DNA of 64,000 nucleotides from Bacteroidales bacterium (GTDB taxonomy: Bacteria > Bacteroidota > Bacteroidia > Bacteroidales > UBA4417). Position 1 is the stretch's first letter. Each line of letters begins with the position of its first letter. Shown piece after piece: positions 1 through 64,000 of this stretch. The notes below the pieces were generated by a model. The model saw only the letters and a program-made list of their open reading frames with translations, was not told the origin of the DNA and ran no database searches. The translations under genes and the position numbers were made by a program. The DNA is taken from NCBI GenBank assembly GCA_963665485.1, contig OY762227.1:1231293-1295292 (forward strand), in the 5' to 3' direction.

Positions 1-147
1 CGTTACTGGGATTTAGTTCGTTGGGATATGTCCAGTTCGCAACAAACAGGCTTTGTTAAAGGCAAACATGAACTGTTCCCTATTCCTCTGAACGAGATTC
101 TTTCTAATACCGCAATGGGAGAAAAAGCTCAAAATCCCGGATACTAA
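1..147 (+). CDS. SusD/RagB-family outer-membrane nutrient-binding protein, C-terminal fragment (5' end outside window)
   Basis: Frame 1 is open from base 1 to the TAA at 145-147. The tail RYWDLVRWDM...LFPIPLNEILSNTAMGEKAQNPGY looks like the conserved C-terminus of SusD-like proteins. Carbohydrate genes follow. Confidence 0.6.
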   Translation, partial: RYWDLVRWDMSSSQQTGFVKGKHELFPIPLNEILSNTAMGEKAQNPGY

Positions 148-168
148 TACATCCGGATGAGCAAAATT

Positions 169-284
169 AAAAGGAGGTTGACAGGGTAACCAATTAGATG
201 ACTTGAGGGTTTAATGATTATTTGGTGATCTTAGAAACAATTGGTTGGTTGGCTGAGCAGGTTATCCTGTTCAGCCTCCTTTTT
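169..284. repeat. Long imperfect stem-loop downstream of the susD-like gene
   Basis: AAAAGGAGGTTGACAGGGTAACC (169-191) is the near reverse complement of GGTTATCCTGTTCAGCCTCCTTTT (260-283). Inner ACCAATT/AATTGGT pairing is also present. Confidence 0.5.
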
Positions 285-631
285 AATATCTCATTTCTTT
301 TAAACAACGTAAAAAAGGTTTTCCCTGGATTTTTCTGATATTTTCCCGGTAAAATACAGCGTGGATCTTATGATGTACAACTTCTAAAAAGTGGTTATTC
401 GTAGCAGCAACAAAAAATCAAAAAATAGTACATTCAATTAGGAAAATAGGATTAGTTTCTTTAGACCAAAAGTTTAATTTTTGCAGTTTTAGAATTGTAT
501 TTAATGCAAAAACAACCTCTGAAATCGGGAAGAAAAAATCAGGTGATTAATTTAAACTTAAGCCAAATATAGAGCAGCATTAAATAGCTGGTTTATAACA
601 AGCCCACTACTTAACAACTTAAACCAGTACA

Positions 632-2245
632 ATGAATCTGATCAATCAAAAACTAAAATTTTCGGAGAAAGTCGGTTACGCGCTTGGCGATGGGGCTGCA
701 AATATTGCCTGGCGTGGGGTAGCCACCTTTCTGTTTATTTTTTACACCGATGTTTTTGGAATAAGTCCCGCTACAGTTGGCTTGTTGATGCTGATTGCAC
801 GATTTAGCGATGGGATTATTGATATTATTATGGGTGTTGTCTGCGACAGGACAAATACTAAATACGGCAAATTCCGCCCCTGGATATTATGGACAGCCAT
901 TCCTTTAGGGATAACATTATCCCTGCTGTTCACATCTCCTAACCTTGGTGAAACCGGGAAAGTGGTTTATGCCTATGCTACGTACCTGTTGTTTTTTATT
1001 ATGTACACCGCTAACAATATCCCTTACGGTGCATTAATGGCTGTTATGACCGGTGATGACAAAGAACGCACAAGCCTGGGCTCGTATCGCATGGTGGGCG
1101 CGTTTACAGGAGGCATGGTGGTTCAGGGCGCGTTGTTGTTCCTGGTCGCCAATTTTGGAAATATCAATCCGACTATTATTGTCGACAAACTTGAAGCGAA
1201 GAAATACGAAGTAACGGTATCGACCAACCAGGATGTTAAGAATGTAAACATCAAAACTAAAGACGGAATTGCAATGTTTACCTGGGCCGATGCAGCGGTT
1301 AACGATAGCACTAACAATCCTGCAAAAGGGAAAAGTTTTTCGATGCTGGCCGGAGAAACGTACTCATTTATCGTAACTGGTGAAGATAATCTTGAACCAG
1401 GGAAAATCAGTATTATTGACCAGAAAAGAGGGTATAGCTCTGCTATTTATATCTTGTCGGTTTTCTTATCGCTTTTCCTGATAATCACTTTCCTGACGAC
1501 GAAGGAAAGGGTTCAACCTCCCAAAGAACAGAAAACCAATCTGGGAAAAGATTTGAAAGATCTGATCAGGAACAAACCATGGCTGATACTGTTGGGGATT
1601 GGATTATTATTCCAGGTTTACAACTCTATTAAACAAGGCATTGTTGTAATTTATTTTTCACATTACCTGCATAACCAGCTTCTGGCAGCATCGTTCATGA
1701 TCGGCTTAATGATTGCTTCTATCGGAGGCGCAATGATTACTTCACCACTGGCAAAACGATATGGAAAGCGCAACTTGTTCATCTATGCGTTGATTTTCTC
1801 TGGTGCGGTTAACTCATTACTTGTTTTTTGTGGCCCCGAAAACATTGTTGCTATTTTCACTATCGGAATAATTTCGGAATGTGCCGCTGCCATATTCCCG
1901 ACCTTGTTTTTTGCCATGCTTGGCGATGCCGCTGATTACTCGGAGTTTAAAAATGGACGTAGAGCAACCGGGTTAATCTATTCAGCAGGTTCTTTCTCAA
2001 CCAAGTTTGGCGGTGGTGTGGCCGGAGCTATTATTGGCTTTGTTTTAGCGGCATTTCATTACAATGGACAGGATGAAATTGCAATTCAGGGCGCAGTTCC
2101 GGGTATCATAATGCTCATGAGTTGGATTCCGGCAATCGTAGCATTTATCGCCGCCGGGTTTATGACTCTTTATCCTTTGACTCAAAAGAAAATGGATGAA
2201 ATTACTCTTGAACTAGGTAACCGAAGAGTTAAAGAACTGGTTTGA
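632..2245 (+). CDS. Glycoside-pentoside-hexuronide (GPH)/MFS family sugar:cation symporter with an extra ~90-aa hydrophilic insert
   Basis: 537-aa ORF with multiple hydrophobic spans. GPH-like N-terminus (KVGYALGDGAANIAWRG, RFSDGIIDIIMG..DRT..KYGKFRPW). Sits directly upstream of the GH94 gene. Confidence 0.85.
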   Translation: MNLINQKLKFSEKVGYALGDGAANIAWRGVATFLFIFYTDVFGISPATVGLLMLIARFSDGIIDIIMGVVCDRTNTKYGKFRPWILWTAIPLGITLSLLFTSPNLGETGKVVYAYATYLLFFIMYTANNIPYGALMAVMTGDDKERTSLGSYRMVGAFTGGMVVQGALLFLVANFGNINPTIIVDKLEAKKYEVTVSTNQDVKNVNIKTKDGIAMFTWADAAVNDSTNNPAKGKSFSMLAGETYSFIVTGEDNLEPGKISIIDQKRGYSSAIYILSVFLSLFLIITFLTTKERVQPPKEQKTNLGKDLKDLIRNKPWLILLGIGLLFQVYNSIKQGIVVIYFSHYLHNQLLAASFMIGLMIASIGGAMITSPLAKRYGKRNLFIYALIFSGAVNSLLVFCGPENIVAIFTIGIISECAAAIFPTLFFAMLGDAADYSEFKNGRRATGLIYSAGSFSTKFGGGVAGAIIGFVLAAFHYNGQDEIAIQGAVPGIIMLMSWIPAIVAFIAAGFMTLYPLTQKKMDEITLELGNRRVKELV

Positions 2246-2297
2246 AAACCATCATAAATTTAAGAAATACATCAGCATATAATTAATACGCAGTACT

Positions 2298-4736
2298 ATG
2301 AAATTCGGACATTTCGACGATCATCACAGAGAGTATGTGATCACTAATCCACAAACCCCCTGGCCCTGGATCAATTACCTGGGTAATGAAGATTTTTTCT
2401 CACTGATTTCAAATACTGCCGGCGGTTATTCTTTTTACAAAGATGCAAAGTTTCGCAGAATCAACAGATATCGCTACAACAATGTGCCGATGGATAGCGG
2501 CGGTCGTTACTTCTATATAAAAGACGAAGAAACTACCTGGTCGCCGGGTTGGAAACCCTGCAAAACCCCTCTCGATAGTTATGAATGCCGGCATGGAATG
2601 AATTACACATCAATCCAGGGTGAAAAAAATGGAGTAACTGCCAAAGTCCTGTTCTTTGTTCCGTTGAAAACCTGGGCCGAAGTTCAAAAACTTACGCTTA
2701 CAAATAATTCGGATGGAGTTAAGAGTCTGAAAATTTTCTCGTTTACTGAATGGTGTTTGTGGAACGCCGCCGCTGATATGGAAAACTTTCAGCGTAACTT
2801 CTCAACGGGAGAAGTAGAGGTAGAAGGATCGGTGATCTATCATAAAACCGAGTATAAGGAACGTCGTAATCATTACGCTTTTTATTCAGTGAATACGCCA
2901 ATCAAAGGCTTCGACACGGATCGCGAAACATTTTTTGGCCTGTATAATGGTTTCGAAGCGCCACAAGTGGTTGCTGAAGGAAATCCAACAAATACGGTTG
3001 CTCACGGCTGGTCACCTATTGCGTCTCATTGCATTGAGGTTGTACTTCAACCCGGCGAGTCGAAAGACCTGGTATTTGTATTGGGCTATGTGGAAAATGC
3101 AGAAGATAAAAAATGGGAAAGTAAAGGCATCATTAATAAAACCCTGGCGAAGAAAACCATAGCCCGTTTCAATACTCCTGAAAAAGCAGATGCCGCTTTT
3201 GCTGAATTGCGTGCGTATTGGGACTCTCTGTTAAGTGTTTACACAATAAGTTCCGGCGACGAGAAACTCGACCGTATGGTAAATATCTGGAATCAATACC
3301 AGTGTATGATAACCTTTTGCTTTTCCCGATCTGCTTCGTTTTTCGAATCAGGAATAGGGCGGGGCATGGGTTTCCGCGATTCGAACCAGGATTTGGTAGG
3401 CTTTGTACATCAGCTTCCTGAACGGGCTCGTGAACGAATTATCGACATCGCATCAACCCAATTTCCCGACGGTGGCTGCTACCACCAGTATCAGCCGCTT
3501 ACAAAAAAAGGGAACAACGAGATTGGACAAGGTTTCAACGATGACCCGATGTGGCTGATTTTTGGCACAACATGCTATATCAAAGAAACCGGGGATTTCA
3601 GTATCCTGGATGAGCCCGTTCCTTTCGATAATCAGCCCGGTTCGGAAGTTTCATTATTTGAGCATTTAACTGTTTCGTTCAATCATATAATCAATAACTT
3701 AGGGCCACATGGCTTACCCCTGATCGGACGTGCCGATTGGAATGATTGTCTTAACCTGAATTGCTTTTCAACCGACCCCAATGAGAGTTTCCAAACTACA
3801 GAAAACAAATCGGAGGGAAGCAAAGCTGAAAGTTTGATGATAGCCGGATTATTTGTGGTTTATGGCAGGGATTATATTGAGCTGAGCAATAAAACCGGAA
3901 ACCCTGCCGAAGCAATACGCGCGCAAAAGCATGTTGATGAAATGGTTAAAGCCATAAAAGTTCATGGCTGGGATGGCGATTGGTTTCTACGCGCCTATGA
4001 TTTTTATGGTCATAAAATTGGTTCGCACGAAAATATTGAAGGGAAAATCTTCATTGAATCGAACGGATGGTGCGCTATGGCAGGCATTGGCCAGGAAGAA
4101 GGTATGGTTACCAAAGCCCTTGATTCAGTAAAGAAACATCTCGATTGTGATCACGGAATTGTTCTCAATAACCCGGCGTTTACAAAATATTATGTTGAAT
4201 ATGGTGAAATCTCCACATACCCGCCCGGATACAAGGAGAATGCCGGAATATTCTGCCACAATAATCCCTGGATCATGATTGGTGAAACCGTGGTAGGAAA
4301 CGGCAACCGTGCCTGGGAATATTACCGTAAAATATGCCCGTCGTATCTCGAAGATATAAGCGAATTACACAAAACAGAGCCTTATGTGTACGCGCAGATG
4401 ATTGCTGGAAAAGATGCTTTCAAACCTGGCGAAGCCAAGAACTCGTGGTTGACAGGAACAGCTGCCTGGAATTTTTATGCCATTACCCAATTTATTCTTG
4501 GCATTCAGCCTGATTTTGACGGCCTTAGAATTAATCCCTGCGTTCCTAAAGATTGGAAAGGATATAGTGTTACCCGTAAATTCAGGGGCGCAACCTATCA
4601 GATTGAGATCCAAAATCCATATGGCAAATCAAAGGGTGTGAAAGAGGTAATTGTTGATGGAAAACCGCAAACTTCGAATCTTATTCCTTTGTTTAGCGAC
4701 GGATTGGAACATGCTGTTATAGTTATTTTGGGATAA
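2298..4736 (+). CDS. GH94 cellobiose/cellodextrin (or chitobiose) phosphorylase
   Basis: 812-aa ORF. The N-terminus [27 protein letters not shown] and the overall length are typical of GH94 phosphorylases. Substrate is not resolvable by eye. Confidence 0.9.
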
Positions 4737-5205
4737 AATGTCATGAATTTAATTATCTGTATCATTGAAAAAACTGGTAATAAAGCCAATCGAAATGCAG
4801 TAAATTCTGATTATCTAAAAGATAAATTAAACAGAAAATTATGTACACGAATAACTGAGTCTGCAAGACTGCAAGGTAACGGAACAAATAAGGAAAGCGC
4901 GTATAGCCATCCGGCACAGCCTGCGTTGGTAGAAATATTCTGTAAAATTAGTATTATATCAGCCTGAAGGTTTTCAGTTCTTTTTAAGCTGCTATGTGGC
5001 AAACCTTTGCTTTCTATTGCCCGAAAAATTTGCAGTTGTTAGTTAAGGTGGAACAAATACTCATCTTTGCTTAGCAACCCGGAAAACATTCGTGCGTTAA
5101 ACGGCATTCTTTCAGCCACTTTATGTTTTATGCTGGTAGCTTCTTTTAAAGGTAACATAGTGTAATTGTTTAAGTTATATCTATTTTTAATTGTGGTTTT
5201 TGGTA

Positions 5206-5364
5206 TTATCCGCAGCTGTTTTTACTGTTTTTCAGATCACATCCTGTGCAGCCACCGCAGGCACTTTTCGGTTTTTTACCCGGGTGCAGCGACCTAAATA
5301 TCGAATACCCGGTATACACAAACGCGGCTAAAATAATTAAGGCTACTATTATATTCTGGTACAT
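5206..5364 (-). CDS. FeoB-associated Cys-rich small membrane protein
   Basis: Internal Met gives MYQNIIVALIILAAFVYTGYSIF...ACGGCTGCDLKN: one TM helix plus a Cys-rich tail. It starts 12 nt downstream of the feoB stop. Confidence 0.7.
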   Translation of the reverse strand: MYQNIIVALIILAAFVYTGYSIFRSLHPGKKPKSACGGCTGCDLKNSKNSCG

Positions 5365-5375
5365 AGGATGATGAA

Positions 5376-7904
5376 TTAAAGTAAACTTCCAACCTGGTAC
5401 GTTGCAAATGCTACCAGCCAGGCCAAAACGGTTGTGTAAACCATGGTAAATGCAGCCCATCCCCAGTTTGCTTCGCGTTTTACGGCTGCTATTACCGCTA
5501 TGCAGGGGAAATAGATTAAGACAAATAGCATCAAGGTGAAAGCAACCAGGGGCGAAAAAACTTTTTCACCTATCCTTGGCCCGCTCGTAAATACTTGTTT
5601 CTGTAATTTATTCTGCAGCCCAACTGATGTTTCATCTGCTTCAAGGTCCGATTGATACAAAACGCCCATGGAGCCTACCAGGATTTCTTTTGCCGCCAGG
5701 CCGGTTACAATACTTACTCCTATTTTCCAGTCGAAGCCCAGGGGTGTGATCACAGGGGTAATAAAATGCCCGATCTGCCCGATATACGATTTCTCCATCC
5801 GTTCCGATTCACGCGCTATGGTCAGTTTTGTGATTTGTGATGCTTTGATGCTGTCAACCTGGGTTACATCATTCTGGACTTTCAGGATGGCAGCATTGTA
5901 TTTCATTGAATTTTCGGTGTTTCTGGGGAAATATCCCAGTGCCCATATCAGGATGGACGCAAACAGGATTACCGTTCCCATTTTAGTGAGATACTGCACA
6001 CTTTTATTCCACATATGTATGCTGGTATTGCGCAACGTAGGCATTCGGTAAGGCGGTAGTTCCATTACAAACGGAACATCTGCTTTTTTGAAAAATATCT
6101 TTTTAAATACTAAAGTCATAATAATTGCCAGAACCACCCCGATTACATAGATTGTCAGAAGGACCAACCCCTGTTTTACCGGGAAAAACGCCGAAATCAG
6201 CAATACATAAACCGGCAGGCGGGCGCTGCACGACATAAAAGGAATGATGAGCATGGTAAGCAAGCGATCTTTACGGTTTTCCAAAGTTCGCGTGGCCATC
6301 ACTGCCGGAACATTGCAGCCGAATCCCATCAATAAAGGAATAAACGATTTGCCATGAAGCCCGATTTTATGCATCAGCCTGTCCATGATAAAAGCGGCGC
6401 GGGCCATATAGCCGGTGTCTTCCATTAACGAAATGCAAAAGAAAAGGATCAGGATGTTGGGAAGAAATACAATTACGCCTCCAACTCCGCCTATGATACC
6501 GTCGATAATCAGATCGTGAAGCGCACCTTCGGGCATCGTATTCCCGATTACGTCGCTCAGCCAGCCAAGGCCCAGATCAATCCAGTCCATGGGATAGCTG
6601 CCAAGGGTAAAAGTAACCTGGAACATAGCCCACATAAAAAACAGGAATACCGGAAACCCAAGCCATTTATGGGTTAACACTGAATCGGCATCGTGGCCGG
6701 CTTTTCGCTTTTGTTCGGGTGCCAGGTGATAGGTTTCCTTTAACGCACCTTTGATAAATGCATATTTCGCGTCGGTAAGTATGGTTTCGGTTTTTTCGTT
6801 GTACGCTTTCTCCAGTTGGTTTTGCTCACGTTTAGCGGTTCCAATCAGTTGGGTGGTGCCAGGCAATTCAGCAAGCGATTTGAAAATATGCGAATCGTTT
6901 TCTAAAAGTTTAATGGCAAGGTAAAGCGGATGATAGCGATCTGTAAGTACTTTGTCTTTATCAATAAGTTGTGTGAGCGTATCGATGGATTTATTGATAT
7001 CAGCACCATAATTGATATGAACATGCCTTACCGATTTTTCGTTTTCATGGTAAACATCAATCACTTTTTGCATCAGGTCATCAATGCCTTTGCCTTTCGA
7101 TGCCACGCAGGGAACGATAGGAATACCAATCATTTCGCCCAGCATTTTGTAATCGAAACGATCGCCTTTGTTCTCCAGTTCATCGAACATGTTCAATGCA
7201 ATCACCACTTTAATATCCATATCGATAAGCTGTGTGGTGAGGTATAGATTACGCTCAATATTGGAGGCATCAATCACATTTATAACCACATCTGGCATTT
7301 CGTCGGTAAGATGATGCCGCACAAAAAGCTCCTCCGACGAATATTCCGAAATAGAATATGTTCCCGGCAAATCAGTAACAAAAAGCGTATGATCGTTTTT
7401 CTTAAGCCGTGCGGTTTTTATATCCACCGTTACGCCACCATAATTTCCAACCCTTTCGTGCTTGCCGGTTGCGTAGTTGAAAAGGGTAGTTTTGCCACAA
7501 TTCGGATTTCCAACCAATGCCACATGAATATGATGACTTTGTTCCCTGAGATTATGGGGCGCTGTTTCCAGCAAATGGGTTCCGTTGTACGATTTTTCAG
7601 CTTGTTCGAGTGAACCGGCAGGCAAAATTTCAATCAGTTCAGCTTCACTTCTGCGTAACGAAACCCGGTAGCCCATCAGTTCATATTCAGCCGGATCCTG
7701 CAACGGCGCTTTTTTAATGGCCTTTACCCGTGTTCCCGACACAAAACCCATCTCGGTAATGCGTTTACGAAAAGCGCCATAGCCCCTTACTTTGGTTATA
7801 AAAGCCGTTTCGCCATCAGCAAGATCGGATAAAAATCGATCGGTGACAGTGTGACCTATGAGTGGTATATTTACCTGGTTTTCAATATTTTCTGTAGTAT
7901 TCAA
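5376..7904 (-). CDS. feoB: Ferrous iron transporter FeoB with fused N-terminal FeoA domain
   Basis: 842 aa. FeoA-like SH3 region (FITKVRGYGAFRKRITEMGFVSGTRV), G-domain P-loop (GNPNCGKTTLFN) and a polytopic C-terminal permease. Confidence 0.9.
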   Translation of the reverse strand: MNTTENIENQVNIPLIGHTVTDRFLSDLADGETAFITKVRGYGAFRKRITEMGFVSGTRVKAIKKAPLQDPAEYELMGYRVSLRRSEAELIEILPAGSLEQAEKSYNGTHLLETAPHNLREQSHHIHVALVGNPNCGKTTLFNYATGKHERVGNYGGVTVDIKTARLKKNDHTLFVTDLPGTYSISEYSSEELFVRHHLTDEMPDVVINVIDASNIERNLYLTTQLIDMDIKVVIALNMFDELENKGDRFDYKMLGEMIGIPIVPCVASKGKGIDDLMQKVIDVYHENEKSVRHVHINYGADINKSIDTLTQLIDKDKVLTDRYHPLYLAIKLLENDSHIFKSLAELPGTTQLIGTAKREQNQLEKAYNEKTETILTDAKYAFIKGALKETYHLAPEQKRKAGHDADSVLTHKWLGFPVFLFFMWAMFQVTFTLGSYPMDWIDLGLGWLSDVIGNTMPEGALHDLIIDGIIGGVGGVIVFLPNILILFFCISLMEDTGYMARAAFIMDRLMHKIGLHGKSFIPLLMGFGCNVPAVMATRTLENRKDRLLTMLIIPFMSCSARLPVYVLLISAFFPVKQGLVLLTIYVIGVVLAIIMTLVFKKIFFKKADVPFVMELPPYRMPTLRNTSIHMWNKSVQYLTKMGTVILFASILIWALGYFPRNTENSMKYNAAILKVQNDVTQVDSIKASQITKLTIARESERMEKSYIGQIGHFITPVITPLGFDWKIGVSIVTGLAAKEILVGSMGVLYQSDLEADETSVGLQNKLQKQVFTSGPRIGEKVFSPLVAFTLMLFVLIYFPCIAVIAAVKREANWGWAAFTMVYTTVLAWLVAFATYQVGSLL

Positions 7905-7963
7905 TCTGTTGTCTTTTAAATGGATGTAGGCATAAGCCGGAAATGGATTCAGAAGTTTGGTTT

Positions 7964-9169
7964 TTAAAAATTAATGCTAAACCGCAGGATGCAAGCCAAT
8001 GCGTTAGGCAAAACCTCGCCGGTTCCTCCGGGATGAATTATATACTGCAAATCAGGCTGTACTGAAAAATTATCGCCGGTCTGTTTTTTGTAATAGGCTT
8101 CGATGGTGGTTTCGTTTTTTCTATAATTTTTATTGAAAGCTGCACAAGCAATTGCCAGCCCTATGGCATCTCCTGTTTGCTTTTTCGAAATACCAAAGTA
8201 ATTTATTCCTCCGCCTAAGTAGTAATGATGGTTATTGATACTTGCCGGGCTTAACGCAAGCTGCGCAAACACGCCAATACTTTGGTGGCTGCCAGCTTTT
8301 TTCCAGATGGTTTGGTCCGCGATAAAGTAGGCACCGTAATTTTTATCGAACACTTCGGTTATTTCACCGGTTTCGGGATCGGTATCTTTTAATCCTGAAT
8401 GAAAATAATAACCGGCTTTATAGGTTCCCGGCAATTGAAACATATTTGTGTACCAGTTGAGTTCGCCCAGGATCAGTGACCCGTCTTCGGTACACAGATG
8501 CCAGTTGGTGTTGTAAACGTTATGTTCAAATGCGGTAGGGTAACCGTCGTAAATGGCTGCCGTTAACGAAATATTTTCGGTGAAATGAATTTTCGTTGTA
8601 ATGCCCAGGGCAGTCAACGGGAAAATAGGCGCAGGTATATTATCCGCGATAAGCGAAGGGATGCCGAACGAACTGTTAATAAAACTGCCCCCGTTATCGC
8701 TGGCAGCAAATTCAGTATTCAGATCTTGTAGTCCGAAAGTAATTTCGAAACGCTTGAACCTTTGCTGATACCACAACTCATGAATGTACACGTGATCGCC
8801 GGCATCAATATTGGAAACTGCCTGAAAATCACCAACCAGGTTCTCAGTGGGCGACTTGCCGTGGGTTACAGCGCCATTAATAAAAAACTGCCCGCCTTTC
8901 CATAACTGTGCATTTTGTGTATCGAAACCTACTTTCAGATTGGCCATTCCCAGGAAAACAATTCCTGTTTTTATACCACCCATCATATTGGTGCTGATGT
9001 CGCCAGTGTAGGAAGCTTCGGTTGAAACTGCTTTTACAGCCTGGTTCAGACTCTGCTGATCAGCATTTTCAGCCATAACGGGGCTTGGGTTTGTTGTATC
9101 GCTTATTCCGTCAGCCTTGGCATGTAGTGCAAATGTTAATGTGATTATGAGTATAAGTATTGATTTCAT
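7964..9169 (-). CDS. Outer-membrane beta-barrel porin (OprB/carbohydrate-porin-like)
   Basis: Signal peptide (MKSILILIITLTFALHAKA), alternating beta-strand pattern and C-terminal Phe (RFSINF). Lies 59 nt upstream of feoAB on the same strand. Family assignment is tentative. Confidence 0.55.
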   Translation of the reverse strand: MKSILILIITLTFALHAKADGISDTTNPSPVMAENADQQSLNQAVKAVSTEASYTGDISTNMMGGIKTGIVFLGMANLKVGFDTQNAQLWKGGQFFINGAVTHGKSPTENLVGDFQAVSNIDAGDHVYIHELWYQQRFKRFEITFGLQDLNTEFAASDNGGSFINSSFGIPSLIADNIPAPIFPLTALGITTKIHFTENISLTAAIYDGYPTAFEHNVYNTNWHLCTEDGSLILGELNWYTNMFQLPGTYKAGYYFHSGLKDTDPETGEITEVFDKNYGAYFIADQTIWKKAGSHQSIGVFAQLALSPASINNHHYYLGGGINYFGISKKQTGDAIGLAIACAAFNKNYRKNETTIEAYYKKQTGDNFSVQPDLQYIIHPGGTGEVLPNALACILRFSINF

Positions 9170-9290
9170 ACGGGTTGATTTGCCTGGTTTTCAGGATGCA
9201 AAGTAACTTCAGGCAGCCGAAGGCTGCAATCACGTAAAATGATGAATTTTCAGAGTTTGTATCCCTTATAGCAGGGATTTGAAATCAAGC

Positions 9291-9911
9291 TTATCCGGTA
9301 TATGAATCGAGTGAAATAAATTTATTTGAAATAGCATAAATAGTAAGACCAGCCTGGCTTTTGATGCCGGTCTTTTGAATAATATTTTTCCTGTGGCTGG
9401 CTACCGTGTGTATGCTGATATTGAGTTTGTCGGCAATTTCTTTGTTTGATAATCCGTGAACCAATTGTAACAGAACATCCAATTCTCTTTCAGTGATCTG
9501 CTCTGTGATAGCTGATTCAATGTTGTTCGCGGTAAGTTGGGATTGTTTGTATATTGTGTTTACAATGGTTTCGGGTGTATCAGTAATATTTATGATACTG
9601 TCGAAAAGAGAAATTGCTTCTTTATCGAAATAGGAATAAATTAGTCCGGTCCATTTAAATTGCGGATGTAAACGTTTCAATTGATTAAACTGGCGTATAT
9701 CGTGTTGTACCTGCGCCGGGTTAAGAATGATGGCATCTGTTTTATCTTTGAATGCAGGATGTTCGAGTTCATCCATGTTGTCGAGCCTGTAAATCTGGAA
9801 GTGGTGTTCCGAACGGAGCAGTATGTTGGCTAATCCTTCGTAAATAATATGCGAAGGTTCCAGGATAGCGATATGTATAAGATTTTTAACCAAGGATTTG
9901 CTTGTTTTCAA
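9291..9911 (-). CDS. LuxR/NarL-type transcriptional regulator with degenerate (pseudo-)receiver domain
   Basis: C-terminal LuxR HTH (ERELDVLLQLVHGLSNKEIADKLNISIHTVASHRKNI). The N-terminal receiver-like fold lacks the acidic pocket: IAILEPS replaces the DD pair and AIILNPAQ replaces the phospho-Asp. Confidence 0.8.
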   Translation of the reverse strand: MKTSKSLVKNLIHIAILEPSHIIYEGLANILLRSEHHFQIYRLDNMDELEHPAFKDKTDAIILNPAQVQHDIRQFNQLKRLHPQFKWTGLIYSYFDKEAISLFDSIINITDTPETIVNTIYKQSQLTANNIESAITEQITERELDVLLQLVHGLSNKEIADKLNISIHTVASHRKNIIQKTGIKSQAGLTIYAISNKFISLDSYTG

Positions 9912-10608
9912 GGTTTATAACAAGCGGGATCAGTATTGTTTCCTCAATGAGTGAATGAATACTGAGAACAAATTCAAGTTCTATCAGGCTAAAGAGGAGT
10001 TTGCGACGGTTAACCGGATCGTTTTTTAGCGAAACATGCCTGAGCAGCAGATTTTTAAGATCAGCAAGTTTCGACTCAATATCGGTGTGGTGTTCCAGGT
10101 ATTCCGTTCCGGAGAATTTAATTTCCCCATTTCGCTGTTCGGTTACTTTGCCGGGAAGTAGACTGCGAAAATAAGGAAAGGCAATTCCTTCTTCATAATC
10201 AAGATGTTCGGATACTTCCAAAAAATAATCATTAAAGAATTTCTCGATCATTCTGATTTCAGCAGATGGGTTTTTATCGAATAGTTTTTTTATATGATCC
10301 TGTATTTCAGGATATTTGTCATATTTAAAATAGTAATGCGCATTTCTTAAAAACCCGATTATAGTTTCGATATGTCCTGAATCGAATCCTTCAGATCCTA
10401 TTGAGGTAAAACCATTGTAAAGGTTGGCAAACGAAATAAATACTTTTTCATTGATACCATTTTCAGTACAAAGTTGTGATACCGTTTTATCATGCACCAC
10501 CAAATCCAGCCCAAAATGTTCCAATAAAAGGAGAAGATAAGGGTTCTCGAATATCAGATCGGCCATTCTGATATGCGGTTTGATGTATGTTTTGGTAGTT
10601 TGATACAT
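9886..10608 (-). CDS. Hemerythrin-like / RIC(ScdA)-like metal-binding domain protein
   Basis: 240 aa with His/Glu-rich helical motifs (EHLDYEEGIAFPYF, YLEHHTDIESKL). Its 3' end overlaps the LuxR gene start by 26 nt. Assignment is by motif resemblance only. Confidence 0.45.
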   Translation of the reverse strand: MYQTTKTYIKPHIRMADLIFENPYLLLLLEHFGLDLVVHDKTVSQLCTENGINEKVFISFANLYNGFTSIGSEGFDSGHIETIIGFLRNAHYYFKYDKYPEIQDHIKKLFDKNPSAEIRMIEKFFNDYFLEVSEHLDYEEGIAFPYFRSLLPGKVTEQRNGEIKFSGTEYLEHHTDIESKLADLKNLLLRHVSLKNDPVNRRKLLFSLIELEFVLSIHSLIEETILIPLVINLENKQILG

Positions 10609-10719
10609 GTGAATCAGATATTTTTATTGGCTAAAATTAATTTTAATTTGTCAAACCTGCCTGGCATTTTTTGTAAATACTATTACAGAATGCTTGTTTC
10701 ATCATTCGGTGCGTTTGCT

Positions 10720-11181
10720 TTATCGTCCGCTCTTTTCTAAAATCGCTTTCAGATTTCCGAGACCTTTTTGTAAGTCTTTACCCAGCAATTTTTTAAATAT
10801 GGGTGAAAGCAAGGACATTGGAAATTTGGACGGACTGTCAAATATCCAGGCAACCACAGTTCTGTTTTCTGCCGCCCTGGTGATTTGAAATCTGATTTTA
10901 GCCGTATTTTGCATGGGGCGAATAAATTTAACCAGATATTCAATACTCTTACCTTCCTCTATTCCTGTAATTTCCTGTTCGCCGGCACCAACATTTTTAA
11001 TTGTGCTATCCCAGCTGTACACAAAACCAATTGTTCCATCATTACCCTTGTATTGTTTTTTCATAGTTGGATCAGCCATGTTCCAAACACTAAAATTGTC
11101 CTGATTTACAGTTGTTTTGAGGTAGTCAAAAACCAATTCAGAACTCATTTTAATCTCAATCGACTTTTCTATTTTCATCAT
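10720..11181 (-). CDS. SRPBCC (START/polyketide-cyclase-like) family protein
   Basis: 153 aa. The pattern KSIEIKMSSELVFDYL...WNM...YSWDS is typical of SRPBCC ligand-binding proteins. Confidence 0.6.
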   Translation of the reverse strand: MMKIEKSIEIKMSSELVFDYLKTTVNQDNFSVWNMADPTMKKQYKGNDGTIGFVYSWDSTIKNVGAGEQEITGIEEGKSIEYLVKFIRPMQNTAKIRFQITRAAENRTVVAWIFDSPSKFPMSLLSPIFKKLLGKDLQKGLGNLKAILEKSGR

Positions 11182-11636
11182 CGTAAGAATTAAACTCTTA
11201 CCTGGAACGTATTACCTGGTATATTGTTCAATTGTAGTGTGTTAGGCTGCATTAAACAACCCGTTGCGTGATTTTGGTTTTTGGAAGTTAGATCCTTTCC
11301 CCTGGAATCTTCTACAGATTAGGAAAAACGTATCCACACTTTGGAAAACATTGTATGCAAACAGTCTTCTTTCATTATCTGGAATATTTATCGATGCTTT
11401 AATATTTATTTAAAGTAAAAACAGAATTTGTTCGTCTGCCTTAATACAGTCAGGTTGTTATGTACAATTCATAATTCAAAATAGGTAGCAGTAACACTCA
11501 GGAAAAAGCAGGAAAAATTTTGCCTAGGTTTCTCGAATTTATCGATCGAAAAATACAACCTGAAAATAATTTAAAGATCAGTTGTTGTGTAAGTTAAAAT
11601 TTCAGATAGCTAATTCTAAAAATATTTTTTATTAAA

Positions 11637-11655
11637 TAGTTGCATGTATCAACTA
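11637..11655. promoter_or_regulatory. Palindromic operator candidate upstream of marR (TAGTTG-N7-CAACTA)
   Basis: TAGTTGCATGTATCAACTA lies immediately upstream of the -7 box of the marR promoter. A related GTTG-N7-CAAC box lies at 12151-12165. Confidence 0.45.
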
Positions 11656-11663
11656 ATTGTTTT

Positions 11664-11671
11664 TACCTTTG
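11664..11671 (+). promoter_or_regulatory. Bacteroidota -7 promoter box (TAnnTTTG) for marR
   Basis: TACCTTTG sits 26 nt upstream of the marR ATG. Confidence 0.5.
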
Positions 11672-11696
11672 CAGCGTTTAAAAAAAGAAAAAGAAA

Positions 11697-12134
11697 ATGC
11701 AGGTCTTAACTTTAAATAATACCGGACGAATGTTACACGAAGTATATCGTGTATTTAAGAAATTATCCGAAGGTCAACAGAATATGGAAATTTACATTAC
11801 CCCGGAACAATTTGGCCTTTTACATGCTATCAGCGAAAAGACTGAGGAGGTAATACAAAAAGATATGGCTGAAATGATGGGAAAAGATAAGTCTGCCATA
11901 CTCAGGCTTATTGATTCATTGGAAGAGAAAGAATTGGTGAAGAGGGTTGCTGACAGTAAGGACAGAAGGAAGAATTACCTTATTGTAACAAAATTAGGCT
12001 ACAGGGTCATCGAACAGTATTTGAAGATTGCTGAAGATATGATGCTGGTTATACAGGAAGGATTAAGCCAGGAGGAAATTGACACATACGATCGTGTAGT
12101 AAGCCACATCAGTTCCAAAGCAAAAGAGATGTAA
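11697..12134 (+). CDS. MarR-family transcriptional regulator
   Basis: 145 aa. Winged-helix signature ITPEQFGLLHAI...QKDMAEMMGKDKSAILRLIDSLEEKELVKRV.DSKDRR. Heads the efflux operon. Confidence 0.85.
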   Translation: MQVLTLNNTGRMLHEVYRVFKKLSEGQQNMEIYITPEQFGLLHAISEKTEEVIQKDMAEMMGKDKSAILRLIDSLEEKELVKRVADSKDRRKNYLIVTKLGYRVIEQYLKIAEDMMLVIQEGLSQEEIDTYDRVVSHISSKAKEM

Positions 12135-12150
12135 ATTTTTTTTTAAAAAA

Positions 12151-12165
12151 GTTGATATGCACAAC
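12151..12165. promoter_or_regulatory. Second GTTG-N7-CAAC palindrome between marR and tolC
   Basis: GTTGATATGCACAAC has the same half-sites and spacing as the 11637-11655 box. Confidence 0.4.
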
Positions 12166-12330
12166 AATTGACCTAATAAACCTTTTAATTTCTGAATACA
12201 TTAATACCTAGGATTAGAATAACCAATTAAAAATAAAATGATGCTACTACAATTAATAAACCTTAATAACAGGTATTTGGGTCTGGATCCTGTTCGTTAT
12301 GTAAAACCTGACAAATCAAAACAAACAGGG

Positions 12331-13632
12331 ATGAAAGCCATTTATAAAATCATAATTATCAGCATGATTTGCCTGAATGTGCAATCGCTAAAAGCGCAAC
12401 AGCCACTGGTGCTTTCACTGGATAGTGCTGTTTATTATTCCATCGATCATAATAAGACGTTGATAAATTCGAAATATGCAATCCAGAAGTCAGCGCAAAA
12501 AATTAAGGAAGCCATAGCTGTTGGTTTACCACAGGCTAATGCCACCTTGGATTATAGTAATTTTTTGGGTGCTTCGGCCTCGATCCAATTAAATCCCGAG
12601 GCGCCGCCTGCTACAATTGAATTTAATCCTACCAGTAATGTAAAAGGTACTATCAGCCAGATGATATTTAATGGCAATTATTTTGTCGGCGTGCAACTTT
12701 CGAAACTTGCCAAAACCATTACAGAGCAAGGCTATCAGAAAGATGAGCTGAATGTTAAAGAACAGGCCATACAAGCATATTGCATGATCCTGGCAAGTGA
12801 AAGAATATCAGACATCATCAGGGAAAATAAGACCAATGCACTGCTGCTTTATGAAAAAACAAAGAATCTTGCCAATGCCGGTATTCTGGAACAAACGGAT
12901 GCAAAAAAACTATCTGTAATGGTGGCATCGGTCGACAATGCGTTAAAATCGTCGGAAAGACAGGTTGAGTTAGGGTATAACCTTTTGAGGCTGCAATTGG
13001 GCCTGGAGCCTGATCAGGAAATTAAACTTACTTCATCTCTCATGGATATTGCACAGGCATATGAGGCACAAACCGCATTGGCTGACACCTTTAATATTCA
13101 AAAAAATATTGATTTTCAAATGGTTGCAATGCAGGGTGAAATTGCACAAAAGACTATTGATCTCAGAAAGTCAAGTTACCTGCCTTCGGTTACGGCTTTT
13201 TATTCGCGTACCGAAAAATTGAAAAAACCTCTTTTTGATATGACACCCAAGAATGTTCTTGGATTCACGTTAACCGTTCCCATTCTTTCGGGTGGACAAC
13301 GGGTAGCGCAATTGGATCAGGCTAAAATTGATTACGACATCAACACCAACACCAAAGACCTGTTAACGCAGCAACTCACTTTGCAGGACAGGCAGATTAG
13401 GTATAACTACAATAACCTTCTGGAACAACTGGCCACCCAAAATGAAAACAGGGAAATTGCAAAAGAAGTACTGGATAAGATGAACCTGAAATATGAACAA
13501 GGTATCGTTTCGAGCCTCGAATTAACCAGTGCCAATACCGACTATCTGAATGCTGAAACAACATACACCAGCATCATGCTTCAAATACTGAATGCTGAAA
13601 TATCATTACGTAAAATTAACAGTAAACTCTAA
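12331..13632 (+). CDS. TolC-family outer membrane efflux protein
   Basis: The internal Met at 12331 gives a signal peptide (MKAIYKIIIISMICLNVQSLKAQQ). Two coiled-coil repeats typical of TolC/OEP. Sits upstream of the RND adaptor and pump. Confidence 0.85.
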   Translation: MKAIYKIIIISMICLNVQSLKAQQPLVLSLDSAVYYSIDHNKTLINSKYAIQKSAQKIKEAIAVGLPQANATLDYSNFLGASASIQLNPEAPPATIEFNPTSNVKGTISQMIFNGNYFVGVQLSKLAKTITEQGYQKDELNVKEQAIQAYCMILASERISDIIRENKTNALLLYEKTKNLANAGILEQTDAKKLSVMVASVDNALKSSERQVELGYNLLRLQLGLEPDQEIKLTSSLMDIAQAYEAQTALADTFNIQKNIDFQMVAMQGEIAQKTIDLRKSSYLPSVTAFYSRTEKLKKPLFDMTPKNVLGFTLTVPILSGGQRVAQLDQAKIDYDINTNTKDLLTQQLTLQDRQIRYNYNNLLEQLATQNENREIAKEVLDKMNLKYEQGIVSSLELTSANTDYLNAETTYTSIMLQILNAEISLRKINSKL

Positions 13633-13639
13633 AAAAAAA

Positions 13640-14695
13640 ATGAATACTATCAAACAATTGACCTTATCTCTTGCCGTAGGATTATTAATCATGAGTTCAT
13701 CCTGCAGCTCTAAAAAGGAAGCTAATGCTGACAAGAAAGCATCTGACACAATCCAGCCAGTTGCGGTTAAAACCATGGTTGTAAAGCAGGAAGTGATAAA
13801 CCGGTATGTTGACTTTACGGTTTCATTAATTCCTTTCGAAGAAGTGAACCTGGCTCCTGCAGCTCCCGGCCGGATTGAGAAAATTAATGTTGAAATCGGA
13901 AATAATGTTTCCAAAGGCCAGATAGTTGCCTTAATGGATCGCACCAACCTGGAGCAGGCACGCATTAATTTAGCAAAACTTGAAATAGATTTCCGCCGCC
14001 TTGATACCTTAAAAAAGACAAACAGTATTGCCGACCAGCAGTACGACCAGATGAAGTCGGCTGTTGATCTGGCCCGAAACAGCTACCAGTATCTTCAGGA
14101 AAACACCCAGTTAAGAGCCCCGTTCAGCGGCGTTGTTTCCGGTAAATATTTCGAGGATGGTGAAATCTATTCAGGTTCGCCGGTTGCAGCCGTTGGGAAA
14201 CCTGCCATTGTTTCGATCATTCAGATCAACCAGCTTAAAGCCCTGGTAAGCATTTCGTCAAATTATTTCACTTCGGTTAAAGAAGGAATGAAAACCGACG
14301 TCACCTGCGATCTTTATCCGAATTTAAAATTTAACGGTGAAATATTTAAAATTTATCCCACCATTGATAATGCTACAAAAACATTCACCGCAGAAGTAAA
14401 AATTCAGAACAGCAATCTGAAACTGCGTCCGGGAATGTTCTCAAAAATTCAGCTTAACCTTGGCAAAGGCAATGCCGTATTGGTTCCAAACATTGCACTG
14501 GTAAAACAAACCGGAACCAATGATATGTATGTGTTTGTGAATAAGGATAATGTGGCTGTAAAAACTCTTGTAAAAACAGGCCGCATGTTCGATGATAAGA
14601 TCGAGATCACGGATGGAATTACTGAAGGAAATGAAATTGTGATAGTGGGACAGAATAAACTCGAAAATAAAACCCCGCTTCAAATAAAAAATTAA
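13640..14695 (+). CDS. RND efflux periplasmic adaptor (membrane fusion protein)
   Basis: ATG at 13640 gives a lipoprotein-like signal (LIMSSSCSS). Biotinyl-lipoyl/barrel motifs present (LRAPFSGVVSGKY, LRPGMF). Confidence 0.9.
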   Translation: MNTIKQLTLSLAVGLLIMSSSCSSKKEANADKKASDTIQPVAVKTMVVKQEVINRYVDFTVSLIPFEEVNLAPAAPGRIEKINVEIGNNVSKGQIVALMDRTNLEQARINLAKLEIDFRRLDTLKKTNSIADQQYDQMKSAVDLARNSYQYLQENTQLRAPFSGVVSGKYFEDGEIYSGSPVAAVGKPAIVSIIQINQLKALVSISSNYFTSVKEGMKTDVTCDLYPNLKFNGEIFKIYPTIDNATKTFTAEVKIQNSNLKLRPGMFSKIQLNLGKGNAVLVPNIALVKQTGTNDMYVFVNKDNVAVKTLVKTGRMFDDKIEITDGITEGNEIVIVGQNKLENKTPLQIKN

Positions 14696-14742
14696 TTCCG
14701 GTAACGGGGTTGTGAATTGTAACAACTAATTGAAACAAACTT

Positions 14743-17700
14743 ATGAGTTTATATAGCACCGCAGTTAAGAAACCCGTCAGTACGATAATGATTTTTATCG
14801 GCGTGGTTATCTTTGGTATCTATTCGTATCTGCAGTTACCTGTCGATTTCTTTCCAAAAATAGATCCTCCCATTATTTCGGTTTTTACGTTTTACAACGG
14901 GGCCAATGCATCCGATGTTGAGCAAAATATCACCCGGAAACTCGAAGATGGTTTTGGCTCACTTACGGGCCTCAAAAAAATCAGTTCCAAGTCGAAAGAC
15001 AATATTTCGGTTATTACCCTTGAATTTGAATGGGGCGCTAACCTCGACGAAGCCACCAACGAAGTAAGGAATGCCGTAGGTATGGCCGAACGCAATTTGC
15101 CGGAAGGTGTTGAAACCCCTACCATTTTCAAGATCAGCACCAGCATGGTTCCGGTAATTATGTTCAGTGTTACATCCACTGAAAGTTATTCAGGGATTAA
15201 TGATATCCTGGATAAAAAACTCATTCAGCCGCTCAACCGTATTGATGGTGTTGGAAACATCATACAGGTTGGTGCTCCGGTCAGAGCCGTGATGGTGAAT
15301 GTGGATCCGCGGAAATTAGATGCTTATAACTTATCTGTAGAGCAGCTTTCGGGAATCCTGGCTGCCAATAACCTGAACCTGCCATCCGGTAGTCTCGAGA
15401 TGGGGAAAGCTGATTTGCCGCTCAGGTTGCAGGGCGAATTCGCAAACAGCGATGTTATTAAAAATGTGATTGTAAGTAACGCAAATGGAAAGACGGTTTA
15501 CCTGAAAGACATTGCAACGGTAAGTGACACTTTAAAAGATGTAAAAACATACGAACGTGCAAACGGTGGGAAAAACGTTCGTATCATGATTCAGAAGCAG
15601 TCGGATGCCAACACGGTAACTGTTGCAGGTAAGATAAAAGATAAACTTGAGTCGATTCAAAAGACCTTGCCCCCTGATATAAAAGTTGAAATCCTGATGG
15701 ATTCATCAACCAATACAATCAGTGCAATCAATAATCTTTCAGAGACCTTAATCTACGCACTTGTTTTTGTTGTGTTCGTAGTAATAATCTTTTTGGGGCG
15801 GGCACGGCCAACCTTTATCATTTCCCTTTCGATACCTATTTCGCTTATCGTCGGATTCGTATACATGTACCTCTCGGGAGGAACCATTAATATCATAACG
15901 CTTTCATCACTTTCCATAGCCATCGGGCTGGTGGTTGACGATTCCATTGTGGTTCTCGAAAATATCACGAAAAAACTGGAAAGGGGCGGATATGCCCGTG
16001 AGTCAGCCATTTATGGTACCAGTGAAGTGAGCCTGGCCGTAATTGCATCTACGCTAACTATTGTTGCTGTATTCCTGCCTTTAACCATGTTGGGCGGTAT
16101 TACAGGTATCCTTTTCAGGCCGTTGGGTTGGGTTGTTACTATTTCTGTTGTTACATCAGTTATCGTTTCGCTCACACTGGTGCCCATGTTGTCGTCAAAA
16201 ATGCTTACAGCCAAAATTCCGAGTAAAAACAGCGTTGGTGGAAAGATTTATCATTTCTCTCAAAGCTTGCTTGATGGAATGGATAAGTTTTTCGAGAAAA
16301 TCCTTACCTGGGCAGTAAGTCACCGATGGCTTGTTATCGGTATAGGTACTATTGTATTTGCCGCATCCATGTTCCTGGTGAAAGTAATTGGTACCGAATT
16401 TATGCCTGCTTCGGATAACGACAGGATATCAGCACAGGTGAAACTGGCCCAGGGTACCAAACTGGAAGAAACTGTTAAAACAGCGCATTACCTTGATTCT
16501 GTTTTCAGGGCAAAATACAAGGAAATAGAAATTGTTTCCACCAGTGCCGGGGTAGGAGATGAGAATAGTTTATCCGCTATTTTCTCGGAAACCGGTAACT
16601 ATATTGTCAATTACACTTTTAAAATGGTTCCGATGAGGGAACGCGAAAGAGATATTTTCGAAATCGCGAATGAAATGCGTCTGGATATTGAGAAGTTGCC
16701 TGAAGTGGAGAAATTCTATGTCGATCCGGGAAGTTCGCGGTCGTCGAGTGCCATGGGTATGGGAGGCGGAAACAACCTGGAAGTAAAAGTGTATGGAAAC
16801 GATTTTGATGAAACCAACATAGTTTCCGAAAAAATCTCGCAGGCGCTTAAAGGAATTAAGGGTACAAAGGATATTTTAATAAGCCGCGACAGGGAAAAAA
16901 CGGAATTGCAGCTGGTTCTGGATAATGATAAAATGACGTCGTTCGGCTTAAATACAGCCATGGTTGCAACTGCCATCCGTAACCGGATCAATGGTGTTAC
17001 TGCCACCAAATACAAGGAAGAAGGTGATGAATATGATGTAATTGTCCGTTACGACGAAAAATTCAGGCAATCGACTGAAGATATTGCAAACATCAGCATA
17101 ATGACACCCCAGGGTAAAATCATTAAACTGAATGAAATTACAGAACTGAAACGTTTCTATTCGCCACCCAATATTGAGCGTGAAAATAAAGTGCGTGTAG
17201 TAACTGTTTCGTCAGCGCTTTCGGGTACCGATATTGGTACGGTAAAAGCAGCGCTCGAAACCGAAATCGCGAAAATGGATATTCCTTCTGATGTTTCAAT
17301 CGACTATGGCGGAAGTGCCGAAAACATGAAAGATTCTTTCAAAAGTTTAATTATGCTCATACTGCTTTCGTTGGTGCTGGTTTATATTGTAATGGCATCG
17401 CAATTCGAATCGCTGACTGAGCCTTTTATCATCATGTTTTCCATTCCTTTTGCCTTCACCGGGGTATTTGCGTCGCTGTACATTTTCCACGCTACAATTA
17501 ATGTGATTTCACTGATAGGTGCAGTAATGCTGATTGGTATTGTTGTGAAAAACGGAATTATCCTGGTGGATTATACCAACCTGCTGGTCGACAGGGGATT
17601 TACGCTCCGCCAGGCTGTTATTTCTGCAGGTCGTTCACGTTTACGCCCGGTATTGATGACCTCGCTCACTATGATCCTTGCCATGATACCGATGATAACA

Positions 17701-17883
17701 ACTACCGGCAGCGGTTCCGAAATGTGGAAACCGATGGCTATAGCAATATTTGGCGGTTTAACCTTTTCGACACTGGTAACCTTGGTTCTGATTCCTACCA
17801 TTTATACCATTTTTGGTGTAGGGAAAATGAAAAGAGCTCGCAGAACCTCAGAAAAACTGCAAAACAGTAAACTCATTAAATAA
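14743..17883 (+). CDS. RND (AcrB/HAE1-type) efflux permease
   Basis: 1046 aa. 12-TM architecture with two large periplasmic loops. Conserved AIGLVVDDSIVVLENI motif. Confidence 0.95.
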   Translation: MSLYSTAVKKPVSTIMIFIGVVIFGIYSYLQLPVDFFPKIDPPIISVFTFYNGANASDVEQNITRKLEDGFGSLTGLKKISSKSKDNISVITLEFEWGANLDEATNEVRNAVGMAERNLPEGVETPTIFKISTSMVPVIMFSVTSTESYSGINDILDKKLIQPLNRIDGVGNIIQVGAPVRAVMVNVDPRKLDAYNLSVEQLSGILAANNLNLPSGSLEMGKADLPLRLQGEFANSDVIKNVIVSNANGKTVYLKDIATVSDTLKDVKTYERANGGKNVRIMIQKQSDANTVTVAGKIKDKLESIQKTLPPDIKVEILMDSSTNTISAINNLSETLIYALVFVVFVVIIFLGRARPTFIISLSIPISLIVGFVYMYLSGGTINIITLSSLSIAIGLVVDDSIVVLENITKKLERGGYARESAIYGTSEVSLAVIASTLTIVAVFLPLTMLGGITGILFRPLGWVVTISVVTSVIVSLTLVPMLSSKMLTAKIPSKNSVGGKIYHFSQSLLDGMDKFFEKILTWAVSHRWLVIGIGTIVFAASMFLVKVIGTEFMPASDNDRISAQVKLAQGTKLEETVKTAHYLDSVFRAKYKEIEIVSTSAGVGDENSLSAIFSETGNYIVNYTFKMVPMRERERDIFEIANEMRLDIEKLPEVEKFYVDPGSSRSSSAMGMGGGNNLEVKVYGNDFDETNIVSEKISQALKGIKGTKDILISRDREKTELQLVLDNDKMTSFGLNTAMVATAIRNRINGVTATKYKEEGDEYDVIVRYDEKFRQSTEDIANISIMTPQGKIIKLNEITELKRFYSPPNIERENKVRVVTVSSALSGTDIGTVKAALETEIAKMDIPSDVSIDYGGSAENMKDSFKSLIMLILLSLVLVYIVMASQFESLTEPFIIMFSIPFAFTGVFASLYIFHATINVISLIGAVMLIGIVVKNGIILVDYTNLLVDRGFTLRQAVISAGRSRLRPVLMTSLTMILAMIPMITTTGSGSEMWKPMAIAIFGGLTFSTLVTLVLIPTIYTIFGVGKMKRARRTSEKLQNSKLIK

Positions 17884-18005
17884 AAATGAGGTCTGGCATA
17901 ATATCATTTTCAATTAACCTGCTATTGTAACAGGAAGGAAAATGATATTATGCCATATTCTCATCAACACCAAAAAGTAATTTGTCCTTCTAAAAAACAA
18001 AAAAG

Positions 18006-18299
18006 ATGAAAGCAGTATTTATAAGTTATAATCAATCCATTACCGAAGAAGTACAGGAAATTCTGGATAATCTCTCTATACGCGGTTTTACGCAGTGGAT
18101 GGAAATTAAAGGAAGAGGTTCCGTTAACGGCGAAATGCACGAAGGAACGCATACCTGGCCTGAGTTAAATAATGCTCACCTCACCATGGTTGAAGATGAA
18201 AAAATTAATCCTTTGCTCGAAAAACTCCGGATCCTGAACAGTGAAGCTGAAGAACAGGGATTGCGGGCATTTGTGTGGAATATTGAAAACTCTTTATAA
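18006..18299 (+). CDS. PG0541-family transporter-associated small protein (PII-like fold)
   Basis: 97 aa, MKAVFISYNQSITEEVQEILD..., immediately downstream of the RND pump, as is typical for this Bacteroidota family. Confidence 0.55.
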   Translation: MKAVFISYNQSITEEVQEILDNLSIRGFTQWMEIKGRGSVNGEMHEGTHTWPELNNAHLTMVEDEKINPLLEKLRILNSEAEEQGLRAFVWNIENSL

Positions 18300-18320
18300 G
18301 GATCATTAAGGGAGAAGTCA

Positions 18321-18914
18321 ATGGACAAATTATTGTCGTGCATTTCAAAGCATTTCAAAAATTGTGGAATCAGAGGTATTAATATGGACGATATCGCCAG
18401 GGAACTGTGTATCCCGAAGAAAACACTTCGTCAGAGTTTTGGAACTAAAAATGATGTTCTTGGTGCTGTTGTCCAGTTCGAGCTAAGAACAGAACTCAGA
18501 GAACTCGAAGAAATAAGCAGCTCATTAACAAATGCGATCGATCAAATCATAGCTATAAGTAACTATTTGGAAACTAAGGTATTTAATTTGAATCATATTT
18601 TGGTTCATGATTTAAAAAAATACCATCCCTCCATATGGGAAGCATTTAAAAATCAAAGGGAATTGCAAATACAATCGCTTGTAAACCGCAACCTGCAAAT
18701 GGGAATAAGGCAAGGATTGTACCATGAAAATATAAAAACTGAAAACTTTATAGTGTCTTATTTACTCAGGCTTCATTTTATTGATTATGAAATCTGTAAT
18801 AATAAGACAAATGAAAAACACAATGAAAGTTATAATACGTTGTTTTTATACCATATTTACAGCATCGCCAACGATTCAGGCATAAAGTATTTGCAGGAGC
18901 GATACGCCAGTTAA
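18321..18914 (+). CDS. TetR/AcrR-family transcriptional regulator
   Basis: N-terminal HTH (GIRGINMDDIARELCIPKKTLRQSFGTKNDVL) and a helical C-terminal domain. Confidence 0.8.
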   Translation: MDKLLSCISKHFKNCGIRGINMDDIARELCIPKKTLRQSFGTKNDVLGAVVQFELRTELRELEEISSSLTNAIDQIIAISNYLETKVFNLNHILVHDLKKYHPSIWEAFKNQRELQIQSLVNRNLQMGIRQGLYHENIKTENFIVSYLLRLHFIDYEICNNKTNEKHNESYNTLFLYHIYSIANDSGIKYLQERYAS

Positions 18915-19354
18915 AGCAAGGAAGTTTTAATGTTTTTACCTGTAACAATTCCTCAATAAACAAAAGACGCACTGTAAAGAAAATCAGGTTCGAAGAAGTG
19001 GATTCGTATCTTATTCTCTTGTCGTGTACACTCACATGCATGGAAAGAAGAGTGCAAATCTTATTGATCAATGTTTCTGTTGCGAATACTATGCTGATTC
19101 TTGTGGAAGGAACGGTTCAAATTATGCCCATATATCTTGTATTAGTCATGCAATAATTCAAATCAATAAAATTGTTGATTGGCATAAAAAGAGTAATTAT
19201 AAAAATATTAGGTGGATTGCCATATTCAACTGTTAGTTGCAGACCTCACCTGTAATATAAAAATACAAGTAAATATCCAAAAGTGTATGAAGTCTTGGAT
19301 GTAAAAACAAAAAACCACTTACAATCAATTGATATGCAAGTGGTTGGCTTCAGT

Positions 19355-19377
19355 AAAGTGACCCCATCGGGATTCGA
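19355..19377. repeat. attL-type direct repeat (displaced copy of the tRNA-Arg 3' end)
   Basis: AAAGTGACCCCATCGGGATTCGA is identical to 57178-57200. Confidence 0.9.
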
Positions 19378-19460
19378 GAACTTCATCCTTTTGCATCCTT
19401 TTATACATATATTACTGTAAATTAATTGATTATATATTTGGAATAGGCAACCAAATGCAC

Positions 19461-19468
19461 TATCTTTG
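19461..19468 (+). promoter_or_regulatory. Bacteroidota -7 box (TATCTTTG) upstream of the integrase
   Basis: Matches TAnnTTTG, 82 nt upstream of the integrase ATG. Confidence 0.4.
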
Positions 19469-19507
19469 TACCTGAATGAAGCATTTATTGTACCTGTTTT
19501 TGTACCT
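19466..19507 (+). repeat. Three direct TTGTACCTG repeats (candidate integrase arm-type sites)
   Basis: Copies start at 19466, 19488 and 19499, spaced 22 and 11 bp apart. The TTGTAC core recurs three times near the right end (57081-57124). Confidence 0.5.
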
Positions 19508-19549
19508 GTTTCATTTCTGTATTCCTTTATAATCAATAATTTCAGAATT

Positions 19550-20812
19550 ATGGCAACAGTAAAAGTACTACTTAAAACGGAGAAAAAAAAGAAAAATGAC
19601 CAAATTCCCATTTATCTCCGAATCATCAGTAAAGGAAAGGCTAGATTTATTGCCTTGAAAAAAACCGTTCTTGAAAAAGATTGGGATTTCGACAGCTCAA
19701 AAGTTAAAAAGTCTAATCCCCTCTATCGGCAGTTGAATACATATATTGCTGAAAAAATTGCGGATGCAGAAGCAGCCAGCCTCGAACTTGAGATAGGTTC
19801 CAAGGTTGTTACTCCTCGCCAGATTAAAAATAAGGTAATGGGCACTGAACTTCCCAGCTTTAAAAAATATATAGAGAAGAGACTCAAAGCGGAAGAGGAC
19901 ACCATCAAAGTTGGCACCTACCGTAAGAATGCAGCTATTGTTGCTAAGTTTAAAAAATTCCTGGGCACAAAAGATTTGCTTTTTGAGGATATGAATGTCG
20001 CTTGGATTAAGGATTATGAATTCTATCTTAGTACTGATAGGCATAATTCAAAAAACACCATTGGAACCAATCTGAAAATCTTAAAGAAGTATTTTAATGA
20101 AGCTATAAAGGAAGGGCTGGTAAGCTATGATTCTAATCCATTTCTGAACTATAAGATAAAATCTGAGCCATCTGAAAGACAATATTTAACAGAGGATGAA
20201 CTGATAACTATTGAGAATTTAGAGCTTGTACCAGGCTCCAATCTGTATCACCATAGGAATATGTTTGTATTCGCAACATATTCAGGCGGTTTAAGAATCT
20301 CTGATGTTCTACAGTTAAAATGGGAAAATTTTGATGGCATCAAGATAAATATCGTTGTGCAGAAGACCGGCGAAATGCATTCCATAAAGTTACCAGAAAA
20401 AGCTCTGAATATTATTAATAGTTATAAAAGTGATGAATCCAACCCTACTGACTTTGTTTTCCCGGTATTGGATAATGAAATCGATTATTCGAAAGATCCC
20501 AAAATCCTTCACAATGCTTTAAGTGTTGGTACTTCCCTTTGTAACAATTCCCTGGAGAAAATAGCCGAAAAGGCTAAGCTGACCAAGAATCTCCATAATC
20601 ATATTGCCCGTCATACCTTTGCTACAATGGCTTTGCGTAAGGGCGTTCGTATCGAATATGTCAGCAAACTCCTTTCACATAATTCCTTAAAAACCACTCA
20701 GATTTACGCTAAAATCATAAATGTTGAGTTGGATGATGCAATGGATGTTTTTAATAAACCAATTCATGTTCCCGAAGAAGTGAAAGAAAAACTTGAACCG
20801 TCTGCAAACTAA
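19550..20812 (+). CDS. Tyrosine site-specific integrase (Bacteroidota phage-integrase family)
   Basis: ATG at 19550 gives MATVKVLLKTEKKKKNDQIPIYLRI (Arm-binding N-domain). Catalytic region contains GGLRISD, HIARHTFAT and LLSHNSLKTTQIYAKI (R..HxxR..H..Y). Confidence 0.9.
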   Translation: MATVKVLLKTEKKKKNDQIPIYLRIISKGKARFIALKKTVLEKDWDFDSSKVKKSNPLYRQLNTYIAEKIADAEAASLELEIGSKVVTPRQIKNKVMGTELPSFKKYIEKRLKAEEDTIKVGTYRKNAAIVAKFKKFLGTKDLLFEDMNVAWIKDYEFYLSTDRHNSKNTIGTNLKILKKYFNEAIKEGLVSYDSNPFLNYKIKSEPSERQYLTEDELITIENLELVPGSNLYHHRNMFVFATYSGGLRISDVLQLKWENFDGIKINIVVQKTGEMHSIKLPEKALNIINSYKSDESNPTDFVFPVLDNEIDYSKDPKILHNALSVGTSLCNNSLEKIAEKAKLTKNLHNHIARHTFATMALRKGVRIEYVSKLLSHNSLKTTQIYAKIINVELDDAMDVFNKPIHVPEEVKEKLEPSAN

Positions 20813-21037
20813 ATCCTTGCTTCAGGTTCATTCTTAAGCAAATTATATGCTTCTCCAAAGCCTCCTTTATCTCGATATGGGATGTTTTTAAGGTAAATAT
20901 GCTGCTTTCGTACAAGATCTAATTGCTACTATCTTGCAGGAAGAAATCCTCATAGTAAAGCAAATTTATAGGGCCATGTATTCGTATTATATGTGTTAGC
21001 TCCCTAATGGCTGTGAAGGGTTGGCATTTATCAGTTT

Positions 21038-23545
21038 TTATTTTAGGTTTTTAATAAATGGTCTAAATGCATTCTCGAATTTTGGTAAATACTCAATGAA
21101 AAACTGATTCATTCTTTCCCAATCGCTGTCAATAAATAGATTTACGTCTTGCAAATCAAATTTAACTCTGCTCATTTTATTCTCAGCCAATTCTTCCCAA
21201 TGTAACGGGTTTCCAAAAGATTGTTCAACTGCATCTTTGCTCTTCATTAATTTTTTAAAATACACTTTGTTTTTTTCCTTGCTTGAAGTAGAAATACCTA
21301 GCTCAATGCGGATATGTGTTTTTGTAATTATCAAAGTATAAGCTAAACCACCAATTCCCGCTCCTGTGCTCAACCAATGGTCTTTTGACGGACTAACATT
21401 GTCAAACAGATTTGTATGATTTAATAGCGGTAAAAGTTGCTGCCAATACTTTTTTCTTACACTAAAGCGATTGGGTTCTGTTTTACTTTCACCGTTTGAT
21501 GAATACTTTATCAATAGTTCATCTTCCAATTCAAATAAAACAAGTATTTTTTTTAGAATAACAAATTTGGAGTTACTGTCAATGTTTGATTCAATATACC
21601 AACCATTCACAACTTCTTGGGCTGCTCTGAAATCGGTTGTCTCTCTGGTTATTTTTAAAATGTCTTGATTGCTGATAAGTAATTGTGTGTTTTTTTCATA
21701 AAGTTTCCGAATGACATAAAAATACATTTGGGCAACAGTATCTTCTTCAATTTTAGTGTTTTCAAAAATGAAGTATTCCAATTTTTTATGTGTCGGACTT
21801 TCAGTGTCAAAAATATTTTGTTCTTCCGATTCATCAGCATCAGAAATTTCAATGTCGGGTATCTCCCAAATTTTCAAAAATCGCTCATAAATTATATTCA
21901 ACCTTTCTTCATACTCAGCAACAGTCCATTTAACTGATGATTTTAAATAAGAATTAAGCCACAATCTGCTGAAGTTATAACCTTGCTCGTTTCCGTCAAC
22001 ATTCATTTCCTTTTTCGCATTAAAGGATTTGTTGCCTAACGCCCCATTATTTCCTGATAGTGTTAAGTTTGCAATGGTGTTTAGGTATTTCTCTTTGAAC
22101 AGGAAGTAATCTTCCGGTGAAATATCAGTGTTCCAATCATCACTCGGATTTTTTGGGAAAATATGTTCAATGGTTATGTGCTCATTATTGGTGTTTACAA
22201 ATTCCCGATTGTTGTAGTTTTCCAACATCTCAAACAAATAGTTTCTGTTTTTGGGTTGGGTATTGTATAGGTCTTTGTCTCTAAGGGCTGTTTTTAAATC
22301 TTCGTTGCTCGGAAACTTAGCACTGCCTTTTTTCTTCAATAATGCTTTGGCAATGCTGTCATAATATTCTTCCGTGTCAACTTCCGAGTATAATGACATA
22401 AAGATTTTATTCAAGGCATTAGTTGGAAGTCCTACAATAAACCTTCTCCAGGCATAGCTTTGAACCAATTTTAAAACTTTCAACAAATGTACTTTGCTCA
22501 ACAATCCGTTTTCGGCATCTTCAAATACCTGTATCAAAAAAGGATAGGCAACATTAATCTCTAAACGATTGATATATTCAAGCTCTTTCTGTATGCTTAA
22601 ATCCGCAACTGTTGAAGGGTTCACAAACTTTTTGTAATGAATGGAAAGTGATTTTATATTTTCCAGTTCCTGATGATAGGCTTCATCTTTTTTGTTTGCA
22701 TATATGCTTTTAAACTCTGCGTAAACTTTATTCTTATTTGGAATTTTCTTGTTTCTAAGCGTTAAATAATCCCGAATAAATTCAGAAACCAAAGAGCCTT
22801 GCTTCACATAATCTCTAGCATTTTCTTCAATGGGGTTCCAAATGGTTTCAAAAATTCGGTTTTGGTCTCTGGGTGGTAAGTCCATCAAAATGTAATTCCG
22901 AATCAGGTCAGATTGCGACAAGTCTAACCCTGTTGAATTTAAACTTTCAAAAATCCGTTGCGGGTCGTCTTTATCTCGTTCTAATGAAATTTCAACAAAT
23001 ATCAGGCGGTTTAAGCCCCTAAGTATCGTTTCGAAATTTTCTTCGGTTATAATGCTACTGAAATAGTTGTAGTTTTCTGTTACGTTAGAGTAGTGCAATG
23101 AACTATTATCTGTTCCCAACAAAATGGCTTTAAATGCTACAGAGTTGGTATCTGTTTGTTTCAGTTTTAATTTGCTTGATTCGTTTTTTACATATTGATT
23201 GGTAAGAAACATATTGTAAAGCCGTTCAGCATCTTGTGCGTTTCCGCTATCCTTGGCAAATCTATACAAGGCTACATATAGAATGTTGATGGTTGTAAGA
23301 CGTTGTTGTCCGTCTATGATTACCAACTCTTTTACTTCGCTTGTGCTGTATGTGCCTTCGTGAATAAAAACAATGCTTCCTATAAAATGTGTTCCCCTGT
23401 TCTCAGTTTCTACCGAAATTATATCGTTCAGAAGTTCTTTACATTCGGTATTTGTCCAATCGTAATTGCGTTGGTAAACAGGTATTACAAACTGCACATT
23501 AGGAGCTTGTAAAAAGTTATTTATTTGTAGTTCGTTGGCTTTCAT
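21038..23545 (-). CDS. DUF262 (ParB-like NTPase) + DUF1524 (His-Me/HNH-like nuclease) protein, GmrSD/SspE-like, with an extra C-terminal domain
   Basis: 835 aa. Contains IIDGQQRLTT (DUF262 DGQQR motif) and ITIEHIFPKNP (DUF1524 motif). The C-terminal ~150 aa resembles DUF4268. The start codon abuts the stop of the upstream helicase gene. Confidence 0.8.
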   Translation of the reverse strand: MKANELQINNFLQAPNVQFVIPVYQRNYDWTNTECKELLNDIISVETENRGTHFIGSIVFIHEGTYSTSEVKELVIIDGQQRLTTINILYVALYRFAKDSGNAQDAERLYNMFLTNQYVKNESSKLKLKQTDTNSVAFKAILLGTDNSSLHYSNVTENYNYFSSIITEENFETILRGLNRLIFVEISLERDKDDPQRIFESLNSTGLDLSQSDLIRNYILMDLPPRDQNRIFETIWNPIEENARDYVKQGSLVSEFIRDYLTLRNKKIPNKNKVYAEFKSIYANKKDEAYHQELENIKSLSIHYKKFVNPSTVADLSIQKELEYINRLEINVAYPFLIQVFEDAENGLLSKVHLLKVLKLVQSYAWRRFIVGLPTNALNKIFMSLYSEVDTEEYYDSIAKALLKKKGSAKFPSNEDLKTALRDKDLYNTQPKNRNYLFEMLENYNNREFVNTNNEHITIEHIFPKNPSDDWNTDISPEDYFLFKEKYLNTIANLTLSGNNGALGNKSFNAKKEMNVDGNEQGYNFSRLWLNSYLKSSVKWTVAEYEERLNIIYERFLKIWEIPDIEISDADESEEQNIFDTESPTHKKLEYFIFENTKIEEDTVAQMYFYVIRKLYEKNTQLLISNQDILKITRETTDFRAAQEVVNGWYIESNIDSNSKFVILKKILVLFELEDELLIKYSSNGESKTEPNRFSVRKKYWQQLLPLLNHTNLFDNVSPSKDHWLSTGAGIGGLAYTLIITKTHIRIELGISTSSKEKNKVYFKKLMKSKDAVEQSFGNPLHWEELAENKMSRVKFDLQDVNLFIDSDWERMNQFFIEYLPKFENAFRPFIKNLK

Positions 23546-26092
23546 TTATTGTGGTTCATTTACAAAACTTGATTCATAATCTTTTCTGCTTAACACAGTA
23601 TCAAACAATCCAATGTCTTCTCCATCGTGTCTGTTGATTCCTATATATTCTAAACTCGCATCTTCGTAGCGTTTGAATTTGTAAACAGCATCATTCATTA
23701 AGGCTGAATTGAACACGCCCATACTTACCAATAATTCAAAGTCTTTAACGGAAAGCCCTGTTACCTTTTTAAAAAGACCAGGTTCCAATTGCGTGATAAC
23801 ATCTTTCAGACTTCTTTCTCGGTAGTCGGTCAGATACATGAACACTGGAATGCGAGTAGCAAATTTGATTAGCTTGTCTTGTATTTGCTTTCTAAGGCTT
23901 TTGTATTCTTTCTCCTGGTCGGTTAATTCTTGTTTTTGCTTTTTAGTAAGCTCTTTGTCGTTGGCTTCCTTCTTTGCTTTTTTAACGGCATCGGATTTAT
24001 TGATAATTGTTTCAATGTCCTGATTCAAGTTTCTAAAGCCTTCAATGTTCATTAAAGCCTTCATTGCCTCTTCGTTTGCCATCAAACGGGCAAGTGTGTT
24101 GTTGTCAACATTCACGAGTAAAGCACTTTCCCAACGTCTAGCCAGGAGCGTTGCTGTTGTGCCACTCATTGCCATATCTAGAATTCCTGCGGCATCTACT
24201 TGTTTCATCGAACTGCCGTCATAAGCCAATACAGGCAGAAAGTTGATAAATTCGGCAACTTTTGCTTCGGGATTTGATTCGTTTACATTCAATCGACAAC
24301 TGTAATCGGCAATTTGGCGTAATGCCCGGTCGGGAGCAAAGTCAAAAACATAACATTCTTCTTTTAGTATTTCTTCTTTATTGGGTGATTTGCTATCGGG
24401 GTTTTTAATGACCCAAGGCGTTTGCACCCGGAATGCTGCTTGAAAATAGGTTTCGGGACTGGAAGAATTACGCAACATAAAAATGCCTGTCCAGGGTTTC
24501 ACTGAAACGCCTGTTGTAAGTTTGCCACACGATAACGTTATGGTTTTTGACTCCAGAGGATTGTCGGTCATTGCATCTAAAACGGGTGGTAATGCTTCAA
24601 TGCCAATTCCTGCATGTGTACCTGCGGCAACCACTACGGTATAATCGTGGTAAAAATTATTTTGGCGTTGCTTTAGTAAACTTGCCATTGCGTTACAAGA
24701 TGCAACGGTTGGCAAAAACCAAAACGTATGATTTAATACTTTGAGTAATGGGGCGTGCGCAAACGGCAGTGGTGGCTTTTTTGCACCCATTTTTAAATTA
24801 TCAACCGTGGTTTCACTGAACGAACCCCGTATTAAATCCAACCATTTTTGTACTTCATCTTCGTATTTGAAGCGGGCAGTTCTGCCTTCACCTTCGCTTT
24901 TAAAGAATACATTTAAATCAAAACCATCAAACTCGCCCTGCATTGCAATCTGGCGAATGGAATCAGGTAATTGATAAGTAAGCATTACCATTCGCGGCAA
25001 GGCTGCATATGGATTGTTATCGCCAGTCCAGTTCTCTTTGGCTCTTTGTTCATCTGAATAAGTCCAATTAAAAATTTGTTCTTCGATAAATTCGCCTGAA
25101 CTGATTGCCCGAAACGGAGTACCTGATAAATACAAAAAATGATTTGTGCTTATCGGAATGATTTCCTCTAAATGTTCAACCTTATCCTCTTCGGCAAATC
25201 CTTCCTCTTCAATTTTTTTAAATTCTTCAATCTCCTTTTCGGCTTCTAAATCCTTACCGAATAGATCTTTGGCATTTTCTCTCCAGGCTCCATAGTGATA
25301 CTCGTCAAAAATAATACAATCCCAAACGGTGGCATGTACCCATTCATTTTTTGCTTTAATACCACCGGTGTTGGTATTCTTCCCTAAAAAATCCTGAAAC
25401 GAACCAAAACAAACCAATGGTTTTTTAGTATCTATATCTTCGCTCGATAATTCATCTGCGTGTTTAGAAATGAATTGCCAACCTTTAAAATCTACGTGTG
25501 ATAATAAATCTTCTTTCCAGGCATCTTCAACGGCTGGTTTAAAAGTAAGCACCAATACTTTTTTCCAACCCATTTTTTTTGCCAACTGATAACTGGCAAA
25601 TGTTTTTCCGAAACGCATTTTGGCGTTCCATAAAAAGTGCGGTGTTTTGTCTTTGTTCTCTTTTTTAAAACTCTTAAAATAAGCGATTGATTTATTTACG
25701 GCTTCTTCCTGTTCGGGACGCATACCAAACGTGAGCACACGATTTTCTTCTGTTTTCTCACCTGTTTTTATTTGATGAATGGCTCTTCGTAAATCATTTA
25801 AGGTGCATTTGTACCATTCTCCGCTTGCATTCACTACTTTCCATTCTCTTAAAAGACGGTGTACATCATGGTCGGTAAACGAACTGCCGTCACGCTTCAT
25901 AGCCGATTCTTCAAACACAATTTTGTGTTGAATGGCAGCCGTACCTACCTGTTCTTTTATGCGTGTTTGTGCATCCCGGTCAGTGTAGCCGATTTTGAGC
26001 AAACCCTTATGTGTGGCAACTTCAACCAATTCATAAGCATAAATAGTAGGATTGGTATACGGTCTAGGAGGAAAGAATTCTTTTTTACTCAT
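23546..26092 (-). CDS. T5orf172/GIY-YIG-like domain fused to an SF2 (type III Res-like) helicase
   Basis: 848 aa. N-terminus: IYAYEL...GLLKIGYTDRDAQTRIKE...VHRLL...GEWYKC. Helicase motifs: MRFGKT (I), IIFDEYHYG (II), LSGTPF (III), QAAFRVQT (VI). Overlaps the MTase stop by 8 nt. Confidence 0.75.
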   Translation of the reverse strand: MSKKEFFPPRPYTNPTIYAYELVEVATHKGLLKIGYTDRDAQTRIKEQVGTAAIQHKIVFEESAMKRDGSSFTDHDVHRLLREWKVVNASGEWYKCTLNDLRRAIHQIKTGEKTEENRVLTFGMRPEQEEAVNKSIAYFKSFKKENKDKTPHFLWNAKMRFGKTFASYQLAKKMGWKKVLVLTFKPAVEDAWKEDLLSHVDFKGWQFISKHADELSSEDIDTKKPLVCFGSFQDFLGKNTNTGGIKAKNEWVHATVWDCIIFDEYHYGAWRENAKDLFGKDLEAEKEIEEFKKIEEEGFAEEDKVEHLEEIIPISTNHFLYLSGTPFRAISSGEFIEEQIFNWTYSDEQRAKENWTGDNNPYAALPRMVMLTYQLPDSIRQIAMQGEFDGFDLNVFFKSEGEGRTARFKYEDEVQKWLDLIRGSFSETTVDNLKMGAKKPPLPFAHAPLLKVLNHTFWFLPTVASCNAMASLLKQRQNNFYHDYTVVVAAGTHAGIGIEALPPVLDAMTDNPLESKTITLSCGKLTTGVSVKPWTGIFMLRNSSSPETYFQAAFRVQTPWVIKNPDSKSPNKEEILKEECYVFDFAPDRALRQIADYSCRLNVNESNPEAKVAEFINFLPVLAYDGSSMKQVDAAGILDMAMSGTTATLLARRWESALLVNVDNNTLARLMANEEAMKALMNIEGFRNLNQDIETIINKSDAVKKAKKEANDKELTKKQKQELTDQEKEYKSLRKQIQDKLIKFATRIPVFMYLTDYRERSLKDVITQLEPGLFKKVTGLSVKDFELLVSMGVFNSALMNDAVYKFKRYEDASLEYIGINRHDGEDIGLFDTVLSRKDYESSFVNEPQ

Positions 26093-27647
26093 CTACTTCA
26101 GCATTTTGCGATAAATCCTTTGGGCGAATCATGCTTTCTATGAAAGCGATTTCATCATTTGTTAAACTATACTTTTCATAAAGTTTTTCGTCTGTCCATG
26201 GCTCAGAGAAATTTTGGAGTGGAACAAACTCGTAAACTCCTCTTCTAGCTTCTTGAGTGATTTTTTTTAAAGAAACCATGAAGTGGAAAAATTTTGTCTC
26301 AATATATGAGAGAACATTTTCTAAAGTCTGGATCGTATTAAAAGGGCCAATCACAAGGTAGGTTTCACTAGTGCATGAGGGGTTTTCTGGCACAAAAGGT
26401 CTGATAACATCTGTTTTACTATCACCGGTTCCAATAGCTTTCGCTACAAATAACTTATGTTTACTTAACCAATCTGTATTTTTTTGTACATATTTCTTGT
26501 CAATATAACCTACGCCATCTTTTCTCCATCCATTATAGTAAAATTTTACACTTCCTTCGAAATAACTGAGTTTAAATTGAGGTTTAACTCGTTTCATACT
26601 ACCTTCAATCCTAACATCAAAACCAAAAGGATCATTTGCACTAATTAAGTCAGAAAAACTTTTCTCTTTCTTAGTTTTAACCTTTTTCAATATTGGAACT
26701 GCTTCATTGTATCGAATAAATGTTGAAGCCCCTTCTTCAAGCAAAGCACGTTCGGTTTCTGATGTGATTATATCCCCTGAATGAGTACATACTTTACAAA
26801 GACCTTTATTATCCCTATCCCATAAAAAATAGTTTACACCTCCTTTTATTTCAACACCCGGAAAACAATCTCTTGCATCTTGAAAATCATGTATTATTCT
26901 CAATCTTTTATCTTTTAGCATTTTTTCCCTAAACTCAGTAAGCTCACCAACCCTACCACCAGCAAACCATCTGGCTGGAATAATCATAGATAAATATTTA
27001 GGTTTTAGCGCTATTGCTTGCTCAACAAATTTATGGTAGATAGGTTTTGCACTAGCTCCATGTCCACCATCACTCAGTTGATAAGGTGGATTTCCAACAA
27101 TTACATCAAATTTCATATTGAATGTTTTCTTAGGCTTGTCTGTGTGTATAAAATTGTAAGCGTAGGTTTCTAAGGCATCTTCACGGTCATAAACTTCCTG
27201 GCTTGCTCCACAATAGGTACATTTTCCGCTTTGCCAGGTGTGTTTCATCCGTTTATATCGGATAAGTCCTTGCTCGTCATTAAAGGATTCGCAAATAGAG
27301 TATTTACCATTGGCAGTCTTGGAGCAATATACGCTTCTACGTGAGAGCAATGCGGTTAAATCTGTAATGGCAATACCGTAAAGCTGCTGGCTGAAAATAT
27401 GGTTAATGCGTTCCTGTTTGTCAGGTATTTGGGTTTCCAAACCTTTCATCAGTCGCTTTGCTATTTCTCGCAAAAACACACCACTTTTACTTACTGGGTC
27501 CAAAAATTTGGCTTTGGGATTGCTCCAAAGTTCAGCAGGAAGCAAATTTAAAATATCATTAGCTAAACCTGGTGGCGTAAAAACTTCGTCGTTGCTTAAA
27601 TTGGCAAGGCAAGAGAGTACGTCGGGGTTATAGTTCGTTTGCATCAT
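26085..27647 (-). CDS. Gamma-class N6-adenine DNA methyltransferase (Eco57I-like) with an inserted Cys4 zinc ribbon and a C-terminal recognition region
   Basis: EVFTPPGLANDIL, FLDPVSKSGVFLREI (motif I variant) and DVIVGNPPYQ (motif IV) are present. Cys cluster YCSK..SICES...CTYCG. Start is ambiguous: TTG at 27656, or ATG at 27647 or 27644. Confidence 0.8.
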   Translation of the reverse strand: MMQTNYNPDVLSCLANLSNDEVFTPPGLANDILNLLPAELWSNPKAKFLDPVSKSGVFLREIAKRLMKGLETQIPDKQERINHIFSQQLYGIAITDLTALLSRRSVYCSKTANGKYSICESFNDEQGLIRYKRMKHTWQSGKCTYCGASQEVYDREDALETYAYNFIHTDKPKKTFNMKFDVIVGNPPYQLSDGGHGASAKPIYHKFVEQAIALKPKYLSMIIPARWFAGGRVGELTEFREKMLKDKRLRIIHDFQDARDCFPGVEIKGGVNYFLWDRDNKGLCKVCTHSGDIITSETERALLEEGASTFIRYNEAVPILKKVKTKKEKSFSDLISANDPFGFDVRIEGSMKRVKPQFKLSYFEGSVKFYYNGWRKDGVGYIDKKYVQKNTDWLSKHKLFVAKAIGTGDSKTDVIRPFVPENPSCTSETYLVIGPFNTIQTLENVLSYIETKFFHFMVSLKKITQEARRGVYEFVPLQNFSEPWTDEKLYEKYSLTNDEIAFIESMIRPKDLSQNAEVDE

Positions 27648-28305
27648 CTTCGCCAAGTTTTAAAAAATGAATAAGCGGAAAATCCTTTACCGGTTCGTCA
27701 ATGGCACCAGCATTGCCTTCGTCATTAAATATTGAAAACTGGTGAGTTTTCTCTACCAAAAATTTAAACATATAATCTCTGCGTTTCAGCATAGAGCCGT
27801 TTACAGCACTCCATTCCGAAAATATAATTGGTTGCTTCGTAATCGGATTAGTAAAGTCCAAAGCATCACCCCAAAGTATGTTTCTGGTTAATAAAAAACC
27901 AACTGAACGAATACATTCACTCTTCACTCGTTTGAATGTTTTTGAATACCATTCCGTATAAATTCCAAGCAAACGTTTTCGGCATTCCTGTGCGTTATCT
28001 TCTAAAATATCCACACCATAAATACTTGAAACTGCAATAACTGAATATCTTTCCCATTCCACTTGGCTTTTGCTGTATCGGCTGTCAACTACAGCTAATT
28101 TTCTTCTCAATACTTCGGCTAAAAAATTTCCGTTACCACAAGCAGGTTCTAAGAAACGAGAGTCAATTCTTTCTGTTTCTTGTTTAACCAAGTCAAGCAT
28201 TGCATTTACTTCTCGTTGGTTTGTAAAAACTTCACCGTGGTCAGCAACCCGCTTTTTTGATTTTACTTGGTTATCTGTCTTTATATCTTCTGTCAATTCA
28301 GTCAC
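27628..28305 (-). CDS. Methyltransferase-like SAM-binding protein lacking the catalytic NPPY motif
   Basis: 225 aa with a GTG start. HGEVFTNQREVNAML and FLEPACGNGNFL (motif I), YGVDI and ILWGDAL are present, but no (N/D)PP(Y/F) follows. Overlaps the downstream MTase start. Confidence 0.6.
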   Translation of the reverse strand: MTELTEDIKTDNQVKSKKRVADHGEVFTNQREVNAMLDLVKQETERIDSRFLEPACGNGNFLAEVLRRKLAVVDSRYSKSQVEWERYSVIAVSSIYGVDILEDNAQECRKRLLGIYTEWYSKTFKRVKSECIRSVGFLLTRNILWGDALDFTNPITKQPIIFSEWSAVNGSMLKRRDYMFKFLVEKTHQFSIFNDEGNAGAIDEPVKDFPLIHFLKLGEDDANEL

Positions 28306-28412
28306 TTATTATTTTATTATTTTAAGTCGTCTAAGTTGCTTTTTTATGTTTGGTTGTCTGTATGTGCGTTCGTAAAAAATGGTTCTTTTGGTTTATTAAC
28401 GTTGGGCTGCGT

Positions 28413-28826
28413 TTAGGCAAAAACCAAATGTGCCATTTGTGCGGTTGGTTGTCTTTTTACAATGAGGTATAACATAAAAGTAGCTCCCTTCATAAACTTG
28501 CTGAATGCAGCACTGCGGTTGCCTACATTACGGAGAAAATCAAATACACCATCATTCTTGGTAAACATCTTATGCATTACCTTCGGGTCCATATTCTTGA
28601 ACCAGCTCCAGCGCAATTCGTATTCTGCTTCGGTATAAATAGGCTCTTCTATGGGCTTTTTCAAAAGGTTAGCCTTTTGTTCCCTGTGCGTTTGCAGTTC
28701 ATCCAGCCTGCGGATGAAAAGCAAAAAGGTCATTTGTTCAATAACAGTTAAGGGGTTTGAAAGTCCCCCTGTCCAAAACGCTTCCCAGACTTTATCTATT
28801 TGTGATTTGAGTTCTCCGGTGATCAT
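28413..28826 (-). pseudogene. hsdM: Truncated hsdM (type I R-M methylase, N-terminal domain only)
   Basis: MITGELKSQIDKVWEAFWTGGLSNPLTVIEQMTFLLFIRRLDE is a textbook HsdM N-terminal domain. The ORF ends after 137 aa with an unrelated tail and has no catalytic domain. Confidence 0.7.
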
Positions 28827-29237
28827 GCATACTTTTTAATGAGATTGGTGCAAATATCGTTTAATTATATGGAATGTTTATTAGCCATAGCTGAATATTA
28901 GGAGAGTACCAAAGTACGAAAAATATATACTGAGTTTATATATTTGTTGGTTTTGGGCAATCTGATTATGAATGCACCTTGAAAAATAGCTGATCATTGA
29001 TTCACTTCAAATCATAATCTAAAATTTAAATCTTTTGAAGTACATGGTTAAAATCAGTATCTACCACCCTACACATGTTTTCTGGTTTACATAAAACATT
29101 GAATAGTAGCATATAAAGTGTCTTTTTATCAAAAAAATAACCCCTGCAACCGATCCTGCGTTTGTTTCAGGACTTTACGATTGCAGGGGCGATTGCAGGC
29201 CATTATTCTACCGAATAAATAACTATAAATCAGATGT

Positions 29238-30770
29238 TTAATTCATGTTTGGGTCGTAAGAAGGGTTGCTTATCGTGAAATAAGTAGTTTTCCTTCCACC
29301 CTTTACTGGTATTTCAAAGCGGCTTGTACCAATGTTCCTTTCTTCCATTTCTAATAGTAATTCCTGAACCTGCATTGCCGTATTACATCGGGCGACATTA
29401 TTGGATAATAACATTCTGGCTGTTACTCTTCCCCCATGTCTGTTTATCCATGCCACGGCAAGTACAATTTTCTGATCCATCGGTGAATTGTTCATCTCCT
29501 TATAAGTTTTGTAAACATGCGACTTAAAGTAGTTTATCACCAGGTGTGCCTTGTCCACGGTTTCGGGCTCAATTACAAAAGAATCAATCTTGTTAGATGC
29601 ATTTTCAGCAAGTTGCAAAATTAGAATTATGCGGGCCATATAAGCCTGTAGTTTAGACCAAACCCCCTTCAGATAATAAGGCAGTTCATAAGAATTCATT
29701 TCAGCATCATGTACCTTATTCCAATCTCTCCATAGCATCCTGCTTGCATAATTGAATTTCATGCTGACTGGATTTTCTTCATTTAGATGTCCTTTTGCTG
29801 GCATCAGGCAGTAAAGTGATTGCACTATTGCAAGGTATCCCTGCATTACTTCATCACTCAATTCATCCTCGGTATACTGCAGTTTTGTAATTTCAGGATA
29901 CGACAATAATATCCGGTCGAAAAAGCCATTATTCTTCATTCCGGATAAGGTCAAAAGTAAATCTGGTTGGATACAACCTGTTACATTTACAATTGGGTTA
30001 TTTATAAATAGGGGCAGAGGTTGTGATGCCCGGTTTATAATACATTGACTACCACTCCAAAAGGAAAGCCAATTCTCAAGATCTGCTCCCTGGCCTCCAC
30101 GGTATGAATTCATTGATTTTACCCAGGCAGCTAACTCATCTTGCTCGAATAGAATTCCGCGTTTATAATTCGCCAGTAATTTGCTAATGGCTTCCATTGT
30201 CGCATTACTTGTCTTTATTTGCCTTAGTTTGGGCTGTTCACCTTCATTCGCAGCATTTCTGTCTTGCCCTCTTCTTTCATCCCCTGTTGCACTACTTTGG
30301 TCATTATACCTTTGCATTTCCACGCTGTATGCTGCTAAAAACATATCTTGTATTTGCGCAATAGGTTTGGTAGCAATATTTAGGGCGGGTGATTTTTTAC
30401 TTCCAGGTTGAGCAATAATTGCACTGTATATCCGCGGACCTTCTACCCATCCTTTTTTGATTTGTATATTCCTGCTAATTCCTATCGCTGTAGCAAGAAC
30501 GGCTAATACTGGTACTGCTATAAAATCAGCCGGGCAACCAACTGATTTTGATGCTTCATGCACTAAATTCGCGATAGGAACAGGGAATACCTGCACTGGG
30601 AAAAGTATAGTGTGTTCAGTGTATTGTGTAAGATTAGGTCTTTGTAACTTGTAATATTCCTTCTCAGGTTCTTTTATTTCAGCAATTCCAACATTAGTTT
30701 TAACTAATCTTGTATCACCCTTTGTGTTAATTGCTGTGCAGTCCTCATGCTGTTCAACTCCATCTGTCAT
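29238..30770 (-). CDS. DUF3987-family (YfjI/P4-alpha-like) primase-helicase-type replication protein
   Basis: FPVQVFPVPIANLVHEASKSVGCPADFIAVPVLAVLATAIG...AQPGSKKSPA matches the DUF3987 signature. ATG at 30770; an alternative start lies at 30839. Confidence 0.7.
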   Translation of the reverse strand: MTDGVEQHEDCTAINTKGDTRLVKTNVGIAEIKEPEKEYYKLQRPNLTQYTEHTILFPVQVFPVPIANLVHEASKSVGCPADFIAVPVLAVLATAIGISRNIQIKKGWVEGPRIYSAIIAQPGSKKSPALNIATKPIAQIQDMFLAAYSVEMQRYNDQSSATGDERRGQDRNAANEGEQPKLRQIKTSNATMEAISKLLANYKRGILFEQDELAAWVKSMNSYRGGQGADLENWLSFWSGSQCIINRASQPLPLFINNPIVNVTGCIQPDLLLTLSGMKNNGFFDRILLSYPEITKLQYTEDELSDEVMQGYLAIVQSLYCLMPAKGHLNEENPVSMKFNYASRMLWRDWNKVHDAEMNSYELPYYLKGVWSKLQAYMARIILILQLAENASNKIDSFVIEPETVDKAHLVINYFKSHVYKTYKEMNNSPMDQKIVLAVAWINRHGGRVTARMLLSNNVARCNTAMQVQELLLEMEERNIGTSRFEIPVKGGRKTTYFTISNPSYDPNMN

Positions 30771-30862
30771 TATTTTAAAATTTAAATAGTTCTGCCGGTA
30801 AGGCAGTATGCATAATATTGCCTCTCTCAGAGGCTTCAAAATTGTTTACGCCATATTTGGCG

Positions 30863-31219
30863 TTAATATAATACTTCGTATTTACCATCGGTATCATCAA
30901 TGTACGTGTATGTCCTATATTCTAGGCATAGTTTTCTTAAAAACTCAATCCCAGTCTCTTTTACGCGAATAGGTGCAAAAAGCATTTTCCTGAATGGGTG
31001 GTATCCGGTACTTAGTCCCTGTTCAAAATTGATTCCATCATTAAATTCCGGATATAGGTTCCGATCGCAATCCACGATATTACTATCTCTCATATATCCC
31101 AATATGATATTCCTCCCTGCAAAAGGTTCATTTATAATTTTTGCTGCCTCACTAAGGCTGTATGTCAATTCCCCAGCATCATTTAATCGTCCACCTCTGT
31201 AAATCTTCTCATTACTCAT
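30863..31219 (-). CDS. Small DNA-binding protein, KilAC/antirepressor-like (tentative)
   Basis: 118 aa. LSEAAKIINEPFAGRNIILGYMRDSNIV...YPEF loosely resembles KilAC domains. Sits between the xis-like and primase-like genes. Confidence 0.3.
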   Translation of the reverse strand: MSNEKIYRGGRLNDAGELTYSLSEAAKIINEPFAGRNIILGYMRDSNIVDCDRNLYPEFNDGINFEQGLSTGYHPFRKMLFAPIRVKETGIEFLRKLCLEYRTYTYIDDTDGKYEVLY

Positions 31220-31220
31220 C

Positions 31221-31502
31221 TTAGTTCCTCCTATATTTGGTAGGCTTTACATGATGCTTTTCCAAAAAAATGTCAACATCTTGCTGACTGTAGTATATTT
31301 TACTCGCAAACTGTGAGAATGAGATCACTCCTTGATCTCTCCACGTTGCTAGCGTGCGCCTTGAAACATGAAGTAATGCCATTAAATCAGCATTATCGTA
31401 AACAGTGTTCCGTTTTTTTTCGCTGGCGGTAGCAGCGTTAAGCAAACCCTCAATCCTGGCAAGCCCTGCTTTTAACTCCATCATTTCTATGTTAATATCC
31501 AT
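31221..31502 (-). CDS. Helix-turn-helix (excisionase/MerR-like) DNA-binding protein
   Basis: 93 aa. LMALLHVSRRTLATWRDQGVISFSQFASKIYYSQQDVDIFLE is the typical Bacteroidota mobile-element HTH/Xis-like motif. Confidence 0.65.
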   Translation of the reverse strand: MDINIEMMELKAGLARIEGLLNAATASEKKRNTVYDNADLMALLHVSRRTLATWRDQGVISFSQFASKIYYSQQDVDIFLEKHHVKPTKYRRN

Positions 31503-31843
31503 ATGTCTTTATTAATTTCTATTACTTGAATAACCCTGGGCCATTAGGCCGCTAAATGCCACCACACTGGGTTGCATTTTCATTTCTGGTTGCTCCTACG
31601 GCATAATTATTCCTCCTTCCATTTGTCATTTTAAGTCAGTAATCCTTTAAATCAGTACTCTTTTTCTTTTGTTGGATTTCAGCGGGAAAGTCTGGCTGTT
31701 AGGTGTTCTTGTTGTTTTAAATAGATGTGTTAAGTTGAAACTGATAGATAAAATTGTATACTTAAATTCATTTTAAGTCACTACATAATAAGCCTTGCGA
31801 AATTAGTACAATTAATTTCAGAATGCAAATATATTTTGATTTA

Positions 31844-31939
31844 TTTTATATAAAATATCAAATTAGTTTATATTGCTAATAATAAAGTTGTTATAAAGAC
31901 ATAAAAATAATATTGGTATATAAATCAATAGCAATATAA
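31844..31939. repeat. AT-rich palindrome cluster (candidate origin or regulatory region)
   Basis: Perfect 12-bp palindrome TTTTATATAAAA (31844-31855) inside a longer imperfect palindrome. 11-bp inverted repeat TTATATTGCTA (31868-31878) / TAGCAATATAA (31929-31939). Confidence 0.5.
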
Positions 31940-32067
31940 CAAATATATACTTTAGCTAATCTTTCTTCCTTTTATATACTCCTTAAAAAACGTCATATTT
32001 GCATTGTAAATTATTGAAAATCCAAATAGGTTTACCCGTCAATCGTTTCTCAAAATTAGAAGCTTTC

Positions 32068-32742
32068 CTATGCTTTATCATTTTGTTCTGCGTTAGTTAA
32101 AACATCTACTATTTGAAGTTTGCCACAGAAAAGGTATTCTATTAAACTGTTTTCAGAAATGGTCGTATTCCAATAGTTTCTGGCAAATTGTTTGATCTTC
32201 TTTATTGGTAATATTTTCCTTCTATTTTCTGCATCCGGTTCTGATTTATATTTTATCCAAGATGAATCTGCTTTAAATATTTTTTGTGTTTCAATTATTT
32301 TCAATTTGTAAATTGGTTGCTTTAGTGTATTAAATTCATGCCATCTTTTAATCTCCTCAATATCATTAAACATATAGAAACACTCATACCTTGAAGGCAA
32401 GTAGTATTCACTATATTCAGTTTGTCTAATATATTCAAAAATAATTTCTCCGATATTTTTCGAAATAATTTCTTCAAAGTCAGTACCCACTTCATTCCTA
32501 ATTAGTTGCTCAAAGTAAGTTATCAATACCTCCAATTGTAGCTCTTCGTCAAACTTGAAGTTAATTAACCATTTATATAAGTTCTTCCCTAATTCATTCT
32601 TTTCTATAGTTTCCAAAAATGGTTCTAATGTAAAATTTGGTTTGTTGCAACTGATAATTAAATCATCTCCCACTAATTTCTTAATATTATCCAATCTATC
32701 AACATGGTAGTAAAATTCTTGTATATTTTGCATAATGGTCAT
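32068..32742 (-). CDS. Hypothetical protein (224 aa)
   Basis: Long ORF in an AT-rich region where random ORFs are unlikely. No confident family. Confidence 0.5.
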   Translation of the reverse strand: MTIMQNIQEFYYHVDRLDNIKKLVGDDLIISCNKPNFTLEPFLETIEKNELGKNLYKWLINFKFDEELQLEVLITYFEQLIRNEVGTDFEEIISKNIGEIIFEYIRQTEYSEYYLPSRYECFYMFNDIEEIKRWHEFNTLKQPIYKLKIIETQKIFKADSSWIKYKSEPDAENRRKILPIKKIKQFARNYWNTTISENSLIEYLFCGKLQIVDVLTNAEQNDKA

Positions 32743-32872
32743 TAGCTAAGCTCACATATTTATTTATTGAACATTCAAAGTTATAAAGATTTATTAAAAT
32801 AATATGTGTTATCAGTCCGGACAAATAATGCCAATAATTTCTTATGAAGCTACTCACTTGCAATTTAATTAT

Positions 32873-33217
32873 TCAGTCTTCAAACATCAATTCAGCCTGT
32901 CTTTCTCCCATAAAACATATATACTTCTCAACAAATTCCTCATCACTTGATTGAAAAACACGCACACTATTCATTCCTGTAGAGATACACCAAATGTCTT
33001 GAAGCATAAATTCTCTTTCATCCGCAATAGGGTATTTCCTTGAACTTTCTAAAATTGTATTAAGCTCTTCGATAGCTTCTTGTTTAAACCTATTATCAAA
33101 CAAATCCCATATATATTCTCCCATTTTCTTTGCAACATCTTCTTCCTGGTAGGAACCAATATAAAATCCTCCATAGTCTTGGTCTTCATAAAAAACATGA
33201 TAATGAATTTCATTCAT
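32873..33217 (-). CDS. Hypothetical acidic protein (114 aa)
   Basis: Uninterrupted ORF in AT-rich DNA with no signal peptide. Immunity-protein-like size and charge, which is speculative. Confidence 0.45.
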   Translation of the reverse strand: MNEIHYHVFYEDQDYGGFYIGSYQEEDVAKKMGEYIWDLFDNRFKQEAIEELNTILESSRKYPIADEREFMLQDIWCISTGMNSVRVFQSSDEEFVEKYICFMGERQAELMFED

Positions 33218-33443
33218 ATCTATTAAATTAAATGCCTAAAATGAATTTGTAAATCAATTCAAAGGTAGCTCATTTCTCAGATCTGGTTTGTCTTACATTT
33301 TTTTTATTCTTTGTACGTTCTATTAAAATTAACCCAGTGGAATCAAATGTAGCTTTTTTCACTATATTTACCAATTAAGTAATAGTATATAATTTGTGTT
33401 GTAATTCATCCATAAATTATATGATAATTAGAATTAATTCTCA

Positions 33444-34049
33444 ATGAAAATCTTCTTAGTTTTCCTTCCATTTTTATTAATAAGATATTCTTGTTTGGCA
33501 CAAACAAACCAGGAATATTATAATCAGGCTATTGAAAAATACAATCAACACGAGTATAAAGAAGCAATTCCACTTTTCACCTCAGTTATTAAAGTTGATA
33601 GTAATTTTGCTCTTGCTTTTTCATACCGTGGTTATGCAAAAATTGCAATTGAAGATTTTCTTGGGGCAATAGCTGATTTTGAGTATGCTATTAAATTGGA
33701 CTCAAACGATTTTTTATCTTATTACAATTGTGGCAACACTAGGCTTCGTATTTTTGACTATAAAGGCTCTATCAATGATTTTTCCATGGCAATTAAGTTA
33801 AATCCTCGATTTGCTCAAGCATATAACAATAGGGGTATGTCGCAAGGTTATCTTGAGCAATTCCCTGAAGCACTTTCTGATTTTGAATTGGCAATTAAAT
33901 ATGACTCGACTAATTCAGAAGCTTATTTTAATCGTGGTGTTGCTAAAATTCAATTAAAACAGTTAGAAAGCGGCTGTGCTGATCTTCATAAATCTTTAGA
34001 ACTTGGCAATTCAATTGCATCAGAAGAAATATCCAAATACTGTGAATAA
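33444..34049 (+). CDS. Secreted TPR-repeat protein
   Basis: Signal peptide, then repeated A..Y.RG.A......A..DF..AI.LD motifs (about 5 TPR units). Confidence 0.8.
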   Translation: MKIFLVFLPFLLIRYSCLAQTNQEYYNQAIEKYNQHEYKEAIPLFTSVIKVDSNFALAFSYRGYAKIAIEDFLGAIADFEYAIKLDSNDFLSYYNCGNTRLRIFDYKGSINDFSMAIKLNPRFAQAYNNRGMSQGYLEQFPEALSDFELAIKYDSTNSEAYFNRGVAKIQLKQLESGCADLHKSLELGNSIASEEISKYCE

Positions 34050-34178
34050 TATCTAAGACTACAATCATAGGCATTTTTTCTGAATCACTTTTCATTTAAT
34101 CTTACTTCAGAAAAAAGTATAATCTCATTAGACAAGAAGCAATCAACACAGATAATTATTTCCCAATTTCACATTTAT

Positions 34179-36674
34179 ATGAAACCACGATATTTTTTAC
34201 TCTTCTTGACTTTACTAATTTCTAATTGCAGTTTTGGTCAAAAACTCACTCTAAGTGATTTAACAAACCTTTGCAGCAAACAAAATTGGGAACAAGTTAA
34301 TCAAACTTTACAGTCAAAAGGATGGTCATACTATGATTCCAAAAAAGGTGATACTTACGAGTATAGTACAATAGCGTGGTCATTTGCTAAGTCTGTATAC
34401 GATGATCAGGCACAAGGCTGGTTCCATTTATTCACTTATGAAGAATTTCCCAGTAAATTAGTGTATAATATTTTCAATAAGGAATCATACAATCTTATAA
34501 AGAACTCATTGGTGACAAATGGTTTTAAGTTGATTAACAATGAGATAGGTGACAATGAACTAATTACTACCTATTCAAATTCGGGTTATACACTTTCTAT
34601 TACAACAAGTAAAATTAAAGACAGTGACTTTTCAGATAATAGTGTCACTAGCTATTCAATTTCTCTGATAAAAAAGTCCGGTATTTATGACTCAGATAAT
34701 GGTAAAAAGACCGAAGTCCTCGACGATGGCACAACAGTTGAATATACACTTAAAGATGGGAAGTTAAATGGTGCTTTCAAATCGTTTCATGAAAATAATA
34801 ACGTAAAACGCACTGGTTTTTTCATCAATGGTATCGAAAATGGATTATTTAAGGAATTCGATGAGAATAACCATCTCACCGCAGAATACTCAAAAAAAGA
34901 TGGCGAGTATAATGGCCCCTTGAAAACCTTCTATCCAAATAATCAACTAAAGAAAAAGGGCACATACCTCAAAGGGGTAGAAAATGGAAATTTCGTTGAA
35001 TATGCTATAGATGGAAGTATACAGGTTGAATACTCAATGCTTAATGGAGAAAACAATGGTCTATTTAAATTCTATGAAAATCAGAAATTATCTTATTCGT
35101 TAACCTACGTTAATGGTATTTTAAATGGGCCAAAAACTGAATATTACTATAGTCAAGAAGATGGTCATCTAATTCTTAAACAATATGGTGATTTTGTAAA
35201 TGACAATAAAAATGGCATATGGAAATTCTATATAATTGAAAATAATAAAGAGCGTCTTTTAAGTCAGATCACTTATTTAGATGGTCTTAAACATGGTAAA
35301 TTTCAGGATGTTCAGGGCGATAGTTTAGTCTTTGGAAACTACAAAAACGAAAAACTAAATGGCCCATATAAAGTATATCTTGATTTTGCCAGGATGCTAA
35401 CTGGGGGTATCATTCGAACAGATACATCCAATCTGACTTTGATTTGTGAAGGTAATTACATAGATGGCCTAAAATCTGGCTATTGGAAAAACTATGATAT
35501 TACTGGTACTTTAATAAATGAAGGCCCATATTCAACAGATCTTAAAACTGGTACATGGCGTTATTATTATACCAACTATAGTGATGGCAAGAATGGCAGA
35601 CTACCTTATTCAGGAAAACTTTACTTGTCTGAAAACTATTCAAATGGCAAATTGAATGGCAACTCCACAAGATATTCCTATATTTATAAAGAGAAATACC
35701 TCTGTTCAAAATCGGAAAATAACTCTAAGCCTGTTGATTCATGTACACGTCTTAATTTTACTAAGATACTCGAATCTTCAAATTATCTTAACGATAAATT
35801 GAATGGTGCTTATGAAATCAGGGATTCGTTGAATCTGGTTCTTAATAAAGGGAATTATGCAAATGATATTAAATCAGGTGAATGGTTCGAAAGGTTTTAT
35901 GATACAGATATTGATAATCAACCATATTTTATTTATTATAAAGGCACTTATCTGGATGGCAAGAAAACAGGCAGGTGGATAAAATACTATACAGAAGGTG
36001 ACATAGCAGAAACATTCACATACAAAGACGGTAAATTAAACGGTGAATGTGTTGAATTTAATAGTTTCAATAAACCGCGTAAAGTCAAACAATTTTTATC
36101 TGGTGTCTTACAAACATTTATTGTTTACGATAGTTTGGGCAATAATCCCATTCGCAAATTTGAAATATATGATATAAAACCCAATGGTTACAAATGTAAA
36201 AGAATAGATTTTTTTGAAGAGGGATCTGTATCACAGGAATATTGGCTAATTGAGGATGGTGTAATAAATGACCAACTTTTTGATATTGTATTTTATCTCA
36301 AAGCAGGTAAATCATCTGATGGAAGTAACGGATACAGAGATGGAGATTTTAAACACTTAAATTTAAAAAGTGAACCAATAACCACAGGCAAATACTTAAA
36401 GGATAATAAGATAGGACTATGGTCTTATTATTTCTACGATCAGAATGTGAAAATACAATCAAACTATGTGGATGGGGTAAAGCAAGATGAAAAGTATCTT
36501 ACACTAAATAATCAGCCGTTCTCAGGTGAATTCACATACAATGATGAACAACAAAATATTAAGGAAATCAGGAAAATTAAAAATGGATTGCGCAATGGTA
36601 AAACTCAATACATTGATAATAAGACGAATAACTCCATAAAAAAGGAAAATTATAAAGAAGGAATATTAGATTAG
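34179..36674 (+). CDS. Large lipoprotein with MORN-variant / YwqK-type repeats
   Basis: Lipobox LLISNC. More than 15 repeats of the pattern Y.dGKLNG....Y..NG.l...G.Y..G...G.W..Y. Confidence 0.75.
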   Translation: MKPRYFLLFLTLLISNCSFGQKLTLSDLTNLCSKQNWEQVNQTLQSKGWSYYDSKKGDTYEYSTIAWSFAKSVYDDQAQGWFHLFTYEEFPSKLVYNIFNKESYNLIKNSLVTNGFKLINNEIGDNELITTYSNSGYTLSITTSKIKDSDFSDNSVTSYSISLIKKSGIYDSDNGKKTEVLDDGTTVEYTLKDGKLNGAFKSFHENNNVKRTGFFINGIENGLFKEFDENNHLTAEYSKKDGEYNGPLKTFYPNNQLKKKGTYLKGVENGNFVEYAIDGSIQVEYSMLNGENNGLFKFYENQKLSYSLTYVNGILNGPKTEYYYSQEDGHLILKQYGDFVNDNKNGIWKFYIIENNKERLLSQITYLDGLKHGKFQDVQGDSLVFGNYKNEKLNGPYKVYLDFARMLTGGIIRTDTSNLTLICEGNYIDGLKSGYWKNYDITGTLINEGPYSTDLKTGTWRYYYTNYSDGKNGRLPYSGKLYLSENYSNGKLNGNSTRYSYIYKEKYLCSKSENNSKPVDSCTRLNFTKILESSNYLNDKLNGAYEIRDSLNLVLNKGNYANDIKSGEWFERFYDTDIDNQPYFIYYKGTYLDGKKTGRWIKYYTEGDIAETFTYKDGKLNGECVEFNSFNKPRKVKQFLSGVLQTFIVYDSLGNNPIRKFEIYDIKPNGYKCKRIDFFEEGSVSQEYWLIEDGVINDQLFDIVFYLKAGKSSDGSNGYRDGDFKHLNLKSEPITTGKYLKDNKIGLWSYYFYDQNVKIQSNYVDGVKQDEKYLTLNNQPFSGEFTYNDEQQNIKEIRKIKNGLRNGKTQYIDNKTNNSIKKENYKEGILD

Positions 36675-36693
36675 TTTTAACCAGATAAGTATT

Positions 36694-37125
36694 ATGTATA
36701 AAACTTTGCAATTTCTACTTTTAGGATTTTCCCTTTTTGTTATTTCATGTAGCAATAGTTCCTCCAATTCCTCATCCTCAGCCTCATCCAATAGTGATGC
36801 TAATGAATCGGCTAATAATCAAAACACCGCTTCAGAAACATCTCATAATCAAAACTCTGAAGAAATAAACACTAATAACTCAGAATGTAAATTTGAAGAC
36901 GGTACATATTCTGCTACTGTTGAATATAATAATCCTGAAACAGGATACTCAGCTACCTATACATTGGATGTTGAAGTTCAAGACTGTCAGGTAATTCAAA
37001 TTAATTTCCCTAACGATGGTTATCTGGATGAAGATCACATTACAGCCGGTGATATAGATGAAGATGGGAATGCATCTGTTGATGGAGAAAATGGTAAGAC
37101 TTATGAAATTCAAATTGAACAATAA
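36694..37125 (+). CDS. Small lipoprotein with Ser/Asn-rich linker
   Basis: Lipobox LFVISC followed by SNSSSNSSSSASSNS and an acidic C-terminal domain. Confidence 0.6.
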   Translation: MYKTLQFLLLGFSLFVISCSNSSSNSSSSASSNSDANESANNQNTASETSHNQNSEEINTNNSECKFEDGTYSATVEYNNPETGYSATYTLDVEVQDCQVIQINFPNDGYLDEDHITAGDIDEDGNASVDGENGKTYEIQIEQ

Positions 37126-37190
37126 TTCCGCGGCCCGTCTCCTTCAAGCAACTAATTCCGGCAATAATACAATTTTCTAACTTGAATAAA

Positions 37191-38405
37191 ATGAAAACAA
37201 AACTTAACCATTACCAATTTATATTTTTGATCGTTTGTACTGTTAGCCTTATTTCATGTAATAATTATGATAAAATAGTTCTGTATCCTGTTTCAAACGA
37301 AACTGGTAAATATGGATTTATTGATAGTACCGGCAAATTAATAATTGATTACAAATTTGACTATGCTCACAATTTTTTTGATACCCGCGCATTAGTTTTA
37401 TTTAATAATCAAGAGTATTACATTGATAAAAATGGAAAGCCATTGTTCAAGGCTTCAATAGTTTATGTACCTTGGAGCTTGGATAGTCCTGGTGATTACG
37501 ATAAATTTTTAAAATCAACTTCTAAGGAAAAATTTATTAATGTTCCAAAAGAATATTTCTTTTCTGAAAAACTTGCTGCATTTTTTGACACAACAACTCA
37601 GGCAATGGGTTTCATTAACACAGATGGGAAATTTGCTATCAATCCTAAGTTTTCAAAAGTAAATAGCTTTCATGGTGGATTAGCCTCCGTTATTTTAAAA
37701 GATAGTGCGTCAAAAGGTGCTCAAAAATACGGTTATATCAATCCAACTGGTACTTTTGTAATACTCCCCAAATTTGAAAGTGCAACAGACTTTTCAAACA
37801 ATAGAGCATTTGTAGAAATTGAATCTAATAATAAGAGGACAAGTGATGGTCAATATGTAATTGGCTCTGATTGTTATATAATTAACAAGGAAGGCCAAAC
37901 ACTCTCACCAAATTTAAAGAATGTCCAAATGTGGTATTTTTCAGCAGATGGCCTTTTCCTCGCACATAATTTCGTGATGAATATACTAACAAGTAAAGGT
38001 TTTTATTATTTAGATTCTCTAAATAATCATTTTCCAGTAATCAATAATGAAGAAATCTTTTTTTCTGATGCAACTCATTTTAAAGATGGTATTGCTGGTG
38101 TTTACGTTAATGGGAAATGGTATATTATTGATAAATATTTGAAACAAGTGTCTGAAATTACTTTTGACAATGTAATGCTTTCAAACGAAGGATTAATTCC
38201 TGTAAAGAAGAATAATAAATGGAAATATTTAAATTCTAAGGGCTCATTTCCTTTCAATTTAGAGTTTGATAGCTGTAGCCCATTCAAAAATGGTTTAGCT
38301 TATGTTGAAAATTACAACAACCAATCAACAATCAAAGGATACATTAACAAGAAAGGGAAATATGTTTGGCAAAATTTAATGGCTAATAATAGAGTAAAAC
38401 TGTGA
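37191..38405 (+). CDS. WG-repeat (KWG-type) lipoprotein
   Basis: Lipobox SLISC. Repeated GKYGFID..GK..I..KF motifs. Confidence 0.75.
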   Translation: MKTKLNHYQFIFLIVCTVSLISCNNYDKIVLYPVSNETGKYGFIDSTGKLIIDYKFDYAHNFFDTRALVLFNNQEYYIDKNGKPLFKASIVYVPWSLDSPGDYDKFLKSTSKEKFINVPKEYFFSEKLAAFFDTTTQAMGFINTDGKFAINPKFSKVNSFHGGLASVILKDSASKGAQKYGYINPTGTFVILPKFESATDFSNNRAFVEIESNNKRTSDGQYVIGSDCYIINKEGQTLSPNLKNVQMWYFSADGLFLAHNFVMNILTSKGFYYLDSLNNHFPVINNEEIFFSDATHFKDGIAGVYVNGKWYIIDKYLKQVSEITFDNVMLSNEGLIPVKKNNKWKYLNSKGSFPFNLEFDSCSPFKNGLAYVENYNNQSTIKGYINKKGKYVWQNLMANNRVKL

Positions 38406-38478
38406 TCTTTTATCATATATCAATAACCCAATTAAATAATCTTCAGCAATTTTTACACCCAAATAAATTAAGTTTAAC

Positions 38479-39597
38479 ATGAAGAAACAATTTTCCGCTA
38501 TCGTATTTATTGCAGGCGTTATTTTCTGTGTTATCGGTAGTTACATAGGCTATAATTACTCAAAAGGCATTTTAAATTCTGATCAGGTAATTCTTGATAA
38601 GCGCATTAATGAGTTGTTTCATGAAAAAAATGTTATTCAAGATGGATATTCTGAGGTACTAAGTGGTCTTGAGACAAAAACAGGTTACAGTATTTTTTCT
38701 GGAGGATTTATAATCTATAAGCTCTCAAAAGAAAGCGATGGCTTTGTAAAATCAGAGATCTCTCCAAAGAACATTATTTGGCTTAAAGGCAAATATGAAA
38801 ACCAGGTTTTTGGCGGTTATAGTTATAATATGCCTACATATCGTCCTACCCCCGTCGAAGCATACCAAAGGACTTTAAAGTACTTGCTTTTCGGTACAGA
38901 AAAAGAACCAAATCATTCATACACTAGAGAAACATTTACAGAGATAAAAAACTTTCCCGGTAGCTTTTCTACTGAATATCATAATATTATTCAATCCGAG
39001 CATCCAACTGAACTATATATTACTCGTAATGTCGGTTGGGAACAATCTAACGATTCTTATAAAATTTCTTACAATGAAAAACAAGAATTTTTTACCTTAA
39101 TGGAGATTAAATCGAATGTAGCTAATTTAATATTTAAGAATATTGCTTTTGGTTTAGGTGGCGGTTTAATTTTAACCATCATTCTTTTATTTATATTACG
39201 ATTATTTATTCAAAGTGCTGGCATAAGTGAACCTATTTTTCAAAAGAAATGGAAGAACATTGAAACTAATTCAATTATGATTATTGAACCAAAACTATTC
39301 GGTAAAAACGAAGTTACAATCGTAGAAGGAGAAAAAATCAAAAGAGGTATAGCAAAATTTACAGATAAAGGATTCAGCATACATTTATCTTTCCCCGATT
39401 CAGAATTTTTTTACAGATTCAAACGTCTTTTGTCACAAAAACTTGAATTGGAAAATCTAACCACAAATCAATTAACTAAATTTGAATTGCTAGGAAGTAA
39501 TGCATATAAAGAAACTAACCTTGAAAATGAAATCACAAACGAAACAATTGTAAATTCCGGTATTCAACAAGAACCAAGTACAAGTTTAAATACATAA
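38479..39597 (+). CDS. Membrane protein, function unknown (372 aa)
   Basis: N-terminal TM helix (AIVFIAGVIFCVIGSYIGY) and a second TM helix (FGLGGGLILTIILLFILRLF). Confidence 0.55.
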   Translation: MKKQFSAIVFIAGVIFCVIGSYIGYNYSKGILNSDQVILDKRINELFHEKNVIQDGYSEVLSGLETKTGYSIFSGGFIIYKLSKESDGFVKSEISPKNIIWLKGKYENQVFGGYSYNMPTYRPTPVEAYQRTLKYLLFGTEKEPNHSYTRETFTEIKNFPGSFSTEYHNIIQSEHPTELYITRNVGWEQSNDSYKISYNEKQEFFTLMEIKSNVANLIFKNIAFGLGGGLILTIILLFILRLFIQSAGISEPIFQKKWKNIETNSIMIIEPKLFGKNEVTIVEGEKIKRGIAKFTDKGFSIHLSFPDSEFFYRFKRLLSQKLELENLTTNQLTKFELLGSNAYKETNLENEITNETIVNSGIQQEPSTSLNT

Positions 39598-40167
39598 TTT
39601 GTTATCTACAGTCACTTTCTCATTTTATTCTTCACTAAATAATCTTATACTTACTGCCAACCCCTACTGTCGCTTGTTTGTTCTGCTGTCAGTATAATCC
39701 TCCCGTTTACACACTTCTGGATTTCATGACGGTGTTGGCTAATCACTTAAATACATTGTTATATTTCACTAATTTACAATCATTTAACTGCATTTATAAC
39801 AACACAACATACAAACTCTAACCGCCATTGTTATAATATAATGCCCAAATAATTTGTTTAGGCATAATTTTGGGATTACCTTTACAGTGCCCTCACGCGC
39901 GATTAAAAAATGTTCATATATCTTCTAGCAAGTCCTGTTTAACAGGTAATGTTTAGCAATTCCATTATCATCCAGGTACAGGTAATAATACAACGGGCAA
40001 TTGTAGTTGATTCAGGTAAAGCAGTTAACTAATCAACAGGACAAGCAAAGTATATTTCTTAGGGTATCAGGTGATAAAGCCCACCAATTTCAGCCCCCAA
40101 TGAATAGCTATGCCCTATTATTAAATTCATCCGCCTTTGTAATTGCGTTTATAGGCAGTAGTTGTTT

Positions 40168-42174
40168 TTATTTCTGCATTCTTTTTAATAAATAGTCAGT
40201 CTTGTTTTTCATTTCGTAGATTATATGTTTACTGAATTTTTCTCTGTCACTCGGCAGATCACTATAGGTTGTCATTATGACTTGGCTGGCAATTGAAGAA
40301 ATATTTTCTATTACAGTTATACAATCAACCAATGAATCATTGTCTAAGTTTTGTTGTTTAGGTTCATCAAGAATTAAAATGTTTGGATAACAAATCCCAC
40401 TTATTTTGTGATGTTTTATAGATGTTTGAAGCAGTGAAAGATAATAGCTCAGGATTATGCGAATATTGTCACTTGAACTCGAAATATTATAGATGTCAAA
40501 ATTGTCAAGGTAAGGCGTATAGTTATCATTTTCATCAACTTTGATATTGTAGATTAAATCTTTATTCCCTTTAAAAAGCCCAAGACTTGATACATTTGAT
40601 TGAATAAACAATTTAATTGAGTTAATAATCAAATTGTCCTTGTCTGTCTGCTCATATTTAGCAACGTCCTCTTTCAATCTTTGATATTCAGTAATAGTAG
40701 TTGATAAATCTGATCTGAACGGATTAAGATCTTCCCATCTTTGAGCAATCCGCGAATATTTTTCCATCTCCTTATAGGTAGAATCTGCATCTAGAATTCT
40801 TTTCCTAAGTTGTGCAAATTCTTTTCCTGCGTAGGTCTTTGTTTGATGGTCTAATTGACTCTCATATTCTTTAATTTTATCCTTTATTACGTTTCTTTGT
40901 TCAATTATTTTTCTCCGGTCTAAAATTCGTTGCGTTATTACTTTTTTAAATGTGTTTTCTTCATCCTCTAAAAAAAGAAGGTTTTGTTCAGGGGTAGATA
41001 TTTTTTTACCAATGTCAGAGTGGCAAAGTATACATTCATCATCATTTGGTTTCTGAAGTTTTGCTTCGCAAACTGGGCAAGTTTTAATGTTTAGTTCAGT
41101 GGAGAACTCTTTAATTTTCTTAAGCTGTTTGTTTTTGTATTTGTTCGATTGAATTCTGTCAATATAATTCTCGTAGCCTGTAATTTCAATTGATATTTTA
41201 TCAACTCTTTCTGATGCTTTGCGGTATTGATAATCAAGAGTTTTTAAACTGTCTCTGAGTTTTTCATTAGATTCTTCAAACTCTTTATTCTGACTTGATA
41301 ACTGGTTTATAAAGCCAGATTCTGCATTATATTTGTCTTTTAAATAATTAATAAAGTCATATATGCTTGTTTTTCCTATTTGGTTGGTGTTTACCAAAGG
41401 AATTTCATCAACTTTTTCTGCATTGGCAATTACTAAAAGGTTTTCTTCTTTTTGATGAAGCTCATCTCTCAACTTTTTCAATTTTGCTTCCAATTCTTTC
41501 ATCTTAATTTCAGAAAGGTGAAGGTTAAACCTATCCAATCCAAATAGATATTCAAAGGCAACCTTTTTAACCTCTTTGATATTATATCGAGTTACTTGTC
41601 GTGCTTGAATTTGTGACCAACCAGCTCTTTGCTCTACAAAAAATAGTGGTAGAATATTTTCAAAATAAAGTTTTGATAACTTTTGGTCATAAGTGGGCAA
41701 TTCTACCTGGTTTAACCCAATGAATTTGAAAAGGAAATTTTGAAATCCATTTTCTGTAAATACACCTTCACCGGATATTATTAGTTTTTCTCCGTCACCT
41801 GATTTGAAGAATTCAGCAGCGGAACACTTTTTAATAGCGGCAATATTAATGTCATTTCCTTTTATGTATCTAAATATTGTTACATCTTCATTACCATTAG
41901 ATATTTCGAGCAATAAATATGAAGTTCTAACTATTTTTCCTTCAATTGATTTATAAAACTCTGGCTTAAATGGATTCTGTAATGATTTGAAAATACCAAG
42001 TCCTTTTTCAGCACCTAGACCATAAATAATTCCCGTAACAATACTTGTTTTACCCACAGAATTTGGACCATAAATAATATTTAAGCCATCTTTAAAAGGG
42101 ATCTCTGCTCCATACTTCTCCCCTTCAACGGTTAGAATATTATACACAAGCTTATTTATTATTAATCTCGACAT
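40168..42174 (-). CDS. SMC/Rad50-like ABC ATPase (LmuB / ABC-3C ATPase-like) with a Cys4 element in the coiled coil
   Basis: Walker A GPNSVGKTS, Walker B ILILDEP and a long heptad-rich middle containing CPVCEAKLQKPNDDECILCHS. Overlaps the middle gene by 23 nt. Confidence 0.75.
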   Translation of the reverse strand: MSRLIINKLVYNILTVEGEKYGAEIPFKDGLNIIYGPNSVGKTSIVTGIIYGLGAEKGLGIFKSLQNPFKPEFYKSIEGKIVRTSYLLLEISNGNEDVTIFRYIKGNDINIAAIKKCSAAEFFKSGDGEKLIISGEGVFTENGFQNFLFKFIGLNQVELPTYDQKLSKLYFENILPLFFVEQRAGWSQIQARQVTRYNIKEVKKVAFEYLFGLDRFNLHLSEIKMKELEAKLKKLRDELHQKEENLLVIANAEKVDEIPLVNTNQIGKTSIYDFINYLKDKYNAESGFINQLSSQNKEFEESNEKLRDSLKTLDYQYRKASERVDKISIEITGYENYIDRIQSNKYKNKQLKKIKEFSTELNIKTCPVCEAKLQKPNDDECILCHSDIGKKISTPEQNLLFLEDEENTFKKVITQRILDRRKIIEQRNVIKDKIKEYESQLDHQTKTYAGKEFAQLRKRILDADSTYKEMEKYSRIAQRWEDLNPFRSDLSTTITEYQRLKEDVAKYEQTDKDNLIINSIKLFIQSNVSSLGLFKGNKDLIYNIKVDENDNYTPYLDNFDIYNISSSSDNIRIILSYYLSLLQTSIKHHKISGICYPNILILDEPKQQNLDNDSLVDCITVIENISSIASQVIMTTYSDLPSDREKFSKHIIYEMKNKTDYLLKRMQK

Positions 42175-42757
42175 TTTGTTTCCAATATGAGTTTGGTATT
42201 ACTTCCGTTATTATGTTAATTGTCCTCTCTTCAATTAATCTATTACCAAATAAATCCAAGAAGTTCATTTCTGTTGGGAATACATCTCTTATTTTTATAA
42301 AAAAATCGTTACCATTCTTTGTTAGTTGTAACCTTGGGTTTTTATTATTTGTATCTGTTTTGTATTCTATTAAATTTCTAACAAATAGATATAGAAACAT
42401 GTCATTAAAGCGTATATCCCAAGGAACACTTTTGTACTGTACAATATTAAAATCAATTTCAACTAACCTAGATGAACTAAAACTCTTTATTTTTTCAAGT
42501 ATGTTTTTCTGACCGCTAAAATATTCTATTATAAATTTGGATTGGAAAGCTTCATTACGCAACAAAAAGTCAACACAAGCTATTACATTTTTACTCAATC
42601 CAAACTTGGTATTGAGCATTCCGAGTATTACAATTATTCTTGTTGCCCGATATTGTATTCTATCTTCGGGCTGAACATATATCGGCCGGTCCAAGTTGAT
42701 ACTTGGCTTCATGTCGTTTTTAGATATAGCTTGTATTAAATAATCAAGTCCTTCCAT
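42152..42757 (-). CDS. Middle component of the three-gene ABC ATPase system (LmuC / ABC-3C MC-like)
   Basis: 201 aa with no enzymatic motif. Sandwiched between the effector and the ATPase, overlapping both (14 nt and 23 nt). Confidence 0.55.
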   Translation of the reverse strand: MEGLDYLIQAISKNDMKPSINLDRPIYVQPEDRIQYRATRIIVILGMLNTKFGLSKNVIACVDFLLRNEAFQSKFIIEYFSGQKNILEKIKSFSSSRLVEIDFNIVQYKSVPWDIRFNDMFLYLFVRNLIEYKTDTNNKNPRLQLTKNGNDFFIKIRDVFPTEMNFLDLFGNRLIEERTINIITEVIPNSYWKQNVEINNK

Positions 42758-43712
42758 TTTTTCTCCAATCTAGTGGGCATTCTGCGGCTAATTCAAATAC
42801 AACACCGTGTAGTAGTTTCTGTTGGTCATTTCTTAATTTAAAATCACTATAAAAAGTTAGAATTTCATTTTCTGCTTCTTCAAAAAAATCATGAAAAAAA
42901 TCTTCGGGAGTATATGTAGGGTCAATGTTGAATTTATGTGTCAGCCTATGTGCTTTTATTCTTAAATTATCTTGCCAATTTATAATATTGGTTCTTAGCT
43001 CAGGATTTAAATCAATTAAACTTTCTAGATAGACTTTATAGTTTGCTCTAATTCTATGATAGAAAATTCTATTTCCATCATCTTCTCTAAGCACAGAATT
43101 TAATTTTTGATCTAACGTTGTTTTTAATTTATTATCTTCATTAGGATCTTTGTCTGTATCTTCAATTCTAATTAAATCCGTAAATTGTAAAGCGTCTTTT
43201 TGTTGAATGAGATTATTAATAATCACTTTGATTCTATTAAGTTCATAATCTTTGTCAAGAACTATTTCACAATTGGTTTTATCATAAACCTTAATATAGA
43301 CTTTTTCATCTAATGCGAATAACTTTTGTATGTCTTTGTCAGGAGTCCAAAAGTCTACTGGGTATTTGAATTTGTTAATTGCATTTGCTTGAATATTATG
43401 GTCAATATTGCTTAAATTCTGAAGGGGTGAAAGTGCAATAAAAGCGGTAACGTTATAACTTGAAGCGTCAAGTTGCATTTGTTTGTTGAAAATATCTTTC
43501 CAATATAGGTTTGACGTTGTATAATACTTGCATTCAATGAAGAATGACCTTACTTGATCATTTTCGTCAAAAAATTGAATGAAAATGTCAAAACCATTTT
43601 GGTTACCTGAATCTTGCTTTCTTATCTCAATTACTACGAATCCCATTTTTTCAAATATTTCTTTAAAAAATGGTTTTATGAGTTTCTCAAAATCACTTCC
43701 TGTAATCGGCAT
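42744..43712 (-). CDS. Effector: N-terminal Mrr-like PD-(D/E)xK nuclease fold plus helical C-terminal domain (LmuA / ABC-3C effector-like)
   Basis: GSDFEKLIKPFF...GFDIFIQF...FFIECKYY gives a D...ExK arrangement. The C-terminal ~170 aa is predicted helical. Confidence 0.65.
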   Translation of the reverse strand: MPITGSDFEKLIKPFFKEIFEKMGFVVIEIRKQDSGNQNGFDIFIQFFDENDQVRSFFIECKYYTTSNLYWKDIFNKQMQLDASSYNVTAFIALSPLQNLSNIDHNIQANAINKFKYPVDFWTPDKDIQKLFALDEKVYIKVYDKTNCEIVLDKDYELNRIKVIINNLIQQKDALQFTDLIRIEDTDKDPNEDNKLKTTLDQKLNSVLREDDGNRIFYHRIRANYKVYLESLIDLNPELRTNIINWQDNLRIKAHRLTHKFNIDPTYTPEDFFHDFFEEAENEILTFYSDFKLRNDQQKLLHGVVFELAAECPLDWRKNGRT

Positions 43713-43989
43713 ATTTTCTATTAGTTATACTTTCTATTGTTGTCGCGGGTCGGTTTTACACTTGCTGCCAACTGGTATATAACATCAAATTTAGGTCACT
43801 TTTATTTACAAATATCAATTCGTCTTATTTATATTCTAAAAATTTAATTCCATATCAGGTCTGCCTCTTCCTGTTATTGTTTTGTGATGAGTGTCGTTAC
43901 AATTTTCCTGCTACCAGTATTCTGAAATTCAAAACTATTGCTTATATTGTGATAAATCTTTTGGTTAATTTTTAATCATTTCACTAGCT

Positions 43990-44553
43990 ATGTTTCCAAT
44001 GATCACAGATTCTGAATACATCCGCTATGATGGTAAAACACAGCTACATCTGGCATGTAAGGATGGTAATGTAGTCCAGGTAAAAGAATTATTAAACCTT
44101 GGTGTTGATAAAAACAAACAGGATTCACATGGTTTAACAGCACTCCATATTGCGAAAAACATTGAAATTGTTAAAAAACTGATCGAAGCAGGGGCTGATC
44201 CAAATCTTCAGGATTATCGTTCCGGCTTTACTCCGTTAATGGATTCTATGGTATGGTGGAATACAGATAAGTATGCTTTATTAGTACCTATAACCAACTT
44301 GAATATTAAGAGCTGTTTTGGCATTACTCCATTAATGCTTGCTGCAAAAATTCACAGTTTAAAAGACATTAAATTACTTCTTGATGCTTGTGCTGATCCA
44401 TATATCAGGAATTATTCAGGTATGGATTTTTACGACTACTTATTTGACTATGAACAAGCATATATTCTAGAACTATTGCCGGATTTTCTTTCAAAACAAG
44501 CGTTGCGTTTAGATACTGCCTCAATCAAAGTCCTTGAGCGACGAATCCGATAA
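43990..44553 (+). CDS. Ankyrin-repeat protein (cytoplasmic)
   Basis: Repeats GKTQLHLACKDGNVVQVKELLNLGVDKN, GLTALHIA..IEIVKKLIEAGADPN and GITPLMLAA. No signal peptide. Confidence 0.8.
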   Translation: MFPMITDSEYIRYDGKTQLHLACKDGNVVQVKELLNLGVDKNKQDSHGLTALHIAKNIEIVKKLIEAGADPNLQDYRSGFTPLMDSMVWWNTDKYALLVPITNLNIKSCFGITPLMLAAKIHSLKDIKLLLDACADPYIRNYSGMDFYDYLFDYEQAYILELLPDFLSKQALRLDTASIKVLERRIR

Positions 44554-44554
44554 A

Positions 44555-46470
44555 AAATATAAAATATCATGGGCGTTCCCCTCGGCTTTCTGCTGTGCCT
44601 CGGGTCAGGCTATACGCTTCAAGTCCTCGTTCGGTCCTCACTGCGGGCTTTTCGCTTCTATCCTTAACGCAGTTCTACAAGACTTTTTTTGCAAGAGCAG
44701 GTTGTTGTGTTTTTTCAATAGGCTGCTATCGCTGTGCCTATCTTCAAAAATCACATAGGTTGTTGACGTGTAGCTTATGTTTTTTAATTGTTTTTGTAAG
44801 GGATTGATCTATCATTCATACTTCATTCCTTCGCTACGCTTCATTCTTGCAGAGCACGTCTAACGCCGGGTTTCATGCAGAGCCTCTTCACGGAGTGTTC
44901 AAGATCCTCTTGAAAATCTGTAGACCAGTGGCACCCTATGCCCTTCGAGTTTTAAAATCATAAACTTCATTTTTTGTTTTTGATTCATAGTTTGAAGAGT
45001 TATTGCCGGGTTGATCTTTAGTTTTGAGTTGAAGAAGTTATTGCTGAGTTGGTTTTGTGAATCTTTCTCTCTATGGTCTTCCTCCTTGTCAATCATTCAA
45101 TCATGTTCTTTCCGCCAACGCCCAGGCAGTGCCGGATGGCTGCCAGGTCGCAATTTTTTGTCACGGTATTTGCAGAAAAGCAAATACAGCGAGCCGCGCC
45201 AAAAAAATTACTACTGTCATCCACCGGGAAGTTACTTTACATAATAGGCTCTTATGGTCTTGGTAGAAAGCCCATAAGCCCATTATGTATAAAGCCTAAA
45301 GGCAAGTAACCACTGCCTGCACCTACGCAACCTGCCCACTCTGCACACTTTCCATGCAGTTGCAAGCCATTCAATTACTCGTCCCTCGTAATCTCATGCC
45401 TTTCACTGCCGCACAGCAGCAAATATTTCCTCGTGCCTCGTCATATCAGCTGCTAAGAGCTTCCCACGTTCCAGTTAGACAAGTATACAAGCCGGTGAGC
45501 ATTTTGTTTACAAGTCAGTTCTACAAGTGACGAGCAGCAATCTGTGAACCCAACACACTTGCCATGTTGCTGCAAGCAATTGTCCTCTTCCTCCTCCTAC
45601 GTCCTCCTTGTTTCGTCACCTCTCAGTCTGGCAGGTTCGTACTTCCCGGACACCTGCTATCGCACATTCCAACGTAACGGTGCCCGCAAAGTACACGCAT
45701 AAAGCAAAGCCTCATTCTTCGGCTCAGCTTTTAAGTATGCTTCACCAGCCAGCCTTCAAGGATGCCTTCACTGCGTCGTCCTCCATCGTCGTCATCGTCC
45801 AATCACTTTCGCAACCCCACAGCAGCAAGCTCGTATGGTTACATTCATTACTGCCTGCGCACCTTATTTCGGCTCACCAGACACCTTCTATCACACAACC
45901 TTTGTTACGGCGTCTGGCAAGCACGAAATCCCCTGTAACGTAATCCATTTCACCATCCAAGCCAGCTGCTAAAGCCTCCCCACTTCCAAAAAGAAGCGGT
46001 ATTTGTATGCGCTATCGCCCTCCGGTTGCTCGTTACAGCGCGAGCCACAGCGTGCGGTAAAGGTCGGTTATGCAATTTATCCAGTTTTATCCTTATTATT
46101 CCCTGCCTGCTGCCTAGGCAGTATTTACTCACCGTCAATTCATTGCTTGTTTTTTATAGGTATTGCCGTCTCATTTATACTGCCCCACGCTGCCCTTTTC
46201 CTTCACATTTATCCAATGTTACAAATACGTTACCACCATATTTTATTTGGAGCTTGCATATCAACTGCCTCCGTCCAAATCATTTTAAATTATTGCCTAA
46301 AGAGGTGGATTTTTTCAGGAAAAGAAAAAGGGAAAAGAAAAATAATGAAACGAATATAAAGTAGCATTCCAGCAAATTCAAGGGCTGGATAGCAGCAACA
46401 TTATTTTCTTTTTCCTTACGCACTTTTACGCTGCATATCCAGGCTGAGCCGCGTTCGTTTTTTTTTAAAT
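44555..46470 (+). other. ~1.9-kb ORF-free, C/T-rich (G-poor) region with internal degenerate repeats; possible long non-coding transcript
   Basis: Only short overlapping low-complexity ORFs occur, in all three + frames. In two sampled 60-nt lines C is about twice G. Ends at a strong + strand terminator. Confidence 0.5.
44992..45063 (+). repeat. Two tandem ~36-bp repeats
   Basis: TTGAAGAGTTATTGCCGGGTTGATCTTTAGTTTTGAG is followed by TTGAAGAAGTTATTGCTGAGTTGGTTTTGTGAATC. Confidence 0.6.
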
Positions 46471-46600
46471 AACCTGTTTAGGATTTACTAAGCAGGTTTT
46501 TTCATTTAAAAAAAAGCCGTCTCGCGCCCTTGATTTTGCTTCCATGCTTCATTGCCTGATGGTTTCCTTTTTTTCTTTTTTCCCTTTTTCTATTTTTTCC
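46316..46600. repeat. Long imperfect inverted repeat (~70-nt arms, ~140-nt spacer)
   Basis: The left arm AGGAAAAGAAAAAGGGAAAAGAAAAA...GCATTCCAGCAAATTCAAGGGC pairs with the right arm GCCCTTGATTTTGCTTCCATGC...TTTTTCTTTTTTCCCTTTTTCTATTTTTTCCT. Confidence 0.7.
46471..46502 (+). terminator. Rho-independent terminator (11-bp stem, 6-nt loop, T-run)
   Basis: AACCTGTTTAG-GATTTA-CTAAGCAGGTT followed by TTTT. Only one G-U pair in the stem. Confidence 0.7.
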
Positions 46601-46662
46601 TAAAAAAATTGTGGAAGGGGTGCTAAAGGGAAGATTGGACTAACCACCAAAAACTTTTCAAC

Positions 46663-47094
46663 ATGCAGAAAATCACTACTTACAGCCCCGATCAAAAGCG
46701 AAGCCCCTTCGCCTTTTTCATCCTGAACAAAGGAATGAACAGCGGCAAACCCCTGGAGCATCCCTGTCCAAATTGCTTCACTTTCAACGCCAAAAGCCAG
46801 GAAGAAAAGGATCATAATTTCTGGCTCTGCTTCGGCCTCTGGCAATCGAAAACTTTTCATCCCTACCTCTCCGGTTCTGTTATCCCTTTCATTCACCTTC
46901 GTGATCTGAACCAGGTAATCAATCAGGCATCCGAAAAAGCCCAGGCAAGCCCGGCCAACTTTCAAAAAACCGTCGAAGCTCTCAAAATTCTCGATCAGCA
47001 TGAAAAGAACTACCACAGGAATCTCCTGCTAATTTCCGAAGCCAAAAAGGCAATTTTTGCAAAATATCGCTCAGTTCCATCATTCTACCGGTAA
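46663..47094 (+). CDS. Small protein resembling a half HsdS (target-recognition-like N-part plus conserved S-subunit coiled-coil helix)
   Basis: 143 aa. FFILNKGMNSGKPL and the C-terminal QKTVEALKILDQHEKNYHRNLLLISEAKKAIFAKY resemble HsdS conserved-region helices. Resemblance judged by eye only. Confidence 0.4.
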   Translation: MQKITTYSPDQKRSPFAFFILNKGMNSGKPLEHPCPNCFTFNAKSQEEKDHNFWLCFGLWQSKTFHPYLSGSVIPFIHLRDLNQVINQASEKAQASPANFQKTVEALKILDQHEKNYHRNLLLISEAKKAIFAKYRSVPSFYR

Positions 47095-47158
47095 TCTCTT
47101 AAACCCAATATTAACCCCGCCTGGCTGGGAAACTGGCCAGGCATAAAATCTCAAAATC

Positions 47159-47392
47159 ATGACACAAAAACCTGTTAAAATTCTCAAAGAAACAGCCGAA
47201 AAACATGGCTATTATTTATTCGGTGGTAAAGGTGACGTTTGGAGTAACACAGCCCATTTATCAAAAGGCATGATGGCAACCACATTATGCGGAAGGCCAA
47301 TGCTAAGCACGAACTGGGTACGCATTGAGGCAGTAAATGCAGTTGGCTGCGCTGAGTGTGCTCGTCATTTTAAAGAAGCAATTTCAATTTAA
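47159..47392 (+). CDS. Small Cys-containing hypothetical protein (77 aa)
   Basis: ORF with Cys residues at LCGRP and GCAECARH. Same strand and tight spacing with its neighbours. Confidence 0.45.
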   Translation: MTQKPVKILKETAEKHGYYLFGGKGDVWSNTAHLSKGMMATTLCGRPMLSTNWVRIEAVNAVGCAECARHFKEAISI

Positions 47393-47442
47393 TTAACCAG
47401 GTGCCTGGGCCTACTGGCCCGGGTACCCTAATTCTTTCATCC

Positions 47443-47688
47443 ATGACACAATCCCAAACCATCAGTAGAACCTTCCGTTTCGTTTATAATCTCCCATCAG
47501 ATTTTATAGAAGAAATCTGGTCTGACAGTCCAATCCTGGCAGAACACCTCAAAGCCAAGTTCACTGGCTTCTGCAAATCCGAAGGCTATGCCTCAGCAAA
47601 TGCCATCCTTAAATTCTTCGCTTCCCTCGATGAATCCAATTCAGAGAAATTTTGCAACTATGCTTCCACCTGGATGCAAAACCATTAA
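47443..47688 (+). CDS. Small hypothetical protein (81 aa from the ATG at 47443)
   Basis: ORF in the same operon-like array. No family recognised. Confidence 0.4.
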   Translation: MTQSQTISRTFRFVYNLPSDFIEEIWSDSPILAEHLKAKFTGFCKSEGYASANAILKFFASLDESNSEKFCNYASTWMQNH

Positions 47689-47754
47689 CCCCCGAATCTC
47701 ACTGTAATTTTCGGAATCTAATCCAAATTTTCAAACCCTTAAAATCCCATCCCT

Positions 47755-47973
47755 ATGAAAAAGTACTTCAACGATCCCCGCCCTCTTACCGTCAGGTACC
47801 AGGGCTCTTGTGCAGAATGTGGCACCACCCTCAAAAAAGGCTCAGCAGCTTATTACTGGCCTTCCGATGGTAAAATCTATTGTTTATCCTGCGGTGAATC
47901 TGAATACCGGCAGTTCCTTTCTGCTGCAGCTGATGAAGATGTTTACCAGGGCATCGGAAATCCATTTGCATGA
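47755..47973 (+). CDS. Small zinc-ribbon protein (CxxC...CxxC)
   Basis: 72 aa. GSCAECGTTLKKG...KIYCLSCGESEY. Confidence 0.5.
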   Translation: MKKYFNDPRPLTVRYQGSCAECGTTLKKGSAAYYWPSDGKIYCLSCGESEYRQFLSAAADEDVYQGIGNPFA

Positions 47974-48218
47974 TAACGCTATTTTAAAAACTTTTTCTTT
48001 ATGCCTGGTTATTCCAGGCTTTTTCATTTAAATAAAATTTCAATTTATTTGTATTTCAAACTTTTATATATTTGATTTAAATATTAACAGCTTTTTATCG
48101 AACCTATTCACGCCAAATCAGTTTTAAGAAGTGATTTTATCAGTCCTATACCCCTATCTTTTATGTTGTAAACGAAGCTTAAAGAATAAATATAATTGTT
48201 AACTTAATTTATAAACCG

Positions 48219-48869
48219 ATGAAAATATGGTCCTTATTTTTTTGTGTTATTTCCTTTATGTTTTCTTTTATTTCGTGCAATAACGTAAATTCAAATGACA
48301 GATTAGTTGCCGATACAATTACAAACATTAATAAGCAAACGAGTTATTCGGATTCGATAGAAATTACACCTATCCCAAATAGTTTCCTAGATCTAAAGTT
48401 AGGCACACCTTTTTCTGAATTTATTGCTAATTATCCTAACGCACATCAGCAATTAGATGAATTTTATACACTTGATTTAGGCCTTATGGGCAGTGTAATT
48501 TATTTCGATGACATGGACAGGCCGTACATTCTTGATAATGTTAAAACCAAATCTGGCGATGAATTAAAACTTAGTGCATTTTTCGTGAATGATAGACTAG
48601 CAGCAATTTACGTGGAGTTCAAAAATGGTGTATATGCTGCTGATAATGTTTATTCTGCATTTAAAGATAAATATGGAGATCCTACATATTCAGAAATAAA
48701 GTCAGAATATCATAATACAAAGTCTTATTATTGGATTGCCCCAAGTTGTGTTTTAAATTTTCTTTATAAATCAGATATTGGAGATCTATTTTTAGTGTTC
48801 GCCGATAGAGCTGTGCAGGATAAAATAGTTGATAAAAGAAAAAAGAAAAATTCTGAAAGTATTGAATAA
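48219..48869 (+). CDS. Lipoprotein, function unknown
   Basis: Signal plus lipobox (FMFSFISCNN). AT-rich gene. Confidence 0.6.
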   Translation: MKIWSLFFCVISFMFSFISCNNVNSNDRLVADTITNINKQTSYSDSIEITPIPNSFLDLKLGTPFSEFIANYPNAHQQLDEFYTLDLGLMGSVIYFDDMDRPYILDNVKTKSGDELKLSAFFVNDRLAAIYVEFKNGVYAADNVYSAFKDKYGDPTYSEIKSEYHNTKSYYWIAPSCVLNFLYKSDIGDLFLVFADRAVQDKIVDKRKKKNSESIE

Positions 48870-48947
48870 AAGGCAAATTCCGAAATCGTTCAAGTACGAT
48901 TTATTTTCAATTACATGCGAGCAATTATTTCAGCATTAATTCTTTAC

Positions 48948-49010
48948 TCATAATGCCTACACCCTCCCAACCTCCACCAGCCTCTTCCTGTTCACTATCA
49001 CCTATGCTTG
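48948..49010 (-). pseudogene. Relic of a second terminase-large-subunit 3' end
   Basis: The reverse translation VIVNRKRLVEVGRV* parallels the true TerL C-terminus VMVNRKRMVKVGHFGYSQQ* (49736-49800). The DNA shares CCTCTTCCTGTT and flanking bases. Confidence 0.55.
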
Positions 49011-49223
49011 GCAACCACATTTATAACCTCAATTGTGTAGATGGTGAATACTATCAAATCCTTGTTTATTAGGCGGATGAAGTCGATTAAAAATACCTCT
49101 ACAATCTTTTTGCCAACTAATATACTAAAAGAAATATATTCTTTCCCAAGCACTGCGAAGCAAAAGATTTTTTTTTAATTTTATCTGTATCAATTTTAAT
49201 TTGAACTTTCTTAAATTAACGTT

Positions 49224-49655
49224 ATGTCATTAGAGTTTAAGGCAAATGACAATTTTCAAGATCTTGGATCTTTAGGAGAATTTTGTAGAAATTTTGGTAC
49301 ATGTCATATTAAAATAAAGGATAAGACAGAGCTTAATATTTGTTTAACTATAAAATCCAATCAAGATATTGAATTTATATTATATTGTTCTCGCCCTCTT
49401 TCCCATATACTAAGAGAAATTAAAGGATTTCCAGTTGATTTTGATAAATACCGAATTTATAGAATTAGAGCAAATAATGGAAGGAAATACATCAGAGTTT
49501 CGCAGGTCATCAATATTGATGTAGACCCTAATATCCCTGAAAAGGAATATGAAATGCAAATAGAAAAGATGAAAGGGAGTGTTCGTCTAACATATAAAGT
49601 TGATGATTTGATAACTCAACCACCCAGTTCCTCAGATAATCTGGTTGCATTTTAA
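49224..49655 (+). CDS. Hypothetical protein (143 aa)
   Basis: ORF between the terminase relic and the intact terminase. No family recognised. Confidence 0.45.
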   Translation: MSLEFKANDNFQDLGSLGEFCRNFGTCHIKIKDKTELNICLTIKSNQDIEFILYCSRPLSHILREIKGFPVDFDKYRIYRIRANNGRKYIRVSQVINIDVDPNIPEKEYEMQIEKMKGSVRLTYKVDDLITQPPSSSDNLVAF

Positions 49656-49735
49656 ATAGATCTAATCTGTGCCCCAACCCTCTCTCGCGCTCCCGACCCG
49701 CATCGAGTTGCAACGCCTGCGTCTATTTCACACCC

Positions 49736-50923
49736 TTATTGCTGAGAGTATCCGAAGTGCCCCACCTTCACCATCCTCTTCCTGTTTACCATAACTTTGG
49801 CTAACAGAGCATACCTGGTTGCATCAATCCCATGATTGAATTTATCAATCGGTTCATTGGTTGCTTTTCCTGCCTGGTCTTCCTTCCATTTATAATTCTT
49901 AAATTCCCGGATCAGGTTAACCGATCCTTTGGTGATAAATACCTTATACCGTTTCATAATATCCAAACCAGCCAGAATGCTGTCCTTCCCCTTAAAGGTA
50001 GCCTGGATATTAAAACCTTCCTTCTTAATCTCATAAATACACTTTGGCTGGTTATCTGCTATAACCTCATCAGTCCATTTCAATCCCAACTCTCCAAGCC
50101 ATTTGGCAATATCCTGGTTAGTCAGACCCCGGTTATAAATCAGCTCTTCCAGGAACAAATCACCACCACTCAACCCTACTTTTATTAATGCTGTTGGATC
50201 ATTCGAGAAACCAAAATCCATTCCGTAAACTACCCACTTGCACTCAGCTGGGAATGCTTCACATTGTTCCCAATTCGTGAAGATCAAACCCTTTATCTGT
50301 CCAGGCAATCCAAGACCATAAACCCGCCAGTAATTTTCATCAACATATTTCAGCTGCTCAATCTCCTTCACAACCTCTGCCGGTAGAAATTCTTTATTAT
50401 CCAGGTAGGTAGACTGAATAAATGTGCAATCCTTCCTTGGGATCACCAGATCATAAATCCAGTGTTCTTCCATGCTGGGATTGTAGTCTATGAAGATTTG
50501 TTTCTCTGTCCTGATAGAAAGCTGAATCCAATCCTCAAGACTCAATTCATTTGCTTCATTAATAAAAAGATAGGTTCGCTTCGCTCCCCTCTTTTTTTGA
50601 GGCTGATCCAGGCTGACAAACTCGAAAAGGTTCCCATTGAGCACATAAGTGCTTTCAGTCTTGTTGTGGAACCGTTCATCATACAGATTCTCATTCTTCA
50701 GTATCTCAAAGAAATCCCTCATAGCTGAGGCTTTCAGGCTGGGCATTGTTTTTCTGACTATCGTGAATACTGCATCCTTTTCCTCAAAGGCTTTTACAAG
50801 GATAAGAAGCTGTAGGATCGAATATGTTTTCCCGCTCCTTGAACTCCCTTGATTGACTACAATCTTCGTTAAAGCCTTGTAATTCTTATCAAAAACAACA
50901 GATACCCTAATCTGCTTTTCCAT
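49736..50923 (-). CDS. Phage terminase large subunit (PBSX-like)
   Basis: Walker A QGSSRSGKTYSI, an ATPase coupling region and a C-terminal nuclease-like region. ATG at 50923 (GTG at 50929 also possible). Confidence 0.8.
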   Translation of the reverse strand: MEKQIRVSVVFDKNYKALTKIVVNQGSSRSGKTYSILQLLILVKAFEEKDAVFTIVRKTMPSLKASAMRDFFEILKNENLYDERFHNKTESTYVLNGNLFEFVSLDQPQKKRGAKRTYLFINEANELSLEDWIQLSIRTEKQIFIDYNPSMEEHWIYDLVIPRKDCTFIQSTYLDNKEFLPAEVVKEIEQLKYVDENYWRVYGLGLPGQIKGLIFTNWEQCEAFPAECKWVVYGMDFGFSNDPTALIKVGLSGGDLFLEELIYNRGLTNQDIAKWLGELGLKWTDEVIADNQPKCIYEIKKEGFNIQATFKGKDSILAGLDIMKRYKVFITKGSVNLIREFKNYKWKEDQAGKATNEPIDKFNHGIDATRYALLAKVMVNRKRMVKVGHFGYSQQ

Positions 50924-51242
50924 CACCACTCCTGATTACTTCAAAGGTTATCTTGCTGATTTTGTCATCAGCTGGCCCTAAATCCAGATTCATTCTTTGC
51001 AGTTTGGGCCTTACAAATTCTTGGAGGTTCAGCCACAATTCAATTTGTTCCTTTGGCCTGAGCTTACTCAGATTCTCTTCCAGGCTTTCATCCAACAGGG
51101 ACAAAACCCATTCAATTCTTTGTTTTTCTTCAGCGGTAGTTTTATTTACTGCCCCTTTAGGCTTCCCGGGGTTGCCTTTCCCAAACTGACCTTTGTGATT
51201 CCTGGTTGTGGATTTGGGTTCATTACATTCATTCGTATTCAT
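50907..51242 (-). CDS. Terminase small subunit-like (DUF5681-like) protein
   Basis: 111 aa. GQFGKGNPGKPKGAVNK motif. Overlaps the terL start. Confidence 0.55.
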   Translation of the reverse strand: MNTNECNEPKSTTRNHKGQFGKGNPGKPKGAVNKTTAEEKQRIEWVLSLLDESLEENLSKLRPKEQIELWLNLQEFVRPKLQRMNLDLGPADDKISKITFEVIRSGDGKAD

Positions 51243-51313
51243 GGTTAATAAATTATTCCATTATCTGCTGAAATTCTCAACAGATTCCATCAGGTAAATA
51301 CCTGGTATTATTT

Positions 51314-51559
51314 TTACTTGCGGTAAATCATTTTTTCGATGCAACTGACAGAAATATCGTACTCTATACTAAGCTCATATTTAATATCTGCATAAGTACG
51401 GTTCTCTTTAGCTTTCTTATAGTAGAGTTTCTTCACCAGCCATTTTCTGGCATCATTTACATGAAGGATTCCTTCGCGGACAACTTCTCTAACATCAATT
51501 CCAAATTCAGTTTTCAAATCTTTTATAATTCGTTCTGAATACTTTAAATCTTCTCTCAT
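51314..51559 (-). CDS. Small HTH protein (Mor/late-activator-like, tentative)
   Basis: 81 aa. C-terminal RTYADIKYELSIEYDISVSCIEKMIY resembles an HTH. Sits at a divergent AT-rich promoter region. Confidence 0.3.
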   Translation of the reverse strand: MREDLKYSERIIKDLKTEFGIDVREVVREGILHVNDARKWLVKKLYYKKAKENRTYADIKYELSIEYDISVSCIEKMIYRK

Positions 51560-51673
51560 AAAGTTAATAATTATATAGTTAAATATTACAAATATAGTTC
51601 AAAATAAAAATTATAGCAAATATTTATAATATAAATTGCCAAGATGTACTATATATTTCGTCTATCTATAGCT

Positions 51674-51681
51674 TAATTTTG
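51674..51681 (+). promoter_or_regulatory. Bacteroidota -7 box (TAATTTTG) upstream of the head operon
   Basis: Perfect TAnnTTTG in the AT-rich divergent region, about 155 nt upstream of the first micro-ORF. Confidence 0.4.
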
Positions 51682-51836
51682 TAACCTTAATATATATGAA
51701 CAAATATCAATTTTTAAATATTATAACTAAGAAATTTACTGATATATATCAAAGTCATATCAGGCAATAATCTTACAGTTTTTTAAATCCTGATGTCAGG
51801 AATTCTGGCATTATAATTCTCCTAAATTTCTCTAAA

Positions 51837-51956
51837 ATGGCTAAAACCAACGTGAAAACCACAGCATTACCTAAGTTAAAAACATCTAAAAAAGTATCAC
51901 AACCGTATCAAAGAGCAAGAGGTGGTGGCGCCGATCTTGCAAAAAACGTAAAGTAA
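51837..51956 (+). CDS. Lysine-rich micro-protein 1 (39 aa)
   Basis: MAKTNVKTTALPKLKTSKKVSQPYQRARGGGADLAKNVK*. Not in the ORF track (under 60 aa). Paralogous to the next ORFs. Confidence 0.55.
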   Translation: MAKTNVKTTALPKLKTSKKVSQPYQRARGGGADLAKNVK

Positions 51957-51976
51957 AATTCATAATCCTTTTCACC

Positions 51977-52090
51977 ATGGCAAAAGCAAATGTAAAATCA
52001 GGTTCAAAGATCAAGGCTAAATCCACTCCCAAAACTCCCAAAAAAGGAGTAGGTAAGTCTGGTTCTGAGCTTCAGAAAAATGTAAAGTGA
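51977..52090 (+). CDS. Lysine-rich micro-protein 2 (37 aa)
   Basis: MAKANVKSGSKIKAKSTPKTPKKGVGKSGSELQKNVK*. Its stop overlaps the next ATG (TGATG). Confidence 0.55.
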   Translation: MAKANVKSGSKIKAKSTPKTPKKGVGKSGSELQKNVK

Positions 52091-52209
52091 TGGCAAAGCC
52101 AAAACAAAAACCCGTAAAAAAAGCTAAGCCTACCGCTTCCTCAAAAACGGTTGTAGGTAAACGCAAACCTCATACATCGAAAGACGGTACAGGTAAATCC
52201 ACTATTTAA
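52090..52209 (+). CDS. Lysine-rich micro-protein 3 (39 aa)
   Basis: MAKPKQKPVKKAKPTASSKTVVGKRKPHTSKDGTGKSTI*. Same MAK start but lacks the C-terminal motif. Confidence 0.5.
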   Translation: MAKPKQKPVKKAKPTASSKTVVGKRKPHTSKDGTGKSTI

Positions 52210-52231
52210 TTAACTCTAAATTCTCATTCAC

Positions 52232-52390
52232 ATGAAGTCCTACTTTTCAAACAACAGTAAACAGTTTTCCGGTGCTGACCTGGTTAAAAACGTCAAGCGC
52301 TCTATTGCTTCCAAAACTTCAAAGACCTCCAAAAAGTCTAAAGCTGGTAAAAAGGCCGGTGGTTCTGAGCTTACCAAAACTGTAAAATAA
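52232..52390 (+). CDS. Lysine-rich micro-protein 4 (52 aa, motif present twice)
   Basis: MKSYFSNNSKQFSGADLVKNVKRSIASKTSKTSKKSKAGKKAGGSELTKTVK*. Its stop overlaps the ATG of the 404-aa gene (TAATG). Confidence 0.55.
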   Translation: MKSYFSNNSKQFSGADLVKNVKRSIASKTSKTSKKSKAGKKAGGSELTKTVK

Positions 52391-53604
52391 TGCACCGCTA
52401 TTTCTCAACACCTCCAATCTTCTCAGCCCCTGTAACCAACATCAACAGGGAGCTGGGGATTATTCAGGGAATAACAATCGCCCGAATTGGCCCGGCTAAA
52501 GGGCATAATGGGTTTATCGACCGTACTTTTCTCTTACAAATAATTGATAATGCTGCTTCAAGAACAGCCGGAGTTAAAGCTAGGTTCGGGCATCCGAATA
52601 TGTGCAGTTCTGCACTAGGAAGCTATTTGGGAAGGTTTAAAAACTATTCCTATTCCGGTGATCAGGTCAAAGCTGACCTTCACTTGGATGAAACAGCAAA
52701 AAAGACACCTGCTGGAGACCTGTATTCCTACATCTTGGAAATGGCAGAAAAGAATCCGGACATGTTTGGAGCATCCATCGTCTTTGAAATTGCAGAATCT
52801 GTATTCCTTCAGGAAGAGGTTGAAGGTCAAAAAGTAGAGAAGGAATACTTTCGGCTCAAAGAACTGAAAGCAACTGATATTGTTGATGATCCAGCTGCAA
52901 CGGATGGTTTGTTCTCAGCCAATACGTTTCCGGGAATCGCAACTCAGTTCCTTGATGAAAACCCTGAGATCATGGACCTAATCTTTTCCAAACCTGATTC
53001 TATTGTCGAATTTCTTTCAAACTATATAACCTATACAAAAATGAATTTATCATCAAAAATAAAGGAGAATTTTGCAGCCTTCCAGGCTGCATTCTCCACA
53101 ACGCCATCAATAGCAACAATTCCGGATAAACCAATCCAGGATGAACCAATTTCAGAAAGTGACACGGTGAACAGTTTATTTGTTGCTCTCTGTGCTACAT
53201 CGCCTAGGTCTTTCACTAATGTCAATGATTACACCCCACAGCAGAAAGTTGAAGCTTTAACTTCACATTTTCATAATGTGAATGACAGACTAATAAATGT
53301 GACTGAACAAAGCAGGGCAACAATGGCTGCAAATGAAGAGATAAGCACAAAATACAAGACATTACTTGAGCAATCAGACAAGCTTTCAGAAGAATTCAAA
53401 GTCACTCAAGATGAGCTTGAAATTGCAAATACTCGTATCCAGGAACTCACCTTACAACTTTCCGCACGTCCTTCAATCCCTCTTAATGTAACTGATCCCG
53501 CTGTAAGTCTGACTACTAACCAGGTCAAGGATGAAACCGGCAAACAAATTCTTGCCGCAATTCCCATAGACCTCAAACGAAAGTTAGCCTCCAATACCCA
53601 ATAA
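52390..53604 (+). CDS. Putative prohead protease / scaffold fusion protein
   Basis: 404 aa. The N-terminal ~170 aa has His/Ser-containing blocks (GPAKGHNGF, ARFGHP, FGASIVF). The C-terminal part is a coiled coil (EEISTKYKTLLEQSDKLSEEFKVTQDELEIANTRIQELTLQL). Lies directly upstream of the capsid gene. Confidence 0.45.
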   Translation: MHRYFSTPPIFSAPVTNINRELGIIQGITIARIGPAKGHNGFIDRTFLLQIIDNAASRTAGVKARFGHPNMCSSALGSYLGRFKNYSYSGDQVKADLHLDETAKKTPAGDLYSYILEMAEKNPDMFGASIVFEIAESVFLQEEVEGQKVEKEYFRLKELKATDIVDDPAATDGLFSANTFPGIATQFLDENPEIMDLIFSKPDSIVEFLSNYITYTKMNLSSKIKENFAAFQAAFSTTPSIATIPDKPIQDEPISESDTVNSLFVALCATSPRSFTNVNDYTPQQKVEALTSHFHNVNDRLINVTEQSRATMAANEEISTKYKTLLEQSDKLSEEFKVTQDELEIANTRIQELTLQLSARPSIPLNVTDPAVSLTTNQVKDETGKQILAAIPIDLKRKLASNTQ

Positions 53605-53653
53605 TTTATTCAAATATTAAATGATCTCTCATAATTTATAATTATCCAAAACT

Positions 53654-55003
53654 ATGTCCAATATTTTTTCTCAAACCACATCCCCCGCCTTCAAACGCCA
53701 GGCAGTAGATGAATACTTCATTCAGCCCATGTTTATGGCTGAAGATATTCGCGGGCTAATTACTGTTCGTACTGATATAAAAGGCACTGAAACTCTCAAT
53801 AGAATTGGTCGCCCTTCCATGTTAACTAAACCAAAACTCAACCCAGGTTTTACTCCCGCAGGAGGTTTCAACCTGACTTATACTGACATTACTGTTAAGC
53901 CCATGTCGTTGGAATTCGAGCAAAATGCACGCTCATTCTGGGGTTCAATAGTTGAACAATTACTTACTTCAGGATATAAAGAGGACGACGTTGAACAGAT
54001 GAAATCCCCTGATGTATGGAACAAGGTCATGCTTCCTTTAATTGCTCAGGCTGGTCAGGATGACTTGATCCGCCAGATGTTCTTTGCCAATCCCACTGCC
54101 GAAGCTTTTACATCAGGTATTCCTAATGGTATTCTAGATTCAAACTATACTGGCTACACGGGCTTTATGTCCTGGCTCTTTAATGATTTGTATGCCGGTG
54201 TTATTCCATCCGTTCAGCATGTTCCCATTGCCTCAGCAGTGGCTTCTGTTAAGCAGGAAGTAATCCATACCTATACTGCCGGAACAGATACAGCACTGAA
54301 TATCACCATTAACGGCGTCCTTTATACTCAGCCTTATGCCACAAGTGCAGCCGCAACTGCAACCGCCTGGCTTAATACAAACAAAGCTTCTGTTGAAGCT
54401 CGTGCAGGCATTAATGGTGTTATTGTTACTAATCCTTCAGCAGGTGCAATTAAAGTGACAGGAAAAGTTAAAGGTCAAAGCTTTACTTCTGTTGCAACCG
54501 TGACCGGAACTGGTACGGTAGCAAACTCTGGGATAGTTGCAGCTGTTAAAGCCGGAGGTTTAGCTGCCAATGAAGCTGACCTTACTCTTGAATCCATGCT
54601 CGATGCTGTTACTCCTGAAATGCATGAATATGATCTCCAATTCATGCTAACAGCTTCCATGTGGCGCAACCTGGTTCACACACTGAAGGATCGTCAAACA
54701 ATCATGGGTGATGCAGTTTTGAAAAACGGGCTCAAAGTTCCTACCTACGAAGGTTTCCCGATCATTGTTCGCCCTGATTGGGATAAATGGATCTCTGTTG
54801 CACAAAATGGTATCAAGCCACACCGTGCCATGCTTACAACCTCAAAGAACTTGCTTTTTGCAACTGATGGAACCTCTGATTCTGAAATGATCGAAACCTG
54901 GTACAATCAGGAAGCACAAATGCGCAGGTACCGTGTTCAGTATAAAGCCCAAACTGCTTACCTCCACAAAGAACTCATAGTCCTTGCTGGTTTCAATGAC
55001 TAA
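53654..55003 (+). CDS. Major capsid protein (HK97-fold candidate) with an internal Thr/Ala/Gly-rich insertion
   Basis: 449 aa. Called from its position after the protease/scaffold gene, and from its size and composition. Not verified by search. Confidence 0.55.
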   Translation: MSNIFSQTTSPAFKRQAVDEYFIQPMFMAEDIRGLITVRTDIKGTETLNRIGRPSMLTKPKLNPGFTPAGGFNLTYTDITVKPMSLEFEQNARSFWGSIVEQLLTSGYKEDDVEQMKSPDVWNKVMLPLIAQAGQDDLIRQMFFANPTAEAFTSGIPNGILDSNYTGYTGFMSWLFNDLYAGVIPSVQHVPIASAVASVKQEVIHTYTAGTDTALNITINGVLYTQPYATSAAATATAWLNTNKASVEARAGINGVIVTNPSAGAIKVTGKVKGQSFTSVATVTGTGTVANSGIVAAVKAGGLAANEADLTLESMLDAVTPEMHEYDLQFMLTASMWRNLVHTLKDRQTIMGDAVLKNGLKVPTYEGFPIIVRPDWDKWISVAQNGIKPHRAMLTTSKNLLFATDGTSDSEMIETWYNQEAQMRRYRVQYKAQTAYLHKELIVLAGFND

Positions 55004-55099
55004 TCACCTTGCTCTGGTGCCCCCTTCTCTTCCCCTCCAAAGAGATGGGGCCTGGGGTGAGTTTTTTCGCACATCACTTTCCTTACTTACCTTTTCACT

Positions 55100-56353
55100 A
55101 TGAAGGCTTTCTCAAACTATAATTATGTTCCTCTTTTAAATCTTAAACGTTCTGACTTTATAGATTTACGGACTAATTATGATATTTTCATTCCTTTTGG
55201 TGAGGATAACTTGCTGCCAACACAGCTCAATCAGTTATCCAGAGAAGTACCTGTCCATCGTGCAATCCTTAATTCAAAAGCTTCCTATATCCTTGGCAGA
55301 GGATTGTCTTCTGATAATAAAGTAATTCAGAAGCTGATCAGTGCCCCTAATAATACATTTGAAGACCTTAACTCAATCTTTCGTTATGTAATTCTTGATT
55401 ACCTGAACATTGGTAATGCTTATGTTGAAATCATTACCGATCCTAATAAATCCTTCATGTACTTGTATCATATTGATTCAAGCAAATGCAGGTTATCTGC
55501 GGTTGAAAATGATGTTTTAATACATCCTTCATGGGCAGAGTTCAAAGGTAAAAATGATGAAAACCTTATTTCACTTCCTCTATTCCCTGATTTCAGGAAA
55601 GGCCCTGATGGGCTTTTGCATTCGGTTTATCATATTAAAGATTATGAACCAGAGTTTTATTACTATGGTTTGTGCTCATACTTTGCGGGGCTTCGTTCAA
55701 TAATCATTTCCGGGCTTACAAATCTTTGGAACCAGAACAGGCTTGAAAATGGATTCACTGCTCCAGGTTTACTTATTATTCCCGGCATTAATGATGAAGA
55801 TGATGCTACAGCCCTGGATGAAGAATTTAGCAAATTTAAAGGTGTTGACGGTGAAAAGTCAGGTGATATTATCATTCAGTACCTTGCTGATTTATCCCCT
55901 GGGCAAACTTCACAACAGGCAAAGTTCATTGAGTTTAAAAAGAATGAAGAAGGTAACTGGATGGACTTACATACTCAATCTGAATTGTCTATCATTACAA
56001 TACACAATTGGTTTCGTTCACTAACTCCTTATTCAGGTGAAAAAACTGGTTTTGATTCTAACCGTATTGTCAATGAATACGAAATTGCACTCAACACAAT
56101 AATTAATCCCCTGCAAACCTTTTTCCTGCGGCACCTCGATCAAATCTTCAAGTATTTCTCATTACCTCTCGGAAAGCTATCATTTATCAACGAGCCACCC
56201 ATACAGCGAATCAATCCTTTGAAATTCGTTTGGGAAGCCCGGCAAGATGCTGGACTTTCTTTTGACCCAAATGATCCTGTGCAGAAATTGCTGATTATGC
56301 AGCTCAAAAACACATTCAATTCAGCTACACCAGATACAGGTTCCACTGTTTAA
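55100..56353 (+). CDS. Phage portal protein candidate
   Basis: 417 aa in the head module. The N-terminal region LSREVPVHRAILNSKASYILGRGL resembles portal-family N-termini. Confidence 0.5.
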   Translation: MKAFSNYNYVPLLNLKRSDFIDLRTNYDIFIPFGEDNLLPTQLNQLSREVPVHRAILNSKASYILGRGLSSDNKVIQKLISAPNNTFEDLNSIFRYVILDYLNIGNAYVEIITDPNKSFMYLYHIDSSKCRLSAVENDVLIHPSWAEFKGKNDENLISLPLFPDFRKGPDGLLHSVYHIKDYEPEFYYYGLCSYFAGLRSIIISGLTNLWNQNRLENGFTAPGLLIIPGINDEDDATALDEEFSKFKGVDGEKSGDIIIQYLADLSPGQTSQQAKFIEFKKNEEGNWMDLHTQSELSIITIHNWFRSLTPYSGEKTGFDSNRIVNEYEIALNTIINPLQTFFLRHLDQIFKYFSLPLGKLSFINEPPIQRINPLKFVWEARQDAGLSFDPNDPVQKLLIMQLKNTFNSATPDTGSTV

Positions 56354-56363
56354 TTCTGCCCAT

Positions 56364-56777
56364 ATGCCAATCATAGCAGCCACAGAGATTAACTCAATAG
56401 CATTCTCCACTCCAATTGATCCGGCTTTGATATTGGATGAAATAATCAATGCCGTAGAAACTAAATTTATTATTCCGGCCATCACGAAACCTGTCTATGA
56501 TGACCTTTCAATTCATCCAGGCATCTATACCACCCTTATTGCTGATTACATAAAGCCTTACCTTGCTTATTGTGTAAAGCTCTTACTTTACAGTCAATAT
56601 CAGCTGGAAATCTCAACATATTCAAGCCTCAACATGCAAAAGGATGATATTGCTAATGAAATCAACAAAATCATCCAGACAAAGAAAGATATACTGGTAA
56701 ATCATCTCTCAACTGGAATTTATCCACTTTATATTTCATCTGCAAAAAAGCGTATATCAGGTTTTTTAATAAAATAA
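56364..56777 (+). CDS. Head-module protein (possible head completion/connector)
   Basis: 137 aa, 10 nt after the portal stop. No motif recognised. Confidence 0.3.
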   Translation: MPIIAATEINSIAFSTPIDPALILDEIINAVETKFIIPAITKPVYDDLSIHPGIYTTLIADYIKPYLAYCVKLLLYSQYQLEISTYSSLNMQKDDIANEINKIIQTKKDILVNHLSTGIYPLYISSAKKRISGFLIK

Positions 56778-56789
56778 CATGCGTTTACT

Positions 56790-57041
56790 ATGCTTGAATA
56801 TCTCGCAATACTTGCAAGTTTTATCACAGGCGGTGGCATTTCAACCCTTATTTCCCTTCGCTACATCCGCAAAGTCGGTAAGATCGACTATACCGAAAAA
56901 GCCATTGCCTTTATTGAAAAGCAATATGATGATGTCTTAACTAAAAATAAAGAGCTTCATGAAAGGGTGACAGCCCTGGAAAAGCTTATTCCTTTGGTTT
57001 GTTTCAAAATGGATTGCACTCAAAGGCAAAAAACCAAATAA
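56790..57041 (+). CDS. Small membrane-anchored coiled-coil protein
   Basis: 83 aa. N-terminal TM helix (YLAILASFITGGGISTLISL), then a coiled coil. Last gene before attR. Confidence 0.35.
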   Translation: MLEYLAILASFITGGGISTLISLRYIRKVGKIDYTEKAIAFIEKQYDDVLTKNKELHERVTALEKLIPLVCFKMDCTQRQKTK

Positions 57042-57080
57042 TAATTATGACTTTATTTTTAAACATTAAAAGATAAATTT

Positions 57081-57124
57081 TTGTACAAAAGAGCAATATT
57101 TAAAATATTGTACTTATATTGTAC
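57081..57124 (+). repeat. Three TTGTAC core repeats near the right end of the element
   Basis: TTGTAC at 57081, 57108 and 57119 (the last two 11 bp apart). A 17-bp palindrome CAATATTTAAAATATTG sits between them (57093-57109). Confidence 0.45.
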
Positions 57125-57138
57125 CCAATATTAAAAAA

Positions 57139-57169
57139 AGCCTGCAATCGTTTGATTGGCAGGCTTTTA
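57139..57169. terminator. Bidirectional stem-loop terminator
   Basis: AGCCTGCAAT-CGTTTG-ATTGGCAGGCT is flanked by an A7 run on the left and T4 on the right. On the minus strand it follows the tRNA-Arg 3' end with a T7 run. Confidence 0.65.
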
Positions 57170-57177
57170 TATACGTA

Positions 57178-57200
57178 AAAGTGACCCCATCGGGATTCGA
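57178..57200. repeat. attR-type direct repeat (3' 19 nt of tRNA-Arg plus 4 nt)
   Basis: Identical to 19355-19377. Confidence 0.9.
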
Positions 57201-57253
57201 ACCCAAATCTTCAGAACCGGAATCTGAAATTCTATCCATTGAACTATGGGGCC
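57182..57253 (-). tRNA. tRNA-Arg (anticodon CCG)
   Basis: The reverse complement GGCCCCATAGTTCAATGGATAGAATTTCAGATTCCGGTTCTGAAGATTTGGGTTCGAATCCCGATGGGGTCA folds as a cloverleaf. Acceptor GGCCCCA/TGGGGTC, anticodon stem TCAGA/TCTGA, loop TTCCGGT. Confidence 0.9.
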
Positions 57254-57436
57254 ATAGTTTGTTGATTGCAAAAGTAACTATATTTTGGAATATACCACTA
57301 TTAAGCATTCAGTAATCACCACAGGCTTTTTTACTGACTTTTCTGCTTTCCGGTTTGAATAATTAGTTTGTTTTACCGAAATAAATAATGGAGGCCGGAA
57401 AAATCATTGATCAAAAGGCTCAGATGCACTATTGGT

Positions 57437-58018
57437 TTATTGCGATTTCAGATATTTCCTTTTTGTGTATAAAACATAGCTGTACGAACAAGTCGCACCA
57501 ATAAAGGCGCCTCCTAAAACATCAGATGGAAAATGTACTCCAAGGTACATTCGTGAATATCCAATCAAGGTAGCCCATATTAAAACCGGGATTATAATGT
57601 ACCATTTACGGTAAACCATAACTATAGCAATCGCAAAAGCAAAGGCGTCGGCAGTATGTCCCGAGGGAAATGACGGGCTTCCGCCAACACTTAGTTTATG
57701 GATAAAGGAATATACTTCGTAAGGCCTTGGGGTGTCGAAGACGTATTTAAGGATATTTGCAATGATGGCCGACAAAGCAACCGGGATAAGGATCATTAAC
57801 GCTTCACGGCGCAATCCCGGAATTTTCTTCTTCAGGGCTATAAGCAATAGGATTACAGGCGCTCCAAAAGCAATTGCTCCGGCGGAATTGGTAAGGAAAA
57901 TAATAATGGGATCTATTACGGGAATCCTGTTTTCGAAGATTCCTTTTAGTATTCTAATGTCTAATTTCTGCAGACCAGGCATCAATGACAAAAAGAAAGT
58001 ACCGGCGGAATAAAACAT
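57437..58018 (-). CDS. PAP2-family phosphatase (membrane)
   Basis: KYVFDTPRPY, PSGHT and SRMYLGVHFPSDV motifs. Confidence 0.85.
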   Translation of the reverse strand: MFYSAGTFFLSLMPGLQKLDIRILKGIFENRIPVIDPIIIFLTNSAGAIAFGAPVILLLIALKKKIPGLRREALMILIPVALSAIIANILKYVFDTPRPYEVYSFIHKLSVGGSPSFPSGHTADAFAFAIAIVMVYRKWYIIIPVLIWATLIGYSRMYLGVHFPSDVLGGAFIGATCSYSYVLYTKRKYLKSQ

Positions 58019-58279
58019 TGCGCAAACTTTGAGTGATGTAGCCTGAGTTTGTTATCCTTTAATTAAGAGTGTAAAATTAATTCTATCAACCGGATTATCA
58101 TTACTAACGGCAAAAGAAAAGTTTTAAACTTCAGTTTCCCGGAATCAGAATAAAAAACTGCCAGGTGATTACCTGAGCATTTTCCTGGTGTTTTACCACG
58201 GCATCCGGGTAATGGAGATTTCCATTTGCAGCCGGAACTTTGCGCTGATTACTGCCAGATAAAGAATGTTTTATAGGGA

Positions 58280-58834
58280 TTAGCTGCCTAATTTGTCCAA
58301 TGTAATATTTACATCAACCTGTATGGCTTCGGATATATTTTTAATAACCGCTTTTGGGATAGCAATATTGTAATCTTTCGGAGCTACATTAAAAGTAGCT
58401 TTCCCTAGAACCTTCCCACTTTTAACCTCAAGCGTGCCGTTAATTTTCACCTTGTTGGTTACACCGTGCATTGTAAGGTCGCCTTCTGTAACTACTTTAT
58501 AAACACCATCTTTAGCCAGATTTACATCCTTGATACTTGTTATTTTCCCGCTGTAGGTTGAATTCTGAAATTTATCCGATTCCATATAATTTTCGTTAAA
58601 ATGCTCCTGCATAAGTGCTTTTTCGAATTCGAAACCCTGGATCAGGACTTTGAAAACAAAATTGCCTGTCGAGAAATCAAGCGCGCTGTTCACCTGGTGG
58701 TTTATACCCTGTATTTTTTCCATCGGTGTATCTGAAAAGAATTTTATAGTTCCGCGTTTGGTCATATATTTCTGGGCATTTGCTATGCCGGCGGTAAACA
58801 ATAGGATTGCCAGGATGGTTGTGATCTTTGCCAT
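58280..58834 (-). CDS. YceI-family periplasmic protein
   Basis: Signal peptide plus a YceI-like pattern (GTIKFFS..., GDLTMHGVTNKV). Confidence 0.75.
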   Translation of the reverse strand: MAKITTILAILLFTAGIANAQKYMTKRGTIKFFSDTPMEKIQGINHQVNSALDFSTGNFVFKVLIQGFEFEKALMQEHFNENYMESDKFQNSTYSGKITSIKDVNLAKDGVYKVVTEGDLTMHGVTNKVKINGTLEVKSGKVLGKATFNVAPKDYNIAIPKAVIKNISEAIQVDVNITLDKLGS

Positions 58835-59268
58835 TGTGTATGGAATGTAAAAGGGTGAATGAAAAAAGAGATTTTTCCCGTCAGCATGAAGTATTACAAC
58901 TGATGAAGACCTTAGTAACGCATATCGGATTCGTTTATTTTAAATTTCACAGATCCGAAGTATCTGGTACGATTTAGAAAATAATCGTAAATATTTGTTA
59001 ATGAACATATAAAAATGATATTTCATTTTTATAAGGACATTCAATTAAGTATTTTTAACAGATCTGTCGATAATAAACGAGTTGACATGAACTAATTATT
59101 CAATTTCTGTATCAGTTTAGTAATGGTAGTCTTTTCAGTATGTTCTTTCCAGACAATCTGATTACTGCCAGAATAAATAAACTTAAAACATGCGGTTGTG
59201 AATATATTTTGTAACTTCGCGCTCCGCTAGTGAAATAGAACGGGACAGTTTTATATTTGAAATTAATT

Positions 59269-59357
59269 GGAGAGGTGGCCGAGTTGGTCGATGGCGCACG
59301 CCTGGAAAGTGTGTATACCCCAAAAGGGTATCATGGGTTCGAATCCCATCCTCTCCG
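59269..59357 (+). tRNA. tRNA-Ser (anticodon GGA)
   Basis: GGAGAGG acceptor pairs with CCTCTCC. Anticodon stem CACGC/GTGTG with loop CTGGAAA. Long variable arm (class II). T-arm GGGTTCGAATCCC. Confidence 0.9.
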
Positions 59358-59564
59358 CAAAAAGCTAAATATCAATAGCTTGCAATGGTATACTGACACT
59401 GAATACCCATTATTCAGCTAATTTTTTTACGAACTACCAGCGATCACTTCTTCTTCACGAATGAGTGATCTTTTTATTTTATACGTGTTAGTATCCATTA
59501 GTTATTCAACCTGTAAAAGGCTACAGACCCTCAGGATTTTATATATGTGTTGGATCGAAACCAA

Positions 59565-60374
59565 TTATCTGATTGCAAAATCAACAGGAATAATTAGCAT
59601 GCATGCGATTGGTTTCCCTTTATAGTAGGCAGGCTGCCACAGTGGCATTGATTTTACAAGTCTTATAGCTTCCATATCGAGTTCAGGATCAATTCCGCTT
59701 ACAATCTTTGGATCTTCAACCATGCCTTTTTCATTAACAACGAAACTAACAATTGTACTTCCTTGAATGCCTGCCATTAGTGCATTAACCGGGTAGTGCT
59801 GGTTCTTATAGAAATAATACAGGATTGCGGTATTTCCACCGGGAAACTGAGGTGCTTTCTCAAGCGTCAATCTAATGGTGTCAGTTTGAAGCGTCAAGTC
59901 ATTTACTAAATCTTTATGCCTTTTTAATAGAATATCTGCAAGCTTATTAAGTGATGTATCAGCTTTAGTAAGCATAGGAATGATTTTCACTTTGGGTAAA
60001 TCTGCCTTGTAATTTTGTATTTCCTGATGTTCAGCCATGCTATTCGGTTCTGCTGATACTATCAATGGTGCCGTATTTCCTTTTGGAACCTCAGGAAAAC
60101 GTAGTAGCAACGGTATTACCTCTTTATTGTACTTTACAGGTTCAAAGTACGAATTGTTAACTGTTTCAGAATCTTCGAACAATGGATTGATGTTCCAGAA
60201 ATAGAGTATCGCTGTTATAAGCAGGAAGAGGAATAGTGCCAGTAAATAGCTGTTTCGTAACCGACGTTGGTAATTAACCCTAAGATCATAACAACCGTAT
60301 GCCTTGTTTCGGTTCTCGAACACGATATCATCAAGGGTTTTAACCGGTTGCTTTTTTCTTCGGAATGCTTTCAT
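59565..60374 (-). CDS. TonB-family energy transducer C-terminal domain protein
   Basis: MKAFRRKKQ start and one TM helix (LLALFLFLLITAILYF). C-terminal TonB_C-like region APQFPGGNTAILYYF...GIQGSTIVSFVVNEKG. Confidence 0.75.
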   Translation of the reverse strand: MKAFRRKKQPVKTLDDIVFENRNKAYGCYDLRVNYQRRLRNSYLLALFLFLLITAILYFWNINPLFEDSETVNNSYFEPVKYNKEVIPLLLRFPEVPKGNTAPLIVSAEPNSMAEHQEIQNYKADLPKVKIIPMLTKADTSLNKLADILLKRHKDLVNDLTLQTDTIRLTLEKAPQFPGGNTAILYYFYKNQHYPVNALMAGIQGSTIVSFVVNEKGMVEDPKIVSGIDPELDMEAIRLVKSMPLWQPAYYKGKPIACMLIIPVDFAIR

Positions 60375-60648
60375 TATTTGGATTTGCAACAAATATTGCG
60401 CCATTGGAGACGACAAAGTTAAACAGAATTGTTGTTGACATGGAGCGTCAGCAAGATTTGAACAGAATAGTTTGTCCGCCTCAACCAGAAAACATCTGGA
60501 AGACTATACTGAATTAACGTTTTATTGTTCCTGTTTATTTGATAGTTCGAAACTAATCAGCCTTGTGAAAATTTATGGGTACTGGTTTTGTCTGAATTAC
60601 AAACAACCGGCCTGGACAAATACCCCTGAAATATATTCGGAATTTACT

Positions 60649-61572
60649 CTAACTTTCTTTCTTAGGCCTGGTGGTCAGGGCATAAATATAATATAAGATG
60701 CCTGTAACGCCAATAATACTGATAGCGGTCAGCCAGGCAGCATTGTCCAGGCCGAAATTTTCGGCATTGGTGTGAATCATTCCTTTGCGAAAGAGAAATT
60801 CAACAAGTACAGATAGAAAGTTGTTGGTAAAATGAGCCACAATCGGCAACCACAAACTCCCGCTCCAGAAATACAGGTATCCCAGAGCTGTTCCCAGTAA
60901 AAACCGTGGGAGAAATCCATAAAATTGAATGTGAATGGCTGAAAAAATAAAAGCAGAAAGAAAAACAGCCAGGTGTACATTCCTTGTCCAGTCCTTAAGC
61001 AAGCCGGCTAAAGCGCCTCTGAACAGAACCTCTTCTGCAAGGGCAGGAAGAATGGCAATCATAAAAATATTTACCAGAAGACCGCTCATGGATGTAGTGG
61101 CAAGAAAAGCCTCGGTGATCATTTCTCCTTGTGCTTCAGAATTCTTCATCCAGTTTTCGATAGATGAAAGTCCTTCAGGCAGAGATAGATAGCTGTTAAG
61201 TTCGCTTGCCCAGCCGATCAATGGTTGTGCAGATAGTATCAGAAACGCGGACAATACAATTGGCAGGTACTTGACTGATTTGCTGAAACTGATGAAAGTT
61301 TTGGCCTCCGGCGAACAAAGCCACATATAAATAAAAGCCGGGAGTAATAAACCTCCTGCCATATTTAGAATCTGAATGGCTTTCATGGCATTAACTACCG
61401 CAACGCTACTGTAATCAGGTGCTGAAAGCAAACTAATAACACCAGTTCCGAAGAATGGAACCAGCACCAGAATCCCTAGCAATGTCGAGAACAGCAGAAA
61501 GCTGAATACCAGCGTTATCAGCAGGATAAACTTGCTGCCATGGTTTATTTGGCTATACGCACCTCTAAGCAT
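60649..61572 (-). CDS. CPBP-family intramembrane glutamic endopeptidase (CAAX protease-like)
   Basis: EEVLFRGAL, FSAIH and HFTNNF motifs in a polytopic protein. ATG at 61572 (TTG at 61590 also possible). Confidence 0.8.
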   Translation of the reverse strand: MLRGAYSQINHGSKFILLITLVFSFLLFSTLLGILVLVPFFGTGVISLLSAPDYSSVAVVNAMKAIQILNMAGGLLLPAFIYMWLCSPEAKTFISFSKSVKYLPIVLSAFLILSAQPLIGWASELNSYLSLPEGLSSIENWMKNSEAQGEMITEAFLATTSMSGLLVNIFMIAILPALAEEVLFRGALAGLLKDWTRNVHLAVFLSAFIFSAIHIQFYGFLPRFLLGTALGYLYFWSGSLWLPIVAHFTNNFLSVLVEFLFRKGMIHTNAENFGLDNAAWLTAISIIGVTGILYYIYALTTRPKKES

Positions 61573-61633
61573 AGTGTTTGTTTGCGGCAAAAGTAATGAA
61601 TAAGGTTTAATCGTATACGTTGTTTAATGTTGC

Positions 61634-61641
61634 TATTTTTG
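61634..61641 (+). promoter_or_regulatory. Bacteroidota -7 box (TATTTTTG) upstream of dusB
   Basis: Matches TAnnTTTG, 20 nt upstream of the ATG. Confidence 0.45.
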
Positions 61642-61660
61642 CAGTTCGAAAAATTACTGA

Positions 61661-62632
61661 ATGTTAATAGGTAAAACTGACCTTGGGAAATTCCCGGTTA
61701 TTCTTGCTCCTTTGGAGGATATTACGGATTCGGCATTCCGCGCTATTTGCCGCATGCATGGTGCTGATATGGTTTACACTGAATTTGTGTCGTCGGAAGC
61801 ATTGGTGCGGTCGGCTGTAAAGAGCAGCAATAAAATGGCATTCGACGAAACCGAACGACCAATAGGGATACAGATTTTTGGAAATAATGTCGCGGCGATG
61901 AAAAATGCCGCTTTACTGGCTGAAGAGCTGAATCCTGATTTAATTGATATCAACTTTGGCTGCCCGGTCCGGAAAGTGGCGATGAAAGGCGCGGGAGCAG
62001 GTTTGCTGAATGATATTCCGTTAATGATAGAAATAACCCATGAGGTGGTGAAAGCGGTAAATACACCTGTTACAGTGAAAACCAGGCTTGGCTGGGATGA
62101 AAACAGCAAAGTAATTGTGGATGTAGCAGAGCAACTTCAGGATGTGGGAATACAGGCAATTACCATTCATGGCCGGACAAGAGCACAAATGTATTCGGGC
62201 GTGGCAGACTGGACGTTGATTGGTGAGGTAAAGAATAATCCCCGGATGAAGATTCCTGTAATTGGAAATGGTGATATAACCAGCGCTCAGAAAGCCGCTG
62301 AAATGTTTGATAAATATGGTATTGACGCCATCATGATTGGTAGGGCAGCCATTGGTAATCCATGGATATTTAAAGAAATCAAATCATTTATTCAAAAAGG
62401 GGAATTAATCCCGCAACCTGATTTGCAGGAGCGGATGACGGTAAGTCTGGCACATTTGAGGCTCGCCATACAAAAGAAAGGTGAGCATAAAGGAATTGTT
62501 GAAATGCGGAAACATTATGCCGGGTATTTCAAAGGCCTGCCGGGTTTCAAAAAAGTAAGAATGGACATGCTGACAAGGCAGAATTTTGATGAGATAGAAG
62601 GGATTCTTCAAAATTTATCTTGCCAATACTAG
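61661..62632 (+). CDS. dusB: tRNA-dihydrouridine synthase B
   Basis: 323 aa. LAPLEDITDSAFR, INFGCP and TIHGRTR motifs typical of the Dus family. Confidence 0.9.
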   Translation: MLIGKTDLGKFPVILAPLEDITDSAFRAICRMHGADMVYTEFVSSEALVRSAVKSSNKMAFDETERPIGIQIFGNNVAAMKNAALLAEELNPDLIDINFGCPVRKVAMKGAGAGLLNDIPLMIEITHEVVKAVNTPVTVKTRLGWDENSKVIVDVAEQLQDVGIQAITIHGRTRAQMYSGVADWTLIGEVKNNPRMKIPVIGNGDITSAQKAAEMFDKYGIDAIMIGRAAIGNPWIFKEIKSFIQKGELIPQPDLQERMTVSLAHLRLAIQKKGEHKGIVEMRKHYAGYFKGLPGFKKVRMDMLTRQNFDEIEGILQNLSCQY

Positions 62633-63021
62633 TTAATCGGATATCTTATTGTTTCTTTTCTGATTTTGTCACCGGCAAGAAAAAATAGGTAAGGCACATT
62701 GCCCGGAAATTAATGCGGAACAGAAAACAGTTATGCTTTTCCTGGAACAATAAGTAACAAACATTTGGGTGTTAAAACGAAGATTATCAGCAATATAGTA
62801 TTTGTCCACTATCTGTGGGTTTACTGTTTTGAAGTTGCTGTTCAATACATAGTCATAACGAAAAATCAGACCGAATCCGGGTATTTTCATCCCTGGACTT
62901 ATTCCTGTACCTCCTTTTCTTAATCGAAATTTAAAGTCCCATTTCGGGAATTTTACATTATTTTTGTTTTTCTTTGTTACTTTTCCGTTTTTAGGAAATT
63001 AACCTATGAAAAGGACACCTT

Positions 63022-64000
63022 ATGGAAACATTTAAAATTTTTGTGGTCGAAGATGATGTTATGTATGCGAAAGTTCTCTCGTATCATTTATCTCAAAACC
63101 CAGATTATGACGTATCAATTTTTTCGTCGGGTAAGGAGTTACTCGCAAATTTATATAAAGGACCCTCAGCCATCTCGCTCGACTTCAATCTTCCTGATAT
63201 GAGCGGATTTGATGTGTTGAAACGCATCAGGGAATTTGACCCCGAGTTACCCGTCATAATTGTTTCGGGCCAGCAGGATATTTCTACAGCAGTGGAACTG
63301 CTGAAGAAAGGTGTTTACGATTATGTTCTCAAAGATCCGGATACCAAGGACAGGATATGGTCGGCGATGCGGAATATTAAATCAAATTTCAACCTCAAGC
63401 AACGGATTTCAAACCTGGAAGATGAGATAGGGAAAAAATACGAGTACAATAATCTTATAAAAGGGGATAGCCCGGCTATAAATGCAGTATTCAGACTTAT
63501 CGAAAAAGCAACAAAAACAACCATTTCAGTATCGGTACATGGCGAAACTGGTACAGGAAAGGAACTTGTGGCTAAAGCTATACATTTCAACTCGAAACGT
63601 AAGAATAAACCTTTTGTTGCCGTAAATGTAACAGCAATTCCTCGCGAACTTATCGAGAGTGAAATGTTTGGCCATGAGAAAGGTTCATTTACCGGTGCTA
63701 ACGGTCAGCGCATCGGGCGGTTTGAAGAAGCCAATCATGGAACGATATTTCTTGATGAAATAGGCGATATGGACCTGAACATGCAGGCGAAATTACTTAG
63801 GGTATTGCAGGAAGAAGAAGTGGTAAGGGTTGGTTCCAATAAACCGCAAAAACTTGATGTCAGGGTAATTGTGGCTACTCACAAAAACTTGCTGGATGAA
63901 GTTAAAAAAGGCAATTTCAGGGAAGATTTATATTACAGGTTGTTAGGATTACCCATCGAGCTTCCGCCACTGCGATCGAGAGGCAATGATATATTTTTAT
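63022..64000 (+). CDS. Sigma-54-dependent response regulator (NtrC-like), 3' end outside window
   Basis: Not in the ORF track because there is no stop in the window. Receiver domain (FVVEDDVMY...SLDFNLPDMSG) is followed by an AAA+ domain (GETGTGKELVAKAIH, GAFTGA-like GSFTGA, FLDEIGDM). Confidence 0.85.
   Translation, partial: METFKIFVVEDDVMYAKVLSYHLSQNPDYDVSIFSSGKELLANLYKGPSAISLDFNLPDMSGFDVLKRIREFDPELPVIIVSGQQDISTAVELLKKGVYDYVLKDPDTKDRIWSAMRNIKSNFNLKQRISNLEDEIGKKYEYNNLIKGDSPAINAVFRLIEKATKTTISVSVHGETGTGKELVAKAIHFNSKRKNKPFVAVNVTAIPRELIESEMFGHEKGSFTGANGQRIGRFEEANHGTIFLDEIGDMDLNMQAKLLRVLQEEEVVRVGSNKPQKLDVRVIVATHKNLLDEVKKGNFREDLYYRLLGLPIELPPLRSRGNDIFL

What the first reader, a model, noticed from the sequence alone, without database searches (positions are those of the whole stretch)
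21038..28305. Tightly coupled four-gene operon linking methyltransferase, GIY-YIG-like helicase and a GmrSD/SspE-like nuclease
All four genes are on the minus strand and overlap or abut. The MTase-like and MTase genes overlap. The MTase and helicase genes overlap by 8 nt. The helicase stop is immediately followed by the DUF262 start. The helicase protein (T5orf172/GIY-YIG-like N-domain plus SF2 motor) together with the separate gamma-class NPPY methylase looks like a split version of a type ISP/type III-like enzyme, with a different nuclease domain from the usual PD-(D/E)xK. The last gene is a DUF262-DUF1524 protein, a class normally acting as a stand-alone modification-dependent (type IV) enzyme. 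In Ssp systems this class acts as a modification-sensing effector (SspE). Translational coupling of such a protein to a methylase module suggests a composite system in which self-methylation is read by two different effectors. I cannot place this architecture in a named system by eye.
Basis: partly seen in the sequence, partly recalled or inferred. Interest (0 to 1): 0.75.

Follow-up and report, generated by a model that had tools for sequence, protein, structure and literature searches.

The report
Split restriction operon with GmrSD rider
The four overlapping genes are real, but they are best read as a conserved three-gene restriction-modification-like module followed by a separate modification-dependent nuclease of a kind that also sits behind many unrelated restriction systems.

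Summary
Four minus-strand genes at 21038-28305 overlap or abut exactly as described, and all the named motifs are present.

- **The first three genes are one conserved unit.** They are a truncated methylase-like protein (p1), an Eco57I-type NPPY methylase with a hypervariable target-recognition half (p2), and a T5orf172/GIY-YIG-like nuclease fused to an SF2 helicase (p3). In 53 of 53 related genome loci with enough upstream sequence, p1 and p2 precede p3.
- **Fused forms exist.** In Firmicutes plasmids and marine contigs, p3 and p2 form one 1300-1400 aa chain, again preceded by a p1-like gene. "Split Type ISP-like enzyme with a different nuclease" is therefore supported. This class was flagged in 2009 and 2012, but I found no biochemical characterisation.
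- **The fourth gene is not part of that unit.** The GmrSD-DUF4268 gene (p4) follows p3 in only 6 of 64 loci. Its close relatives sit directly behind unrelated Type IIG, MmeI-type, fused helicase-methylase and Type I genes.

p4 is most likely an autonomous Type IV enzyme co-transcribed with the restriction operon, a published pattern (BrxU, HEC-06). In passing, I found a structured ~100-nt repeat that brackets whole defence operons.

The parts
28341..28473 (-). Conserved structured leader repeat upstream of p1. It marks the 5' boundary of the transferred cassette.
   Evidence: DNA homology to related loci stops at 28473. nhmmer hit at 28469-28341, E 2e-11. The hairpin is supported by compensatory changes.
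27628..28305 (-). p1: stand-alone truncated gamma-methylase-like protein. It keeps motifs X, I, II and III. It has FSEW where NPPY would be, so it is probably catalytically dead.
   Evidence: 458 clusters at E<=1e-30, nearly all 200-290 aa; model pLDDT 86.7; weak matches to CamA, BsaXI, BrxX and LlaGI methylase domains.
26967..27656 (-). p2, catalytic half (residues 1-230): gamma-class N6-adenine methylase of the Eco57I family with NPPY. It carries a four-Cys insertion.
   Evidence: PF07669, E 2e-36. (conserved at 80-95% or more across 64 homologues).
26085..26966 (-). p2, C-terminal half (residues 231-523, plus stop codon): hypervariable, presumed target-recognition domain.
   Evidence: little conservation. 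(34-47% identity between most pairs of loci whose other genes are 85-98% identical).
23546..26092 (-). p3: N-terminal T5orf172/GIY-YIG-like domain (residues 17-108, nt 25769-26044), an SF2 helicase-like motor, and a C-terminal helical region.
   Evidence: One search shows I17, Y18, R44, E92, GK163, DE264 and H266 invariant across split and fused forms.
21038..23545 (-). p4: GmrSD-family protein (DUF262 with DGQQR, DUF1524 with EHIFP) plus a C-terminal DUF4268 (nt 21056-21460).
   Evidence: (PADLOC Orf5 3e-127, HEC-06 2e-55, PDC-S11 on the C-terminus).
21007..21037 (-). Truncated copy (first ~30 nt) of the same structured repeat that follows p4 in other loci. It marks the 3' boundary of the cassette.
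28413..28826 (-). Remnant of a Type I hsdM gene. Only the HsdM_N part survives. The reading frame runs into the leader repeat and stops.
19466..20812 (+). Tyrosine integrase of the integrative element that carries the cassette (context).
29238..31502 (-). DUF3987 protein, a small ORF and an HTH_17 excisionase-like gene: backbone of the integrative element (context).

Best explanation
The locus holds two defences transcribed as one operon, carried as cargo on a Bacteroidota integrative element.

(1) p1-p2-p3 form a three-component, ATP-dependent restriction-modification-like system.
- p2 recognises an asymmetric site through its variable C-terminal half and protects host DNA by N6-adenine methylation.
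- p3 is recruited to unmethylated sites, translocates with its SF2 motor and cuts with its N-terminal GIY-YIG-like T5orf172 domain.
- p1 is a truncated, probably inactive methylase paralogue. It would act as an obligatory structural or regulatory partner of the methylase.
- The domain logic is that of Type ISP enzymes, but split, permuted, with a different nuclease and an extra subunit.

(2) p4 is an autonomous modification-dependent (Type IV) GmrSD nuclease with a DUF4268 reader-like domain.
- It rides at the 3' end of the operon.
- It would cover phages whose hypermodified DNA escapes the first system.

Shown: gene anatomy, motifs, conservation, co-occurrence and modularity. Inferred: every biochemical step.
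For: The trio is one unit.
- In 53 of 53 helicase-anchored genome loci with at least 3.5 kb upstream, p1 and p2 lie upstream in the same order.
- p1 and p3 are mostly 70-95% identical across orders of Bacteroidota, whereas the C-terminal half of p2 is hypervariable. That is the pattern expected of a specificity domain under diversifying exchange.
- Catalytic motifs are intact and invariant.

Fused forms exist.
- p3 residues 15-848 and p2 residues 1-511 align collinearly to residues 15-952 and 932-1416 of one Pediococcus plasmid protein.
- Similar fusions occur in Lysinibacillus and in marine contigs.
- Each fusion is preceded by a p1-like gene.
- PADLOC's Type IIG model PDLC03626 covers p3, then p2.

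p4 is independent.
- It lies downstream of p3 in 6 of 64 loci. Other loci carry NACHT, OLD-like, SIR2, TIR, other DUF262 genes or housekeeping genes there.
- Of 53 p4-anchored loci that could be classified, 8 have the trio, 8 a fused helicase-methylase, 9 a PDLC03612 Type IIG, 3 an MmeI-type enzyme and 2 a PDLC03609 enzyme. Others have Type I genes nearby.
- Partner types are interleaved in the p4 tree.
- The closest p4 relative (95%) follows a different enzyme.

Literature.
- GmrSD-like genes are often embedded in Hma, BREX and Type I systems, in the same orientation, and HEC-06 and BrxU defend on their own (10.1101/2024.01.29.577857; PMC12707154; 10.1101/2025.02.28.640651).
- The GmrSD+DUF4268 architecture and the link to restriction genes were already described (PMC4619093).
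Against: - No experiment bears on this locus.
- The nearest studied architecture, DnmA-YeeB-YeeC, gave no phage protection in B. subtilis (PMC9973331).
- Nuclease activity of a T5orf172 domain in this context is unproven.
- No solved structure is detectably related to p3 by sequence, even with a profile. The Type ISP analogy therefore rests on domain order only.
- The p3-p4 linkage is tighter than ordinary island adjacency. There is no intergenic gap. No structured repeat lies between them, although such repeats bracket the whole operon.
- p3 and p4 divergences track each other among trio+p4 loci.
- More than half of the classifiable p4 loci carry a methylase-bearing enzyme directly upstream. 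Some functional dependence is therefore not excluded.
Confidence: 0.65

Rival explanations
1. One composite four-gene system. Methylation by p2 is read by two effectors, and p4 needs the partner's mark, either as a licence or as a self signal.
For: - There is no gap between p3 and p4.
- p4 lies inside the same repeat-bounded unit as its partner.
- The p4 family is strongly enriched directly behind enzymes that carry N6-adenine methylases.
- p3 and p4 co-diverge.
- SspE shows that a DUF262 protein can depend on a host modification.
Against: - 58 of 64 trio loci lack p4.
- p4 at 91-95% identity accompanies partners of unrelated families, and p2 specificity halves only 35-47% identical. It cannot be tuned to one motif or one partner protein.
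- Relatives work alone.
- p4 matches SspE models only over the first ~100 residues.
Confidence: 0.1
2. p4 is a functionally coupled back-up rather than an independent enzyme. It would be held in check by the restriction complex and released when a phage anti-restriction protein inhibits that complex, as PrrC is with EcoPrrI.
For: - Tight co-transcription with many different restriction enzymes.
- A precedent exists for guard genes embedded in restriction loci (PMC12707154).
Against: - The partners are structurally unrelated (trio, Type IIG, MmeI-type, Type I). A specific physical interaction with all of them is unlikely.
- p4 has the full NTPase and nuclease motifs of free-standing GmrSD enzymes.
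Confidence: 0.1
3. The trio is not a restriction system. It would be an orphan or epigenetic methylase with relic or non-defence partners, as proposed for B. subtilis DnmA-YeeB-YeeC.
For: The B. subtilis cluster gave no protection and showed no site avoidance in phages (PMC9973331). No biochemical data exist for this family.
Against: - Strong purifying selection acts on all three proteins across thousands of sequences.
- The nuclease and ATPase motifs are invariant.
- The specificity domain is shuffled.
- The trio lies in defence islands and on mobile elements next to AbiE, TmtA, TIR, SIR2 and NACHT genes.
- According to PMC9973331, the Vibrio homologues of DnmA-YeeB do protect.
Confidence: 0.1

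Closest known systems
Type ISP restriction-modification enzymes (LlaGI, LlaBIII)
   Same: The same set of activities is predicted: nuclease, SF2 helicase-like motor, gamma-class N6-adenine methylase and a C-terminal target-recognition domain. The fused relatives have the same N-to-C order.
   Different: - Here the enzyme is split into two genes in permuted order.
- The nuclease is T5orf172/GIY-YIG-like, not Mrr/PD-(D/E)xK.
- A third, dead-methylase-like protein (p1) is always present.
- There is no detectable sequence similarity to the LlaGI or LlaBIII chains in the PDB.
DnmA(YeeA)-YeeB-YeeC clusters (MmeI-like methylase + helicase + GIY-YIG/T5orf172 protein; PMC2731913, PMC9973331)
   Same: A methylase-specificity subunit lacking a nuclease is encoded with an SF2 helicase and a T5orf172/GIY-YIG module. 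The 2009 paper proposed a translocating restriction system with one-strand modification.
   Different: - Here T5orf172 is fused to the helicase N-terminus rather than being a separate protein.
- The methylase is Eco57I-family (523 aa). It has only a sub-threshold MmeI_Mtase match and none of the other MmeI domains.
- The extra p1 gene is present.
GmrSD-like Type IV enzymes embedded in other defence systems (BrxU in BREX, HEC-05 and HEC-06 in Hma, RloF in Type I loci)
   Same: A DUF262-DUF1524 protein lies in the same orientation inside or at the end of a methylase-based system. In the tested cases it acts independently on modified DNA.
   Different: - The partner here is the split ISP-like trio.
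- The gene is at the 3' end with no gap, not nested between system genes.
- This subfamily carries a C-terminal DUF4268.
- It matches a PADLOC model named Orf5 (3e-127) better than HEC-06 (2e-55).
Type III restriction-modification (Mod + Res)
   Same: Two-gene logic with the methylase gene first and a helicase-nuclease gene second, translationally coupled. An asymmetric-site, one-strand modification logic is plausible.
   Different: - Type III Mod is beta-class; here the methylase is gamma-class.
- The Type III Res nuclease is a C-terminal PD-(D/E)xK domain; here it is an N-terminal GIY-YIG-like domain.
- The p1 subunit has no Type III counterpart.

Membership tests
Type ISP restriction-modification | Single polypeptide carrying nuclease, helicase, methylase and target-recognition domains | tested here: not met
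   The window has two genes (p2, p3) plus p1. Single-chain relatives exist elsewhere.
Type ISP restriction-modification | Mrr-family PD-(D/E)xK nuclease domain at the N-terminus | tested here: not met
   The N-terminus of p3 matches T5orf172 and MUG113 of the GIY-YIG superfamily. IY, R and E residues are invariant.
Type ISP restriction-modification | Sequence homology to LlaGI or LlaBIII | tested here: not met
   phmmer and profile searches of the PDB sequences, which include 4xqk and 5ffj, gave nothing at E<=1. Only the p1 model hits their methylase domain, and weakly.
Type ISP restriction-modification | ATP-driven translocation from an asymmetric site, with collision-dependent cleavage | not testable with these tools
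   Needs biochemistry.
Type III restriction-modification | Beta-class Mod methylase and a Res subunit with a C-terminal PD-(D/E)xK nuclease | tested here: not met
   p2 has the gamma-class motif order X-I-IV with the variable half at the C-terminus. The nuclease-like domain of p3 is N-terminal and GIY-YIG-like.
DnmA-YeeB-YeeC (MmeI-like methylase + helicase + T5orf172) | MmeI-family methylase lacking the nuclease domain | tested here: not met
   p2 hits Eco57I at 2e-36 but MmeI_Mtase only at 3e-4, below the cut-off. It has no MmeI_N, MmeI_hel, MmeI_TRD or MmeI_C match. Compare a true MmeI-type protein in L094.
DnmA-YeeB-YeeC (MmeI-like methylase + helicase + T5orf172) | Separate helicase and separate T5orf172 proteins downstream of the methylase | tested here: not met
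   T5orf172 and the helicase are one protein here.
GmrSD family (Type IV) | N-terminal DUF262 with the DGQQR NTPase motif | tested here: met
   GmrSD_N E 6e-35, residues 8-219. IDGQQRL is in the translation. The closest PDB chains are a DUF262 protein and SspE, over the N-terminus only.
GmrSD family (Type IV) | C-terminal DUF1524 His-Me finger nuclease with EHxxP | tested here: met
   GmrSD_C E 7e-18, residues 411-550. IEHIFP is in the translation.
GmrSD family (Type IV) | Cleavage dependent on modified bases, stimulated by NTP | not testable with these tools
   Known for GmrSD and BrxU and inferred for HEC-06. Untested for this subfamily.
SspE (Ssp phosphorothioate system effector) | Full-length similarity to SspE and linkage to sspABCD | tested here: not met
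   SspE models match only residues 2-108 (E 1e-19 to 1e-20), against 3e-127 for another model. The annotated genes of the island are an integrase, an hsdM remnant, DUF3987 and HTH_17, with no ssp or dnd genes.
Hma system with embedded candidate (HEC-06) | Hma helicase, methylase and ATPase genes flanking the GmrSD-like gene | tested here: not met
   No Hma model matched p1, p2 or p3 in PADLOC. p4 matches HEC-06 models at 2e-55, second to Orf5.
Integron attC site (considered for the structured repeat) | Inverted core sites R''/R' (RYYYAAC ... GTTRRRY) at the two ends of an imperfect hairpin | tested here: not met
   The repeat has a covarying hairpin, but its flanking GCCAACGC motifs are direct, not inverted. 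I saw no integron-type integrase and no arrays longer than three copies.

The most novel reading that the evidence does not exclude
p1-p2-p3 and their fused relatives would be a distinct, very widespread class of ATP-dependent restriction enzyme. It would use a GIY-YIG-type nuclease and need a catalytically dead methylase paralogue as a third subunit, for example as a pseudo-dimer partner or as a sensor of methylation or SAM. In addition, the structured ~100-nt repeats that bracket whole defence operons would be the sites at which such operons are exchanged as cassettes between Bacteroidota islands, with or without a GmrSD rider.
Probability: 0.25. Interest if true: 0.7.

Novelty: new variant of a known kind. 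Interest (0 to 1): 0.45.

Why it matters
- **An abundant family with no biochemistry found.** The trio belongs to a very abundant family. Restriction enzymologists flagged this class in 2009 and 2012, but I found no biochemical study of it.
- **An unexplained third subunit.** The always-present dead-methylase-like p1 has no counterpart in Type I, III or ISP models. It is the most testable new element.
- **A correction for annotation pipelines.** The GmrSD-DUF4268 gene should be scored as a separate Type IV module even when it is translationally coupled to a restriction operon.
- **A possible exchange mechanism.** The repeat that brackets the operons may explain how such modules are swapped, and it gives a sequence handle for finding defence cassettes in Bacteroidota.

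Tried and rejected
- NCBIfam gave no useful family for any of the four proteins.
- phmmer of p1, p2 and p3, and a helicase profile, found no relatives among PDB sequences.
- The first p1 structure, from 26 near-identical sequences, was unusable (pLDDT 49). A 54-sequence alignment with 50%-cluster representatives gave pLDDT 86.7. The fold matches were weak even so.
- The consensus promoter and terminator scan was at chance level. Rfam found nothing in 20700-29300.
- I looked for direct repeats that could be att sites of the island. Only short, chance-level pairs turned up.
- I considered that p1 might be the leftover of the disrupted hsdM gene. I rejected this because p1 is a conserved stand-alone family and DNA homology to the other cassettes includes it.
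- I considered an attC-like role for the repeat. I rejected membership because the core motifs are direct, not inverted.
- I could not establish which published system PADLOC's model name "Orf5" refers to.
- The literature search for Vibrio data returned only the secondary citation.
Full report
**Observation.**
- p1 (27628-28305) overlaps p2 (26085-27656) by 29 nt from the first possible start. The overlap is 20 nt from ATG 27647, the start that public gene calls use.
- p2 and p3 (23546-26092) share ATGAGTAA.
- The p3 stop TAA is followed at once by the ATG of p4 (21038-23545).
- Pfam gives Eco57I for p2 and T5orf172, MUG113 and ResIII for p3. It gives GmrSD_N, GmrSD_C and DUF4268 for p4, and a sub-threshold MmeI_Mtase match for p1.
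- NPPY, GKT, DEYH, DGQQR and EHIFP are all present.
- The same junctions recur in homologous loci.

**Context.**
- The block is cargo of an integrative element. A tyrosine integrase lies at 19466-20812. A DUF3987 gene and an HTH_17 excisionase-like gene lie at 29238-31502. An RND efflux operon lies to the left.
- Just upstream of p1 is a 137-codon ORF whose first ~118 codons are a Type I HsdM N-terminus, after which it runs into foreign sequence.
- DNA homology to related cassettes begins exactly there, at 28473, and ends 30 nt past the p4 stop, at about 21007. The whole block, leader included, appears to have replaced the rest of a Type I system.

**The trio is the conserved unit.**
- I fetched 80 genome loci around p3 homologues. 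In all 53 with at least 3.5 kb upstream, p1 and p2 lie upstream in the window's order.
- p1 and p3 are conserved almost residue by residue. In p2, residues 1-230 (methylase core) are conserved and residues 231-523 are hypervariable.
- Between most pairs of loci whose p3 proteins are 85-98% identical, the p2 C-terminal halves are 34-47% identical. This is the signature of a specificity domain being swapped.

**Fused relatives.**
- On Firmicutes plasmids, p3 hits fall inside proteins annotated as Eco57I methylase domain proteins.
- In Pediococcus pRS5, one 1417-aa protein aligns with p3 over residues 15-952 and with p2 over residues 932-1416.
- Lysinibacillus and marine contigs have similar 1309-1329 aa fusions with ResIII and Eco57I domains and a T5orf172-like N-terminus.
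- PADLOC's Type IIG model PDLC03626 likewise covers p3 and then p2.
- Each fusion is preceded by a gene related to p1. The Lysinibacillus one is 43% identical over the first 100 residues. The Pediococcus and marine ones are weaker.
- The functional set is therefore p1-family + (T5orf172-helicase) + (methylase-specificity), either split or fused.
- Across both forms, I17, Y18, R44 and E92 (GIY-YIG-like) and GK163, DE264 and H266 (motor) are invariant.

**What p1 is.**
- It is a real gene. The 120 best matches listed are 216-243 aa, 85-92% identical and cover at least 93% of p1. There are 458 clusters at 50% identity with E<=1e-30, nearly all 200-290 aa.
- It keeps methylase motifs X (EVFT), I (EPACGNGNF), II (YGVD) and III (NILWGD). 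Where NPPY should be it has a conserved FSEW, and the rest of the catalytic domain is missing.
- A confident model (pLDDT 86.7) shows a partial Rossmann sheet plus a beta-hairpin.
- The model's best, though weak, matches are the methylase domains of CamA, BsaXI, BrxX, LlaGI and LlaBIII.
- I infer a non-catalytic partner of the methylase. Its actual role is unknown.

**p4 is a rider.**
- Downstream of p3, the 64 loci with at least 1 kb of sequence hold many different genes. A p4-type gene is present in 6, abutting p3 in 5.
- Elsewhere the same position holds other DUF262 proteins, or NACHT, OLD-like, HATPase, AAA_5, SIR2 and TIR genes, or even valyl-tRNA synthetase.
- I also fetched 79 metagenome loci around p4 homologues that are 66-95% identical over their full length. 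Fifty-three of them could be classified:

| Gene(s) directly upstream of p4 | Loci |
|---|---|
| Split trio | 8 |
| Fused helicase-methylase (with its p1-like gene where the sequence reaches) | 8 |
| PDLC03612 Type IIG enzyme (sometimes with a Bro-N/PDC-S13 gene between) | 9 |
| Complete MmeI-type enzyme | 3 |
| PDLC03609 enzyme | 2 |
| PDC-S13 only, on short contigs | 5 |
| Type I hsdM, hsdS or hsdR neighbours | 4 |
| RhuM, HNH, kinase-AAA, a peptidase, or not examined | 14 |

- The closest p4 relative of all (95%) follows a PDLC03612 enzyme.
- In a p4 tree, the partner types are interleaved.
- p4 is 91-94% identical in five loci whose p2 specificity halves are 35-47% identical to the window's. 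It cannot be tuned to the mark its neighbour writes.

**Published precedents.**
- The GmrSD+DUF4268 architecture and the enrichment of restriction genes near GmrSD homologues are known (PMC4619093).
- GmrSD-like genes are frequently embedded, in the same orientation, in Hma, BREX and Type I systems, and HEC-06 defends on its own (10.1101/2024.01.29.577857).
- BrxU acts independently of BREX (PMC12707154).
- A Bacteroides HEC-06 homologue and two DUF4268-bearing nucleases act against modified T-even phages (10.1101/2025.02.28.640651).

**Why the linkage is still more than adjacency.**
- A ~100-nt element lies upstream of p1 (28341-28473). The same element follows the last gene of these operons in other loci, always in the gene orientation.
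- It never lies between p3 and p4, or between a Type IIG gene and p4.
- It forms an interrupted hairpin. On 42 copies, 86.7% of cells pair, against 23-41% when partners are slid. Eleven of 17 pairs show changes on both sides, and 0 of 500 shuffles reach the observed score. The copies fall into a few types, so independent events are fewer than the cell counts suggest.
- Neighbouring repeat-bounded units also hold defence genes: AbiEii and TmtA, another Type IIG enzyme, and PDC-S08.
- In the window the 3' copy is cut after ~30 nt.
- p4 is therefore part of the same transcription or exchange unit as its partner. That fits co-regulation, and it does not exclude a looser functional tie.

**Comparison with known systems.**
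- The trio works, on paper, like a Type ISP enzyme. It fails the membership tests: it is split, it has a GIY-YIG-type and not an Mrr-type nuclease, it has an extra subunit, and it shows no detectable sequence similarity to LlaGI or LlaBIII.
- It is not Type III, because the methylase is gamma-class and the nuclease is N-terminal.
- It is analogous to DnmA-YeeB-YeeC. That cluster was proposed in 2009 to be a translocating restriction system (PMC2731913). It was inactive in B. subtilis (PMC9973331).
- The wider class was named as unexplored in 2012 (PMC3553950).
- I could not query REBASE. The match to a REBASE-derived PADLOC model shows that the fused form is catalogued as putative Type IIG, not that it has been characterised.

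**Verdict.** The "split ISP-like enzyme with a different nuclease" reading is supported and extended by p1. The "four-gene composite that reads its own methylation twice" reading is not supported. Interest is moderate: this is a new variant of known kinds, with two loose ends worth an experiment, namely p1 and the bracketing repeat.

Noticed in passing
window 28341-28473 (minus strand) and truncated copy 21007-21037; e.g. L005:1019-1127 and 5892-6000, L088:2815-2920, 6003-6112 and 12514-12626: A ~100-nt structured repeat brackets whole defence operons in Bacteroidota islands, always in the gene orientation. It consists of an interrupted hairpin with compensatory changes plus three direct GCCAACGC-like motifs. 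The same leader precedes unrelated first genes (p1, a PDLC03612 Type IIG enzyme, a 5'-nucleotidase-like gene). Rfam has no match. Its function is unknown; it could be a terminator or insulator, an RNA element, or a cassette-exchange site.
   Followed up: partly
window 28413-28826 (minus strand): Truncated Type I hsdM gene. HsdM_N is intact for about 118 codons. The frame then runs into the cassette leader at 28473 and stops. The four-gene cassette therefore seems to have replaced a Type I system in this integrative element.
   Followed up: partly
window 27208-27326 (p2 residues 111-149): Four conserved cysteines (C111, C122, C146, C149) form a likely zinc-ribbon insertion between methylase motifs III and IV of p2. 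The segment is absent from the Pediococcus fused homologue.
   Followed up: no
L008:6911-7870, also L001, L032 and L047: In some loci a PF06189 5'-nucleotidase-family gene (PADLOC PDC-S08, E 2e-127) lies between the leader repeat and p1, inside the same repeat-bounded unit as the trio.
   Followed up: partly
P0001-P0046 and loci such as L011, L018, L019 and L022: Many p3 homologues carry an extra ~60-residue C-terminal DUF4926 domain (about 907 aa in all). The window's p3 lacks it.
   Followed up: no
L102:8396-9265, L083:9162-9995, L112 and L113: A Bro-N domain protein (PADLOC PDC-S13, E 1e-125 or better) is often inserted directly upstream of p4. In two loci it lies directly upstream of p3. 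It is another small rider within these operons.
   Followed up: partly
window 28303-28305 (p1 start): p1 starts with GTG here and with GTG or TTG at the same position in homologues, although residues 12-35 are conserved. A non-ATG start seems to be a conserved feature and might keep p1 expression low.
   Followed up: no
phage records PV036449.1 and MT835565.1 (H26, H27): Two gut metagenome records deposited as phage encode full-length p3 homologues (64% and 57% identity). The module is therefore sometimes carried on phage-like contigs.
   Followed up: no
loci carrying trio+p4 (window, L001, L004, L008, L036, L082, L089, L131): Pairwise identities of p3 and p4 track each other closely (for example 94/93, 85/87, 73/73), even though the p4 tree interleaves different partner types. 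One possible cause is modules recombining within the gene pools of related hosts, but this remains unexplained.
   Followed up: partly

Follow-up and report, generated by a model that had tools for sequence, protein, structure and literature searches.

A mobile island with its own head genes in a Bacteroidales genome: a candidate capsid-forming phage satellite

Introduction

The closest described systems to the locus reported here are the capsid-forming PICIs (cfPICIs), which have been reported mostly from Proteobacteria and Firmicutes and whose definition excludes holins and tail-associated proteins (Alqurainy et al., 2023, as summarised in de Sousa et al., 2023; PMC10085698). As described in that summary, they are integrative islands with an integrase, an AlpA-type regulator and a primase-replicase, encoding their own TerS, TerL, portal, prohead protease and HK97-fold capsid protein; they carry accessory or defence genes, and one genome holds several copies. 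The Bacteroidales island described below resembles them in each of these features and, in this copy, in having no tail or lysis genes. It differs in that the gene families are unrelated, the head being of P2 gpO/gpN type and the replicon DUF3987, in that TerS and TerL are divergent from the protease, major capsid protein (MCP) and portal genes, and in that many members of the family have receptor-binding genes and some have lysis genes. A second connector protein and HNH, both listed as cfPICI core components in the same summary (PMC10085698), were not found in the island, which has one candidate connector only. A conserved 2-kb non-coding block on the island is a further difference.

Satellite P4 likewise has an integrase, an AlpA-type HTH and a large primase-helicase as its replicon, carries defence cargo in hotspots and needs a P2-type head lineage, here represented by gpO/gpN-like genes on the element itself. 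Unlike the island, P4, whose host range is Enterobacteria, lacks genes for capsid, portal and terminase and uses Sid to reshape the capsid of its helper; no homologues of Sid, Psu, Delta or Epsilon were seen in the island. At 37.8 kb the island is two to three times larger than cfPICIs, which measure roughly 10-15 kb.

The temperate Bacteroides phage BS-TP3 (PQ571276.1) has the same unusual gene order of protease, MCP and, further downstream, portal, with a detectably homologous MCP (hhalign 97.3%) and a portal assigned, like that of the island, to PHROG 11226 and alignable to it almost end to end (BLASTP 5e-8). It is, however, a 57.5-kb phage with a holin, an endolysin and large virion genes, its protease is ClpP-type rather than gpO-like, and MCP identity is only ~28-30%, in the C-terminal third. 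In GTAs of the RcGTA type, too, head genes of phage origin lie clustered in a bacterial chromosome, and fibres or spikes may be attached to the head, but RcGTA encodes a tail, and GTAs are fixed single loci, vertically inherited, without integrase, att sites, replication genes or self-packaging specificity, whereas the elements considered here are mobile and multi-copy.

Borders and gene content of the island

The window, the whole 64,000-nucleotide stretch of DNA that was analysed, contains a 37.8-kb mobile island (19378-57176) with the head module at its right end. The island is flanked by a 24-nt direct repeat, exact over 20-24 nt with 0 chance matches expected, which is the 3′ end of tRNA-Arg(CCG). 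No third copy or internal remnant of the repeat was found in the window, so that the island today could be excised only as one unit, and the original prediction of a fully bounded element holds.

19310-19353, terminator-like hairpin beyond the left att repeat, outside the island
19354-19377, no strand assigned, left att repeat, a displaced 3′ fragment of tRNA-Arg
19466-20812, plus strand, tyrosine integrase (Arm-DNA-bind_5, Phage_int_SAM_5, Phage_integrase), directed away from the att site
21038-28826, minus strand, defence cargo: GmrSD/HEC-06-type type IV restriction enzyme, type IIG restriction-modification gene split in two ORFs, two methyltransferase fragments
29238-30839, minus strand, DUF3987 protein (PF13148, 7.1e-55), replication gene, putative P4-alpha-like primase/helicase
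31221-31502, minus strand, HTH_17 (AlpA/Xis-type) regulator or excisionase (PF12728, 5e-8)
32068-44553, no strand assigned, low-GC (~0.30) cargo block with DUF2441, TPR, WG-repeat and ankyrin proteins and a Lamassu operon (LmuB 40168-42174, LmuC 42152-42757, candidate effector 42744-43712)
44560-46640, minus strand, conserved non-coding block of ~2 kb, G-rich on that strand
46663-47973, plus strand, small-gene set accompanying the non-coding block: DUF6943 (46663-47094), a 77-aa ORF, f11 (47401-47688) and f12 (47755-47973)
48219-49655, plus strand, variable slot downstream of TerL with two cargo ORFs (216 and 143 aa)
57177-57253, minus strand, right att repeat (57177-57200) within intact tRNA-Arg(CCG) (57181-57253)

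Pfam domain matches bear out the integrase, Xis-like HTH and DUF3987 replication gene that had been predicted, and the expected defence cargo was detected as the type IV enzyme, the split type IIG system and Lamassu; no match to the KilAC-like protein also proposed for the element was found. Some of the cargo is degraded, as seen in the split type IIG gene and the methyltransferase fragments, and the 3′ end of TerL is duplicated at 48959-49007, flanking the second cargo ORF of the variable slot. From its family, the DUF3987 protein probably functions in replication. It was seen beside the head module in no relative (10-kb flanks), and the linkage of this replicon to the head genes has thus been seen in this window only. 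In other relatives a different P4-like replication pair, BT4734_N and DUF5906, directly adjoins TerL, making a primase-helicase with a head module a recurring combination. The integrase family (INT15) adjoins head modules in five relatives (L013, L017, L058, L072, L086), and an HTH_17 homologue comes after the integrase in L025.

The ~2-kb non-coding block travels with the element and could function either as structured RNA or as DNA acting in cis. Within it lies a covarying hairpin (45373-45393) with an invariant loop, GAGGGACGA; the block matched no Rfam family at threshold. Together with DUF6943, f11 and f12 it also occurs in head-less elements (L090, L091, L092, L096, L102), where the slot is taken by DUF6266, or by DUF5675 with SNase.

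The head and packaging module

The head module had been predicted at 49736-57041, and its ORFs match these coordinates exactly, with TerL, protease/scaffold, MCP and portal genes and two small genes; set against their counterparts in relatives, all seven ORFs of the module are of full length.

49736-50929, minus strand, TerL (Terminase_3 5.5e-23, Terminase_3C 2.8e-17, phrog_2 4.5e-39; Pfam and PHROGs)
50907-51242, minus strand, candidate TerS, 111 aa, assigned by position only
51314-51559, minus strand, f5, conserved 81-aa protein, in 44 of 67 loci
52232-52390, conserved small ORF just before the protease/scaffold gene
52390-53604, plus strand, P2 gpO-like prohead serine protease with fused coiled-coil scaffold, 404 aa
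53654-55003, plus strand, HK97-fold MCP, P2 gpN-like, 449 aa, from profile and structure evidence
55100-56353, plus strand, portal (phrog_11226, 2.2e-17)
56364-56777, plus strand, f4, 137 aa, conserved and all-helical, next gene after the portal, in 46 of 67 loci
56790-57041, plus strand, f14, 83 aa, N-terminal TM segment and coiled coil, in 6 loci

The predicted TerS-like gene stands by its position, the same slot holding recognisable TerS types (families f40 and f114) in relatives, and had no HMM match of its own in Pfam or PHROGs; its neighbour f5 may be a DNA-binding protein. The 404-aa protein carries the invariant motif pair KARFGHPN.C / NPDMFGAS and a coiled-coil C-terminal half, with 7 of the 28 members of its family matching Phage_GPO (PF05929). 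The capsid and portal calls were both upheld. For the MCP, which has an insertion of ~110 aa at residues ~190-300, the hhalign match to the BS-TP3 protein is joined by an AF2 model (pLDDT 82.5, pTM 0.78) with 216 Foldseek matches in the PDB (E<=1e-3), P2 gpN being the top match and the best 50 of the 216 all being capsid or encapsulin shells. The portal, identified by its PHROG and by BLASTP to BS-TP3, scored under the cut-off of the Pfam family Phage_portal. f4 is a candidate head-completion or head-tail adaptor protein; its AF2 model is helical with low confidence, and no structural or profile match that would identify it as an adaptor was found. The architecture of f14 is putatively holin-like.

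The head module in related genomes

That head-only islands might be conserved among related genomes was confirmed, and not for tRNA-Arg alone. The module is kept in ~67 distinct relatives, all Bacteroidales MAGs, and tRNA genes of at least seven kinds border its head-only layout; in at least 11 relatives a minus-strand tRNA (Asn, Arg, Ser, Leu or Gly) lies directly past the end of the head genes. Across the 67 distinct loci gene order is retained, with the protease/scaffold gene in 62, the portal in 62 and TerL in 52, the missing genes being mostly contig-end cases. MAGs often hold several diverged copies, and a second copy with a 95% identical MCP lies on the window's own 5.47-Mb contig. The same architecture at many tRNA genes and in multiple copies per genome requires recent mobility. 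Relatedness is mosaic from gene to gene, and the head genes are under strong purifying selection, with dN/dS of 0.03-0.2 at dS of 0.5 to >2 (TerL 0.04-0.05, protease/scaffold 0.04-0.19). In the closest relatives, L006 (MCP identity 95%) and L010 (84%), f4 is the last gene, directly at the tRNA, indicating that the minimal right end in the window is a conserved state rather than a private truncation.

Pfam and PHROGs HMM screens of the island ORFs, hypotheticals included, matched no tail or lysis family, as predicted, the low-GC cargo block likewise giving no PHROG tail or lysis match. Nor was a tail tube, sheath, tape measure or baseplate gene present in any of the ~90 related loci, so that the module was nowhere found as part of a full prophage. 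Receptor-binding genes encoding fibres, spikes or LRR proteins do occur among more distant relatives, in 23 of the 40 loci with at least 5 kb of right flank, and, where that flank extends to 7 kb or more, an endolysin in only 5 of 32 loci; both are missing from the window copy and from the relatives closest to it. In a clade at 61-65% MCP identity, F6 (115 aa) and then F8 come after the head genes, F8 being a beta-roll protein with relatives among the tail spikes of Flavobacterium phages; TM proteins, an endolysin (phrog_7 1e-44 or phrog_315 5e-32) and more TM proteins often lie beyond. Other relatives have tail-fibre or spike matches (L072, 482 aa; L080, 594 aa; L018, 335 aa; families f117 and f126). 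Some of the fibre matches are to "head decoration" or "head fibre" families, so these fibres may decorate the head rather than form a tail. A pure tail-stealer should need no fibre, spike, LRR or endolysin genes.

Interpretation

The reading to which we would give an even chance is that the island is an integrative, helper-dependent, cfPICI-like capsid-forming phage satellite. Its integrase, AlpA-type HTH, P4-like primase-helicase and head and packaging genes fit such an element. Helper dependence is the best reading because this copy has no receptor-binding genes or endolysin. Resident at tRNA-Arg through its tyrosine integrase, the island would presumably be induced by a co-resident or infecting tailed phage, excised by the integrase with the HTH_17 Xis/AlpA-type protein and replicated by the DUF3987 protein. 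Its own P2-type procapsids would then be assembled, with portal, gpO-like protease/scaffold and gpN-like MCP as their parts, filled with island DNA by its own TerS and TerL and closed at the portal vertex by f4. A P2- or HK97-class head (T=7) could accommodate the 37.8-kb island. The helper would have to supply tail, receptor binding and lysis, since the island has none, and in the integrated state the type IV enzyme, type IIG system and Lamassu may benefit the host. Weighing against this reading are the search results for f4, the single candidate connector and missing HNH, the size of the island, its partly degraded cargo, the DUF3987 linkage seen in this window only, and the receptor-binding and endolysin genes of more distant relatives.

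A less likely though serious alternative is that the family consists of temperate phages that are autonomous but very small, with short tails reduced to a minimum. In these, f4 and F6 would serve as adaptor and stopper, and one fibre or spike would act both as plug and in receptor binding. The window copy and the relatives nearest to it would have lost receptor-binding and lysis genes, and would now either be defective or rely on a sibling element or a phage. Such a lineage would account for F6 and F8, often with TM proteins and endolysin, in the 61-65% clade, for the fibre and spike matches elsewhere and for L025, which looks a compact whole from integrase through HTH_17, ~7 genes, non-coding block, head and F6/F8 to lysis genes; a fuller sibling in this genome could be the owner of the second, 95%-identical MCP. 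Yet no homologue of an adaptor, nozzle, hub or knob could be recognised in any locus of the family, endolysins are few, some fibres may belong to the head, and the window clade keeps its head genes under strong purifying selection without receptor-binding genes. It is improbable that the island is an accretion of an integrase/defence/DUF3987/HTH_17 island with a separate element of non-coding block, DUF6943 and head, which would make the satellite-like combination partly coincidental. The head-less elements, the far larger number of DUF6943 than MCP homologues (1719 vs 218), the 12.5-kb low-GC cargo block lying between HTH_17 and the non-coding block, and the lack of DUF3987 near other head modules all lend themselves to it; against this stand the two att copies with no internal remnant, the integrase and HTH_17 at the far end opposite the head in L025 also, the BT4734_N and DUF5906 pair beside TerL in other relatives, and the modularity that is normal for satellites.

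The original prediction had named a decayed prophage or a GTA-like particle as alternatives, and the absence of full-prophage relatives, the at least seven tRNA species and the purifying selection argue strongly against both. An immobile prophage remnant, its head genes left over or co-opted for the host, is distinctly improbable: cargo decay, the visibly degraded relative L003/L056 (truncated TerL, fragmented protease gene, integrase fragments) and the receptor-binding and lysis genes missing from this copy would suit it, but the head ORFs and integrase are full length, the att repeats are intact, dN/dS is low, the architecture recurs at many tRNA genes and in multiple copies per genome, and no relative carries the "missing" tail genes from which to descend. 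Least probable is a GTA-like or tail-less transfer particle benefiting the host, whose heads, perhaps with head fibres, would deliver DNA without a helper. Tail genes are indeed missing family-wide, head-decoration and head-fibre matches occur among relatives, and the RcGTA capsid is among the structural matches of the MCP, as are all HK97-fold capsids; these elements, however, have an integrase, att sites, a replication gene, varied tRNA targets, several diverged copies per genome and a mosaic history, and we know of no mechanism for DNA delivery by a tail-less HK97-type head.

The satellite reading applies most directly to the window copy, where the gene set and head-only conservation bear out in part the original prediction of a phage satellite and the helper would be an inferred partner. 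Given that the cfPICI definition forbids holins and tail-associated proteins and that many distant relatives have fibre or spike genes, some with endolysin and TM proteins, the family taken together may be intermediate between cfPICI-like satellites and minimal short-tailed phages. Literature searches found no report of such elements in Bacteroidota, cfPICI and Bacteroid- co-occurring in one unrelated mention. The island is most likely a capsid-forming satellite of a kind so far undescribed in this phylum.

Boundaries and Gene Content of the Island

Two att repeats and a tRNA-Arg gene at one end place the head module at the right-hand end of a 37.8-kb island (19378–57176). A 24-nt exact repeat that includes the last ~20 nt of tRNA-Arg(CCG) recurs at 19354–19377, these being the only two copies in the window even with 3 mismatches allowed, where 0 would be expected by chance, such that the repeat and the tRNA gene bracket what the original prediction had called a fully bounded element. 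The module coordinates proposed at that time (49736–57041) were reproduced exactly by ORF calling, with three minus-strand ORFs divergent from a plus-strand series. In its circular form the island has attP, the integrase gene and the final gene of the head side next to one another. A tandem array was ruled out, no third att copy being found in the window.

Features of the island and its tRNA junction (window coordinates)
19466–20812: tyrosine integrase, beside the att repeat
21038–23545: GmrSD/HEC-06-type type IV restriction enzyme
23546–27656: type IIG restriction-modification (R-M) enzyme, two ORFs
27628–28826: two methyltransferase fragments
29238–30839: DUF3987 gene (7e-55)
31221–31502: HTH_17 gene (5e-8, with a weaker MerR_1 match)
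32–44.5 kb: low-GC (0.30) cargo block including the Lamassu operon LmuB/LmuC
44.56–46.64 kb: ORF-free block
45373–45393, minus strand: hairpin with loop GAGGGACGA (in the related locus L066 at ~6705–6725, minus strand)
46663–47973: DUF6943 gene and small genes
48219–49655: two cargo ORFs
49736–50929, minus strand: 397-aa ORF, assigned to TerL
50907–51242, minus strand: 111-aa ORF in the small-terminase (TerS) slot
51314–51559, minus strand: 81-aa ORF (f5)
52390–53604, plus strand: 404-aa ORF, gpO-like protease/scaffold (PS)
53654–55003, plus strand: 449-aa ORF, major capsid protein (MCP)
55100–56353, plus strand: 417-aa ORF, portal
56364–56777, plus strand: 137-aa ORF (f4)
56790–57041, plus strand: 83-aa ORF (f14)
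57181–57253, minus strand: tRNA-Arg(CCG)

No island ORF matched a tail or lysis family in Pfam or PHROGs, in keeping with the head-only character claimed for the element; the call of a KilAC-like protein was not reproduced. The type IIG enzyme is split between overlapping ORFs of 848 aa (helicase/T5orf172) and 523 aa (Eco57I methylase), with methyltransferase fragments of 225 aa and 137 aa (HsdM_N) behind them, and the R-M cargo at 23546–28826 looks partly degraded or rearranged. The Lamassu-type operon (40168–43712) comprises LmuB (3.5e-66), LmuC (5.9e-6) and a 322-aa candidate effector without a match, and lies inside the low-GC (0.30) cargo block of 12.5 kb.

Outside the 24-nt core of the att repeats, both ends have a terminator-like hairpin (19310–19353 and 57133–57176), the end repeat being 68 nt long and 71% identical overall with stem sequences that differ between the ends, indicating that the element brings its own look-alike of the terminator downstream of the tRNA. 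A sigma-70 promoter and terminator scan gave nothing informative, as expected for Bacteroidota.

Head and Packaging Genes

On its sequence the ORF at 49736–50929 is unambiguously identified as TerL, with Terminase_3 and Terminase_3C exceeding the Pfam cut-offs and a match to phrog_2 at 4.5e-39. The last ~40 nt of its coding sequence (49760–49798) are duplicated ~0.8 kb downstream at 48959–49007, bracketing a low-GC 143-aa cargo ORF (49224–49655), and the same duplication is present in the relatives L003 and L008, which suggests that the TerL 3′ end is a recombination hotspot for cargo. The TerS-like call is positional: the 111-aa gene lies in the slot where relatives have recognisable small-terminase types, while the gene itself has no HMM match of its own.

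The capsid and portal calls of the original prediction hold, the portal by alignment to BS-TP3, a temperate Bacteroides phage, and the MCP by hhalign and by structure prediction with AF2 and Foldseek. The portal matches phrog_11226 (2.2e-17) and also phrog_12, and almost all of it can be aligned to the BS-TP3 portal (5e-8), with Pfam Phage_portal under its cut-off. Direct matches of the MCP are weak, namely phrog_1623 at 3.6e-7 and the BS-TP3 "XkdG" capsid gene in tblastn at 4e-7, with no Pfam match for the MCP or for ten relatives of ~330 aa, and BS-TP3 is its only match among deposited phage records. When the BS-TP3 capsid protein was compared with an MCP profile of 16 homologues, hhalign gave a probability of 97.3%. 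An AF2 model of the MCP from a 62-sequence alignment (pLDDT 82.5, pTM 0.78) returned 216 PDB matches at E≤1e-3 in Foldseek; every one of the 50 listed is a shell of HK97 fold, from a capsid or an encapsulin, the top match among those listed being P2 gpN in the P4 procapsid (7jw1), and major capsid proteins in BFVD match the model down to 6e-18. An exhaustive HMM search identified 484 MCP relatives, many of ~330 aa and without a central ~110-aa segment. This segment, at residues ~190–300 of the window protein (53654–55003), is modelled with high confidence and may be an insertion or decoration domain.

PS has no direct HMM match of its own. An alignment of 28 diverse homologues revealed an N-terminal domain of ~210 aa with the invariant motifs KARFGHPN.C and NPDMFGAS and conserved Asp residues, followed by a variable linker, a coiled-coil half and a conserved C-terminal tail. 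The P2 gpO capsid-scaffold serine peptidase family (PF05929) is matched by 7 of these 28 members and Phage_scaffold by 4 of 28. Both MCP and PS were resolved only through structure prediction and family-wide Pfam scanning, searches of PDB sequences with the MCP and PS profiles having given nothing useful. The combination of a gpO-like PS with a gpN-like MCP makes the head P2-type.

Directly after the portal, f4 is conserved and predicted to be all-helical. Its AF2 model from a 60-sequence alignment is of low confidence (pLDDT 62.6) and gave nothing meaningful in Foldseek, with a profile search of PDB sequences and hhalign against the BS-TP3 "head-tail adaptor" both negative, so that we read its role from position and conservation.

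Conservation and Mobility of the Head Module

Word-indexed homologues of the MCP number 218, all from Bacteroidota-type metagenome bins, and ~90 related loci were collected, among them 67 distinct full-length capsid genes. In these 67 loci PS and portal were each found in 62, TerL in 52 and f4 in 46, the shortfalls lying mostly at contig ends, with a recurring order in which f5 < TerS < TerL is divergent from (small ORF) PS > MCP > portal > f4. A survey for conserved head-only islands at tRNA-Arg had been proposed, and the 67 loci keep the head module, which in part of them lies next to varied tRNA genes. At least 11 relatives have a minus-strand tRNA soon past the head end, with seven tRNA species represented (Asn, Arg-ACG, Ser-UGA/CGA/GGA, Leu and Gly). 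A family-related integrase lies at the head end in L013, L017, L058, L072 and L086, whereas L025 resembles the window in having it at the far end. Relatedness varies from gene to gene, pointing to recombination.

In several bins the head module is present as three to five diverged copies. In these multi-copy bins (L008/L010/L013/L020; L042/L044/L046/L052; L032/L039/L043/L047; L030/L040/L050) the MCP is 62–88% identical to that of the window, and the element is where many contigs break, a pattern expected of repeats. A second capsid gene (P0003, 95% identical) and a second DUF6943 gene (P0435, 81%) lie outside the window on its own 5.47-Mb contig, and indicate one or more sibling elements in this genome. 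The IMG/VR contigs L079 and L080, whose head modules are the most distant among the relatives (51–55% MCP identity), carry a primase-like gene (BT4734_N) and a helicase-like gene (DUF5906) at 215–2329, a few genes from TerL, a different P4-like replicon with the same head module.

Receptor-Binding and Lysis Genes in Relatives

In a clade with 61–65% MCP identity, f4 is followed by F6 (115 aa) and then by F8, a 405-aa beta-roll protein with likeness to the tail spikes or fibres of phages of Flavobacterium and Verrucomicrobia. Of the 67 relatives 32 have F6, which the window lacks, and its family profile matched no PDB sequence. F6 and F8 are sometimes followed by TM proteins and by an endolysin (phrog_7 at 1e-44 or phrog_315 at 5e-32), with other relatives carrying strong tail-fibre or spike matches or BspA-type LRR proteins. 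Among the 40 loci whose right flank extends 5 kb or more, 23 carry a receptor-binding family, part of the fibre matches being to head-decoration or head-fibre families; an endolysin is present in 5 of the 32 loci whose right flank reaches 7 kb or more. With f4 as the last gene, directly at the tRNA, end the window copy and the relatives nearest to it, L006 (95%) and L010 (84%); this minimal right end, shared by L006 and L010, is thus a clade-conserved state and not a private deletion.

In L051, L057, L068 and L075 the F6–F8 pair, a small beta-rich protein with a spike-like protein, is tandemly duplicated with diverged second copies, an arrangement that resembles the diversification of a receptor-binding cassette.

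A Conserved Non-coding Block and Hairpin

The minus-strand block at 44560–46640 extends over ~2 kb without ORFs, with a GC content of 0.45 and a strong G-richness on the minus strand. It is 75–95% conserved in the head-bearing relatives L008, L010, L020 and L069, equalling or exceeding the conservation of the proteins, and parts of it are internally paralogous. The block is also found with DUF6943, f11 and f12 in headless elements (L090, L091, L092, L096, L102 and others). These tRNA-associated headless elements carry as a set the block, DUF6943 and two small genes of 82 and 73 aa (window 46663–47973), with DUF6266, or DUF5675 and SNase, filling the slot before the tRNA or integrase, and homologues of DUF6943 number 1719 against 218 for the capsid protein. 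In L104, L111 and L116 the Rrf2, COX1 and PepSY genes left of the block were considered as host genes that mark the element end, a reading rejected on the neighbouring genes common to L096 and L107; the genes on this side may be cargo.

Across 16 copies of the best-conserved 250 nt, RNAalifold predicted 56 pairs, 5 with compensatory changes, plus a hairpin of variable length. Beside TerL, the F8 clade carries a conserved non-coding block of another type, ~1.7 kb long and likewise G-rich on the minus strand. The two types of block are unalignable, and both carry a hairpin with the invariant 9-nt loop GAGGGACGA, closed by the stems AUUAC/GUAAU in 33 copies (the window type), GCCC/GGGC in 13 (the F8 clade) and CUUAC/GUAAG in 3, with 46 of 49 occurrences in 1.4 Mb of loci being stem-closed. 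No Rfam family matches the 2-kb block, which may act as an RNA, an origin or a packaging signal. At its far end (44599–44680, minus strand) there is a sub-threshold match to the Flavo-1 RNA, scoring 31.3 bits where the gathering score is 42 (E=5e-4). A DUF805 RNA motif (RF03081, 85 bits) in the flank of L040 (1016–1083) is probably unrelated host sequence.

Comparison With Known Systems

Capsid-forming PICIs (cfPICIs) are phage satellites with their own head genes, defined by a described gene combination (PMC10085698); a helper phage induces them, and they move in chimeric particles whose capsid is their own and whose tail is the helper's. Like them, the island is a discrete chromosomal element with an integrase at one end, beside an att repeat. 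For their AlpA/MerR/Stl-type regulator it has HTH_17, a likeness at the domain level only, and the candidate for their primase-replicase is DUF3987, of the P4-alpha/VirE-like family. Of their own TerS and TerL the island has a firm TerL and a TerS by position, and it has all three of capsid protein, prohead serine protease and portal. The candidate connector is one conserved helical protein past the portal (f4) with no fold or profile match, and no island ORF scanned matched an HNH nuclease. The cfPICI model forbids tail and holin genes and none was recognised in the window island, but forbidden components are present in many relatives as fibre or spike genes, and in some as endolysin and TM proteins. 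Given the absent HNH nuclease, the single candidate connector, the differing families and gene order and the forbidden components of relatives, membership of the cfPICI family is not claimed for the window island.

P4-like satellites have no head genes of their own, in contrast to the island, in which no matches to the P4-type genes for capsid-size redirection and helper control (sid, psu, delta and epsilon) were found. BS-TP3 (57.5 kb) shares the order protease, MCP, portal with the island family and is the nearest cultured relative of the head lineage; from this shared order, the head module was probably captured from BS-TP3-like phages.

Interpretation of the Island

The island joins an integrase, an HTH of AlpA type and a putative P4-like primase-helicase to a complete set of head and packaging genes that is under selection, with no tail or lysis genes. 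This gives it a capsid-forming-PICI-like character, and mobility among tRNA genes, multiple copies per genome and defence cargo also fit this description. Helper-dependent capsid formation is the best mechanism for the island, although we hold it at about even confidence. The main rival, which we consider unlikely, is a family made up of minimal short-tailed temperate phages, whose adsorption and lysis genes the window clade would have lost. Chance accretion of two units, which is compatible with the other readings, appears decidedly unlikely.

A decayed prophage remnant would resemble the visibly decayed relative L003/L056, and no features of an intact tailed prophage (a tail with tube or sheath and tape measure, or with adaptor and nozzle; a lysis cassette; a lysogeny switch) were detected in the window, nor was a tube, sheath, tape measure or baseplate recognisable in any of the ~90 related loci. 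Against a remnant stand the conservation of the module, its recurrent tRNA integration and pairwise dN/dS values of 0.03–0.20 for TerL, PS, MCP, portal and f4 at dS of 0.5 to >2, making decay very unlikely. The head-only gene set might also recall a gene transfer agent, but such agents have no integrase, att sites or replicon and occupy a single vertically inherited locus, whereas the island has an integrase, att repeats and DUF3987 and its family shows varied tRNA targets and insertion sites with multiple copies per genome, leaving this the least probable of the readings.

Implications

Beyond helper-dependent capsid formation by the island itself, a broader proposal is that Bacteroidales harbour a large unrecognised family of capsid-forming elements of independent P2-like origin, ranging from head-only forms to forms with added receptor-binding proteins and lysins and never a tail tube, which we put forward as speculative and on balance improbable. 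If true, the elements' own fibres would retarget hijacked helper tails, or essentially tail-less fibre-bearing heads would deliver DNA, and the 2-kb RNA-like region with its GAGGGACGA hairpin loop would be an element-specific control or packaging signal. A SatelliteFinder survey placed satellites mostly in Proteobacteria and Firmicutes, with three cfPICI capsid radiations known (PMC10085698), and our full-text literature search combining cfPICI and capsid-forming satellites with Bacteroid- terms found no description of capsid-forming satellites in Bacteroidota. With a widespread family of head-encoding satellites in Bacteroidales, the cfPICI strategy would reach a major phylum of environmental and gut-related bacteria and gain one more independent origin. 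Prophage predictors will miscall such islands as incomplete prophages. The graded series from head only, through head with receptor-binding protein, to head with receptor-binding protein and lysis could show satellites arising from phages or growing back towards them, and the family would offer a route for the horizontal transfer of defence systems, of which the window island has three.
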